In this document: positions 1 to 64,000 of the stretch, piece by piece
How positions within the stretch are numbered: the first letter of the stretch is position 1
Layout: each line of letters opens with the position of its first letter
Source of the DNA: Macrostomum hystrix
Taxonomy: Eukaryota > Animalia > Platyhelminthes
NCBI GenBank assembly: GCA_950097015.1
Contig: CATNEN010000038.1
Coordinates: forward strand, 8,742,001 to 8,806,000
DNA: 64,000 nt
Direction of reading: 5' to 3'
Notes under the pieces: model-generated
Databases searched by the model: none
What the model saw: the letters and a program-made list of their open reading frames with translations, nothing else
What the model was told of the DNA's origin: nothing
Translations under genes and position numbers: made by a program

Positions 1-216
1 TCATTTTAAATGCAGTGTAATATGGAAATCCCGTTAAATATTGATTTAATTAATAAATCACAAACATTCTACTTCTTAATTTCATTTCGCCTCTTCAATC
101 CTCGTTACCTTAAGTTTCTTTTGTAATCACTTTTCCATAAAAGAAAGAAAACTTGGGTCCAGTAAAAAGATCTGCACTCTATTAATAAACAAAATAATAA
201 TAATATTGAAACCTAC

Positions 217-3029
217 CACGAGCATTTAGGAATGGATGCTGCAGAAGCTGCACAGCAGTCTTTCTCTCGCATCTATGCTTAGCTGTGCAACTGGCGTAGA
301 AATCCTTCAAGACATCGAGACAGTCATCTGGCAGCCTCGGCGCCCCCAGTTTGTTCACCCTCCGAACAATGGCCAGCATGTTCTTGCAGTCTCCGTGAGG
401 CCGGTTGCCCGTCAGCATCTGGTAGATCACGCAGCCGAAGGCCCAGATGTCGGAGGCGCAGCTGTAGGGAGTGTCCTCTGTCTCTTCCGACAGAAACAGC
501 TCCGGTGCCATGAACCAAGGGTCACCCTTTGGATTTCCCGTTATGTGGTCAGTAGCCGACTCAACCAGTTGGACGGCCAGTCCGAAGTCAATCAGCTTTA
601 CCACCCTGTCCTCAGACACCATGATTGTGCGGCAGTTGATGTCCCGATGAACAATGGCCCTTGGCTTCAGAGTGTGCAGGTACTGCATAGCACGGCAGAT
701 CTGCAATGCATAAGAAGCCCTGGTTTGTCTATGATGCCGCATATTTCTACGAGTTAGGATTACCGATCCAAGGAATTACCGATCCAATGAATTACCGATC
801 CAAGGAATTACCGATCCAATGAATTACCGATCTTAGGAATTACCGATCCAATGAATTACCGATTCAATTAATTACCGATCCAAGGAATTACCGATTCAAT
901 GAATTACCGATCCAAGGAATTACCGATCCAATGAATTACCGATCCAAGGAATTACCGATTCAATGAATTACCGATCCAAGGAATTACCGATCCAATGAAT
1001 TACCGATTCAATTAATTACCGATCCAAGGAATTACCGATTCAATGAATTACCGATCCAAGGAATTACCGATCCAATGAATTACCGATCCAAGGAATTACC
1101 GATTCAATGAATTACCGATCCAAGGAATTACCGATCCAATGAATTACCGATTCAATTAATTACCGATCCAAGGAATTACCGATCCAATGAATTACCGATT
1201 CAATTAATTACCGATCCAAGGAATTACCGATCCAATGAATTACCGATTCAATTAATTACCGATCCAAGGAATTACCGATTCAATGAATTACCGATTCAAT
1301 TAATTACCGATCCAAGGAATTACCGATTCAAGGAATTACCGATCCAAGGAATTACCGATTCAATGAATTACCGATCCAAGGAATTACCGATCCAATGAAT
1401 TACCGATCCAAGGAATTATCGATCCAATGAATTACCGATCTTAGGAATTACCGATCCAATGAATTACCGATTCAATTAATTACCGATCCAAGGAATTACC
1501 GATTCAATGAATTACCGATCCAAGGAATTACCGATCCAATGAATTACCGATCCAAGGAATTACCGATTCAATGAATTACCGATCCAAGGAATTACCGATC
1601 CAATGAATTACCGATTCAATTAATTACCGATCCAAGGAATTACCGATTCAATGAATTACCGATCCAAGGAATTACCGATCCAATGAATTACCGATCCAAG
1701 GAATTACCGATTCAATGAATTACCGATCCAAGGAATTACCGATCCAATGAATTACCGATCCAAGGAATTACCGATCCAAGGAATTACCGATCCAATGAAT
1801 TACCGATTCAATTAATTACCGATCCAAGGAATTACCGATCCAATGAATTACCGATTCAATTAATTACCGATCCAAGGAATTACCGATTCAATGAATTACC
1901 GATTCAATTAATTACCGATCCAAGGAATTACCGATTCAATGAATTACCGATCCAAGGAATTACCGATCCAATGAATTACCGATCCAAGGAATTACCGAGT
2001 CAATGAATTACCGATCCAAGGAATTACCGATCCAATGAATTACCGATCCAATGAATTACCGATCCAAGGAATTACCGATCCAAGGAATTACAGATCCAAT
2101 GAATTACCGATCCAAGGAATTACCGATCCAAGGAATTACCGATCCAAGGAATTACCGATCCAAGGAATTACCGATCTTAGGAATTACCGATCCAAGGAAT
2201 TACCGATCCAATGAATTACCGATCCAAGGAATTACCGATCCAAGGAATTACCGATCCAAGGAATTATCGATCCAAGGAATTATCGATCCAACGAATTATC
2301 GATCCAAGGAATTATCGATCCAAGGAATTATCGATCTAAGGAATTATCGATCCAAGGAATTATCGATCCAAGGAATTACCGATCCAAGGAATTACTCATC
2401 TTAGGAATTACCGATCCAAGGAATTATCGATCTTAGGAATTACCGATCCAAGGAATTACCGATCTTAGGAATTACCGATCCAAGGAATTATCGATCCAAG
2501 GAATTATCGATCTAAGGAATTATTGATCCAAAGTAATTACCGATGGACCGAATTACCGATAGAAGAATTTTCAATAGAAAAACTTGAGACACATATTTCT
2601 ATACACGTAATCAAAGTCTTTGCATGGTATTAATTCCTAAAATTGATTACCTGTCTAGCTAAATGGGAAATTATCCCATAATCCATTTTTTGTTTGTTGA
2701 TAAACTTTTCCAGAGTCTCGCCGTCAATCTGCTCCATGGAGACAACAACTGTCGTGTTGTACATTTCCATGTTTAAAAAGCGAACAATGTTCTCGTGCTT
2801 CAGCCGGCACAGCTGCTTCTCATTTTTGAAGGCCCGCTCTAGCTTTTCGAAAACGTCGGGTCTGCTCTCGCCCAGCTGAATGGGCAACCGGATGGTCTTG
2901 GTCACGCATCGCTCCTTGGTGCCTTTGATCAGAGCTTCGTGCACGTCGCTATGCGAACCTCTGGCTATCAGGCCTAGCTTCTCCCACGATTGATAATACT
3001 GATCGGAAAGCAAAGATTCTTCTTCTAGG
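217..3029 (-). CDS. Ser/Thr kinase domain (STE/MAP3K-like), two exons 3029-2651 and 700-217; gene incomplete at both ends; paralog of the kinase domains at 34.5-37.7 kb
   Basis: Motifs IARGSHSDV, CVTKTI, HENIVRF, HRDINCRT, DFG, FMAPE, SDIWAFGC. Junctions: HLARQ|gtaatc ... ttgcag|ICRAM (phase 0); phase-1 donor g|gtaggt after HPFLNAR; phase-2 acceptor tttcag before 3029. Shares CKNMLAIV with both other kinases. Confidence 0.85.
757..2560. repeat. 16-bp minisatellite (GGAATTACCGATCCAA)n filling the kinase intron
   Basis: Directly visible, with higher-order variant blocks. Confidence 0.97.
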
Positions 3030-3224
3030 CTGAAATTTCAATAATGTATTGCAATGAAAATATTTATTAAAACAAATTAGGAACTAACTTCAATATGTAA
3101 TAAAATATTCGCTTTTGATTCATAAATGGTTATAAAAGATGCAGTCACAGTCACAGATACTCCACTTGATCTCCGTGCCATCCCTCTTCTGAGCTACTAT
3201 GCAGTAAATCCCAGACGGGTATTG

Positions 3225-3590
3225 TCTATGGGCCGAAGGAGCTGGTCTTGCGCACACACTTGGTCATAAATCAATGCACTTATGCTAGGCTTCCTAGTGC
3301 GTAAATAGTCTATGGCACTCGTGCGCTGCGCGCACTCGTGCAAAGACTATTTACGCACTCGGAAGCCTAGCATAAATCTACCATTGACATATAACCAAGT
3401 GTGCGTAAACGTCTCAAGCTCGTGTATAGTTTATGGCCCAAAGGCCATCAAAGAAATAGATTGAAGTGTGCAGTAAATTCCGCAACTGTGCGGTAAATGA
3501 CATGACATGAAATCAACCGCCATCCCAGCGCAGCGCACTCGTGCCAAGACTATTTACGCACTCGGAAGCCTAGCATAAATCTACCACTGT
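3225..3590. mobile_element. Palindromic foldback/MITE-like element with a duplicated arm
   Basis: ttatgctaggcttcctagtgcgtaaatagtct (~3280-3311) is inverted at ~3344-3376; the right arm recurs at ~3535-3588. Confidence 0.55.
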
Positions 3591-5590
3591 AAAACACCCA
3601 AACGGACTTTAGACTTTTTGTGCGACAGTCTAATTGTGCAATCGTATGTCAAGGTGCATTGAAGCTACATGTAGTAGCGTGCAGTAAATGGATGTCTATG
3701 TCGTATGTCTGTCTATCTTCATCAACACGCTTGGCCTTTTATTATAGACTCCTAAACAATTAGCATCTATTTTTATCAATGCTCATTATTTATTAGTCTA
3801 TGGGTCTACAGAGCGGGTGCTATTTGCCATAGACACTATCAATTACCAATCCGAATAGCGAAATTACCAATCCGCAACATCAGAGTCATATTATATTCCT
3901 TCATGGTGGCATATGGCACTGACTTAAAAATGAAAGCTTCACATCGTCAAAAAATTTAATAATGTCAAGATTGCCTAAAGTACGAGTATATTACACACAC
4001 AACCGATAAGTGCCGTGAGTTATTACAAAAAACGGCTTTCAATTCAGTTACTTACTTATCCATTGTGTGGCACAGAGGGACAGTGCAATTGAGGGCCGGT
4101 TTGCAGCTTCAGATTATTCAAGCCAGCTGCAAAATTTATTTTCTTTTCAAGCCGTCACCGTATAGCCAAAAGCGTTAAACAAAAGTCGCGACAGAAAATA
4201 ATATTTTCTTTCTACTTCTGTGCCTCCATTGTAGACCAGTCGGTCCGTCCATGCCTGTTTTGTGGGTGACAAATGTACAGTTATAGCTAAATGCCTGGCT
4301 CTATAGCAACTGCGCGCACTCAGGGCCATGGAGGTGGGGCGAGTGTACTGCACTGATATGCGTCAATGTACAGTTAGGATACAGGATTTAGCAGAATGAA
4401 CAAAATAGAAGAACTTAGCTGTTTTTTCTGACTGAACAACGAGTACCTTGTTCTCGCAACACTGCCCTCTCCTCTTCTACCAGAAGATTTTGTTCGTTAT
4501 GCGTCGCCCTCTGATACCTTGGTTTGTAAAGAATCAGCACAGTCATTATTTCTAACTCTGGGCACAGTTTCAGCACAATCAAATCATTTTCTTTGATTGA
4601 TGCAAATGAAAGATGCATTTTATTTTTCTGTTCGCCAATATCCTCGCCAAACTATGCTCTTTATAACTTGCGTTATAACCCTTTAACGTAAGTTTTATTT
4701 CCAAATCCAAATTAACCAGGCAGATTAAATAGACATAAATTTTCTTTTGTCGAAAGAATTACTCGATGACATATCAAGCGCCAAAGTTTTCACATTCTAG
4801 CTCTTGGATCTTTTTTATATAATCGCCAATTGATTTGCAGTTAAAAATGCTATTGATGTGATTGTCGTTTCCTCTTCATTATATTTTTTGCTTCTACAAC
4901 TTGCCATTTTATAAGATCGCTAGAATTCGACGAAGCTACCACAGTTCTACAATTGGACTAGTTTTTTTCCCTAAGTGCTCAGTTAATCCATGCATTTTAA
5001 CTAGTCGCAACTGCAAATTCCAGATGGACTATGACAGTCACAGTATGATTAGCCGATATGCATAGAAAAATTACTGTTAGCGTTGCAATGAAAATTTTGT
5101 AAATATTTATGAGGGTACCTCTACCTGAATGCCGCAGCTTTGTGGGATCCTGAATGAGAGTCAGAGAGTGAATTCGTCTATTTTTGTTGAGCAAACAGAT
5201 CTCTCTCTTCATTGGGCTGCGATGAAAAATGTAACAAAAGTGCTCAATTATTTTCTGTGTGCTAGTTGACGATAGTTCGACAGCAAATAATTTTTGTGCT
5301 GAAGCACTGGACTTAACTGGATTGACTCTTCTGAAAATATGAAACATTGGGATGGATGTAAAAGCCAAATACAGAAGAAGTAAGAGTATCTAGGTTCAAT
5401 TTTCGCTAGTGACTTTTGCCTCTTGTCTCGCTATTTCTACGAGTAATCATGGGAAAGTATACTTCTTATCTGAGCAAATGTTAGTTCTAATACACTCGTA
5501 TCAGGAATTAAACAAAGCTGCTTTGCTCAAAAAAGGCAAACAACAGGACATGGGAATCAATATTAGCAGAAAAAAACTTTTTTATTTCAG

Positions 5591-5880
5591 AACAGAGTAA
5601 CTTCGATTGCACGCTACTGAGAGGACGAGAAATATCCAGCGATCCATCTGTTAGTGTTCTCCTGTTTTTTCCGATGCCTATTTCGCTGGGGAAATCTCCA
5701 GTGATTTGTGGTGGTGCTGTTGAGAGGGCCCAAATGCTTCTCATTCTCAGTACGGCTCAGTTTTTTCACATGTTTGCTCGTTACGGTCAAAGTCTATCAC
5801 TCACTACTTTTCGGCGCAGTAGTCATGGGCCCAGACATTCAAATTCTTGTAGTTTATAAAGTTTACAAATTTCAATTTCG
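5591..5880 (+). pseudogene. Truncated GPCR pseudogene of the local family (TM1-TM2)
   Basis: WGNLQ*FVVVLLRGPKCFSFSVRLS matches WGNLSCLIVLLRRPKCFPFSVRLS; in-frame stop, frameshifts, no downstream TMs. Confidence 0.8.
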
Positions 5881-8080
5881 AACTACTTCTTTTACTGCGA
5901 TATTTGTACGCTGAGGGATGTCTGGAGAAATTAAGCGGTTTTGCTAGGCAAGAATGGCTTAAATGAAAAGGCACAAGACTCCATTTTCTTGCTCCTACAC
6001 GATCCTGTAATCAGCAAAACAGTCGTGCTTGTAATTGTAGCGTATTTGTATTGCTTTTTCGAAAAAGCAGCACTCTGTGCAAAAGCTTATTTGCATAAAT
6101 CTAAAATAACTCGCAGTGGAGGCAGCAGGTTGAGTTGATCAGCTTGCAGGTCAGACCGACGGCTGCTCAGACAGAAAGGATGCTTTGAGAAAAATTACAA
6201 TGCGAACAACTAGATTCCGGATTTAAACAAGTGAGAGCGAGTGGCAGCCTTAAATAAATAAAGTTATAAAACAAACACGTGCAAATTTACATTTTTCACG
6301 ACAGAAAATCGAGCTCGACTTGTCTATAACGATTTTTGGGATTATGAAGCGCACATCAACAGATGCTGATTTACTCGATATATAATGCGATTTTTTCCCC
6401 AAAATGTTTACAATTTGGTTTTATCGACCTGCAAATAATTCTAGAGCTTCGGTGATTTGCCGCCATCTTTTGCCAATAAGTACGAGTTCACTTCACATGT
6501 TTTAGAAACATACAATTATTATATTTTCTAAATTTTAACGTCAGAAGTAAACATCATTTTCAAATTCTACTTGACACCAACTGAGTAATCTGTTGTCAAA
6601 GGGAATCCTGGGTCTTCTGCAAGCTAACTTATGATTTCCTAGAAGAGGATAAACATATACGCATCAACTCTTGCTAAACTATTAGAATCTTGCTAAACTG
6701 CACAATATTCCTGCTAAACTGTGACATATTTAGATTCAGATTATATTGCCTTTTTGCTAATATTCTTATCAACAAACACGATTTGATTGTTGCTAGGCTG
6801 CTCTGATCTGTTATCACTAAGCTTAAATCTGTGAAACTTATTTGCTAATCTGCGATGAGTTCACCCCAAAGCTGCTACAATATATTTGATAGTTAGATAT
6901 GGATCACTATTAGATTATCTTGCGGCCATTATTGTAAAGTTTCTATGTAATTATTTTCACGAGGTTATAGTTTAGCAGTCGAATTTAGCAGAATGAGTAA
7001 ACACAATCGACACTTTATACTTAGAAATTATTTTTAGACCAAAACTGTGTTACACCAACATTTATTTACTTACATTATAGATTTTGATAACATTTTTTGT
7101 GTTTTAACTTTAACTTAATGACATTCGAACCTTCATAAATTCATGACATCCAGCTCCCCCAGGGGCATATAGTGCTAGTCAATTATGCAATACTAAAAAT
7201 AAAGATCTTGCTTGGTTGGCTTGCTTTTTTATTTTAACGGGCGGTACCATATCTATTCCAAACATAATTAATCGAGAAGTGAAGGTAACTTTCATGCTCT
7301 ATTTGACACCTACTGTATAATCTGTTCTTTCGTAAATTCGGATTTCTCGGTCTTCCGCAAGCTAAGTTATGATTTCCTAGAAAAGGAAAAGATACGCCTC
7401 AACTCAGGATTTATAGTGCATATTTTTGTCTTGTCTTGTTGCATGTTTCAAATGCTTTAGCTGGACCACTGGAGTTCATCATTAACCTGCGTCACTGTTG
7501 ATTTTTGACTTACAAGCTCGGTCAACGAGTCGGGGTCGGACCTCTTTTTCGAATGACGAGTTAAAAGCTCGTTAAGTCGACTCTAAAACGAGCTTTTTAA
7601 ACCAGTTTGCTGAGTCAAGTTTAAAAAGCAAACATTGGCTCTGAAGAGGCTTAAAATGCGAGTTAAAAGGGCTAGAATGCAAATGGGCAAAAAAGTTTTT
7701 TGCGAAATTTCTGGCATCTTCTGTTTACAATCCTGTGGCAATTTCTGTGGAAGATTCACAATAGGAGTAATTTTTAACGAACAAATAAAAGGCTGAGAGC
7801 TGTGTTGACTTGGACGTGCACGATCACGAAACAATGTTGTTAACTAACAACTAGTTATAAAAAGGCTTGTGATTTGTTGCTTATTAATTGCCTAAACCAC
7901 ACTGGAAGCCACGACGACATTGGTTGAGATCTGGTTGCCAATGGGCCAATCGCCCGATGGAGCGTTGCTTCATAAGTGGAACATTCATAAGCGTTGGACG
8001 CAGCAAGCAATCTTACTAAAGCAGTTATTTTGTTTAAAAGTGTGTTAACGAGTTTTGCGACCCAATAGAAAAGTTTTCAA

Positions 8081-10833
8081 ATGGTAAGTAAAATTTGAAT
8101 TTTAAAGCTTCTGTAACTTACTTGGGCTCAACTGCGCGTGACGCTAACAACTATACCTTTTTGCGATCTAGTTGGCCCACATGAAAAGCGTAGAGACGAA
8201 AATCTCTCTCCCAAGTTTTTCTCAGCTCAGATAAGGTTTTTCCATAGACAAAGTTGGCCTAACTGCGATCGATTTGGCCCAGGTCTCTATGTCAGTGCCA
8301 AATGAAGAGTTTCATGGCCCAGGAAGGTCCATACAGAAAAGTTTCCACACAGGATCGCCATCCGTTGATTCAACCATTTGAGACTGGGGATGACTGGCAG
8401 CATCTGGGTCGGCTGATGGGCATCGCTAGAAAAACAGTAAGAAACATCGTAGGAACGTTCGCAGCCACTGGTCGTACTGAACCTCTGCCTCGAGGAGGTG
8501 ACAAGCGCAAGTCGTTGACCGACGCCATGCTCGCCAGCATTTGCGCATACATTGTTGGCAATCTGACAGCGACTCTGCAGCAGATGAAGAGCCATCTCAT
8601 CCTACAGTTTCCAAATGCTCCAAATGTGGACCTCATGACCATAAGCCGCGCACTTGATGGCCGTCTAATCACCCACAAGCTGGTCAGGCAGGTGCCGCAG
8701 AATTGGAATGAAGAGGTCACGAAGGAGGCTCAAAGGATGCACATTGAGTGGCTGTAGGAGGACTGGAGCCAGAAGCATCTGCTGCACATGGACGAGTTCG
8801 GAGTGAACTTGTGGACCTCACGCACAAAGTCGAGGGGTCCATGGATGTCATCACCCAGCACAAGTGCATTCAGTGGTGCAACCACAACCAGACGTACTTT
8901 CAACGATGCTTACAGCGGGATGACATCTTTGCTTGACGGACTACTGACATGTATGCTGCAGACGAGTTCTTCAGTGCTGCCAGTGACACCCGCTTACAGC
9001 CGCCTTTGATGTTTGTTGCCATTTTTTGCGCTTGCTAAAATTTATATTGGTTAAAGTCTGCTCATCAGCATGAATTGGGTTCAATATTTACAGTCGGTAG
9101 GCAATGTTTATCGCTTCTTGCACTGTTTACTTAATGAATATCCCTCAGTACAATGCAACTAATTGCTAACTTTACTGCTGGCCAATTTGATCGCAGTTTG
9201 CGGCAGATTCTATGGTGAAATCTGGGCCACTCTGTGCTTTTTTGTCTATCCCAGGCTGGCCAAATCAATATGATATGGTATTGAATGGCAAAAGTAATTA
9301 GGCCAGTATGCCTAATTCTTGAATATTGATCGCCGCTAGATAACTACGCACGCAGTGCAATATTCTATGGCCTAAACGAGTCCCAGAATCACATCTCTCT
9401 TGCCATTTTATCAAACACTAAAACTTCGTCTATGGCCAATCTTTGATGAGCGGTACGCAATAAAAATTTGCAATAATCGTGACGCAATGATCAGGACATA
9501 GAATGATTAGTGCACTCAATATATGGCATTTTATGATTTTGAGACATAAAGCGTCGAGTGAAGTGTGTACAATGTTCGGTTTTTGCAGCATGAAAACTTT
9601 ATCTCATAGACGCTGCTTTGCCAAAGGGCCTGTCATTTCGATATTTATAGGACATAAATAATATTTTTAATATTGAAATCACACTGAAAGAGAATCAATA
9701 AGACAGTAAAATAAAATAAGCCACGAAGGTTTCTGAAGGTTATTTGTTTCTGAACAAATGCAATCATTCAGAATAACTCGACACTGAAAGCGACAGCCTC
9801 GAGAATCGCCGGCTTTGAGGCATTCTACCGGCTGGTGTTCTCCTGGTTGTTTCCTGCACTCATGGCTTTCGGATCCTGGGGAAATTTCTCCTGCCTGCTG
9901 GTGCTGCTGAGACGACCAGAGTGCTTCCCGTACTCGGTCAGGCTCAGCATGCTCACCTGCTGCATCGTGGACTTCCTGCTCGTGGCAGTGAAGTCCATCA
10001 CGCACTACCTATCGCCGGTCATCATGGGGACAATCCTGAAAGTTTTCGACTACAGGAGAGACTCGAATTTCCCCGTGTGCATTGTCTACTATTTAATCAC
10101 GTTCTGGCTGCTGCATGGAAGTCCGTTCATCCGACTGGGTCTGTGCTTCCACTCTCTAGTTGTGACGCTGGCCCCTCTAAAGCAGGCTAGGCTGCTCCGA
10201 GTGCGAAACGTGACACTCTACCAGCTCAGCTTACTCCTGCTCAGCTTCGTGCCCTGCATCAGGATTTTCAGCTCCTACTGGATTACAAAGAAGAACAGGT
10301 GCGACTTCTATGATGATTGGATTGAGGTATTCTACAGAATATTCACGGTGTTTGTTTGCAGACTGGTTGTAGTCAGCTGCCTGCTGGTGACCCTGCTGGT
10401 CATACTGCTCACGGTGAGACGCACCAGGAAGAGCATACGAGGCTCAGTCATGTCCACCGGTGGATCTCGAGCTGCACGGCCCCAGACACGAACTGTGACC
10501 AGCATCTTCATCTCGACCAGCGCCATCTTCTTTGTGTGCGAGATGCCTTACAGTGTGCTGAGAGCTCTTGTGAACCTTGAACTCGTCAGGGACAGCAGCG
10601 AGTTGGATGAAATCACCAGGCTGTTGAACGGTGTGATGTACATCAATCCCGCCTTGAACTGGCTGCCATATCTGATTGGACGGAAATTCCGTCAGGAGTA
10701 CCTCAAGATGTACTGCTGTGTGTGCTGCCGACTCAATGGTGACTCCAACCGACAGAGCTCTAACGACATTTCCATGACAATCCGTTCTACTCAGCAGAGA
10801 TTCTCCAGCGTTGCATCCGTGCCTGCAGTTTAA
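8081..10833 (+). CDS. Rhodopsin-type 7TM GPCR copy A (ATG exon 8081-8083 + exon 9772-10833)
   Basis: 7 hydrophobic segments, GN in TM1, FFVCEMP in TM6, NPALNWLPY, GRKFR helix 8. ATG|gtaagt ... ttcag|AAT AAC TCG gives MNNST in frame. Confidence 0.88.
8302..9009 (+). mobile_element. Degenerate Tc1/IS630-like transposase in the predicted first intron of GPCR A
   Basis: HTH region (GIARKTVRNIV, PRGG, ATLQQM, TISRAL), then a stop codon, then the first catalytic Asp region HMDEFGVNL; rest missing. Confidence 0.75.
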
Positions 10834-11544
10834 AGACAGTTTTCGTTTACTTTGTGAATCTGCGGCAAGATTTCACTGTGAACGGATGAACCATACATGC
10901 ATGCTTATACCTCTTGTAGCTTTTAAAACGAGTACATCTCTATCATCTTTGTGTTCTGAACTGATCCGATTAGCAATGGTATATATACTGCTCCTGTTTC
11001 TTTATTAAACTTATTGATTTAGAATGTGAATCTAGTTTTGAAATCTCTGGCCCTCTGAGTTATCGACACTTTCAAATTACAAAATTTCAGTAAATATTAG
11101 CCGAGGTGGATCTAACTGACGCAATCACACATTCATACATATTACGGGTCTACTACAGAACCAATATTTTCGTTGTAACCTGTACTTGTGTGCTGTTTTA
11201 TGCTTCTATTTCTTGTATTGTCTATAATTTACAACTTTAAATTTTCTAAATTTCTTTTAAGTAGATACAGTAAAGATTATATTATATTATTTAAAACAAA
11301 AATTCTGTTCTCTTCAAGCGAAAAATGTTTCCGTTAATGAAGTGAGCTTAGAGTTCGCAGCTGATTCTGATCCTCCTGCCTATTTATCGCCATGCATTAC
11401 TTTTCAGATTCATGAAAAGGAGCGAATTCTTCTTCTCACATTCAATTATATACTGATTTAAATAAAAAACATACCCTATAATTAATAAATATACTCAACA
11501 AAGCCACGTTTCGTACGAGCCTACAATAGGTTTTTTTCTTATTA

Positions 11545-12104
11545 CGAGGGTCACTCAGAAAGTCTTTAGCCTGAGTATGATCCACGAGACGCAGAAGCAT
11601 GAAATTTGTCTATGGTAAAGACCACCTTTTAAAAGTCTTATAGCTAAATTTTCAAACAGAGGCAGTTACTTTTGAGTCCACTGCAGTGAGCCAAAGTCGC
11701 CCAAGGTGCGGAATGCGTGGGGTGCTTCTGCACCACGACAATGCCAGTGCGCACACGGCAGCTCAAACTCTCGAGTTTCTGGCCGACTGTGGTGTCCAGC
11801 TGATGACTCACCCTGCGTACATGCAGTCCAGACCTGGCACCGTGCGACTTTTTTTTATTCCCGAAGTGCAAGGAGATATTAAAGGGCCAGATTTTTTCTT
11901 CGCCGGAAGAAGCTGTGAATGAGTTCAAAGACGTCATCGGGGAGCTCCGGGATGAGGTTTGGCGGCAGTGCTTCGACAGCTGGTTCCACAGGATGCAAGC
12001 CTGTATCAATGCGGGGGGAGAGTACTTTGAGCAGTTGTAATGGTTTTTTAGTTCATATGTTGCTGTTTTCTTGTTCAGTCTAAAGACTTTCTGAGTGACC
12101 CTCG
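11545..12104 (+). mobile_element. Internally deleted mariner element with TIRs and TA target duplication
   Basis: TA|cgagggtcactcagaaagtctttag ... ctaaagactttctgagtgaccctcg|TA; LLHHDNASAH and a frameshifted HPAY-SPDLAPCDF motif. Confidence 0.93.
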
Positions 12105-12507
12105 TATGAGTTCATTTTGTATTAACAAACTTCAGAAGACTGAGCACTGGGGACTCAGCAAGTCGGGTGGCGCTTGATCACCAGGTTAACGAAGTCGACT
12201 CACGACGGTACATGACAAACTGCCGTGACAGGCTGCTTAATGGCTGGAAATGTCGTAAAGATTTTTAAGCTTTGAAGCTTGTAACTAAAGCAGGATATTT
12301 ACTACGAGTAAACACACAACCTTACAATACCGCATAGACAGAAATTTCGTAACAAAAAGCTCAGCAAAGAAACGAAAATTTCAAGCACTTCAGTCTCTCA
12401 CCATTCTCTCAATTATATCACTACGAGTTAGAATTCATTTAGAAAACAATATTTTCTTGGTGTATCCTTAATCGGAGTCTGAACGTTTGACACGTTTAAG
12501 GGTTTAA

Positions 12508-12805
12508 GGAGGTTTTAGCCTAGTGGTTAGAGCGTTGGACTCACGACTTGAAGGTCAGGGGTTCGCTTTGCGACTGCACTGGAAAAAGTATGTTCTTTAG
12601 CACAGGACTCTTAACTCTGCATTGCTTCAGTTCACCCAGCTGTTAAATGGGTTCGAACATCAGCTGGGTAATTGAGGATTTGGTGTGGCGTCCCTCCCAG
12701 TCCATGGACTGAACAGCTGTACGTAGCCTTCAGATGCGCCGCGCAATAGCTGCGGCTGTGCTATCGGCTGCACATCTGGCCCAATTAAGGTAGGTGTGCT
12801 CATTT
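12508..12805 (+). mobile_element. tRNA-derived SINE family 1 with CORE-like central domain
   Basis: A box tagcctagtggttag, B box ggttcg, then ttaactctgcattgcttcagttcacccagctgttaaatggg; several copies in the window. Confidence 0.8.
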
Positions 12806-12944
12806 TTTATAATTATTTTTAATTTATCAATATAAAAAATGGGCTATCAATGTGCGTAGAAACTCAGGGTCGGGGTTCGATTCCCGACTGTACTGAAATA
12901 GTCTGTGCCCTTCAGCAAGGCACTAAACTTTACATAGCTTGATT

Positions 12945-13207
12945 TCAAAACAACAACAGCAACAGCAACAGCAAAATGCGCTGTCAAGATGGTTATAAAA
13001 GGCAGCGTCACAGGGCGCGCTTGAGAGCCTGGGTGCGAACAAGGGTTGCACCGCCGGGTGCGGGGCGCCCGCGTCAGCCAGCAGGCAATGGACGAAACGC
13101 CGAGTTCGGGCCTGGCCGCGCCGGTAGGGTGGCAGCAGCGTGAGCAGCAGCACCTCCCGCACCGGCTGTGGGCAGTAGGACTCGGCGCGGACGACGTGGT
13201 GTGGCAT
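12945..13207 (-). mobile_element. 5'-truncated RTE-like LINE 3' end, inserted in a family-1 SINE (halves at ~12860-12930 and ~13210-13240)
   Basis: HVVRAESYCPQPVREVLL..RRG....FVHCL..DAG resembles RTE ORF C-termini; (TTG/CTG)n tail; SINE halves on both sides. Confidence 0.55.
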
Positions 13208-14630
13208 TTCCTCGTTCAGTTCACCCAGCTGTTAAAAAGCTGATCCCGCGGCGCAAGCACGGAATTGGACATGCAGACAACCCCAAAGTCAAGCGCTGCG
13301 GGCAGTAACCGGATGCACCGCGCTCACTTCGGAATCTGATCTACACGCGGAAACAAGGCTGCTACGAGTTCATGACAATTGCCGCCTCCACTCGGCCCAC
13401 TTCGCCACGGCAGCCTGCCTTCCTGACCACCCATGCCACGAGCTGCTTCATCAACCTGCTCCCCGCCGTCCGATGAAGCTCACGGTCTTCACGCGCCGAC
13501 ACCAGGACGATCGCTGGGGCGTTGTCAGCGAGCATCCCCTCATCCTCGACGCCGACTACAACCGAGCTCGTACCAACAACCACACGTCGGCCGTAGCCTC
13601 GGCGCTAGCAGCCCTGTAACCGAACAGGGTGATCGGGGTCCAACGGTCGGTCATCACTGAGGAGAGGCAGCAACCTCGCCAGGTACGGGACCACCTGGCC
13701 CAGCTGCGCTCATGCTGGTGCCCGCTATTGCTGAAATTTCAACACGGAATCCGCCAGGCAGTTGCGGACGTCTGTCCAGTCTGAAATCGGGAAGGACATC
13801 GTGTCCTTATGCACACATCGTATTTACGCACACATGGTGTGCCGCCTCTCTTCGCATGCCCTGGCCGCCAAACCCATCTTCTGCCGACCAATCTCTGGGA
13901 TAAACCCAGAGAGGCCGCCACCCGTCTCGGGCTGCTTGACTGACTACCGTTCTAGTCACCTGGTGGACCCTGTTCGAGAACCTGGTGGCTACCACACGCA
14001 CTTAGAGACCCTCACCTCCAATTTTCTACCCAGCTCATGTTGGTTCAAATTTTAAACGTGGCGAAATGAAGCAATTGGTTTCTTGCTGAAAAACACTAAC
14101 TGCTTTCCCAGGGCCAGATGTCCGAAGCTCCACCATGAGGGCTAAAGGCTTCAGGTTGGACAAATGAACAATAAGAATATTTCGGAGTGGCACACTTCCT
14201 TGGAAAGCAGTGCGTCGTTCCACTTCTGTGAGCTTACCCGGAGCTTCTTGAGCAATCAACGGGGTCTAAGAGGTACAAGTTTGCAAATGGCTTTCTCATC
14301 TTCTAGAGGGGAACTCTAGGCAGCTCTGCTGTTGACAGTGTTGGGCCATTTCGGCTGCCTTGTGTGCACAAAGAGAAGTGCAGCTATTCCTCGCGTGTTT
14401 GCAGATTGGTTCCGAGCCAACCAGTTAGGGAGCGAGTGTGACCAATTGTAAAGGCTTGCAAGCCAAGTTATATCCGGAAAAATTAGGAAAAGGACTACTT
14501 TCTACGCTTAGAAATGTGTTGGCCTGTTTCATCGGTATATAAAATCTGTCTTTAACTGTTTTATCTATCAGCCGTTTCATGGCATGCAAGTTTGCAAAGT
14601 TTGTCTAGCTTTCAATCGCTATTTAAAGTC

Positions 14631-17054
14631 ATGGTAAGTTAAATATTATTAATTCAACAAAGAAAGTTTTGTCTCATACGAGGTAGCCAGTTAGAGCCAG
14701 TCAAGCTTGATTGTTAATCTTAAATTACGAGTATAATTCAAGCGCTGCGGAAGTTCGTAAGTACGAAAGTTGTGATCTCTTGAGTCGTTTTGACGAAAAA
14801 CTAAAAGCTTCCATTAATTCAGTGTTGGGCGCTATACTTGAAAAAGTATCACTTTAAAGCGATATTCCGATGCCGATACTAAAAAACGGTATCGACGAGA
14901 TTTTGGACCGATACCGAAATTTGAGTATCGCCCGTTACTTTAATCAGATACTTGTCCGATACATAGCTTTTTCTTGTTTTCTGCATCTGTGAAGCCTTAA
15001 ATTGAAGAAAGGTTTCTAGTAACTTAATTTTTAGACACTAAAGACTTTAGTGAGACGTGGCTGATCAGAGAATAAGATTAAATGGGCGAGATATTGTTAT
15101 AAATTGTAATTATATTTATTATAAGCACAGAACAGTTATAAGTTGTCAGTACAACTACTCACAAATCAAATTTAAAGTAAACAATATTCTAATAGAACTT
15201 GAAATTAGATAAATAAAAATAGAAAATAACTTAATGTAGTCGTTTTAGATTTTGTTGTTAACTAGCTCGTAGTTAGTCATAGTCGTGGACTCGTCTTCTG
15301 TCGTCACTGCTCATCAATAATGACAATAATTATTAAGAATCAGAACAGTATCTTAAATATAATATTTCATTGATGGAAATCGAAATTAAAAAAGCTCGTA
15401 ATTAACGTATTTTTGTATTTTTGTTACTTTAGCCAAAAAAGCAAAAAAGTATTTGTACTAGATTAAATAGCTCGTATATCGGATTATCGGACTTAAAAAC
15501 TGTATCGCGTGATACTGTGGTCCGATACTGAAAAAAAGTATCGAGGTCCGATACTGCGATACTCAAATGGTATCGGCGATACCAACTGAGTATCGGGCCT
15601 GTGCCCAACACTGCATTTATCATAAAAGTTGCAATAGGCTATAGTAGTTGCCGCGAGTCTGTGGAAATCGGAACGTTGTTCGGGAATTTGTTTCTACTTT
15701 CATCGTTAAACTGAATATATGCAAAACTACATCTTGCATGTTTGCAATGTTTAAACTTTTTGCCTCGAAAATCCACCCATTTTGTGTGACTTAATGGCAA
15801 ATAATCCATAATTCGGTCAATGTACTCGATCACACAAAGTGAATGAATGCTTTGCACCATCATTAAGCTAATTGATTATAATTGCTTAGCAAATACCGAA
15901 AAGCTAAAACGCTAAATTTAATGTAAAGGCGAAACATTTCTTGAATAAAAGAAAAAAAGCAGCTATAACCTTACTCATTTTAATTCTAGAGCAACTCATC
16001 GCTACAAACTATTATTTCTGAATCAACCGGATATGACGCATTCTACCGCCTGGTGTTCTCATGGTTGTTCCCGCTGCTAATGGCCTTTGGAACGTGCGGA
16101 AATTTATCGTGTCTGCTAGTACTGCTGCTCAGACCTAAATGCTTTCCTTTCTCAGTCAGGTTGAACATGCTGACTAGCTGCTTCGTAGACTGCCTGCTAG
16201 TCGGAGTGAAGTCTGTCACGCACTATCTGTCTCCAGATGTGATGGGGACTATTCTCAGCGTCTATGACTATCGCATTAACTCTGGCCACGCCGTGTGCAT
16301 CGTCTATTACGCTGTCACGTTTTGGCTTCTTCACGGCAGTCCGTTCATTCGTCTGGGCTTGTGCTTCCAGTCCCTGGCCGTGACACTGTTCCCGCTTAAG
16401 CAGGCCAGCCTACTAAACAAGAGGAACGTCACAATTTATCAGCTCAGCCTGCTGCTGCTCAGCTTTGTTCCCTGCATCCGGGTGATCAGCACGTTTCTTT
16501 CAAAGAAATCTGGCGCCTGCCTGTTTCGCAACGACTGGATCGAAGTCTTCTACCGGATTTACACAGTATTTGTTAGCCGAGTTGTTGTAGTCTGCTGTCT
16601 CTTGATAACGCTTCTCGTCATCTTGTTCAGCGTTAGGCGAACCCGAAAGAAGTTGAGTGGCTCTGTATTATCGGCTGGTGGCACCAACTGCAGTCCTCAA
16701 ACTCAGACTGTGACCAGCATCTTTGTCTCCACCAGCATGATCTTCTTTGTTTGCGAGATGCCTTACAGTTTGCTGAGAGCACTGATCAACCTGAACCTGG
16801 TACAGGACAGCGTTGATATGGACCGGATTGTGCTAATGCTTAACAACCTGATGTACTTGAATCCGGCGCTTAACTGGCTGCCATGCCTCATCGGTAGGAA
16901 GTTCCGTCAGCAGTATATTAGCATGTACTGCTGCGCTTCCCGATGCCAATGCGGAGGCAACGTCAGCGGACGGACATTCAACGATATATCGATGACGAGT
17001 CGACCTGTTCATCCGAGAGTGTCCAACCAGTCAGCTGCAGACCGTGTACCATAG
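14631..17054 (+). CDS. GPCR copy C (ATG exon 14631-14633 + exon 15990-17054)
   Basis: Same motifs as copy A; ATG|gtaagt ... ttctag|AGC AAC TCA gives MSNSS. Confidence 0.88.
14820..15613. mobile_element. hAT-type MITE in the GPCR C intron
   Basis: TIR cagtgttgggc ... gcccaacactg; imperfect 8-bp TSD cattaatt/catttatc; many subterminal GATAC/GTATC motifs. Confidence 0.8.
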
Positions 17055-17159
17055 TGTCGTAGCAGCTCGACCTCATTGATTTTTTACATACACAAAAGCT
17101 GGGTTGAAAATTTCATAATAACGAATAATATTGGATTACAACTGCCAGGTCAGATCAGG

Positions 17160-17370
17160 TCAGATCTGAAGGCTGTGTACGGCTGTTCAGTCTATGGACT
17201 ACGGAGACGCCATACACACGCTCAATTACCCGAGATGCTGCTGGTACCTGTTTAACAGCTGGGTGAACTGAAGCAATGTAGAGTTAAGCTTTTTGCTAAA
17301 TGACACAAAATCTTTTAGTGGTTTCGAGGATCGAACCCTGGACCTTCGATTCGGGAGTCCGATGGTTCTA
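17160..17370 (-). mobile_element. SINE family 1 copy
   Basis: Reverse complement of the 12508 element (cagctgggtgaactgaagcaatg, tcgaaccc). Confidence 0.8.
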
Positions 17371-17692
17371 CTCGTACTCGTACATGTAGACTAAGACCAC
17401 TTTACAAATATTTCAGTTACTTCGAGCGCATTAGAACTACGGGCGAACTAGACTACTAGATTATGATAATAAATGTATTATTATTAATACTTTTATTATT
17501 ATTATTTATCACACAAAACTTCGCCACTTCTCTCGATTCGACGTGTAGTTTTACATGAAAAAAGCTAACTAGACTCACGACAAAAAGGCGATTAGAGCAT
17601 TTATAAATAGGTTTATGCTTGAAAATTCAGCTTTGATGTTTCTAGCCAGGACTTCTGCTTACAGTTCTCATAGATAGAAGATCATCGCGAAA

Positions 17693-18290
17693 TTGGTGGC
17701 AGATACAGAATACAGCAATGTTGGCCTTGGGGAAAAAATGAATAGTGAAGTAATGCGGAATTGTCAACAGACTAGAAAAACAAAGTCCATCAAAACGCAC
17801 AGGGAGAACTTTGAGTCAGAGTTCCGAAGGCACTGGACTCAGAGGATGGGAAAATCAGCCAAGCTCAGCCACTTCTATTACACGTTTAAGAAAGTTTTCT
17901 CCAGAGAAAAGTACCTAACAATAATCTCTAACCCAGAACAAAGGCGCACAATGTCCCGATTTCGTCTAGGAAACCACAAACTGGCCTGTGAGACATTTCG
18001 CACTGTAAGACCGAAAACCGACTATGAAAACAGAACATGTCCAAAATTTAGAGTCGAGGTAGAGAACGAAATTCGATCATATTCTCTTTAGATACGATTG
18101 GTCCGTTTATGTTCCAATTGGAAATAAATTCATAGAGAAAGTGGGAGGCACTGTTCGAAATTTCGAAAGCCTAACAGCTGATGACAAAATTCTGTATTTA
18201 ATGACACAGGAAAGCACAGAATCAACAGAAAGTTTTGTGGAATTCATACGAGCGTAGAAAGCATACTTAAAGCTAGATAAAAAAGCCACT
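17693..18290 (+). mobile_element. Non-LTR retrotransposon ORF2 3' fragment (CR1/L2-group-like), degenerate
   Basis: KL..YY.FK..F..EKYL, SRFRLGNHKLACE, RTCP...VENE are typical post-RT C-terminal motifs. Confidence 0.75.
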
Positions 18291-19633
18291 GCCCTGAGGC
18301 CCATAGTTAGAATGCTTGATTATAGTTTGAGTTTTTTTTCTTATTTGATCGTAACTCGCAAAAACACAATAGCTATTCTCCTTTCGGGAGCGAAGTGATT
18401 TCAGTCAAAGTTTTAATTTTCTCTTCAAATTTCAATATTTAATTTTTTTGTTTTAAGGGCTTTGTTTACAAATTTAAAATATTTTCACCTAATAATTCAC
18501 CTAAAATTAATCTTATGAATGTCTATCGATCAGCCTTGTTACCAACATTAAGTAAAACAAAACAAGCAGCACCCAATCGCAGTGCACATTTCATTATTAA
18601 AATAAAAAATAAAAATAGATACGTAAATAGGAAGCTGGGATGCCCGCCTAATAAAAAAGCAAGCAAAATATAATAAATTATTGACTGGCAAATAATGATT
18701 CATTTCGTTATTAGGATATAGTTCCCTGCGAGTACAGGTTTGAAGTAAGCGCTAGCTAATCATGTGTACTTTATATTTGCATATATTTGCGCAGATGCCA
18801 GAATTATGCAGGGATTATTAATTTTCATTTACTAGAATCTATTTTCAATATGAATAGTGTCTGGATCTAAAGTTTTCCACATGAGCAACTTCTCTTTTAT
18901 TGAATTTAAGCGAAATAACATTTTTCACTGCACTTGCAGGTTCTTGTTGTCTGCCACGGAAATCGATATTGAGCTGTGATTATGAAGACTCTAAATACTC
19001 GTAGATTTAAATCAATATTTTAAATCAATATTGCAGCTTGTTCAACGATCCAAGATCGAAGCACCTGACCTGCACTTGCTCGCCGGAAAATGAGAATCGA
19101 TTAGGCTAGGTAAGGCAACAATACACATAGTCGGTTCTTCTCTGTTCAAAACATGCGACTTCTTTTCTGATGATTGCAAGGCCGCTTGAATATTGTTGGG
19201 GGTTTATAGCAAGAACAATAATTTTCTTTCAGTAGCAAAACTTTCAGTAGTTTAAGAAGTTTTAGGGACTGAATTCTAGTCGTTGATTATAGATTCAGTT
19301 ATCAGGGCCCTTCTTTTGAAAGAAAAATTGAGTATTTCAGTGCAATATAAATGGATCAGGGCAAATTATTATATTATTTCATTTTTTTATTTAACGCGTC
19401 CCCAAGTAATAATTTCTATCAGGCAAACCAAAACTCGACCGCAGGTCGATTTGCAGCAGCATAATTTGTACTTACTATACGCTTACAAAAACAATGAGTT
19501 CAATAGATAATAAATAATGAATACGAGCTAATAAATTAATGGTCATAAAAAGACGTATTGGCATCATTGCCATCAACACACGATTGCACATAAAATCTGA
19601 AAATCACAAAGTTGTAAACAAAAAACGTGTCAC

Positions 19634-20701
19634 TTAGGGGCAGTGTGAACGAGTCTTAGGTTTCTGTACTAGTTCGCACATGCCGCAACAGTACAGTTCA
19701 GTGTACTGTTTACGAAACTTCCTGCCAATCAGATAGGGCAACCAGTTCAGAGCCGGGTTCAGATACATCACACCATTTAGCAGGATCAGCAGTTCATCGA
19801 ATATGTCGCTGTCGGAAAGCAAGTCAAGACTGATCAGGGCCCTCAGCACACTGTACGGCATCTCACACAGAAAGAATATCATGCTGGTCGATATGAAGAT
19901 GCTGGTAATCGTTCCTGACTGAGAACGATTGTGAGAACTGGAGGCAGACGTCGCCGAACTCCCCAGCTCTTTCCGACTGCGTCTCACGCTAAACAGTATG
20001 ATCGCTAGAGTAGCGAGTAGGCAACTGACCACAACGATTCGGCACACGAATACGGTGAAAATCCGGTAGAAAACCTCAATCATGTCAGTGCGAAATAGAC
20101 ATGTTTTCGAGTTAGAGGACCAGAATGAGCTGATTACACGAACACACGGCACAAAGCTGAGGAGAAGCAGACCCAACTGATAAAGCGTCACATTTCGCCT
20201 GCTTAGCAGACTGGCATGTCTGAGAGGAGCCAGGGTCACTGCCAGCGAGTGGAAGCACAGACCCAGTCGGATGAAGGGACTGCCGTGTAGCAGCCACAGA
20301 GTCAGCAGATAGTAGATCACGCACACGGCGAAACCCGAAGTTCTCCTGTAGTCATCGACGTTAAGGATGGCTCCCATGACATCCGTTGCCAGGTAGTGCG
20401 TTATCGACTTCACACCAACCAACAGAAAGTCCACGACACAGCAAATGAGCATGCTAAGCCTCACAGAGAACGGGAAACACTTGGGCCTTCTGAGCAGGAC
20501 AATCAGGCACGATAGATTTCCCCAGGTGCCGAACGCCATCAGCAGCGGGAAGAGCCAGGAAAACACAACTCGGTAGAATGTAATGTATCCGCTAAAAGCA
20601 GCTGATGAAATTGAGCCATTCTAAAATAGTGAATTGCTGAATTCAGCTGCGCATTGTAAAGTATTAGTCTCATTCCATATTTAATATTATTTACTTACCA
20701 T
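19634..20701 (-). CDS. GPCR copy B (ATG exon 20701-20699 + exon 20620-19634)
   Basis: ccaccATG|gtaagt ... ttttag|AAT GGC TCA gives MNGS; 7TM motifs. Confidence 0.9.
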
Positions 20702-22073
20702 GGTGGCCAAATTTTCGATCGAGAAAATGTGTCTCGATGCAGTAGGTAGGGAAACGCTTTGCTTTCCTGGCTATTGCTTGTCAGACTTTTATACCTGTCC
20801 TCCCTCAGTCCACTCCCATAAATAATGTTCCAATAGAAAACCGTTCGCATTGTTCGCTTTGAGTCATCGAAGCACATCGCGGTGCTGATTAAGCTGATTG
20901 CTGATTGGTAAATATTTCTTAAGGACTTTAGTTGCGTGCTGGCTGAGTGGGCGAGGCTATAAGAATGCAGGTGAAAATATTGCTTTTAACGTCGATCGAT
21001 TGGTCCTTTCGAATTTTGTTCTTTCGAAGAACACGCAATTAAAAGATGGCTCGTATTTATCCATCTCTGCCAGTTTGATTGTTTTTTTAAAAAAGGACAC
21101 GCCCATTTCTCGAGCTGCTTTTTGTCACGAGAAAATCATTGTTATGACTAGGTAGAAAAATTATTTTGATATTTTACTCATTTAATCTCCTACACAAGGC
21201 TTGCTGCTTTAGGATCTTTTCACAAAGACTTTAGACCCGTATATGCCGCTGCAGGAACAGAGAGCCAAACGAGTCAGCCCTGATGACAGTGTCAGTCGCT
21301 TTGACGCAACAAACGACTGTACAATGCAGTCCCCATATCTCCAAACGCGATCTTGTTCCCACTGTGAGTAGCAGGATTTCCTGAACTGGTTGTGATCAGT
21401 ACCTCCCAGCATGCATCATCAGTTGAAGAGGCCCGAGCTTCTGGACGCCGACTGAAGTCCGTCAGAGCTAAGTTTTTAATTACTGAGCAATATCCGACAG
21501 CAGCCAGCAAATAAACGTAGCTTTTCTTTGGGAAGAATTTATTTGGAAAGAAACTGCAATGTCTACTGCTTCGCCAAGCTTTGATTAGAAAAGAAAAAGT
21601 TGGCATGGCCCGATCTAGTGCCGGGAAAACATCAATATTCGTGTCATACACGAAAAAAATCATTAACTCATTTTCTTTAATAAGCAGGAAAGAAAATCCA
21701 TCCATGACTAAAGAAATATTGTCTGTCAGTCTTCAAAGTCAAATCAATTCATTCATCACGCAACATGTAGAGGTCCATAGGCAAAATGGATCGTTGTGGA
21801 AACTCCCGAATCACCACATTGTGCCACTTCAGAAAAAAGATCAAAGTCGAATCAAAACTTTCTCTTTGATGTTTGAGCAGCAGTGCTCAATCTTCAATCG
21901 AAATTCGCATTTTCGATTCTCTTTTAGACAGGTTTATCGAAGCAGGAACCAAGGAGGATAAGTATAAATTACTTAAGGTCTGGCTGCCAACCGAAGAAAA
22001 AAAGTCATGCAATAAAGTCGGCTGACTTCGACGTTGTTTGAATATCCTTCCTGAACCTGACAGCTTCGGTACA

Positions 22074-23232
22074 ATGGTAAGTGAAGACAATAAATCGCTT
22101 GAATAAGTGTTGACCATCGACAGTTCCAATTCCGGAATGACTCCTAGACGAAATTTACCTATTCTTTCAGAACATTACAAAACCAACAGCCGCCACAGAA
22201 ATAAGCGGATACATTACATTCTACCGAGTTGTGTTTTCCTGGCTCTTCCCGCTGCTGATGGCGTTCGGCACCTGGGGAAATCTATCGTGCCTGATTGTCC
22301 TGCTCAGAAGGCCCAAGTGTTTCCCGTTCTCTGTGAGGCTTAGCATGCTCATTTGCTGTGTCGTGGACTTTCTGTTGGTTGGTGTGAAGTCGATAACGCA
22401 CTACCTGGCAACGGATGTCATGGGAGCCATCCTTAACGTCGATGACTACAGGAGAACTTCGGGTTTCGCCGTGTGCGTGATCTACTATCTGCTGACTCTA
22501 TGGCTGCTACACGGCAGTCCCTTCATCCGACTGGGTCTGTGCTTCCACTCACTGGCAGTCACCCTGGCTCCTCTCAGACATGCCAGTCTGCTAAGCAGGC
22601 GAAATGTGACGCTTTATCAGTTGGGTCTGCTTCTCCTCAGCTTTGTGCCGTGTGTTCGTGTAATCAGCTCATTCTGGTCCTCTAACTCGAAAACATGTCT
22701 ATTTCGCACTGACATGATTGAGGTTTTCTACCGGATTTTCACCGTATTCGTGTGCCGAATCGTTGTGGTCAGTTGTCTACTTGCTACTCTAGCGATCATA
22801 CTGTTTAGCGTGAGACGCAGTCGGAAAGAGCTGGGGAGTTCGGCGACGTCTGCCTCCAGTTCTCGCAGCGGTCCTCAGACTAAGACCGTCACCAGCATCT
22901 TCATATCGACCAGCATGATATTCTTTGTGTGTGAGATGCCGTACAGTGTGCTGAGGGCCCTGATCAATTTAGATTTGATCCCGGAGAGTGAATCGCTAGA
23001 CGAGCTCGTGGTCCTGCTAAATGGTGTGATGTATCTGAACCCGGCTCTGAACTGGTTGGCCTATCTGATTGGCAGGAAGTTTCGTCAACAGTACACTGAA
23101 CTGTACTGTTGCGGCATGTGCGAACTGGACTCTGCGCTGCTAAGCACTTCGAGGATTACTGAATTGTCTATGTCATCTGTCTCAAAAAAGTCAAGGGTTT
23201 CCAGAGTTGCTTCGACTAGCTTTGCAAGGTGA
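22074..23232 (+). CDS. GPCR copy B' (ATG exon 22074-22076 + exon 22171-23232)
   Basis: ATG|gtaagt ... tttcag|AAC ATT ACA gives MNIT; 7TM motifs. Confidence 0.9.
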
Positions 23233-26109
23233 AGGCTCAGTCATCCAGAGCTGACGATTCGTGAATTTACTTGCAGTTCGTGCAGAAAAACATTTGCCAG
23301 CAATGTGCACCTACTCACGCACAAATTCATTGATACAAATTTACAGTTGCAGTGAACATTTAGAAGCTGCAGACAGATACACAGCACACCTTGTTCACAG
23401 AGCGTCACCGAGGTCGCAATTTATGGCGATGTCAGCAATGACACAATGACACTGACTTGAATAGTTGCGCTGCGTGCAGTCGATGCAGCACCAAGTGGCG
23501 GCTCTTCCGCACGAGTTTTGACTGCGCTTTACCTACACGATGCACAGAACAAGCTGCCCAATCTGATTGTGGATAAATCACTGCACAAAAAGTTATATTT
23601 GCGCTTGTCTATATCTTAGAACATAAGAACGCGATTTCCATTGCGTTTCACCGAATAGGAACAGAAAAACAAAACTGTGAAACTTCTCACATAGAAGCTT
23701 ACAACTCAATTCTAATCTGAGCAGGCAGGAAGTTCCCAAAAGAAAGCCATTGTGTAACACGAGGGTGCGTCTCAAGTTTATATGTCTTTACCTTAATGAA
23801 TCTGTAAGCTTGACTTTAGACTGCTGGAAAGTACCAAAACGCCTAGCGCACAGCTGACGGACGACGGTCGACCAATTAAGAATTTAGACGGCTTGGGGGC
23901 TTGCCGTTAAATTCGCGCCTATCACTGCCCGACGATACAATATAAATCCTGATTCACACTTCTGCATGAGTTCGTGCTCATGGTCCGTGAAATTTTCAGA
24001 ATAGCCTCCTGGATAGCTATGGGTCGAGTTTTGCAGAATCTTATCCTACAGTGCTCAAAGCACCCTAACAAAAAAGAAATGGCGATGCACTTCAGTCTAC
24101 TGCCTAGACGAGCTCATGAAGAGTAGGCGGCAGCATTGGGTTCAAGTGCGCGTTAGATTAGACGGATGGCCACATTTAGGAATGTTTTCTTGGTTGTTAA
24201 CTTTTAACTGGCAGAATGCCAGCAGGCACAGGTAAAACAATGGTCATGAAAGAAGACCAGAAATCAGAAGATTCTAAAGTTAACAGATAATTAACTAGCT
24301 CGTGCTTCCTAAGGTTGCTATTGGCAACTTAAAGACAAATTTTAATTATCTTGAATTACTATTTTGTGACCCTTCCCAAACAGTCGATGCCAAGGTTTTT
24401 CAGGGTCCCCGTTACTCCCAAACTTGTTAGATATGTTGCCGCTGCAACGAGAAATAAAAAAAGAATTTTCTCGAAAGCAAACTCAAAGGCGGATCATGCA
24501 TAATTTAAGTTTAGTTTGTCTGGAAATTGACTCCTTTGTAAATTTGGTCTCAATAATGAGCAAACAATAAGAATTGTGTGCATTTCGCTGCTTGTTCGAT
24601 TCTTTATAGAGTATTCACGCTTCAAAGCTTGGAAAATAGTTTTGAGATCTCTCGGATGCAGCTACAGCTGCATTCTTTATCCTACAGGTTAATTGGAGCT
24701 CACACTGACAAAATAAAATTTGCCAGTCCGCATGGTACGTGACGATTCCATCACAAGCGATTAAATAAACTGATAATTAAAAAGCTAGCTAGCAGTGGCA
24801 TCTTAGATATCTGTAACTGGCCTCCTGGTTAAAACATCTAAAATTAATCGCCTGAATTGTTTTAGCTGATGCAATATACCAAAAATCACTGAATATTATA
24901 CTGTAATTAAAATCGTGCGCAAAGTTGTTTTAATCCGCGAAATATCACAATTTATAAAGTGTAATATTCTTAGGTACTCATTTTACATGTACGAATTTTT
25001 ATATGTATGCCATTTTTTTTATTGCAACGTGTTACCTTTTGTATTTATAATTGATTGCTTTTTAATTGTTATAAATTTGTTTTAACGATGATATTAAATA
25101 TATAATAAAATAAATATAGTCAATCAATAAGAGTTCGCGCTGATTCGACAGTTTGCACCAAGGTTCCAATATCAGAAGATTTGAACGCGGCCTTCGAAAT
25201 GCTCTTTTATTACAGTTTAAATTCAAATTCGTGCCAATATAATTTAATATTTCGAGCTACTATGTTTGTTTTAATCCACAAAATATTAATTAGTATTCAC
25301 TATATGTCATAAACTTGAATCAGCAAACCACTATATATAGACGAGAATTCCGAAGGAGAAACCAAACCCCTTGTCTGACCCTGTCAGTCTTGTCTCACCT
25401 TATAATCTTGTGAGAGTGAGAACTGCTAAGATCATGCAGGGACTAAGCAAGGATAAACGCTACCGCAGTATTAACCACAAACTTAGAAGTTGGCTGACTC
25501 GCTACAGCGTGAGAGAAGCAATCAACTTAGGGAGAATGAATCCTGTATTTGAGATAAAATACTTTACTGAGAAGCAAGGAGAAGATCCACGACAACTTTA
25601 GTGGCACTGTTGGGATATTAGAAAACACTAGAACATATCAATAAATTACAAAGTTTCCATACTGTGGCTTCTGTTGTTTTAGCTGTGCAAGGTTTCGACT
25701 TAGTATAGAAATATGATAAAAACATTGCTGCAAGATGATCTTCCAAGAAAGGGAACGAAAAACATAAAAGCATGTACAATGCTTGAGTTTAAACCGGTTT
25801 GTTGCCTCAGTCTCGAGTTTCAGTTCAAAACTACACGAAAACAGGCTCGCGACAGATAGAGGGGCTGAGATACATCGTTATAGTAGTAAGAATTTTGTTT
25901 GCACTTTGTCAATACTAGAGTACTCGACGGATTCGTTTTCAGCTCAGAACCATGTCTGAAATGTCTTCAATAAATTTTCTCTAAATGGGACCTCTTTCAA
26001 ATTGTGTTTGAAAAAGAAAAACTATTTAATTCTCTAATTTTGCTACGCACTGTTGGTTTATCTCCGGCAGTATCACATTCAGTCAGTCAGAAAATTATTG
26101 CATCACCGT

Positions 26110-26798
26110 CAGTGGCGTAGCCAGGATTTTTTTCTAGTGGGCCGCGCCTCTGAAGGGCGCCACTACTAGAGGGGGAGGCGCCACTACCACGGGGGCGCCA
26201 CTACTAGGGGGGGTACCACTACCAAGGGGGCGCCACTACTAGGGGGGGAGGCGCCACTACCATGGGGGCGCCACTACTAGGGGGGGCACCACTACCAAGG
26301 GGGCGCCACTACTAGAGGGGGGAGGCGCCACTACCACGGGGGCGCCACTACTAGGGGGGGCACCACTACCAAGGGGGCCCCACTACTAGAGGGGGGAGGC
26401 GCCACTACCACGGGGGCGCCACTACTAGGGGGGGCACCACTACCAAGGGGGCGCCACTACTAGAGGGGGGAGGCGCTACTACTAGGCGGGCGCAACTACC
26501 ACGGGCGCCACTACCAGGAGCGCCACTACCATGGGGGCGCCACTACTAGAGGGGGGAGGCGCCACTACCATGGGGGCGCCACTACTAGGGGGGGCACCAC
26601 TACCAAGGGGGCGCCACTACTAGAGGGGGAGGCGCCACTACTAGGCGGGCGCCACTACCAGGAGCGCCACCACCAGGGGCGCCACTACCAAGGGGGCGCC
26701 ACTACCAGGGGCCCCACTATCAGGGGTGCCACATAGTTTCGTCAGCCGATTAAGGTGGGGCCGTGGCTCCCCATGCTTCCCCTATGGCTATGCCCCTG
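26110..26798. mobile_element. hAT-type MITE carrying an internal G-rich minisatellite (GGGGGCGCCACTACYA)n
   Basis: cagtggcgtagcca ... tggctatgcccctg; 8-bp TSD atcaccgt/atcactgt; array at ~26155-26730. Confidence 0.85.
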
Positions 26799-27075
26799 AT
26801 CACTGTTATTTTAGTGTTCGATACAAATGTGTGTGGCCACACGAAAACTGCCTTGTTGAATATAAACAAACATATTGACGAAATAAATCCGAACCAAATC
26901 TACTACTGATTGTCTGAAACATTTGCTCAACACAGCAGCTCAAGTCTGTTGGTCTAGGCCAATCGGATGCGAAGCCTGAAGATGAATAAATTTGCAGCCA
27001 ACATAGGATGGTCTTGAACTCTACTTTTAAGTAACTTCAAGCGCAACATCAGTCAGCAAAAAGAAACTTCGGAAA

Positions 27076-28260
27076 ATGGTATGTGAAAGCCTGAAATTTA
27101 AGGTATTGATCTAAATTGCCATTTTTGAAGCCATAACTTAGAGTATCTATTTAAATAAGGCAATCTCAACACTTTATGGCGGTTAGTATGTAAATACAGA
27201 CCGCATGACCCATTGCAACTAACAATGTATCAAATTTTCTCTGTGGCAAGGAGCCCGATTGCTATTGATTACATCACATGTCACTGGCTTGTCACTGTTC
27301 TCCTTTCAGAATCACTCGACACTGAAAGCGACAGCCTCGAGAATCGCCGGCTTTGAGGAATTCTACCGGCTGGTGTTCTCCTGGTTGTTTCCTGCACTCA
27401 TGGCTTTCGGATCCTGGGGAAATTTCTCCTGCCTGCTGGTGCTGCTGAGACGACCAGAGTGCTTCCCGTACTCGGTCAGGCTCAGCATGCTCACCTGCTG
27501 CATCGTGGACTTCCTGCTCGTGGCAGTGAAGTCCATCACGCACTACCTATCGCCGGTCATCATGGGGACAATCCTGAAAGTTTTCGACTACAGGAGAGAC
27601 TCGAATTTCCCCGTGTGCATTGTCTACTATTTAATCACGTTCTGGCTGCTGCATGGAAGTCCGTTCATCCGACTGGGTCTGTGCTTCCACTCTCTAGTTG
27701 TGACGCTGGCCCCTCTAAAGCAGGCTAGGCTGCTCCGAGTGCGAAACGTGACACTCTACCAGCTCAGCTTACTCCTGCTCAGCTTCGTGCCCTGCATCAG
27801 GATTTTCAGCTCCTACTGGATTACAAAGAAGAACAGGTGCGACTTCTATGATGATTGGATTGAGGTATTCTACAGAATATTCACGGTGTTTGTTTGCAGA
27901 CTGGTTGTAGTCAGCTGCCTGCTGGTGACCCTGCTAGTCATACTGCTCACGGTGAGACGCACCAGGAAGTGTCTGGGTGACTCCGTCATATCGACCAGTC
28001 AATCTCAGCCCCAGACACGAACTGTGACCAGCATCTTCATCTCGACCAGCGCCATCTTCTTTGTGTGCGAGATGCCTTACAGTGTGCTGAGAGCTCTTGT
28101 GAACCTTGAACTCGTCAGGGACAACAGCGAGTTGGATGAAATCACCAGGCTGTTGAACGGTGTGATGTACATCAATCCCGCCTTGAACTGGCTGCCATAT
28201 CTGATTGGACGGAAATTCCGTCAGGAGTACCTCAAGATGTACTGCTGTGTGTGCTGCTGA
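27076..28260 (+). CDS. GPCR copy A' (ATG exon 27076-27078 + exon 27310-28260), C-tail truncated
   Basis: ATG|gtatgt ... tttcag|AAT CAC TCG gives MNHST; nearly identical to copy A. Confidence 0.88.
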
Positions 28261-29638
28261 TTGAAAGGCGACTTCAAGGGGCCAATTTTTAACGCTATGT
28301 CTTTGACTGTCCATCAAAGCGAGTTAGTGACGCTTGTTACACAATTTGTCATCATATTCCGCTGAAAATTGTTTTTATCGATTGTGACGGATCTTCCATA
28401 TGAAGAAATTCTGATTTCTTCGCTGAAAATAAGTAAATCAACTATATTAATAAATTAGATCGTCAATGAGGACAGCTGGTTTGCTTGTGGTGATATCTTA
28501 ATTAATTAGCATGATAAGCTACTTTATAGATTGTCGCTGTATATACAGAATGTGTCCAAAGATAGTGCTTGCGAAGATTGAGCCATCAGTTTACAAGCGA
28601 ATTGGGCTGGTTCTTTTATACAAATCAGTGCAATTTCATAAATAATTCACTTCTTACTTATTAATTCGTACTGATCATAGTATTGATGCGCTGTAGTCTG
28701 CTGAGCAGCCTCCAGGCTATCTGTGGAGTCAGTGCTGCCCTAGTTCTGTGGGAGGGCTTGGGAGTAGGGAGGTCTGCAGACTGGCAGAATATCGCTGAAA
28801 TGCTCCTACTATAAGTAGAGCACAGTCCGACGAAAACACCGAATGGTGTTAGCATTGTGGCAACACACTTTCTCTACTTAGATGGCACTGCTAGGACTGG
28901 TTTTCTTCGTGCTTTTGCGTTTACCACTGAGTTTAGAAAAGTTTCTGACTTCATTTGTGTCTAGTCTTTGTGACGAAAACACGCGATTTTTAAGCTAAGT
29001 CTAAGATTCCTTAGAACTTAAAAGAATTCCCATTCCCCAGTAAGAGAAGACTTACCAATCCTAGCCTGACTACCAGGTTGTGTCCACTGTGTTGAGGCCG
29101 GTAACATCCTCTTTGAGTCTAGCGTTCCTGTCTTGGTTATTTTCACCAATTGTGTGTGCCACGCTACCACAGGTATAACAGTATGCACAAGTTAGAAGCT
29201 TGTTTCACACAGAGACTATAATCCAAATTATTGTTTTGTTTGGACAATTGTATAAAGTACTTTTAATTGCTTTTGAAAGTAAGCCGGGCTTAAGACGCAC
29301 TGAAGCAACGAAGCTAAGTTTGTATTACTCGCAATTGAATATTCAGCTAGCGTTGATACTAAAAGTCGTTAGAACTTTTCAAAACGTTTATTTTCGTCTT
29401 CCCAACAAAAAACGAAAGATATAGACTCTAGTATTTTAGTACATGAATCAATCACTGCAAAAATGTGTTTTTAGTAATCCTTGAGATTAAATTCTAGTTG
29501 TAAATCCATACGGTAGGTAACGTGTACTTTATTTTACCATATTTTCTAAGTTACATAAGGTTAAATGGAAATAGGATGATTGCTTTGTGTCTAAAGGGTA
29601 TTTTATGTTTTCAGTACAACAAAATGTAATAAATGTAT

Positions 29639-29785
29639 AATATTCCCCATTTATTCCCCATTTATTTTGTTGTCTAGCGGGCAAAAGCAAGAGGTGTCTC
29701 GTTTATTGACCGAGGCGAAGCCGAGATCAATTAGTGAGATACCGAGTGCTTTTGGCCCTAGACAACTAAATGAGTGGGGAATATG
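29639..29785. repeat. Long imperfect palindrome (hairpin-type non-autonomous element) centred on ccgaggcgaagccgag
   Basis: attccccatttattttgttgtctag..gcaaaagca.. mirrored by ..tgcttttgg..ctagacaactaaatgagtggggaat. Confidence 0.7.
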
Positions 29786-30037
29786 ATATGTATCCCTAAC
29801 TTGAAACGGGCAAACAAACAATTATATTTTTATCATTGATTATTGATGTTGATTGATTGATTGATTACAACTGATTATTAATTCGTTCGCTTTTAATTCT
29901 GTTTGTCTTTGGTGGTTTTATAGTTCTGTGTTATAGTTGCATCAATGCACTAGTGCAAATAAATTAAAAGCTTAAAATCATAGACAACTGCCCGGGGCAA
30001 GTTGGGGATACATATTGAATGTTAGTTAGCCTAACCA

Positions 30038-30228
30038 GAGGTTGTAGCCTAGTGGTTAGGGCGTCGGACTCACGACTTGAAGATCGGGGGTTCGATTCCC
30101 GACTCCACTGGAACAATTTGCGTCCTTTAGCAAGACACTTAACTCTGCATTGCTTCAGTTCACCCAGCTGTTAAATGGGTACCAGCATCAGCTGGGATAA
30201 TTGAAGGTGGGTGTGACGTCCCCCCTAT
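30038..30228 (+). mobile_element. SINE family 1 copy (best-preserved tRNA head)
   Basis: tgtagcctagtggttagggcg...ggttcgattccc followed by the CORE-like block. Confidence 0.85.
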
Positions 30229-30284
30229 GCAGTTGTTTATGATTCAATGATGTTTTTTATTCGATTAAGTCTTTCTCAATCGCC

Positions 30285-33200
30285 TCAGCGCTCTGCCGGA
30301 AACCTCATAAGCTTCCTGGTTGTCGCCCGGGAATTTGGGATCTGCAGGTTGCCACTTTCTCGCGCAATTTCTTCGACAACGCGCGGTAGCGCCGTCATTA
30401 AATCGTCGGTCTCTGTGTCAAAATTATTGATAATCATATTGGCCAGGGCGCTTATGAAGCTCTCAGAGTGACACAAGTTTCCCTTGACCACACTGCTGAT
30501 GTACAGGCAGTCCTCCTGGAAATCCCAAGACGCTGCTTGGACGCGTCCACCAACGGAGCGGTCTATTCGTCTCCCCCTGTCTGCTTGTGTAATGAAAATC
30601 TTCGGCTTGCCTCGCAGAGTCGGACAATTTCTGAAATTTGAGAACACTCTGTTCAGGGAGACCCGGGAGCCATCGCTGGAGTACACAAAGCCCTGCTCGC
30701 CATGCGAAAGTATGCAGAGGAGGAACGCGTCGTCTTGAGCGTAGTCCACAATTTCGCGATCACAAGTCAGGAGAGCATTAAACGATTCACTGTTCATGTT
30801 TCGGTGCAACTGGCATTCGAATCCCAATCGCTGAAAGCTCTGTGATAACGAGTCGATTACTGATCTTCTTGGCAGAAGACCACTATTCGCATTGAAGTCT
30901 ATTACGTCCACTATGATAGCTCTGCCGCGAGGCGATCGTTGCATTGGGTAGTACAGAGTAGCAGCGATGCCGAAGCGGCCGCCACCTCCACCGCCACCGC
31001 CACCTCCACCGCCACCGCCACCGCCACCGCCACCGCCACCGCCACCGCCACCGCCACCTCCACCCCCACCACGACCGCCACCGCCACTGCCACCGCGTCT
31101 GTCATCAGCTCCACCAGTGTCACCAATGTTGCCGCCATCATTATTGCTACCGCTGTGATCCGGATGGTTGCCGCAGCCGCTCTGTGTAGCTACTTCTAAC
31201 GGATCAACTCCGGTTTGTTCGGCTTTTGGGACCGTCCGAGTACTGAGTAGTTTAAAAGTAAAAAAACTCTTTTTTTGACGAATTTTATTGAATATCAATA
31301 CGAATTACAATGCCGAAAACTTACGAACGCTCGACGGCCTGTCGAGAAAATATTGCCCAATCAAGTGCTGTCATCCCTCGCTCTCCTTTGACATTCCAGT
31401 GCTCAGGGTCTTGAATAGCTTTGCGCAATTCCTGAATGACCAAAAGGTGGCCGCAGCGGGCGCCCCAGATTGCCGGGGTGTTACCAGAGAAGTCTGCCAG
31501 CGTTGGGTTGGCCCGCAGTCTGCACAGCTCTCGAACTGTATCAACATAGCCCAGTTTTGCGGCATAGGCGACTGCCGAAAACTTCATTGAGTCCTGCAAA
31601 TTGTTTTAGAGCTCGTATCATAACACACATTAAAATATCGCGACAAAAGGAGACGCAAAACGGTCTCGATAAAAAGAAGTTTCTGAAGCGGGTAATAAAG
31701 CTAACCTGGCTGTTGAGTTCGGCTCCCATCCTAACCAGCAGGTCAAGCACCCCAGTCTGCTGATTTTTCGCCGCCAAAATCAGAGGTGTCTGTCGTAGGT
31801 TGTCCGCTCTGTTAACTTCCACTTTCAGAACATCACTTTTGAGCCTTGCATGAAAGGCTTCGAGGACATCCTTGCGTCCATAATAGGCTGCCCAGCTGAC
31901 AGGCGTTCTTCCCATTGTGTCCTTCTTCGCGGTGCCAGACGGATCACGCTGAATGAGCTGGCTGACGAGGTCTTGCCTGCCCCTGGCAGCGGCTATCATA
32001 AGAAGAGTCTGATCCATGGGTCCGAACGTTTTTTGGTTGTTTTTGGAAGAAGCACACAATCTGGCCAGTTGCTGATCCGTCCACTGCCTCGGTGACTCAG
32101 GACTGAAAGTAATGTAGGAAGATATTTTGAAAAAACGGGGCCATATTATCAGCTTACCGCCGCTCAGAACGGATGGCAAGCAGAGCTTACGATGGACAGT
32201 ATTTTTTTATAGCGGCGACTTAACTATCCCAGTCAACTAGAAGTACATAGCCTAAGTGTTTATAAACTAACATCTAGACGCAAATTTAAGACTTTGATAG
32301 ATACGAGCGTATAGTAGCCCAAAAGGTTGTCAGAATACGCTACTATAGCATTTATAGCGGTCTACGAGTAGTTGGGACCACAGATTCAAAAAACACTTTT
32401 CTTAGAATCCCGCTTTTAGGATCTGTGGTTGGGACAGCGGGCTTTTAAATTGGACACTGAGCTTCCTACGGCGCCATACAGCGACTGCTGTCTATGGCCA
32501 ACTCAAAAATTCGGGCTTTGAAATAAGACACCGCGGGCAGACATTTAGAAATCTAAAAACTTCTGCATGGTTTAATCAAATGAGCTCTGCAAACAGGCTT
32601 GTAAAGTTCGCTGCCCAAAAAGTGTCACCACTAACTGTTATCGAGACATAGAATGGAGAATCTAACGTAAGCGAAAATAGCGCGAATAAAAAAGAGACAT
32701 CCTTATCCAAGCTCGGCAAAGAGGCGAGCCAGTGGGGCGACATTTCTTTAATGCTAGATATCAAGCGAACCTCCGTCTACAACATCTGTCACGCCTTTGA
32801 TTTGGAAGTGAGACACTCTGTACTGCCCAGGGGTGGAACTGAGAACCGAAAGCTCACCGAACCTATGAAAGAGTTTTTACTAGCTGCGGTTGAGCAGAAT
32901 CCGTTCGTCACGTTGCAACATCTGCGCACAACATGTTTTACACACATGTTGTGCTTGCACTGAATTGCAGTGAAATACATCAGCATTAGGACCTAAATAT
33001 CTGCCTTAGTGTCTACGCCTACGCCTGAGTGTCTAAATGTCTGCCCGCTGTCTAATTTCAAAGCCCGCATGTGTATTTTCGAGTTGGCCATAGACAGCAG
33101 TCACTGTACGAGTACCTTGTATAGGCAGCAGTAAGCTCAGTGTCTTTTCAGTGATTTTACCACCATCTTAAGCGTTAAAAATTTTGCCTGAACCAAAAAC

Positions 33201-35542
33201 GTGGATTAAGAACTCACACATCATCCGGTGAAGTTAGGAAAAACTTTTTGCTTAAAGTGGTCGCGGAAGTCACAGACAAGCCAAATTTCTCAGTTCCCTT
33301 GTTCAGCGCGGGCAGCTCTAGCCGCCTGTTCACCTCTGCCACGACGTTGTCGATGTGGTTCAGGCCGAACTCCTCCTCCTGCAGAGCCGCGCACAGAGCC
33401 TCGGCCAGTGACCCCCTGGGCCCCTCGGCAGCTCCGCTGCACAGCAGGAAGTCTTTCTCGGGAAGACGGAATGAAGACTCTTCTAGAGGGATGGAATTGA
33501 CACCTTCGGGGAGTTTGCTGGTCTGCAGGAAGAGCAACTTGGGCTTGTCCTTGAAGGTGCTGCACTGATTAGCTCGAAATCTCGCAACAATGTCCCTGAC
33601 TTCAATCTCGCATCCATCACTGGCGAAGATGCTTCCAACAGTTCCATATGCTAGTATGAAGCAGAAGAAACTATCACAAGGTGGCAAGTTGTCAGAGGCA
33701 GTAGTTTCTCTGATGCAGCTCCAGATTTCTACGTCGCTGAGATTTTCAAACAGCTGAGTATGAAAGCCGAGCTTTTTAAACGTGTGTATTATTTTTTGGG
33801 CTTCCTTCTTCTGTTTGGGTCGGTTAGGAAACATCGAATTGTCATGGTACGCATCAATGCTGATCACCAAACAGACGCCCTTCAGCTTGGCAGTCTTCGC
33901 ATACGTGTCGGTCTCGCGGGGTCTGAAATATTTTTAACACAAAGGCAAACTCTTCAACATGAAATGCACGGGAACGAGAGTCTAGCAAATAACAGCTGCA
34001 ACTCACTGTTCTTCCTGTCTCACACTAGTATGCGAGCTATCCATTTGCATCTGGTGCGTCGTTTCAAACGCCGGAACACTGAATCCTCCTTCCGTATTAA
34101 CTTGAGATGCAAAATAAATATTTATAAATATAATTAAATAATTTAAAAGTACAAAAAATCTTATGCTTTGTTCTTGGGATTTGTTGTTGTAAAAGTGCAG
34201 TAGAGCGTTTGCCTCTCGCACTTACGTTCCTCAGCTCGATTACGCCACGAGGCCACGTGGCGTAATCCAACCGCGGATAAGCTTTGGGGGCTTTGCGCTC
34301 ATGTACGCCCTAAGCAAGAGTGGTACACTGCCTGACAATATAGAGTTCATTACGAGCCTGCGTCAGTGTGCCTCAGTACAGTTTTTGTGCTCACTGTTCG
34401 TTTGGCTGCAATTGGCTTCTGTCACCAAGCGATAGGTACCAGTGCCCACAGCCCTGCTGCAAATATTAGATATTAATTTTGATAAGGATAGCTAAGTCCA
34501 TTGCGATTCACTCACATTCCTGAGGAAAGAACCGGTGCTTAATCAGTTCGGCGGCAGATATTCTATCAGTCTTCGCCTTTCTGGTGCAGCCAGAGTAGAA
34601 ATCCTTGAGCTCCGCGGAGCAGCTGTCAGGCAGTGGCGGTGCACCCTCCCTCTCCACCTTGCGAACAATGGCCAGCATGTTCTTGCACTCCCAGTAGGGC
34701 CTTTTACCAGTCACCATCTGGTAGACAATGCAGCCCAGGGCCCAGATGTCTGAAGCGCAGCTGTAGGGCGTGTCCTCCGAATCATCGTACAGGAACATCT
34801 CGGGCGGCATGAAGTGAGGATCGCCCCTGTCATCAGTGGACGGTTGCTCAGTCACCAACTCGAGAAGCTGAACGGCGATGCCGAAGTTGATCAGCACGAC
34901 GTGATCGCCAGGGCACACAATGGCGGTCTTGCAGTTCAGATTCCGGTGGAGCACTGGAGTCTCCAAGCCGTGCATGTAGGACAGGGCGCTGCAGACCTAA
35001 CCAAAAAGTTAAGAGCTAGTATTGATTTTAACACCGAATGTCGATACATCTGGCCCAACTCTAGAGGATTTAATTTCTAGCTATCACATCAATCCAAAAT
35101 TCAAAAACTCAAGCGTAATCAATTGAAAATGTCAAAGGGCAGGCGTTAAAAACGCACCAAATCAAGCAAGCTATGAGAAAAATTTGCTTACTTGTCTGGC
35201 CAGATGCTGCGTCTTTTCTTCTGGAAGGCCCTCGGGTTTGATGTATCTCTCCAATGCGACAGACTGAGCAGTGAGTAGGTTCATTGTTACTATCACAGTC
35301 GAGGTCGATCTGTCCACTTCAATGCTCAGAAATTTTACGACGTTCTTGTGGTCTAATCGGCACAGCCTGTCGCTCTCCTGACGGCATGCTTTCTCTAGCG
35401 CCGCCATTTTTCTTTCTGAGGCATCCTCAACAATTGAGCAGGGCAGGCGGATGCGCTTCACGGCCAGCTCACCCTGGCCGGCATGCGGCGCCTCGGCGTG
35501 CGTCTCGCCCCGGGAGCTCCTTGATAGCAGCTTGCGGACCAT
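30285..35542 (-). CDS. Pseudokinase - pseudocaspase - ankyrin repeats - poly-Gly - pseudocaspase protein, copy 1 (~1084 aa; true start may lie further 5')
   Basis: Exons 35542-35192, 34996-34516, 34100-34007, 33922-33218, 32102-31706, 31593-31325, 31242-30285. All GT-AG, intron phases 0,1,2,2,0,2, continuous open frame of 3255 nt. Motifs HRN/NFG/MPPE; FILAYG and KPKLLFLQTSK; GRTPVSWAA and QTPLILAA; ILSHG and KPKIFITQADRG. Confidence 0.85.
32479..33106 (+). mobile_element. Deleted Tc1-like element in an intron of copy 1
   Basis: TA|cagcgactgctgtctatggccaactc ... gagttggccatagacagcagtcactg|TA; internal HTH remnant (PRGG..RKLT..NPFVTLQ) related to the element at 8302. Confidence 0.85.
34195..34468 (+). 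mobile_element. tRNA-derived SINE family 2 copy (intronic)
   Basis: gcgtttgcctctcgca ... cagccctgctgcaa shared with 47055-47352 and 39212-39592. Confidence 0.65.
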
Positions 35543-36179
35543 TTCAGAAGTCTAATAGCACATGCTAGTCTACTAGAATGGCCTAGAAATTGTTGTTTCT
35601 CCGTCGTTTAAAAGTAGTCCTGGTTTTTACTAGCACTTTGACTCTAGCTCATGCACAACTTGTCTCTTTATAGCCTTGCCCTCCACAATAATATCCTTTC
35701 ATACCTCTGTCGTTGCTTATGCGCTCAATATAGTTCAGCTAGTGTGCATTGCTATGCTGTTGCAAAACAGAACATCTGCCGCATTGTGTGAACAGTGTAC
35801 AATGTCTGCTTAGTTACCAATTCTCTCTCCTTCTGCTTCTTTCTCTGTCTATCTCTCTGCAATCTGTCAGCAATACACATTAAGTCTGAATAGCAACGTT
35901 AAGCTTTGCCTAAGCATTATCAGCTCTGCCAGTCTAAACAGGTATTTTAGCGTTTAAGAAAGAATATCAATTATTGTCACTGTTTTAACTCCTTTCTGAA
36001 ACTGGGCACTTGTTTCTTTCGGTTAAAAAGTTTGCCTAAGATAAACTAGTAACAAGCCGTCATCGCTGAAATGGTTTAGCCGAGAGAAACGTAGCAGCTT
36101 TTTTCGCAGAATATTGAGTTAAAAAAGAAGTTTTCTTGCTGACAAGAACAACTGAATTATCGAATCGAATAATCTTGAC

Positions 36180-39100
36180 ATGAGGTAAGCTGCTTCTTCT
36201 GTTTTGTTTCAACCATGCATTACAAATAGGACTGCCAAACCACTTTGCGCAAAAACCAGTTAGTTGCCTCAGCGTTGTCTCATCCGGGCGCACCCCGCAA
36301 AGAGTTGATTCTGTCTGTGTACACATACCTTGCGACATCCTAAGGTGATGTATTAGTACGCACTCAACTGTAGAGCATCATTTTCAGTATCTTTATTTGC
36401 ACCGATCGATATTTGAGGTAAACAATAAACAAATATGCCAGAGGCAGTCGCCTGATATCCTCACGGCAGAGAAAACAAGACCTTTTTACATTCCAGCAGT
36501 CAGTCAGAATATGAAGTCGGCGAAGTGATTGGAACAGGCGAGTATGCAGAAGAGATCAGGGCTGTCTGGTTGAAGAACGCCAACAGCGACTTCCGCATGT
36601 GTGAGAAAATTCTCAAGCTGCCAATTCAGCCTGAGCAGCACCTGGATGACGAAACTCTGAACCAACTGGACAGACAGCGCAGCAAACTGGTTAACATAAA
36701 ACACGAGAATTTGATCAGGTTCGTTGACATCAAAATAAATAATAATGACATGGCTGTCACCGTGATCACGGAGCTGATTGAGGGCGGAAGTCTGTATTCT
36801 CGGATTAATAAGACTGCATTAGAGGAGAAAGCGATTCGAACTTTTTCCAAGCAGGTGAGCCTCTGAAACTGATTACTTTGAGTGCTGGCTCGATATAGCA
36901 CCTTACCTATTGTTCGAACTTGTTCGGACTTTAGCTTTCAAGCTATGGATTCCCATTTAGCAGCTTGTGTTTGCGAGATGATGCAATCCAGAGTTGTTCC
37001 AGAGCAGTTAAGAATCGAACCTCTGACCTTTAAGTCGTTAGTCTGACGCTGCTACAACTTAGTGCCTCTCCTCGACTCTAACTAAAGGTACTAAATACTT
37101 GAATATGTTAGAGCAACAAGCTACTTAGTGCAGAATTCATATAGAAGATCTTTATATTTATGGTACTTTTACAATGGCTATTCCAAAATCCGCTCCACAC
37201 AGATCTGCAGCGCTCTTTCCTACCTGCACAGATCGGACATAGCCATCATACACAGGAATATCAGCAGCAATACCATCATGATAACGAAGGAGGATTCCGT
37301 CAAGCTCATTGACTTTGGCATTTCCATCCAGCTGCTGGACGCAGTGAGCACTCAGCCGTCCCTCTGTCCCCGAGGCAACCCGCAGTACATGGCGCCCGAA
37401 ATGTTCCTGACTGAAGAGCAACCGGAGTGCTTGTACAGCCGCGGCTCCGACATCTGGGCTTTTGGCTGCGTTGTATTTGAAATGGCTACTGGAAGGAGAC
37501 CTCATTCCGATTGCAAGAACATGCTGGCTATTGTGAATGCTGTACAGAATTCTGGGGCTCCAAAACTGCCCGACTCGTGTTCTCAGCAACTCAGAGCGTT
37601 CTTCACAAGCTGCATGCACATGAATAGACGGCAGAGGGCTTCAGCGGCAGAGCTACTGCAGCACGCTTTTCTCCAACCAGGTTAGTAACGGCCAATAAGG
37701 ACACCTTTGTTAAACAGTTAGACTTGGCGATGATGGGCAAGACCTCATAGTTGCGGCTTTATTTTGCAGAGCGAACAAAACAGTCCGAACTACAGTTTGA
37801 CGGCAGTGTGATAAAGTAAGTACTTGTACCTCCAGTCGTTTTGTCATTTTTCTCGCTTAATTATAAAAATAATTCTATGCTCTTGTTATTTTTTGCCGCT
37901 TTTTGGTTCGAAGCATACACAATGACGAAATAGCAAACAAGTTTTCTGTCACTTGAATTCATCGACTGTAGTCTGGCATGCCCTGTCCTTATATACCAGA
38001 ATCTATAATCTTAGTACAACATATTTTTGAGCTTGGAGCCTGTAGTCAGAGCTTCTAAGTTCTGACTGAAAGGTCGAGAGTTCGAATCTCAACCCCGTGA
38101 AGAAATTTAGCTAGACAATTTACCTCGTAATTCACCATTGCCTCAATTCACTCATCTGTAAGATGGTTCTGTACTCTTCGTAAGAAATTTTCTGGAATCA
38201 GCTGAGGTAGAAATTATAAGGGTGGGTGTCACGGCATTCACCAGCAGTGTACCGACTGAACAGCTTGTACACAGTGCTTGAAGCGCCAGACGATAGCGGT
38301 GGCTGTACGCCTGGCCCAAGTGTGTCAGGTGTCATGACTCATTTCTGTTTAATTATCTGTATATATATTTTTAAGGGTCATATTTTTAACAACAGGAACC
38401 ACTTGTGCTTCAATCTATCGAGACTTATCGAAAAAAAATTGCTAAGTAGCATCGCAATCAATTTCAGAGGCGAGAAGCCCAAATACATGACAGCTGGACA
38501 GCCAGGACTGTGTCTGGTGATTGACCTGTATCCACCTGATTCGGACAGTCCGAATAAACAAATATTAGCGCGAGTCCGGAAAACTTTCGAATCTTTCGAT
38601 AGCACTGTAAAGGTTCTTGAAAGCGCTAAATGTCCCGATGTTTGGCGTACAGTGGAAATTTTAACAAGCAGCGAGGAGTTGGCCGATGCTGCCTACTTTG
38701 CTTGCGTCCTAGTCGCTCGAGGAGAAATCGGGCGCGTGTTGGCAAGCGATGACATGGAAATCGAGATCAGGGACCTCATAACCAGATTTCGTCCCAACCA
38801 GTGTCCAAGTCTAAAGAACAAGCCAAAGCTCTTCTTCATCGATGTGGAGACACCACCAGCAGCTACCAGATCAGACTGGAGCGAGTATCCCCTTCGCATC
38901 AGAGACGATGACTTCTTGGTTTGTGCCAACCACTCGCAAAAGCCTCTCTTCATTGAAAAACTGTGTGGCATTCTCACTGAAAATGACGAGTGTAGCGCTT
39001 CAGAAGTCGAGCAAGTTGTATCCGAAGTCAACAAACGCTTGTGCTTGGACCCTTTGAAGAAGGAGAAGAACTTTCAGTTGAAATCTTTTTCGGAGTCCAT

Positions 39101-41837
39101 TTCTACTTTGACGAAAATTTGTTATTTTAAACCGGAACCAACAACGCCGGATCTCAGGTAGACATTTTTAGAATTTCGGAGCTCAAATAGAATTAAAAAC
39201 GAATATTGTTACCTTAATAATAATAATAATTATAATAACTGCAGGATGGGTGTCATTTCTTGGGCTCAACATTTCTTGGTGACAATAGACCCACAGATTG
39301 CGGCGAGGAGCAAATTCTTCCCATTCTCGTCCCTCTCGAGCATAGACGAACATGGATACCGTACGAGGCACACACACACACAGGTGTGTACATCTGCCCT
39401 GACTTTCTCATCGCTAGGCAGTTTATATTTTCCCTGTACCTTGGAGATTGGCCCTCAAGGACGTAAATTGCATAACAACCCCCAATCCTTCTTTCTGCTG
39501 CTGCGCCCCAAATGAATTTGTGGGCTTGCTGGGAATAGAGCCCAGGACCTTGGTGCAAGAAGCAAACGCGTTAGACCGCTCTGCCACTCACCTCCACATT
39601 GTTACCTTGAGGGCGCGCTAACTAGTTTAAAAAAGCATTACATATCCGAACAGCTGATAATTTAAAACGAATGCAAGTTGACCTTTGCAAAAGCGTACCG
39701 CACTACTTACTAATTTTATGCAGATCGGAATCGCCAGAAAAGTGGGATGATGAGCACCTGAGGCTGCTCATTCAAGGGCAGTCGCGTCAGTGCGAGTCGC
39801 CGGATTTCACGTGTCCGAAGTACGGACCGCTGGAACAACCGTTGCTAACCATCGCTGTGGACAGAAACAATAACGAACTTGTTGACTCTCTACTGCAGCA
39901 AGCCTCCAAGGTGCCTTCGACTTACACGGGAAATGACGTGCTGGGCAGAACAGCCCTGTTCAGTGCCGCAATTAAAGGGCTCACAAGCATCCTAGAAGCA
40001 TTTGAGAATGCTTTCGCGAACCAGAAAGATCTCTTGAAGTGTGAATTGAACAGATGCGACAACTTGAGGCAGACTCCACTAATTTTGGCCGCTAGGAATC
40101 ACCAGAACAATGTTCTCGAGCAGCTTGTTCGAATGGGAGCTGACTTGGACTACCAGGTAGTAAAAATAGCAGAAATGAAGGAATGGCTGTAGAAGCATGT
40201 GCCAAAATATACCACATTTTCAAGTGAAAGTTTTGTCTTCTTTTTTTACGACGAACTTTTTTCGGGGCATTAAGTTGAAAGTAATTTATGCATGTTTGTC
40301 ATTTTCCAGGACATGACCAAGGCCTCTGCTATTGTTCATGCAGCTAGGCTAGGATATGACGACACTGTTGCCAAACTGTTGCAACTGGGCGCCAATCCAG
40401 TTCTACCGGACTTCTCATGCAATACTGCGCTCATCTGGGCCGCTCGCCGTGGATACACGTCAGTTATCGAGGCCCTGGCACCCAAGATTATCAGTGTTGA
40501 GCACTGGACACACAAAGGTCAGCGCAACTTGACGGCGCTCGAGTGGGCGAAGCTCTGCGGTCACGACAGCACGGCAGAGCGAATTCAGGAGCTGTAAGCA
40601 GAGCCTTGCATTTAGCTAGCAATGCACTGGAATTGGATCTAGTAAAGCACTTATAATTGAGCTTGAGCAATATTTTTATTGTCTAGATATACGACATAAG
40701 GTTTTGCGACAAAAGATCTGTACCTTTTATCTCCCTCCAGAGTATGTGTGTTTACTCTAGCTTCGAAATGATGAACGCTACGAGTCGTTTTTTTAACCAT
40801 TAAAAACTGATTATCAACGTTTACTTTTTTTCAGTATTCACAGACTTGCTGCGTCAGCTGGAGAGCCCGAAGTGGTTGACAGTTCTGCAGGCGGTGGCTC
40901 CGGGAGTGGTACGAGCGGTAGCGGTGGCGCTGTTGGCGCCGTTGGTGGTACCGGCGGCGAAGAGGGCAGCACTGACCAAGCCGGCGCTGGTAGTTGTAGC
41001 GGGAGCGGTGCTGGCGGCGGTGGCGGTGGCGGTGGCGGTGGCGGTGGAGGTGGCGGTGGCGGTGGCGGTGGCGGTGGAGGTGGCGGTGGCGGTGGCGGTG
41101 GAGACGGAAACGATGTAGGTGGAGCTGGTGCGCCGCCCGATCGCGGCCGCTATCCGATGAACAGTCAGAGCCGTGGATTTGCAGTTATTATCAGCAATAC
41201 ACAGTTCGCTCCACAATCTGGTCGCCAGCACAGACAATGGACAACTCATGACAATGAAAGACTGGTCCAATGCCTGCACAACATCGGGTTCGAGGATGCT
41301 CTCCTTCTACCAAACATTAGCAAAGAGCTCTTTGAAACACTTGGACAAACGGCCTCCAGCTGTTTGGGGTTCCAAAATGCCGACTCGCTATTGATTTGCA
41401 TCATTTCGCACGGCGAGCATGGCCGCGTGCTAGATTCAAGTGGCCGTCGTGTCGAGTTAGAAACTTTGTTCAGCCAGTTTAGGCAATCTCAGACAATGCG
41501 GCATAAGCCAAAGATCTTCGTGGTCGAAGCTGGGCGGGACATTCCGTTTGAGCGGCTGGTGACCAGACAAGCTGTCCAGCAGAATTCGGGACTGCACGAA
41601 GATTGTCTCTACATCTACAGCGTTGTAAAAGGATACAGTTTCTGTGAGGAAGTGAATCACGGCTGCTGCTTCATGCACTCATTTTTAGATGTGCTCGAAA
41701 ATGACTTCGACTTTGCCAACGAAGACTTGGTGTCCGTGCTGCCCAGGGTTGTTTGCTTGGTGTCCGATCGGTGCGGGGCCCGCCAAGTTGTCAGCCACAC
41801 CTCGACCTTTAAGAGGCAGCTGGTTTTCGGACTGTAA
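36180..41837 (+). CDS. Pseudokinase - pseudocaspase - ankyrin repeats - poly-Gly - pseudocaspase protein, copy 2 (~1098 aa)
   Basis: Exons 36180-36184 (tentative), 36497-36854, 37203-37680, 37770-37815, 38468-39157, 39724-40156, 40310-40593, 40835-41837. All GT-AG, phases 2,0,1,2,2,0,2, 3297 nt open. Motifs IGTG, HRN, DFG, YMAPE; VLVARG and KPKLFFIDVET; ~6 ankyrin repeats; IISHG and KPKIFVVEAGRD. Confidence 0.88.
38032..38335 (+). mobile_element. Diverged SINE family 1 copy (intronic)
   Basis: gagttcgaatctc, cattgcctcaattcactcatctgta, gactgaacagcttgtac. Confidence 0.6.
39212..39592 (-). mobile_element. SINE family 2 copy (intronic)
   Basis: Minus strand gtggcagagcggtctaacgcgtttg A box, gtcagggcagatgtacacacc, (ATT)n tail. 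Confidence 0.7.
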
Positions 41838-43374
41838 GTTGTATTGACAACAAGCAAAATAAAATGATTGCTACCAATCATACCTTAATTAAATGCCCAC
41901 TTGGCACTACCTTTATATTGTACCTGCACTGTACTCAAAGATCAGTCTGAAAACTGAGATCGAAACGGAAAATAACGAAATCACTGATTAAAGTTCTTAT
42001 TCAGGTGTAAAATTACCCTAAAAACGTGTGTGCAAGAGTGTACGTTTTTATAGCTGGGTTTGCCATATATTTTTTCTCGTGTGTTTGCTTTTCAGACTAA
42101 GACTGTCATTGTGTCAAATAAAACATTACGCTCGTATTCCTTTTGTTTTTAAAGATTTTTAGTTCTACCGTACTATGCACTAACTGCGCCATATGAAACG
42201 ACACTCTTATACTGTTGTGCCGTTTAAGTTTACCAATTAATGATATCGAAAATTCTATATTTTTAGCTCTACTATTTTTCCTCCTAATCCTCCATTTTGT
42301 TACGAGCAGAGTGCTTAATTATTGATTTGGTGTGTCTTTTTCAAATTTTGCTGACGCGAAAAGCAAAACAGTGGACTGTTTTTATTTTTCCATTGTAAGT
42401 GATGTTTTACTCTTAAATTTCTTTTTCATGGCCATTATTCTTTTAAATTTTACGAATCAACCAAGCGACAAAAACATAAAAAATTTTTGCTTTGTCAAAT
42501 TAGCAAGCAGCCATAATTACTATAGGCTTTTTTCATTAATTCGCTGACGAAGGTGCGCAATTTGGCATGTACTACTAATTGTGGCCAGTAGGGAGATACA
42601 GGCGATCGATAATTCAAGCGACGTCAGCTTTAAATTCGCGCAATTAATTGTTCCTATTTTTTGCAAGCGCGCCTAGAAGAAGGACGGGACACTTTGTCTT
42701 TGTTTCTTGGAAAATTTATTAAAGGCAGATTTTTACGGAAAATGCACTAACGACATATAGGAACTTTTCAAGCTTTTCATATTAAAATGTTGATAATTTT
42801 TTCTTGAAATTAAATCCAATGCTGTTCTTTAAACATAACTTGTAAAAACTGTTACTTCAATGTATTTTTAAAAGCTTCATTCTTGAATAGGCCTAATGGA
42901 TCTTCATTTTCTTTTTATTTATTTATTTTGAAGTACATTTAGCAACCAATTAATGCAGACACGTGCACAAAATTAGCCTCTAGCTTGGCACTACTGATTT
43001 GTAAACTAAAAAAATCTACATAATTCTCGCAATACGAGTACACATACTTTATTAGAAAGTGACTGTAAAATTTTGTTAGAAGTGACTTTACAGAGTATAG
43101 GGGAGAGCCGTGGAGAGCAGGATAGAGCAGAATGGAGCAGAATGCAGCTGACCTTTGCATAAGAGCGTGGGCGCACGCTATTGGCTGAGAGGAAAATCAT
43201 AATTTCGGGTTGCGCAAGGTGTTAGGATGCATGAATTGACATTTACATACAGTAGTGGTCTAAGAAATATACAGCCGAAGTGCAAAAGTTGTGAAGCGTA
43301 ATAATCAAAATACAACCTTCATCACACCCATAGTAAAGGGTAGACGTAAAGACTCTAACTCCTTCTTATGGCCA

Positions 43375-43430
43375 TAGATAGAGATAAAGATAGAGATAGA
43401 GCTAGATAGAGATAAAGATAGAGATAGAGA
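43375..43430. repeat. (TAGAGA)n-type microsatellite
   Basis: Directly visible. Confidence 0.85.
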
Positions 43431-44205
43431 TTTAATCTTTCCGTAGACCATGCATCATCGGCGTCTTGGAAGGCAGGTGATCCAACGGCGTACCGAAGTA
43501 AAGTGCGTAGTAGACGTACATGTAAACTATAAGCACATGCCACATGCTTATTTTACTTTGAAGTTAAAATCATTATATGTGCAACTAAATCTGTCGTGAA
43601 TGGCAGATTTTTTATAAAAACTTAATTTAAAAGCAATTTAACTAAATCCTTTTCTGGTTGAAAGTCGTTGATTCACAGTTTAAAATTCTGACTTACTTAT
43701 ATTGTAATATACGAGACACAAGTTATTTGTTTTATTGTATGACGTTTTTAGGAAAACACGATTTGTTTGAAGAGTGAAATGAATTTGGAAAAAATTTTTT
43801 AATTGCAAGTCTTTGCTTTGCAATACTATTTAAATTACTGGCATAGCTATTCTTGTTGTTAAACTTCTCTAAGAAATTATAACGATTTTTTGTGCTTGTC
43901 TGCTACTTTTACTCTTTTAAATAATCGGATAAGTACAGATTTTACATTATAGTACATCTCAGTTCAGTCTGCAGCCAGAAATAGCTAAACTAGCGAATTA
44001 AATTGTCAAATATCCAATTTGCTTTCGCTATTGTTAACAATTTAGCAAGCAAATACTTTTCCGTAGCAAGAGAGCAAAACAGAACCCGACCATAAGTCTA
44101 CTTGAAATCAATAATTCAGACCCAAGCCAGCTACACTTCAGTCTTGAACAAAACTGCCATCATTCACAGGTCATTCACATTGCGAAACAGTAAATATACA
44201 TAGCC

Positions 44206-47200
44206 ATGACACTAAGTTCTAAGGAGTTAGGAAATCTAATGAGGTAAGTTTTATAAGTTACTTATTTTTTGCATACATTGTTTAGACTGCACGCTAGTTA
44301 CCTTGGCTAGGCTACTCAAGCTAATCAAGTCATCAAGTGTCCAGTAACCTTGTGCTAATTATTAATTAACTACCTAGCCAGGAATAGGCCCTATGCTTTG
44401 TTTCCCTAGACAGTTATCTCGAGATATGAGATATGAACTACTCAATCTTATTTTTTTAGCAAGGGCAAGGACTTAGCCTTCTTAATCTTAGCTATCAGTA
44501 GGGGGCCTATGTAATTAATTTTTATTGTCAAATACTAAATTTCATGTCATTTTAGGGCCTTTTTTAATATTATAATTATAAGTATTTATATAAGTATGCT
44601 TTCTATGTATAAATCAACATCCTTTATTGTGTGACAATTTTACCCAATATTCAGGTAAGTAAAACACTTAAAATTTTATTCAGTTACTATGATAGCCCTT
44701 TATAAGTGCCCAAGCAGTAAGACACTTTTAAATTACTATCAAACTAATTGAACTCATTTGTTAATATTATTGAGTATCCAGTCTCTAAGGGTTTCTAGTG
44801 GATCGGAGGGTATGAATCATATATACTATAATTCAGGTCCAATACTGGCTTTGTGTTATTATTCAAATAGTCAGCTCTACAGATTTTTTCAATAAGATTT
44901 GTTTAACTCCAAATGCCATTTCCTGTTTCCCAGTGGCTTTAAGCTCAAATTAATTAACAAACACACATTCCAAATATTTTTTATCAATCTGTGACAAACA
45001 CTTAAGTTTATTTGTGAACTTGGCTTAGATAACTGAAAGTCAAGTTTTCTATGACATAGCACACAGATAATTATAGCATAAATTGGGGTTGTTGGTGAAC
45101 ATTATTAAAACAAAATTGCCAAATACTGCAAACATGAAATTATTCACTTTTTTAAAGAAGTAATCATACAGTATGACAATTAATTCTATGCAATAACAAA
45201 AAATGAAATATATAATCTATTACAGTCATAAAAATTTCTGTCTATTTTTTAATAGCTAGCTATAGTTATAGACTATTGCTATAGTAAATTTAACTTTGCA
45301 AACCATAACTATAAGTCTGAACAAAAGAGAAACTCTATACAGCACAAAGATCAAGACAAATATAGCAACTATTTGCCAATTCAACTGCCTATTAGCACTT
45401 TTTATTGCACTTATACCAAATGTTGCAACTTTTCATAGACCACACCAGAAGTTTCTAGCAATTTATATGCAAAATGCCCTATGGACTTCCTAAAACTTAG
45501 GGCAAAACATACTTTATTTAGTAGTATATGTATATAAACATACACATATATACTTGTAAATTTTAAGTATATAATTACCTATAACTGTTGGTTAAATGTT
45601 GCTTTTATTAGTTAATAAACAAAGCAAAAGTAAGCCAGTGGGCTTATTGCAGACTATAAGAAAATAAAAAAATCCTAGCTGCTGGTGTATTTAAAGATGA
45701 CCTTACCTGCTATAACATTATAAACAGCTAGTAAACAACCTGTGTTTTAGCATCCTGGCTGTGGATCAATGCTCCAACAATTCATTTGAGAGCATCGGCC
45801 AGCAAGTGCAGCGATATTTTACTAAGCAAGATGGCTTCAAGGTTGGCACTGCTCTGGTGAGTAAATCGCAGATTATTTGTCTGGATATTCTGACTAGGAG
45901 CACAGAATTTTTAATTAATAAAAACGAAACCTATTTCTCCCTAGGTGCTACTGCTGCAGAACCCGGACCTGTTGCCCAATCGCATGCAGCAGCTCGTGGC
46001 TCTCTACATCCTGTGGGAGCTGACACGGGTTGACCCGCCCAATGTCAATCCATTCCAGCTGGCATTTGTCTACGCGATGCGGTCCGACGAGGGCGACTCT
46101 AGACACTTCAGAGTGCCCTGCCTGCCCCTCACAGAGCGGGTGTTCCTGTACAGCCTGCTGCAGCAGACCCACACTAATGGACAGCCGCCACGTGACCTGC
46201 TAAAGAAGACTCCGCAGCAGGTTTGTCACATTTTAAATATGAATTTGCTCTGGATGCTGTGGATGTCAGTGTTTTTCAGAATTATCTAGCCATACCGCTG
46301 TTTTGTCAGTAATCTGTGAATGTCAGGAGTCAGTAGATGTAAGTTGTTTTCAGGATTTTGTTTGTGTCACTGTTTGTCAGGTTTCTGCACCTAAGGTAGG
46401 ATTTAAATTATGATGTATTTTACATCTACATCAGTCAATAAGTCTATATGTCGGAGTCTGTAGATGTAGGATTCTGTAGATGTCAGGGCTCTGTTGATGT
46501 CAGGAGTCTGTTGATGTCAGGAATCTGTAGATGTCATTAGTCTGTAGATATCAGGATTCTGTTGATGTCAGGAGTCTCTTGATGTCAGGAGTCTGTAGGT
46601 GTCAGTGTTTGTCGCCCACCCCAATCCAGGTGGCCTCCAGCGTGTTCCCAGCAGGCGTGATTCCCAGCGAGCTGGACCTCAGCTTCCTGGAGAATCCCAG
46701 TCTGGAGCGAGCCAAAGAGCTGCCAGTTGTCAGTCGAGTGGCGATGCCCTGTGTGCTGTCCGACCCCGAGCGCCGGCTGACCTCCATGGAAGCCTTCAGC
46801 GGACCGCCCGGCGGTGTCAGCTCCGCGGAGGCGCAGCGCCAGGTGATGGACGCCCTGCTGACTGGCGATCAGGCCGCTGTTCGCTCCCACCTGCGCCCGG
46901 AGTTCCTGCTTCTGGCGCCGCCATTGCACTGCGTCGGCATCGAGGACGAGCTGGTGTGGATGTCGCCAACTGGCGTTGAGCACACTGCTCAGTGGGATTA
47001 CTCCATGTGCCAGGGCGGGTCGTCCGGTGGTGAGTCTCTCTACCTCCACGGGGGTCGGTGGCAGAACCGTTAACGCGTTTGCCTCTCGCACCAAGTTCCT
47101 TAAGTTCGATTCACATTCATCCATGGTTCAGCCGCGGAGAGAAGGCTTTGGGCGCCTGTCGTGCAATTTTCGAAAACCTCCAGGGCCAACTTTCAAGGCA

Positions 47201-48153
47201 CAGTGAAGCGTACACTGCCTGGTTATAAAGTCAGGGCAGATGTACACACCTGTATGAGCCTGTGTAGTCAGGAGTCAGCGAAATGGGCTGGGCAGAATTG
47301 CCTAGGGTCACCAATTAATGTGCCATTGCCGCAGCCCTCCTGCAATTATTATTATCAATACGAACCGAAACTGTAATTACAGTATCCCTAACTGATTGCT
47401 CACGATATCAATACGAACCAAAACTGTAATTACAGTATCCCTAACTGATTGCTCACGATATCAATACGAACCAAAACTGTAATTACAGTATCCCTAACTG
47501 ATTGCTCACGATCACCACCCACCCGTTTTTCAGCCGAGACTCGCAAGCTGATGGTTCGCGCCTTCAAGCAGGCACTGCAGCAGTCGCAGATCCGTCAGCT
47601 GAACGAGGCCATCTCGCAGGATCCCAAGCTTATTAGCCTGAGCGGAATGTCTCCATCCCGCCTGCCGGAACTTGTCGAGCACAATCCTCTGGTAGCCATC
47701 GAGGTCCTACTCACCCTGATGAAGGCCAGCTCACCCCAGGTTACCGATTACTTCTCTGTGCTTGTGAACATGGAGATGTCCCTACACAGCATGGAAGTGG
47801 TAAACCGCCTCACTACCAGTGTGGAATTGCCTGCCGAGTTCATTCACCTGTACATCAGCAACTGCATCTCATCCTGCGAGGCCACCAAGGACAAGTACAT
47901 GCAGAACCGGCTTGTCCGCCTCGTCTGCGTCTTCCTGCAGTCCCTGATTCGCAACAAGATCATCGACGTCAAGAATATCTACATCGAGGTGCAGGCCTTC
48001 TGCATTGAGTTCAACCGCATCCGCGAAGCTGCCGGTCTGTTCCGCCTGCTCAAATCGCTTGAGTCCAGCGACGGCAGCGTCGACTCCGCCGCACTTGCCG
48101 GCGTTGGCGGAAGCAATCCGTCCAGCGCTGCCACCACACCGTCCAAGCCTTGA
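44206..48153 (+). CDS. CNOT11: CCR4-NOT transcription complex subunit 11
   Basis: Exons 44206-44243, 45751-45856, 45945-46220, 46630-47029, 47534-48153 are phase-compatible; [52 protein letters not shown]. Confidence 0.95.
46450..46605. repeat. Degenerate 17-bp tandem repeat (GATGTCAGGAGTCTGTA) in a CNOT11 intron
   Basis: Directly visible. Confidence 0.85.
47055..47352 (+). mobile_element. SINE family 2 copy in a CNOT11 intron
   Basis: ggtggcagaaccgttaacgcgtttg...gttcgattc head, gcagatgtacacacc, (ATT)n tail. Confidence 0.7.
47354..47512. repeat. 53-bp unit repeated three times just before the last CNOT11 acceptor
   Basis: Units start at 47354, 47407 and 47460. Confidence 0.95.
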
Positions 48154-48224
48154 CATTCGTCTTCTGACAATTGATCACAGGACTGCGGCCCACAGCGTCA
48201 TTATATAGAAATATATACAGATAG

Positions 48225-48468
48225 ATCATTGATCCAGCAGCTAGGTCATTGATCCAGCAGATAGGTCATTGATCCAGCAGATAGGTCATTGATCCAGCAG
48301 CTAGGTCATTGATCCAGCAGATAGGTCATTGATCCAGCAGATAGGTCATTGATCCAGAAGCTAGGTCATTGATCCAGCAGCTAGGTCGTTGATCCAGCAG
48401 CTAGGTCATTGATCCAGCAGATAGGTCATTGATCCAGCGGATAGGTCATTGATCCAGCAGCTAGGTCA
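48225..48468. repeat. 20-bp minisatellite (GATCCAGCAGMTAGGTCATT)n just downstream of the CNOT11 stop
   Basis: About 12 copies visible. Confidence 0.95.
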
Positions 48469-49082
48469 AATGCTCAGATAATATTATTTGTCTCGAAGAG
48501 ACATGCGATCCAAATGAACACTTTTGCAAGAAATATTCCTGAAATAGCAAGGTGTTTTATCCTCTGTGAGTAATGAATAAACGAACGGTTTCTTCATCCC
48601 AGTAATTGCTTACTGCCTAGACCTGTAGCCATATTCACGAGTATGTCCACATAGTCCGTCATGTCCACATAGTCCGTCATTTAGTTAAAAGCATAGAAGA
48701 CGTTTAAAGTAATTTGAAACAGAAAATGTTACAGCTTGCTTGAGAGCATAATGTTATGTAGTTCCTGTTAATTTAATTGCTATTCCTCACTTTATACTTC
48801 TTAAGTAACCTGTCCAGTCTTGTTCTAGTTTTAATTGGCCTATTTATGCGAATTCTCCGGTGTTCCTTTTTGTACTCTAATTATATCTGTTGATCAGTTC
48901 TCATTTTGTTAGCTGTAAATCAGTTCGTTCCGATCAGTTTTGTTCATAATTAATAAAATCACAATAGATGCATGCCTGAAGCTAAACTAAGCATGTCTCA
49001 TCTGGAATTTTCAAAGTAAAATTTTACAATTGTGTTGCATTTGCACACGTGTGTTGTTTTTTATTCTACCAATAAAGAGCTA

Positions 49083-49590
49083 GAGCCAATGAGGTGAGGG
49101 GTAGCTGCAGCCAATGAGGTGAGGGGTAGCTGCAGCCAATGAGGTGAGGGGTACCAGCAGCCAATAAGTTAAGGGGTTAAGGGGTAGCTGCAGCCAATAG
49201 GATGAGAGGTAACTGGAGCCAATAGGTTGAGAGGTTGCTGCAGCCAATAAGTTAAGGGGTTAAGGAGTAGCTGCAGCCCAATAAGTTAAGGGGTAGCTGC
49301 AGCCAATAACTTAAGGGGTTAAGGGGTAGCTGCAGCCAATAAGTTAAGGGGTTAAGGGGTAGCTGCAGCCAATAAGTTAAGGGGTTAAGGGGTAGCTGCA
49401 GCCAATAAGTTAAGGGGTTAAGGGGTAGCTGCAGCCAATAACTTAAGGGGTTAAGGGGTAGCTGCAGCCAATAAGTTAAGGGGTTAAGGGGTAGCTGCAG
49501 CCCAAAAAGTTAAGGGGTTAAGGGGTAGCTGCAGCCAATAAGTTAAGGGGTTAAGGGGTAGCTGCAGCCAATGGAGTGAGGAGTAGCCTC
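49083..49590. repeat. ~33-bp G-rich minisatellite (GCAGCCAATAAGTTAAGGGGTTAAGGGGTAGCT)n
   Basis: Directly visible. Confidence 0.95.
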
Positions 49591-50018
49591 AAAATAAAAA
49601 TTCTGCTTTAAAGAAGTCCTTTTATAGACGAATTGACAAAGCAATTTACATTTTTGTTAGCGAAACGTTCCAGTTATTAGCTCGCGTGTTAAACATCTCG
49701 TACATTTGTAAAAGATCTGAATATGCGAGTATGTGTTTTCTAATAAATCGGCTTATACTAAACAGGTAACATGAGAGTGCATGTACATTCGTTAACGCAT
49801 AAAAGTTTTTGTGATTAGGTGTAGTCAATTTTTTTTATTTTTGCGACTAAATAATTGAAATATTAATTTCTTTCTTACAAAAAAACACGAATTAACTTGT
49901 GTTGGGTATAATGTTATAATTTGTTCGCGTTTACTAAAACTGTTGCGTAGAACGCCTTGATTAGCAATCAATAGAGTTATCGTGTACGATTATCTGCATA
50001 GTTCCGACCGCTTATATT

Positions 50019-50855
50019 CTATACTTGGGCTTTGACGCCAGCTAGTGCAGCTGCTGCTGCTGTTGTTAGCTCGGCAGCGCTTTCCTCCTCCACAATGTCC
50101 AAGTCCTGTCGTTGCTGCACCTCCGGGCGAGACTTGGGCGACTCCTGCGTTACCCGGCCAGCAGACGACGGCGGCCGGCGTTGTCTGTTGGCGGCGCCCA
50201 CCCGTCCTCCGGCAATAGGCGCCAGCGACTCGAGCTGCTGCTGATGCTGGCGCAGCTGGCCCTTCTCGCTGGCGATTTCGCACTCGGCCGGTCGACCGCC
50301 AGACGACGGATCCCGGTTAGCCAGCCAGCCGAAAATAGTCTGGCATGTCAGCGAGATGATAGCCAGTACAGTGGCGATGCTCGCAGCCCGGACAGTTGAG
50401 GCCTTTGGCGTTGTGGGGGGCTGTGCGGCCAGTCCGCTGTTGGTATCGGCAGCTATTCTAGTAGTCGCTGACTCTGGTGTTGGCGAGGCCGGCGACGGAC
50501 TCCAACTGGCCGAAGGAGCGGCGTAACTCGCAGCAATGAAATTTATGAGCAGCACAGTTGCGCAAATAGCGGACGCGGTTTGAAAAATGCGAATTCTGAA
50601 TCGCGTCTGCCTGGTTTGGCCATCCAGTTCAGCCGCAGGTGAGCTGCCAGAAGTTTGCAGGGCCAGGCGGGCTCCGAGCAGGCCGGATAAGCAGACCAGG
50701 CCTGGAACGAGCAACCTGGCTACTTCGCCTGCCAGAGTCATCTGCTGAGAGGTGTTGGAACCGCTGATGACAGCAGCCGCAGCGAGAGACAAGCTGAGAG
50801 CGCAGCTGCTCAGGGCGAAGACCAACTCCAGTGCCAGGAAACTATCGCGGGACAT
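50019..50855 (-). CDS. Uncharacterised membrane protein (~4 hydrophobic segments, S/P/T-rich loop, charged tail)
   Basis: GC-rich single ORF in AT-rich flanks; starts MSRDSFL; no family recognised. Confidence 0.55.
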   Translation of the reverse strand: MSRDSFLALELVFALSSCALSLSLAAAAVISGSNTSQQMTLAGEVARLLVPGLVCLSGLLGARLALQTSGSSPAAELDGQTRQTRFRIRIFQTASAICATVLLINFIAASYAAPSASWSPSPASPTPESATTRIAADTNSGLAAQPPTTPKASTVRAASIATVLAIISLTCQTIFGWLANRDPSSGGRPAECEIASEKGQLRQHQQQLESLAPIAGGRVGAANRQRRPPSSAGRVTQESPKSRPEVQQRQDLDIVEEESAAELTTAAAAALAGVKAQV

Positions 50856-51429
50856 TGTGCTGCACAAACTTTAGTGTGGGCCGGGGAAAGGCACTTGAAA
50901 TTACTAATCGTAAATTTATACAGTTGCAGTCGGTGTCGCATATTTAGTATTTAAGAAGATGCCATGGTATCGGTCGCTCGGGCTGCATAAACAAAGCTGG
51001 CAAGATGCTTGTCGTCCGTGGTAGATCGCGCGCTGTTGCTCTAATTTTAGTTGCTTTCTCTGCGCGTAATAAACAAATGCTATGCTAAAGTTGCAGCTGT
51101 CTATACATGTAGGAGTTTAAATGAAACCGGAAGCTGCCAACAGGTCAGGTGTCCTGACTATAGCTGCGATTTGAAAGAATTTCACAAAAAGTTAGCTCTT
51201 GCTCACTAGTTCACTATCTGGTAAACGCGGGCATGTACAACATCGTCTGCCTAGCGCGACATTTCAACTATTTTAAAATGGCGTAAAGCACTGCCAGGTG
51301 CAACTCTCAGAGCTTTTGTCTCTGCAAGGCCTGTCATAATGTCCATAGCGCCTGATGCCATGTCATCATAAGCCTTCCTAGTAGCTCCATGTCACACAAC
51401 AGGCTGTCTTGTCACTTCAAAGCCTCATT

Positions 51430-52320
51430 AGCTAGTAACTCCATGTCACTTCATGACCTTCCGAGTAACCCCATGTCGCTTCAAAGCCTTCCGAGTAACC
51501 CCATGTCGCTTCAAAGCCTTCCGAGTAACCCCATGTCACTTCAAAGCCTTCCGAGTAACCCCATGTCGCTTCAAAGCCTTCCGAGTAACCCCATGTCACT
51601 TCAAAGCCTTCCGAGTAACCCCATGTCGCTTTAAAGTCTTCCGAGTAACCCCATGTCGCTTCAAAGCCTTCCGAGTAACCCCATGTCGCTTCAAAGCCTT
51701 CCGAGTAACCCCATGTCACTTCAAAGCCTTCCGAGTAACCCCATGTCACTTCAAAGCCTTCCGAGTAACTCCATGTCACTTCATGACCTTCCGAGTAACC
51801 CCATGTCGCTTCAAAGCCTTCCGAGTAACCCCATGTCACTTCAAAGCCTTCCGAGTAACCCCATGTCACTTCAAAGCCTTCCGAGTAACCCCATGTCGCT
51901 TCAAAGCCTTCCGAGTAACCCCATGTCGCTTCAAAGCCTTCCGAGTAACCCCATGTCACTTCAAAGCCTTCCGAGTAACCCCATGTCACTTCAAAGCCTT
52001 CCGAGTAACTCCATGTCACTTCATGACCTTCCGAGTAACCCCATGTCGCTTCAAAGCCTTCCGAGTAACCCCATGTCACTTCAAAGCCTTCCGAGTAACC
52101 CCATGTCACTTCAAAGCCTTCCGAGTAACCCCATGTCGCTTCAAAGCCTTCCGAGTAACCCCATGTCACTTCAAAGCCTTCCGAGTAACCCCATGTCGCT
52201 TTAAAGTCTTCCGAGTAACCCCATGTCGCTTCAAAGCCTTCCGAGTAACCCCATGTCGCTTCAAAGCCTTCCGAGCAACCCCATGTCACTTCAAAGCCTT
52301 CCGAGCAACCCCATGTGGCT
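51430..52320. repeat. 30-bp minisatellite (CCGAGTAACCCCATGTCRCTTCAAAGCCTT)n
   Basis: About 30 copies with higher-order variants. Confidence 0.97.
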
Positions 52321-52891
52321 CCATGGCATTCCTTCGTCTCTCTAAAGCCTTGCTTGTCACTCCAAAGCCTTACTTTTAAGTCCTCAGTCACTTCACAATC
52401 TCTGTTAAGTAATTTAGTATCATTCTATAAAGTATTTTACGTAATAACTGCAATATTTTATGATCCTATTGAAAGATGCATTGCATGGGTAATGGCAGTT
52501 CACGCTTCTGTAAATAAACAATAACAAATTCAACGCAAACTAACCAAATCTGCGCTTAACGAGTCAGAAATGAGGCAATATTGAAATTAAATGTATACTA
52601 ACTCGCAGATTGTATCGCGTTGTGTATTTTTTATAAAAATAAAAAAGCTGAAAATTTTTTTCAGCAAAAGGCACTGAAAACAAAATTGGAAATGCAAATA
52701 AAGCAGAAAAGTTGTTGCTTTTACCAGACAGTGGGCTTGTGAGCATCATCCGACTGTTAAGCCTCTTCAAATTTTAGCGTGATCTACTAGGGCTCAGTAA
52801 CTATTTGGATTTAAAAGCGCACAAAGCCGGTGACTCTGAACCAGTTGCGAATCTGCCTACTCGTTAGTAGAAATGCGCGATTTCTCAACTA

Positions 52892-55800
52892 TCATAACAT
52901 GTCGTAAAATCTCGGCCTGCGGGAAGCGCCGAAGCGCTGCCAGGTGGACCCGCTCCACAGGGCGCGGGCGCTGCACACTCCGTAGCGAAGCCGAAGCTCT
53001 TCCTCGAAGTTGCGGATCGGCGGGTGCCATTCAATACACATGTCAAATCTGACGCTGCTGCGACACATGCTGTCACTGTCCATGCCACTTACACCTGAGC
53101 CAACCTGCGGCTCACTGTTGCTCACGACGCCACCAAAGTCAGCAGAGGTGCTCTCGCAGATGCTGCTGCGCTGGTTGGAGTCACGCTTGCTGGCACTGGG
53201 GTCGGCGCACTGGGGTCGGGGCTGGCATTGGGCTTCGACAACTAGCGTCTGGTGCCAGCATGTGCTGTACTGACTGACGCTCTCAAGGAAGCGCAGTACA
53301 GTCGTGTAAGAATCGTGCTTGCGATTCGGCGGCTTGCAAATCTGGATGTGGTTGGCGGACAGGCGGACAACCTCCCCGACCTGCGGGCGAGTGACAGCGC
53401 GTCTTAAACAGGGGGTTGTAGCCACAGATACTATTTAGTATTTAGTATCTGTGGTTGTAGCCTAGCGGCTAGAGCATCAGATTCACGACTTTGAAGGTCG
53501 CAAGTTCGACTTTTTACTGCACTGGAAGAATTTGTGTCCTTTAGCAAGCAACTCTGCATTATTTCAGATCCTACAGCTTTTAAATGGGCACCAGCATTAA
53601 CTGTGATAATTTAGGGTGGGTGCGGCGTCCCCTAGTCCATGGACTGAACAGCCGTACGCAGCCTTCATAATTACCATTAACAGTAGAACTACCAAGGGGG
53701 GGGGAATTCCCCCCCCTGACAATTTTTTTGCTGCACCCAAACAGAACAATGCAAGCACACGAAACTCAAGAACACGGGCCAACTTTTTGTTGCGCATCTT
53801 CTGAAACAAGAAACAAGTCGCCAGCTCTTCAGACCGTCGAGATATTCAATGTTTCTGGCCGAAGGTCCGATTTTTCCCATAAGAGTTAGTGTATTTCATA
53901 CACCCCTATACACGAATTTGCACTGCGCCTCAGTGCGGCCTTGCCAGGCCTTCAAAATTGATCAGCATGTCACCTGAGTGTGCCTGCATCATCTCCGTCT
54001 TCGGTGGTCACCTACCTTTATCTAGACAGACTGCTGGACCTTCAAGGGCTACAACAGGTGGAACTAAGCTACTATGGACACCCTGACGCGAATTTCTCAA
54101 ATTTCAATGCTCAAGCCAAAATATTAGGCGCAGCTCAACCACAGGACAGACCTCGCCTAGTCTGTCAACCAATCAGTCACCACCCAACGCTGTTAGCATT
54201 CGGGCGCTGCCAAAAAAATTGTCAGGGGGGATTTCCCCCCACCTTGGTATAAAAACGGGCGGCAAAATGGATTGGTAGTCCTACTGTTAATAGCTGCAGC
54301 TGCACATCTGACCAAATTGGGGCAAGTGTGAGAATTTATTATTGCTAATATTACCTCTGAAAATACTCCAGTATCTAGCTATCTTCGTTCATCAACTTAA
54401 ATTTTACGAGCTATATTCAGCTTACTTTCATTGCCTTGTAATTAGGAAAACTTTTTGTACTATGTCAAGTGCCGTCAGTTATAATTTTATGCTCTTTAGG
54501 GATGTTGTGGTTTTTTAGATGAGGACATACGGATTCAAGAAAAACTCAGACGAGAGAGAGAAAGGCAGAGAACGTGCTCACATCATGTACATGCTGGGAC
54601 AATGAGAGAGGAGGCATTATTTCTTTAGAGCAAACGCCCGCACCTATAGGTCCCGCCGCTAAAAATGTGCACACCTGATACAGACAAGTCGCATATAGTC
54701 CATTCTTCTCTTACTCTACATTGTTGATGCTGTATTTTTTCCATGCACAATAATACCAAATGGGACTGAGATTCTATTTGAATCCACAATGCTACTCAAC
54801 CTGCTTAACAATAGCTCAGCGGATATTAAATAGAAAACATAGGACTAGGTGCAGGCTAGTCAAAGCAGACTCAACCCTAACCCCACTGACTGTACGCATC
54901 TCCAATGGATACAGCCTCACGAATTCTAGAGTTTATGTACACTACAAGCATTATAAAATGTAAAGAGCCAGTGCTTATAGTTGAACATCCTTTTTAAATA
55001 CTTTTGAGCTAATAGTTGCAACTGTAACTAGGCAAATATGAAGTTCGGTAGATTTGCAACGGGAGCTTTGATTTGCTGGCTGCTAGCCGCTGGGCTGTTG
55101 ACTGGTAAGTCATGGATTAACAGTGCCGCGATTAAATTCGATTTACTTCAAGTAAAAATTCCATCACAAAACTATTCACACCACAGCCCCTGCCGAGTCA
55201 GCTGACTGCTCAGCTATCACCTGTTACAACGGAGGAACATGCAACAACTACACCGTCAGCCCGCCATGTCAGTGCGCACTACCGTACATTGCGCCCTACT
55301 GCATCGCTGCAGTAAACTATTGTAACACATCGCAGCCCAGTAATGGCGTCCAGGAGCTGCCTGTCTGTAAGAACGGCGGCAACTGCACACTGACATACAC
55401 GGATCCCTTCTACAACTGCACCTGCGCGTACGGCTATACAGGTGTGTTTCTCAATTCTGCTTGTCATGCCTCCTTCCTCTCAATAATTTTAACAAGTCGT
55501 CCGATGGACGAAGCGGTAACGTGTCTGAATAACGTGTGCACGGGCCTATTTGCACCAAGGCCCTTGACATCGAATCCACATCGAATGACATCGAATCCAC
55601 GGCGAGGCCACATTAATTTCGGGCCATTGGGGGATCGTTGCGCAATAACACCTACGAGGGCCTACGATGAGAATGTCAAGGCAGATGTACACACCACCGT
55701 ATGCCTGCGTACGGTATCTGTGTGCGTCTGTTCTAAGGAGTCAGCGAAATGGCAGAATTGCTTCCTAGCTGGCTGTGGGTTTACTGTCACTAAATGATGT

Positions 55801-58418
55801 ACCAGTGCGTATAGCCAGCAGCAAATGTTAAAAAAATTAACCAACAAAAAATATTTAATGTACAGGTCTGCGCTGCAACGAAACGGATTCCATAACTAGT
55901 ACTACTGCCTTTTCCAGTACTTCTAGTACAGTTAGTACTTTCAGTGAGTTGCATTGCTAAATTAAACATAGATGAATCGGAATACATGTGTCACAATACA
56001 AGTTTTTCAAGGCGCTTAAATGTTTCTTTTATTTATATTTCAGGTGCAACTTTATCTCCAGGCCAAATTGCGGGCATCAGTCTCGGCACTATTTGCGGAT
56101 TGGGCATCATAATCTGTATCATTGTGCTAGTGCTCATGATTTACGATATAGTGCCTGCTCCCGAGAGCTGGAAACCTGCCTTGCAAAAGGCCCGCATTTG
56201 CGATCGCAGCAACATGGTGAGCTGTGACTCTGGCCAGGCATGGTGAGCTGTGACTCTGGCCAGGCATGGTGAGCTGTGACTCTGGCCAGGCATGGTGAGC
56301 TGTGACTCTGGCCAGGAATGGTGAGCTGTGACTCTGGCCAGGCATGGTGAGCTGTGACTCTGGCCAGGCATGGTGAGCTGTGACTCTGGCCAGGAATGGT
56401 GAGCTGTGACTCTGGCCAGGAATGGTGAGCTGTGACTCTGGCCAGGCATGGTGAGCTGTGACTCTGGCCAGGAATGGTGAGCTGGGACTCTGGCCAGGCA
56501 TGGTGAGCTGTGACTCTGGCCAGGAATGGTGAGCTGGGACTCTGGCCAGGAATGGTGAGCTGGGACTCTGGCCAGGAATGGTGAGCTGGGACTCTGGCCA
56601 GGAATGGTGAGCTGGGACTCTGGCCAGGAATGGTGAGCTGGGACTCTGGCCAGGAATGGTGAGCTGTGACTCTGGCCAGGAATGGTGAGCTGGGACTCTG
56701 GCCAGGAATGGTGAGCTGGGACTCTGGCCAGGAATGGTGAGCTGGGACTCTGGCCAGGCATGGTGAGCTGGGACTCTGGCCAGGAATGGTGAGCTGGGAC
56801 TCTGGCCAGGAATGGTGAGCTGGGACTCTGGCCAGGAATGGTGAGCTGGGACTCTGGCCAGGAATGGTGAGCTGTGACTCTGGCCAGGCATGGTGAGCTG
56901 GGACTCTGGCCAGGAATGGTGAGCTGGGACTCTGGCCAGGAATGGTGAGCTGGGACTCTGGCCAGGAATGGTGAGCTGGGACTCTGGCCAGGAATGGTGA
57001 GCTGTGACTCTGGCCAGGCATGGTGAGCTGGGACTCTGGCCAGGAATGGTGAGCTGGGACTCTGGCCAGGAATGGTGAGCTGGGACTCTGGCCAGGAATG
57101 GTGAGCTGTGACTCTGGCCAGGAATGGTGAGCTGGGACTCTGGCCAGGAATGGTGAGCTGTGACTCTGGCCAGGAATGGTGAGCTGGGACTCTGGCCAGG
57201 AATGGTGAGCTGGGACTCTGGCCAGGAATGGTGAGCTGGGACTCTGGCCAGGCATGGTGAGCTGGGACTCTGGCCAGGAATGGTGAGCTGGGACTCTGGC
57301 CAGGAATGGTGAGCTGGGACTCTGGCCAGGAATGGTGAGCTGGGACTCTGGCCAGGAATGGTGAGCTGGGACTCTGGCCAGGAATGGTGAGCTGGGACTC
57401 TGGCCAGGAATGGTGAGCTGGGACTCTGGCCAGGAATGGTGAGCTGGGACTCTGGCCAGGCATGGTGAGCTGGGACTCTGGCCAGGAATGGTGAGCTGGG
57501 ACTCTGGCCAGGAATGGTGAGCTGGGACTCTGGCCAGGAATGGTGAGCTGGGACTCTGGCCAGGAATGGTGAGCTGTGACTCTGGCCAGGCATGGTGAGC
57601 TGGGACTCTGGCCAGGAATGGTGAGCTGGGACTCTGGCCAGGAATGGTGAGCTGGGACTCTGGCCAGGAATGGTGAGCTGTGACTCTGGCCAGGCATGGT
57701 GAGCTGTGACTCTGGCCACGCATACAAGTTCTCTCATTCCAGGGACCAACCATAAAAAACTGCTTAAATTTCAGAGAGTCGACGATGAAAGCAAAATCAG
57801 AAAGCTGGAACAGACGAAACACGAGACAGGCAAATCCAACACGGACCAACGCCACGAGAGAGAGGACCAATACAGCCAGGAAGAGGAAACCAGAAGCGAT
57901 GCCAGCGAGTACGAGAGCGTCAGTAACACGGACGCCGGTGTCACGTCCTCCGAAGAGTTTTACAGAGATAAGCGAGTATTTTAAAGTATCACCAGCCTCA
58001 TTCACTAAAAATAGCTAGTTAGAGGCATCGTGAGTTTTTAGTTTTATGTCAGCCGGATGGTTCTACTCATGACTGCATCGGTATTGTATGAAATGTAAAT
58101 GGTCTAAATTAGCCGCACTATGTGCACTTGAAAATATCCCGATGTAATTTTGAAACTTTACTTCTATTCATGAAAAAATACAGTATTCCACAGATTATGT
58201 GTTTACATGTGTTTACGAGCGTACTTAGTATTTATTAAAACATTAACTTTGAAATTTATCAGAAGACTTCACGCTTTGTTCTTAAAATTTGAGAAATGCA
58301 CGTCATTAATCAAATTACACAGTTTCTCATCCAAAAATAGAGACAGACAAGACAGAAAGACAGACAGACAGACAGACAGACAGGCAGGCAGGCAGGCAGG
58401 CAGGCAGACAGACAGACA

Positions 58419-58451
<33 letters not shown>

Positions 58452-58510
58452 AAAGACAGACAGACAGGCCGGCAGGCAGGAAGGCAGGCAGGCAGAAAGA
58501 CAGACAGACA

Positions 58511-58577
<67 letters not shown>

Positions 58578-58581
58578 AGGA

Positions 58582-58645
<64 letters not shown>

Positions 58646-61600
58646 AGGCAGGCAGGTGAAGCTGCTTACCAGTTTGTCTGCCCAGGACTCAGGGCAGATT
58701 TTGAGTCCGATGCCGCCGGGCGCCACAGGGGTCCGGCTGAGCTCAATAATGTTGAGCACGCGCACGTCGGTTCGAGTCTGGGCGTACTGCACAAACCAGG
58801 CGTGCAGCCGGCCGAGCACCCGGCAGCTGCCGTCGAAGACATTCCTGGCCTCATCCGACAGGCACAAGTGCCGGAACGGCAGCCAGTAGATGCGGCTCAT
58901 GTTGGCAGCCTGCGGTTTGCAGGGAAATGCGGCAGCTTCGACATAAAGCTGTCGGTTCTCACCTGTGTCTAACAGATGTGTCTAACACACACACTAATAC
59001 CAGTATCCCAGCTGTTCTGATCTGCCCCAGATAGCCAGGCTGCGCCATTTGCTCACCTTGCTGCGCCCCAGATGAGGCACCGCGATGAACACGAGGCCTC
59101 GCACGCTGGCCAGTAGATCCTTTTTCCGGCGATCCGGGCTGGTGTGCAGCAGCTGCAGCATCTGCTTGATGATGAGGCCGCCGAATGAGTGACAGACGAA
59201 CACGGTGATTCGGTTGCCGACGCCGGCTGCGAGAAGCTGGTCGGCGGCTTCGCTGGCCCGCCGTGGCAGGCAGCCGGACGGGTCGCGGCCATTGACGGAG
59301 CAGCCGCGCCACTTTATTACCTTAATCGTCACGTTTAGCGCTGCGGGAATGCGCAGAACAGACTTGTCAGTAGCAAGACATATTGGTTACTGCTTATTGG
59401 TTATTATTGGCTAATTACGAACTCCTAACAACTGCCTAGTAGAGTATACTCAATCAAATGACAGGTTGGAGGACAGCCAATCAAATGACAGGTTGGAGGA
59501 CACCCAATCAAATGACAGGTTGGAGGACACTCAATCAAATGACAGGTTGGAGGACAGCCAATCAAATGACAGGTTGGAGGACACCCAATCAAATGACAGG
59601 TTGGAGGACACCCAATCAAATGACAGGTTGGAGGACGCCCAATCAAATGACAGGTTGGAGGACAGCCAATCAAATGACAGGTTGGAGGACACCCAATCAA
59701 ATGACAGGTTGGAGGACACCCAATCAAATGACAGGTTGGAGGACACCCAATCAAATGACAGGTTGGAGGACAGCCAATCAAATGACAGGTTTAAGGACAG
59801 CCAATCAAATGACAGGATTAAGGACAGCAAATCAAATGACAGGTTTGAGGACAGCTAATCAAATGACAGGTTTGAGGACAGCCAATCAAATAACGGGTTG
59901 GAGGACAGTCAATCAAATAACGGATTGGTGGACAGCCAATCAAATGACAGCCAAGATTAGCCACTCAGCCTCACCCAGTATGCGGGCCCTGGGCAGGTCA
60001 TTGGCCAGCCAGTCAATGGGCCAGCAGTCGCTGATCTGCTGCGATTGTTCGCTGTCAAAAGAGGAAGCTCCCCTAGCCTGGGGCCTGCCAGCGGTTGCAC
60101 TGTTGGACTCAGCTGATGCGGACTGCTTGCCTTGCTTCCAGGTGTAAAACACGCTGCCCAGCATGCCGTTGACAAAGATCACATCAATTATAGGGGCGGC
60201 CAGAATTGGCCTAGCTAGCTCGTACACATCGGGCTGGAAGATGCAGTAGGGCCGGTATTTCTTGTCAGGTGACTGGGATAATTGCAGAGCGTAGGCAGAC
60301 ATGTTGGCCGAAATCTTAGAGCCGGACAGGGACAGAACAATGGAGGGACTTCGCCTCCAGTTATTGATAAGGTTGCAAGTAAAGCTGTCACCGGAGAATA
60401 AATCGTAGGCCTCTCGGTGGCAGCTCAGATTGGCCAGTGTCTGGGCTAGCAGCAGTTCCCCTGCCGGCGGAATGTCGTAAAAGTTCGAACAGATTGCGAC
60501 TGGCAGCAGGTGGCGGAAGAGGTCGTCGGAGATCAGCCTTCTGGCCAGGAGCAGCGTCCTGTGGCGTGGCGAAGGCGTGACTTCTTCCATAGATTGCTTT
60601 CAGGTTTCACTTTTGGTATATATGTTTGCCTAACTGCCTAAATACCCACCTGACCTGCCTAAATACCCACCTGACCTGCCTAAATACCCACCTGACCTGC
60701 CTAAATACCCACCTGACCTGCCTAAATACCCACCTGACCTGCCTAAATACCCACCTGACCTGCCTAAATACCCATCTGACCTGCCTAAATACCCACCTGA
60801 CCTGCCTAAATACCCACCTGACCTGCCTAAATACCCACCTGACCTGCCTAAATATCCACCTGACCTGCCTAAATACCCACCTGACCTGCCTAAATACCCA
60901 CCTGACCTGCCTAAATACCCACCTGACCTGCCTAAATACCCATCTGACCTGCCTAAATACCCAACTGACCTGCCAAAATACCCACCTTACCTGCCTAAAT
61001 ACCACCTCACCTGCCTAAACACACACCTCACCTGCCTAAATACCACCTCACCTGCCTAAACACACACCTCACCTGCCTAAATACCACCTCACCTGCCTAA
61101 ACACACACCTCACCTGCCTAAATACCACCTCACCTGCCTAAACACACACCTCACCTGCCTAAATACCACCTCACCTGCCTAAACACACACCTTACCTGCC
61201 TAAACACCCACCTCACCTGCCTAAATACCACCTCACCTGCCTAAACACCCACCTTACCTGCCTAAATACCACCTCACCTGCCTAAACACACACCTCACCT
61301 GCCTAAATACCACCTCACCTGCCTAAACACACACCTCACCTGCCTAAATACCCACCTTACCTGCCTAAACACACACCTTACCTGCCTAAACACCCACCTC
61401 ACCTGCCTAAATACCCACCTTACCTGCCTAAACACACGTCACCTGCCTAAACACCCACCTCACCTGCCTAAATACCTACCTTACCTGCTTAAACACACAC
61501 CTCACCTGCCTAAATACCCACCTTACCTGCTTACCCTGTAAAAAATTCGGCTGCTTATTCGGCGGGTTTTTTGTGCAAAATAGGAGTGGAAATCTGGAAT

Positions 61601-63800
61601 CTACCAAAATCCCCCTATCTCACAATGGAAACCACCCAGGAAGCAGCCTTTGTAACCGTAAACTGTGCGGAAACCGCCGAAGAATCACCCGAACCAGTGG
61701 CCCATGGGACAACCAGAGAATTATTTACGGGCGATTCCTCGGCGGTTTCTGAGCATGGAATCTTCCGAACTGGAGGATTCTTTGGGTGATTCCATTTCGC
61801 CACCAAGAAGCACCGAGAAAACGCCCAGTTGGGTAGATTCTAAGCATGGAATCATCCGATTAAAATATGTTTCCAGCGTTCGGCTGTTTCTTTTTCTGGA
61901 AACACCACAGATTCCAACTGGAATCACCCAAAGAAACATCCCTATTTTTTAGCGGGTAAACACCCACCTCACCTGCCCAAATACCTGCCCCACCTGCTTA
62001 AATACCCACCTCACCTGCCTAAATACCTGCCCCACCTGCTTAAATACCCACCTCACCTGCCCCACCTGCTTAAATACCCACCTCACCTGCCTAAATACCT
62101 GCCCCACCTGCTTAAATACCCACCTCACCTGCCTAAATACCTGCCCCACCTGCTTAAATACCCACCTCACCTGCCTAAATACCTGCCCCACCTGCTTAAA
62201 TACCCACCTCACCTGCCTAAACACCTGCCCCACCTGCTTAAATACCCACCTCACCTGCCTAAATACCTGCCCCACCTGCTTAAATACCCACCTCACCTGC
62301 CTAAATACCTGCCCCACCTGCTTAAATACCCACCTCACCTGCCTAAATACCTGCCCCACCTGCTTAAATACCCACCTCACCTGCCTAAACACCTGCCCCA
62401 CCTGCTTAAATACCCACCTCACCTGCCTAAATACCTGCCCCACCTGCTTAAATACCCACCTCACCTGCCTAAACACCTGCCCCACCTGCTTAAATACCCA
62501 CCTCACCTGCCTAAATACCTGCCCCACCTGCTTAAATACCCACCTCACCTGCCTAAATACCTGCCCCACCTGCTTAAATACCCACCTCACCTGCCTAAAT
62601 ACCTGCCCCACCTGCTTAAATACCCACCTCACCTGCCTAAACACCTGCCCCACCTGCTTAAATACCCACCTCACCTGCCTAAATACCTGCCCCACCTGCT
62701 TAAATACCCACCTCACCTGCCTAAATACCTGCCCCACCTGCTTAAATACCCACCTCACCTGCCGCAACTGCCTAAATACCTGCAGTACCTGCTTATTACG
62801 TATGGATGCCTCACCTGTCAATTGTGTATCTGACCCACAAGAGATCTTATCTAACTGTTATTAAACAGGGATTATTTTTCCATCATTTACCTAGTGACAG
62901 ACGCCAGCCGTTTGAGCAGTCTCAGCATGAGCATATTAGACTGTTCCCGTTTTTTCTGCAGCTCGTAATCTGACAGGGCTGGAATCGGCTGGTGGGCTGC
63001 CTGAAATGGCAGCCGTTGCAAGTCAACGGGAAAGTGCCGGCTGGCTAAAAATTTAGGCAGGACATCCGGCTGCGGTAGCGGCTGATCCAGTGCCATGCTG
63101 AGCAGCAGTTCCACTCGACTGTGCAGCCATTCCACGCTGCTGCCAATGGAGGCTCCGTTTTCTTCGCCTTTAGCTAGGTGGGCCTGCGAACGGCGGCGGC
63201 TGCGGAGTGGGCGGCGATTCTTCTGTGAGGTTCTAGCAGCCAATGGGAGCTTCGTAAGTTGTAAGTATAGGGACGAGTGTGCATGAAGAGGCTGTAAGTG
63301 AGGGCCAGGTGTACATGAAGAGGCAGTAGGTGAGGGGCGGATGTAATTGAAAAGGCTGTAAGTGAGGTGCGGATGTACACGAAGAGGCTGTCAGTAGGGG
63401 GCGGATGTACATGAAGAGGCTGTAAGTGAGGGGCGGATGTACATGAAGAGGCTGTAAGTGAGGGGCGGATGTACATGAAGAGGCTGTAAGTGAGGGCCGG
63501 GTGTACATGAAGAGGCTGTAAGTGAGGGCCGGGTGTACATGAAGATGCTGTAAGTGAAGGGCGGATGTACATGAAGAGGCTGTAAGTGAAGGGCGGATGT
63601 ACATGAAGAGGCTGTAAGTGAGGGCCGGGTGTACATGAAGAGGCTGTAAGTGAAGGGCGGCTTTACAAAATAGGCTGTCAGCGATTGGTCAATGAAAATG
63701 CCAACCAGCAAGCCAGGCCGAGTCTCACCTGAAATTATTGCACAGGCCGCAGCTCGCAGACATTTGGACCCCAGTCGCAGCAGCAGAGAAGTCAGGACTG
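52892..63800 (-). CDS. SERAC1: SERAC1-like alpha/beta hydrolase (phosphatidylglycerol remodelling); 5' end uncertain or outside the window
   Basis: DVIFVNGMLGSVFYTWKQ, CWPIDWLANDLPRARIL, FVCHSFGGLIIKQML, VFIAVPHLG, NHIQICKP in the expected order. Exons ~63230-62891, ~60540-59975, 59340-59057, 58909-58670, 53380-52892; the last three junctions are phase-compatible. Confidence 0.85.
53452..54332 (+). mobile_element. SINE family 1 copy interrupted by a MITE
   Basis: tRNA head at 53452; 3' part (tagctgcagctgcacatctg) resumes at ~54290. Confidence 0.8.
53681..54286. mobile_element. MITE with TIRs flanked by TTAA
   Basis: TTAA|cagtagaactacc ... ggtagtcctactg|TTAA; subterminal inverted ccccctgacaattttttt / aaaaaaattgtcaggggg. 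Confidence 0.85.
55038..58018 (+). CDS. Type-I membrane protein with signal peptide, 2 EGF-like domains, S/T stalk and TM; nested antisense in a SERAC1 intron
   Basis: Exons 55038-55104, 55187-55441, 55866-55943, 56044-56216, 57743-58018. CYNGGTC..CQC..YC and CKNGGNC..YNCTCAYGYTG|LRC; TM IAGISLGTICGLGIIICIIVLVLMI. Largely missed by the ORF track. Last-exon frame less certain. Confidence 0.85.
55500..55830 (+). mobile_element. SINE family 2-related copy in the EGF gene intron
   Basis: gcagatgtacacacc and gagtcagcgaaatgg shared with 47055-47352. Confidence 0.6.
56213..57718. repeat. 26-bp minisatellite (ATGGTGAGCTGKGACTCTGGCCAGGM)n filling an intron
   Basis: About 58 copies, starting at the exon/intron boundary. 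Confidence 0.97.
58340..58657. repeat. (GACA)n/(GGCA)n microsatellite
   Basis: Directly visible. Confidence 0.95.
59450..59953. repeat. 27-bp minisatellite (CCAATCAAATGACAGGTTGGAGGACAS)n in a SERAC1 intron
   Basis: Directly visible. Confidence 0.95.
60628..62790. repeat. 21-bp minisatellite (CCTAAATACCCACCTSACCTG) changing into 41/42-bp dimers; SERAC1 intron
   Basis: Directly visible; interrupted at 61534-61956. Confidence 0.95.
61534..61956. mobile_element. Non-autonomous DNA transposon inserted into the satellite
   Basis: TA|ccctgtaaaaaat ... attttttagcggg|TA; removing it restores the unit ctgcttaaacaccc. Confidence 0.75.
63280..63660. repeat. 31-32-bp minisatellite (GTACATGAAGAGGCTGTAAGTGAGGGCGGAT)n in a SERAC1 intron
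   Basis: Directly visible. Confidence 0.95.
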
Positions 63801-64000
63801 GAAATTATTTGGAGGAAAGAATTGCGCCTCAATTTACGAACATCAGAAAGTAACCGAAGAAAAAATGATAAAGTAGGTATCACAGCCAGTACCAGTATAT
63901 GAGTACGCTGCTAAACCCACCCGAATCTCTAACCCCGCTATATGTCGGAACCGATTCTTATCATTTTTCTATTGGGTTGAGATTCGAACTCCCGAACCTC

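Follow-up and report, generated by a model that had tools for sequence, protein, structure and literature searches.

Predicted pseudokinase-pseudocaspase proteins encoded by a head-to-head gene pair of Macrostomum hystrix, beside a paralog with an intact caspase dyad

In the flatworm Macrostomum hystrix, a 64,000-nt stretch of contig CATNEN010000038.1 (hereafter the window) contains a pair of genes, A and B, in which kinase, caspase and ankyrin sequences appear to be joined in one chain. A sequence-only reading of this DNA saw in the products a single-chain kinase-caspase signalling platform, which raises two questions: are these domains truly parts of one protein, and are they enzymes?

The architecture proved solid. 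Exon by exon, Pfam identifies Pkinase, Peptidase_C14, ankyrin and Peptidase_C14 in both genes, and the domain order and the intron phases (0,1,2,2,0,2) are identical in A and B, as first described. The scattered ORFs join as anticipated into intact proteins of ~1100 aa (1,084 aa for A and 1,098 aa for B) with 0 internal stops in either translation, that of gene A being homology-modelled and that of gene B based on RNA-backed exons, and the strong divergence noted earlier corresponds to 38% identity over the full length. The family architecture consists of a STE20/MAP3K19-like kinase-like domain, a linker mini-exon, caspase-like domain 1, ~5 ankyrin repeats, a Gly-rich tether and caspase domain 2. 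The ankyrin repeats lie directly N-terminal to caspase-like domain 2 (A exons 5-7, B exons 6-8), and the poly-Gly run, encoded by the repeat (GGCGGT)n, contains 31 residues in A and 30 in B. No DED, CARD or DD was detected by Pfam in any A or B exon. The coordinates are collected in Table 1.

Gene A on the minus strand and gene B on the plus strand form the divergent, head-to-head pair originally reported. The region between them spans at most 336 bp, provided that the B 5′ exon is one block, and is probably a bidirectional promoter; the layout points to joint regulation of A and B by a single short promoter.

Gene B is transcribed as one mRNA. In runs X4, X5 and X6 (one study), 2.7-kb single contigs with 0 mismatches splice together seven blocks (36495-36854, 37203-37680, 37770-37815, 38468-39157, 39724-40156, 40310-40593 and 40835-41004), which sets aside the possibility, for this gene, of separate kinase, caspase and ankyrin mRNAs. 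Another contig extends from 41115 to beyond 42000. The contigs break only at the poly-Gly microsatellite, a tract skipped in RNA mapping; the Gly counts given here are those encoded in the genome. The four junctions singled out by the sequence-only reading are all canonical GT..AG with pyrimidine tracts. In addition, the contigs reveal the end of a 5′ exon absent from the earlier exon list, ATG(AG) at 36180-36184; at the other end, the stop codon lies at 41835-41837 and the 3′ UTR reaches past 42000. Exon joining in gene A was modelled by homology alone. Of the two linker exons proposed to fix the phase, the 46-nt exon of B is present in RNA contigs of three runs, while the 94-nt exon of A is predicted by homology only: it is collinear with the Macrostomum lignano ortholog P0229, with which it has a VPAFET motif in common.

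Table 1. Positions of the features of genes A, B and C (window coordinates unless a contig is named)
Feature	Position	Strand	Details
Shared head-to-head intergenic region	35543..35878	.	Probable bidirectional promoter; deduced from 304 contig nt that precede 36495
A exon 1	35192..35542	-	ATG at 35542; kinase-like N lobe; Pfam Pkinase 1.6e-3
A exon 2	34516..34996	-	Kinase-like C lobe, HRNLNCKT and NFG; Pfam Pkinase 9e-22
A exon 3	34007..34100	-	Predicted 94-nt linker (phase 1 to 2); best AG..GTGAGT candidate
A exon 4	33218..33922	-	Caspase-like domain 1, predicted pseudocaspase; Peptidase_C14 5e-22
A exon 5	31706..32102	-	SPxxWxDxQL conserved motif and ankyrin repeats; Ank_2 2e-13
A exon 6	31325..31593	-	Ankyrin repeats; Ank_2 2e-7
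A exon 7	30285..31242	-	Gly-rich linker with 31-Gly run, caspase-like domain 2, stop; Peptidase_C14 8e-23
A poly-Gly microsatellite (GGTGGC)n	30979..31096	-	TRF period 6, 19.7 copies
B 5′ exon	35879..36184 (5′ end approximate)	+	5′ UTR and ATG at 36180-36182; contig loose ends ...GACATG, placed at 36159-36182
B exon 2	36497..36854	+	Kinase-like N lobe; Pfam Pkinase 4e-6; RNA contigs
B exon 3	37203..37680	+	Kinase-like C lobe, HRNISSNT and DFG; Pkinase 3e-30; alignment to TNIK; RNA contigs
B exon 4	37770..37815	+	46-nt linker; in contigs of X4, X5, X6
B exon 5	38468..39157	+	Caspase-like domain 1, predicted pseudocaspase; Peptidase_C14 6e-14; RNA contigs
B exon 6	39724..40156	+	SPEKWDDEHL motif and ankyrin repeats; Ank_2 2e-14; RNA contigs
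B exon 7	40310..40593	+	Ankyrin repeats; Ank_2 1e-8; RNA contigs
B exon 8, coding part	40835..41837	+	Gly-rich linker with 30-Gly run, caspase-like domain 2; Peptidase_C14 1e-18; RNA contigs
B poly-Gly microsatellite (GGCGGT)n	41005..41101	+	TRF period 6, 16.2 copies
Gene C kinase-like C-lobe exon	227..724	-	HRDINCRT and DFG; 74% identity with M. lignano P0001
Gene C kinase-like N-lobe exon	2642..3001	-	tblastn with M. lignano P0001
Gene C caspase exons (two)	C38:8740755-8741399 and 8738399-8739037	.	Outside the window

A third paralog, gene C, is located ~30-31 kb from A, mostly outside the window, and completes a cluster of three genes in the order C, A, B that fits within 47 kb; these are the only three family copies in the M. 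hystrix genome. In M. lignano, one-to-one orthologs with the same domain order were found for A (P0153/P0229), B (P0152) and C (P0001), with identities of 50-59% for A and B and 58-74% for C. They are likewise adjacent (PAA89053/PAA89054; PAA94590/PAA94593 on one contig), and at the poly-Gly the predicted models for the orthologs of A and B contain a stop or frameshift. This orthology places the origin of the A, B and C lineages before the split from M. lignano. The proposal that the architecture is lineage-specific holds among the hits found, where it is restricted to Macrostomum proteins. The claim that no such protein had been described was too strong: the unnamed, uncharacterised M. lignano predictions A0A1I8GZ94 and PAA89054.1 (UniProt/NCBI) are identical in architecture, and a kinase-like pro-domain has been reported for one caspase of M. 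lignano (PMC11463336). That report mentions the kinase-like pro-domain alone, without a tandem pseudocaspase, ankyrin block, poly-Gly or loss of catalytic residues. What is new relative to the known M. lignano architecture is the catalytic state of the A/B/C family.

The kinase-like domain belongs with the STE group. Its best named match is MAP3K19 (~1e-28, 31-35% identity) and its best solved matches are TNIK (8e-25), MAP4K4, STK10, PAK and MST; the domain is not RIPK-like, and RIPKs are missing from the listed top 60 solved matches. PF00069 matches both A and B, and the β3 VAIK Lys aligns in all three paralogs. In the N lobe encoded by A exon 1, the VAIK-type Lys is accompanied by a degenerate Gly loop. 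A and B depart from STE-group kinases in having neither the catalytic Asp nor the Mg-binding Asn: the HRD motif, which in the MAP3K19 reference reads HRDIKGNN, is HRN in both A (HRNLNCKT) and B (HRNISSNT), and the Asn five residues after the catalytic Asp is replaced by Thr. DFG is kept in B; in A and in the M. lignano ortholog of A the DFG Asp is replaced as well, giving NFG. The Mg-binding Asn is lost throughout the A/B/C clade, with the additional loss of the catalytic Asp in A and B, and gene C retains HRD and DFG. The clade motif HR[DNQ]xxxxT differs from the HRDINCSN of Macrostomum Ank-kinase paralogs, which share the HRDINxxN variant. By these motifs, the kinase-like domains of A and B fit the criteria for pseudokinases. 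Motif-based calls of "dead" kinases are fallible, since WNK and CASK lack such motifs and are active all the same, and B, with its VAIK Lys and DFG Asp retained, could bind nucleotide.

The four caspase-like domains of A and B each score above the Pfam cut-off for the caspase fold (PF00656), but none of them has the catalytic Cys. In domain 1, the His/Cys positions are occupied by Tyr/Ser in A and Arg/Glu in B. Domain 2 reads His/Asp in A, His/Gly in B and His/Cys in C; SHG is kept in A and B, and the QACRG stretch reads QADRG in the former and EAGRD in the latter. The loop carrying the second S1 Arg is deleted from domain 1 of both genes and from domain 2 of A, and contains Glu in domain 2 of B; it is present in domain 2 of C, whose alignment to caspase-7 reveals SHG, QACRD and both S1 Arg. 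The full dyad together with both S1 arginines is found in domain 2 of C and of M. lignano P0001 and P0003. Because the His-Cys dyad and the S1 Arg loop are missing from domain 1 in every family member, domain 1 is, as judged from its residues, a built-in pseudocaspase. The substitutions in the kinase-like domain and in domain 1 are shared with the M. lignano orthologs, which indicates that they are old and maintained. For A and B, the "kinase-caspase signalling platform" therefore stands as a single chain and is not supported as a set of intact enzymes, and "pseudokinase-pseudocaspase scaffold" would be the better wording, since the catalytic residues of both activities are lacking.

Structural modelling agrees with a caspase fold for domain 2 of A (AF2, pLDDT 69.5), for which the best Foldseek matches are caspase-8, caspase-7 and caspase-3 (TM 0.70-0.75); the model of caspase-like domain 1 (pLDDT 39) is too poor for use. 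Pairing of domains 1 and 2 of A was weakly predicted, with an ipSAE of 0.41 against 0.00 for the best control, at least 75% of the contacts agreeing between runs and the partner pLDDT being at least 72. Of 78 solved complexes, 5 reached this mark at an ipSAE of 0.60 or under, and so did all four passing mismatches. Because caspase dimers are solved, this pass may reflect memory of them.

By analogy with cFLIP, A and B may be triple pseudoenzymes acting as regulators or decoys of C, an explanation to which we attach about even confidence. Gene C would then encode the active enzyme, an initiator-type caspase, whose pseudocaspase domain could serve as an intramolecular dimer partner, like FLIP(L) for caspase-8, and whose ankyrin and kinase-like parts could form a recruitment or sensing pro-domain. 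A and B, presumably unable to phosphorylate or cleave, would be paralog-derived regulators or decoys engaging the partners of C through their ankyrin and kinase-like surfaces or, alternatively, pairing with the caspase domain of C, and would thereby set the threshold for its activation. If true, the CASP8/CASP10/CFLAR logic would have been re-invented in a tandem cluster. The precedent is cFLIP itself, for which a common locus at 2q33.1 and a heterodimer (PDB 3H13) are described (PMC7586951).

Other explanations have to be weighed against such a regulatory role. A false merger of distinct kinase, caspase and ankyrin genes by annotation or assembly is extremely improbable; the M. lignano models are fragmentary near the poly-Gly and P0152 carries two kinase domains, but contigs of three runs span all B junctions (0 mismatches) and the same order recurs in three M. 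hystrix paralogs and at least three in M. lignano. It is also very unlikely that A and B are each an active kinase and caspase, making up a stand-alone death or immune signalling platform whose caspases are activated by the kinase or cleave it. All folds are present, the ORFs are intact and B is expressed; however, HRN and the Thr at the Mg-binding Asn in both, NFG in A, the absence of Cys at the QACxG position in all four caspase-like domains and the loss of the S1 Arg loop speak against activity. The same idea may hold for C, because C keeps HRD, DFG and the full domain 2 dyad.

Decay would account for the several inactivating substitutions, and the identity of A and B to their M. lignano orthologs is slightly below that of C. 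Nevertheless, ORFs of 1,084 and 1,098 codons remain open over 7-8 exons with conserved phases, the three lineages pre-date the M. lignano split with HRN and NFG kept in orthologs, and B is transcribed and correctly spliced, so that redundant copies of C drifting to pseudogenes without a function of their own are improbable. Unlikely, too, is an integrated decoy or sensor, in which the dead domains would be baits that pathogen effectors, C or other caspases bind or cleave, thereby releasing or exposing the ankyrin part for signalling. The kinase family is strongly expanded in the genome (86 matches at E≤1e-8, ~20 at 40-51% identity, mostly at C1:22-26 Mb) and in M. lignano, a pattern typical of immune gene families, and Macrostomum caspases are joined to many unusual pro-domains (LRAT, Ras/Roc, Ank and kinase). 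A D-[G/S/A] motif is also present in the linker mini-exon of all three paralogs and of two orthologs from M. lignano, but this D-small motif is short and poorly aligned. The case is purely circumstantial, with no known pathogen or effector, and the neighbouring genes are not immune genes.

The preferred reading, of A and B as regulators or decoys of C, is best compared with the cFLIP(L)/caspase-8/caspase-10 cluster (CFLAR-CASP10-CASP8; PMC7586951), in which a tandem paralog of an initiator caspase likewise neighbours the active gene and has kept the fold without the catalytic Cys; caspase-8 is also among the best structural matches of A domain 2. Unlike cFLIP(L), A and B have a pseudokinase-like domain and ankyrin repeats in place of a death-fold pro-domain with DEDs, a predicted pseudocaspase also lies within the same chain as the caspase domain, and paralog binding is putative. 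The resemblance to the RIPK1-caspase-8-cFLIP complex, RIPK4/ANKK1 and MLKL is one of analogy only, in that cell-death control there follows a (pseudo)kinase plus (pseudo)caspase logic and, in RIPK4, a kinase is combined with ankyrin; past the general folds, A and B have no homology to them.

Closer to the family are the ANK caspases of flatworms, to which the M. lignano kinase-caspase was reported to be sister (PMC11463336). They have in common with A, B and C the ankyrin repeats followed by a caspase domain in the C-terminal half, to which the latter add the kinase-like and pseudocaspase half. In our caspase-domain tree, built without the parasite ANK caspases, the M. lignano Ank-caspase P0012 falls next to the domain 1 clade and away from the domain 2 clade. 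Single chains in which a protein kinase domain precedes a caspase domain also occur in Alosa pseudoharengus LOC143121611 (PYD-kinase-caspase), in Batillaria KAG5705283.1 and in Eisenia andrei (PMC11463336). These proteins differ in having neither a second caspase domain nor an ankyrin block, and the tree places their caspase domains in other clades, hence they are independent fusions.

Judged from their aligned catalytic residues, the products of genes A and B are pseudokinase-pseudocaspase-ankyrin-pseudocaspase proteins, and gene C, the third paralog, likely encodes the active caspase of the cluster. The sequence-only reading had proposed a single-chain, lineage-specific platform for cell-death or innate-immune signalling with kinase and caspase folds. 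The single chain and its restriction to the lineage were upheld, but A and B are not kinase-caspase enzymes, their catalytic residues having been lost. The features discussed here are collected in the table.

Features of the C-A-B cluster and its surroundings (plain numbers are window positions; C38, contig CATNEN010000038.1; L002, stretch starting at C38:8736501)
Feature	Position	Strand	Remarks
Minisatellite	L002 1-1102 (= C38:8736501-8737602)		16-nt unit TGTCTCATCTCTCCCG, 69 copies, 98% match; directly downstream of gene C
Gene C, caspase exons	C38:8740755-8741399 and 8738399-8739037	-	
Gene C, linker	L002 5034-5121	-	predicted; LSQD-A
Gene C, kinase exons	227-724 and 2642-3001	-	
Tandem single-exon ORFs (four)	9835-10833, 16053-17054, 22231-23232, 27259-28260	+	332-333 aa
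tRNA-like match	30038-30107	+	180 bp past the gene A stop
Gene A, start of ankyrin exon	32102-32060	-	SPxxW[STD]DxQL
Gene A, linker exon	34100-34007	-	94 nt; MQMD-S
Gene B, start-codon stretch of 5′ exon	36159-36182	+	...GACATG
Gene B, exons of the 2.7-kb contig	36495-36854, 37203-37680, 37770-37815, 38468-39157, 39724-40156, 40310-40593, 40835-41004	+	37770-37815, 46-nt linker exon; ELQFD-G
Gene B, intron element	39356-39546		
Gene B, start of ankyrin exon	39724-39770	+	SPxxW[STD]DxQL
Gene B, second contig	41115 to beyond 42000	+	
CNOT11-domain exon	47449-48150	+	PF10155, 7e-52; ordinary housekeeping neighbour
Overlapping long ORFs	56134-58005	-	three frames simultaneously, 528-623 aa; GC-rich (0.58) with strong GC skew (+0.27)

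The kinase-like domain belongs to the STE group, with TNIK, MAP4K4, STK10 and PAK as best solved matches and MAP3K19 as best named match; a RIPK-type homology was rejected, as the best solved matches are of the STE group. Residues were read against aligned MAP3K19 (HRDIKGNN, DFG). In the Macrostomum Ank-kinase family at large the motif is HRDINCSN, in which both the Asp and the Asn are kept. In all members of the caspase-fused clade, the Mg-binding Asn is replaced by Thr and the beta3 Lys is retained. The HRD motif is kept in C and in the Macrostomum lignano protein P0001; it reads HRN in B and its M. lignano ortholog, and A and its ortholog have HRN and NFG. In this genome the kinase family has undergone strong expansion, with 86 matches at E<=1e-8; about 20 of these have 40-51% identity and lie mostly in C1:22-26 Mb.

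For the caspase-like domains, reference positions were checked by aligning domain 2 of C with caspase-7. No member has both the His and the Cys in domain 1, where A has Tyr/Ser, B Arg/Glu and C Tyr/Cys, and the M. lignano members His/Glu, Cys/His or Ser/Ala; the loop bearing the second S1 Arg is always missing from this domain. Domain 2 of C, P0001 and P0003 (a fourth lineage of the family, from M. lignano) has the His, the Cys and both S1 arginines. In domain 2 of A the motif reads QADRG and the loop of the second S1 Arg is deleted. Domain 2 of B has EAGRD instead, and a Glu at the S1 Arg position. The AF2 model of A domain 2 (pLDDT 69.5, pTM 0.73) has caspase-8, -7 and -3 as best Foldseek matches (TM 0.70-0.75), and by this model the domain still has a caspase fold. 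The model of A domain 1, built on a 3-row alignment, had a pLDDT of 39, too low for use. For domain 2 of C, the ESM Atlas returned generic caspase clusters only.

The five-part order holds at the level of exons and, for B, of transcripts. Pfam, homology searches and folding were run per exon, the spliced models serving only for length, phase and identity. As the sequence-only reading had it, gene A (minus strand) contains Pkinase, Peptidase_C14, Ank, Ank and Peptidase_C14, gene B (plus strand) has the same order, the splice junctions it named are all canonical GT..AG, and both models show the intron phases 0,1,2,2,0,2 after the kinase N-lobe exon. Reads from three sequencing runs of one study (X4, X5 and X6, about 43 million letters apiece) were compared with the gene B region. 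These runs are not recorded as RNA but were taken as such because their contigs lack introns and because of the run sizes. They contain 55-57% of the sampled words of 36300-42000, near the exon fraction of that region. Each run gives one 2.7-kb contig with no mismatch to gene B, which joins the exons listed in the table, including the 46-nt one. A second contig covers the 3′ part, all the skips in the contigs are GT..AG, and the sole gap between them is the poly-Gly microsatellite, a sequence type passed over by the read-comparison method.

Upstream, the gene B contigs hold 304 additional letters ending in GACATG, hence B has a further 5′ exon, missing from the earlier exon list, whose end holds the start codon. 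The only ATG upstream of it opens a 2-codon ORF, and the translation runs for 1,098 aa without internal stops. Run X1 shows two non-synonymous SNPs and one synonymous SNP in gene B, too few for any inference on selection. An element in a gene B intron reaches a contig depth of 1,100-1,750 in X4-X6, against about 45 over the B exons, and many contig ends are loose there; the element is present in many copies, strongly transcribed, or both.

The model of gene A, predicted from homology and splice signals, has seven exons, with predicted junctions at 35192/34996, 34516/34100, 34007/33922, 33218/32102, 31706/31593 and 31325/31242, and encodes 1,084 aa without internal stops. Its 94-nt exon has a GTGAGT donor and the best acceptor among the candidates. 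M. lignano PAA94593.1 aligns collinearly with residues 1-836 of the model at 50% identity; this stretch includes the linker exon, and the VPAFET motif is common to both. Full-length A and B share 38% identity. Their start codons lie head to head with 638 bp between them, and the 5′ exon of B comes within at most 336 bp of the A ATG provided that this exon is one block; A and B presumably share one promoter. On the far side of gene A, the tRNA-like match scores 31.7 bits against an Rfam cut-off of 29, and ARAGORN called no tRNA in the 29-43 kb part of the window; the match is more probably to a repeat of tRNA origin or to a pseudogene.

Two short motifs were observed along the chains. The motif SPxxW[STD]DxQL, directly at the start of the ankyrin exon, is conserved in all paralogs and orthologs. 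In each linker mini-exon an Asp precedes a small residue, also in the M. lignano orthologs of A (ELQFD-G) and C (SPQD-G). This is a possible site at which a caspase could cut the kinase-like part from the remainder; the motif is short and loosely aligned, so that chance is conceivable.

Searches of the whole genome (220 Mb) found one further copy, gene C (minus strand), immediately left of the window, and the family-specific domain 1 occurs in only three copies, those of A, B and C. A profile built on these three first domains and searched against 1.84 billion representative proteins retrieved M. lignano proteins, 1,072-1,073 aa long, in which Pkinase is followed by Peptidase_C14, Ank and Peptidase_C14. 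The remaining family members, found in a follow-up search, are all labelled "hypothetical" or "Protein kinase domain-containing protein". The closest public relatives are all M. lignano proteins, at 50-74% identity. Pairwise identities and a tree of 109 domains gave one-to-one orthologs of A (P0153/P0229), B (P0152/P0004) and C (P0001), hence the paralogs are older than the split between M. hystrix and M. lignano. Family genes are adjacent in M. lignano too (PAA89053/PAA89054, and PAA94590/PAA94593 on one contig). The M. lignano orthologs include A0A1I8GZ94, PAA89054.1, PAA94593.1 and A0A1I8GSV6.

Within a protein, the two caspase domains could have come from a recent internal duplication or from separate genes. 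They are just 16-22% identical to each other and fall in separate, well-supported clades of the tree, on which grounds a recent duplication was rejected; the pattern fits a probable origin of the architecture by fusion of two genes, one kinase-caspase and the other ankyrin-caspase. All second domains group together (SH-aLRT 100). Another clade (SH-aLRT 98) unites the first domains and includes the caspase of the M. lignano Ank-kinase-caspase P0156; its sister contains further caspases of Macrostomum whose pro-domains are unusual (P0023, Ank-kinase; P0007, LRAT; P0008, Ras/Roc; P0012, Ank). The kinase-caspase fusions of the fish Alosa and the snail Batillaria are placed elsewhere and are therefore independent events. 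Both are uncharacterised: Alosa pseudoharengus XP_076138190.1 (P0062) is a PYRIN-Pkinase-Peptidase_C14 protein and Batillaria attramentaria KAG5705283.1 (P0064) a kinase-caspase. Within M. hystrix, kinase exons of the same family lie immediately upstream of caspase exons at C24:2966892-2969030 (-) and C1:23930103-23932617 (+), likely Ank-kinase-caspase genes resembling P0023 and P0156.

The loss of catalytic residues in A and B could reflect decay. A maintained non-catalytic function is favoured instead by reading frames that stay open over 3.3 kb, by transcripts of B that are correctly spliced, and by the kinase and domain-1 substitutions common to orthologs in so diverged a species. In C, the built-in pseudocaspase of domain 1 may pair with the active domain 2, with a Gly-rich tether that would let the two fold back on each other. 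The model is FLIP(L) and caspase-8, whose heterodimer forms in preference to the homodimer and contains one active site only (PMC7586951). The predicted complex of domains 1 and 2 of A is weak (ipSAE 0.41 vs 0.00 for the best control) and is not taken as evidence of binding. At least 75% of contacts agree between runs and the partner pLDDT is at least 72, but at 0.60 or under this mark was reached by only 5 of 78 solved complexes and by all 4 of the mismatches that passed, and the result may reflect the structures of caspase dimers, which have already been solved.

On the most likely reading, A and B would then act as paralog-derived regulators or decoys of C, competing for its partners through their ankyrin and kinase-like surfaces or, alternatively, pairing with its caspase domain. 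Their proximity to C parallels that of CFLAR, which adjoins CASP8 and CASP10 at 2q33.1 (PMC7586951). A speculative and rather improbable extension would make the C-A-B cluster a self-contained, flatworm-specific death-signalling module, derived from the kinase-caspase and ankyrin-caspase fusion. C would serve in it as the executioner-activating enzyme, carrying its pseudocaspase partner in its own chain, and A and B, turned into triple pseudoenzymes (one pseudokinase and two pseudocaspases each), would tune C. The module would have converged on the logic of caspase-8/cFLIP (and of RIPK/MLKL-like pseudokinases) in a lineage from which FADD is reported absent.

Among the regulators of cell death in vertebrates, pseudoenzymes (cFLIP and MLKL, for example) hold a central place; elsewhere they are, to our knowledge, hardly known. 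Macrostomum is free-living, regenerating and genetically tractable, and the cluster offers a compact natural experiment, with three linked paralogs of one architecture showing graded loss of catalytic residues across three enzyme folds. Regulation of C by A and B, if real, would mean that the circuit of an active caspase plus a dead paralog evolved more than once, with a wholly different recruitment domain, and would give a handle on how caspases are triggered in flatworms, where FADD is reported absent from every platyhelminth (PMC11463336).

That no such protein had been described, as first suggested, holds in part: the architecture already has database entries and is briefly mentioned in one paper (PMC11463336), which places the M. 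lignano kinase-caspase as sister to the ANK caspases, but no paper describing the five-part form or the pseudoenzyme state was found in the limited literature searched. The principal new finding concerns the catalytic residues of the kinase-like domain. Ankyrin pro-domain caspases have been given as specific to parasitic flatworms, and DED caspases as present only in the two free-living triclads sampled (PMC11463336). Contrary to that report, the predicted M. lignano proteins PAA56209.1 (P0012, Ank-caspase), PAA65113.1 (P0007, LRAT-caspase) and PAA63380.1 (P0008, Ras/Roc-caspase) indicate that a free-living flatworm has ankyrin-linked caspases and caspases with odd pro-domains. Two impressions in published work are thereby corrected: what was described in M. 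lignano as a "kinase pro-domain caspase" is a five-part protein family, and ankyrin-linked caspases do occur in free-living flatworms. A search for parasite ANK caspases with residues 560-1073 of P0001 returned family members and generic ankyrin proteins only, and one with the exon of the second caspase domain of gene C gave no match at 1e-10 within a restricted length range; both searches speak only for kin of the lengths covered.

Elsewhere in the window, Pfam found no match in the overlapping long ORFs, which are probably low-complexity or repeat sequence. The four tandem ORFs between genes C and A are spaced by about 5-6 kb and are 68-97% identical; one copy has a weak 7tm_1 match (9.6e-5) and an NPxxY-like motif, NPALNWLPY, is present, so that they are probably a lineage-specific GPCR array.
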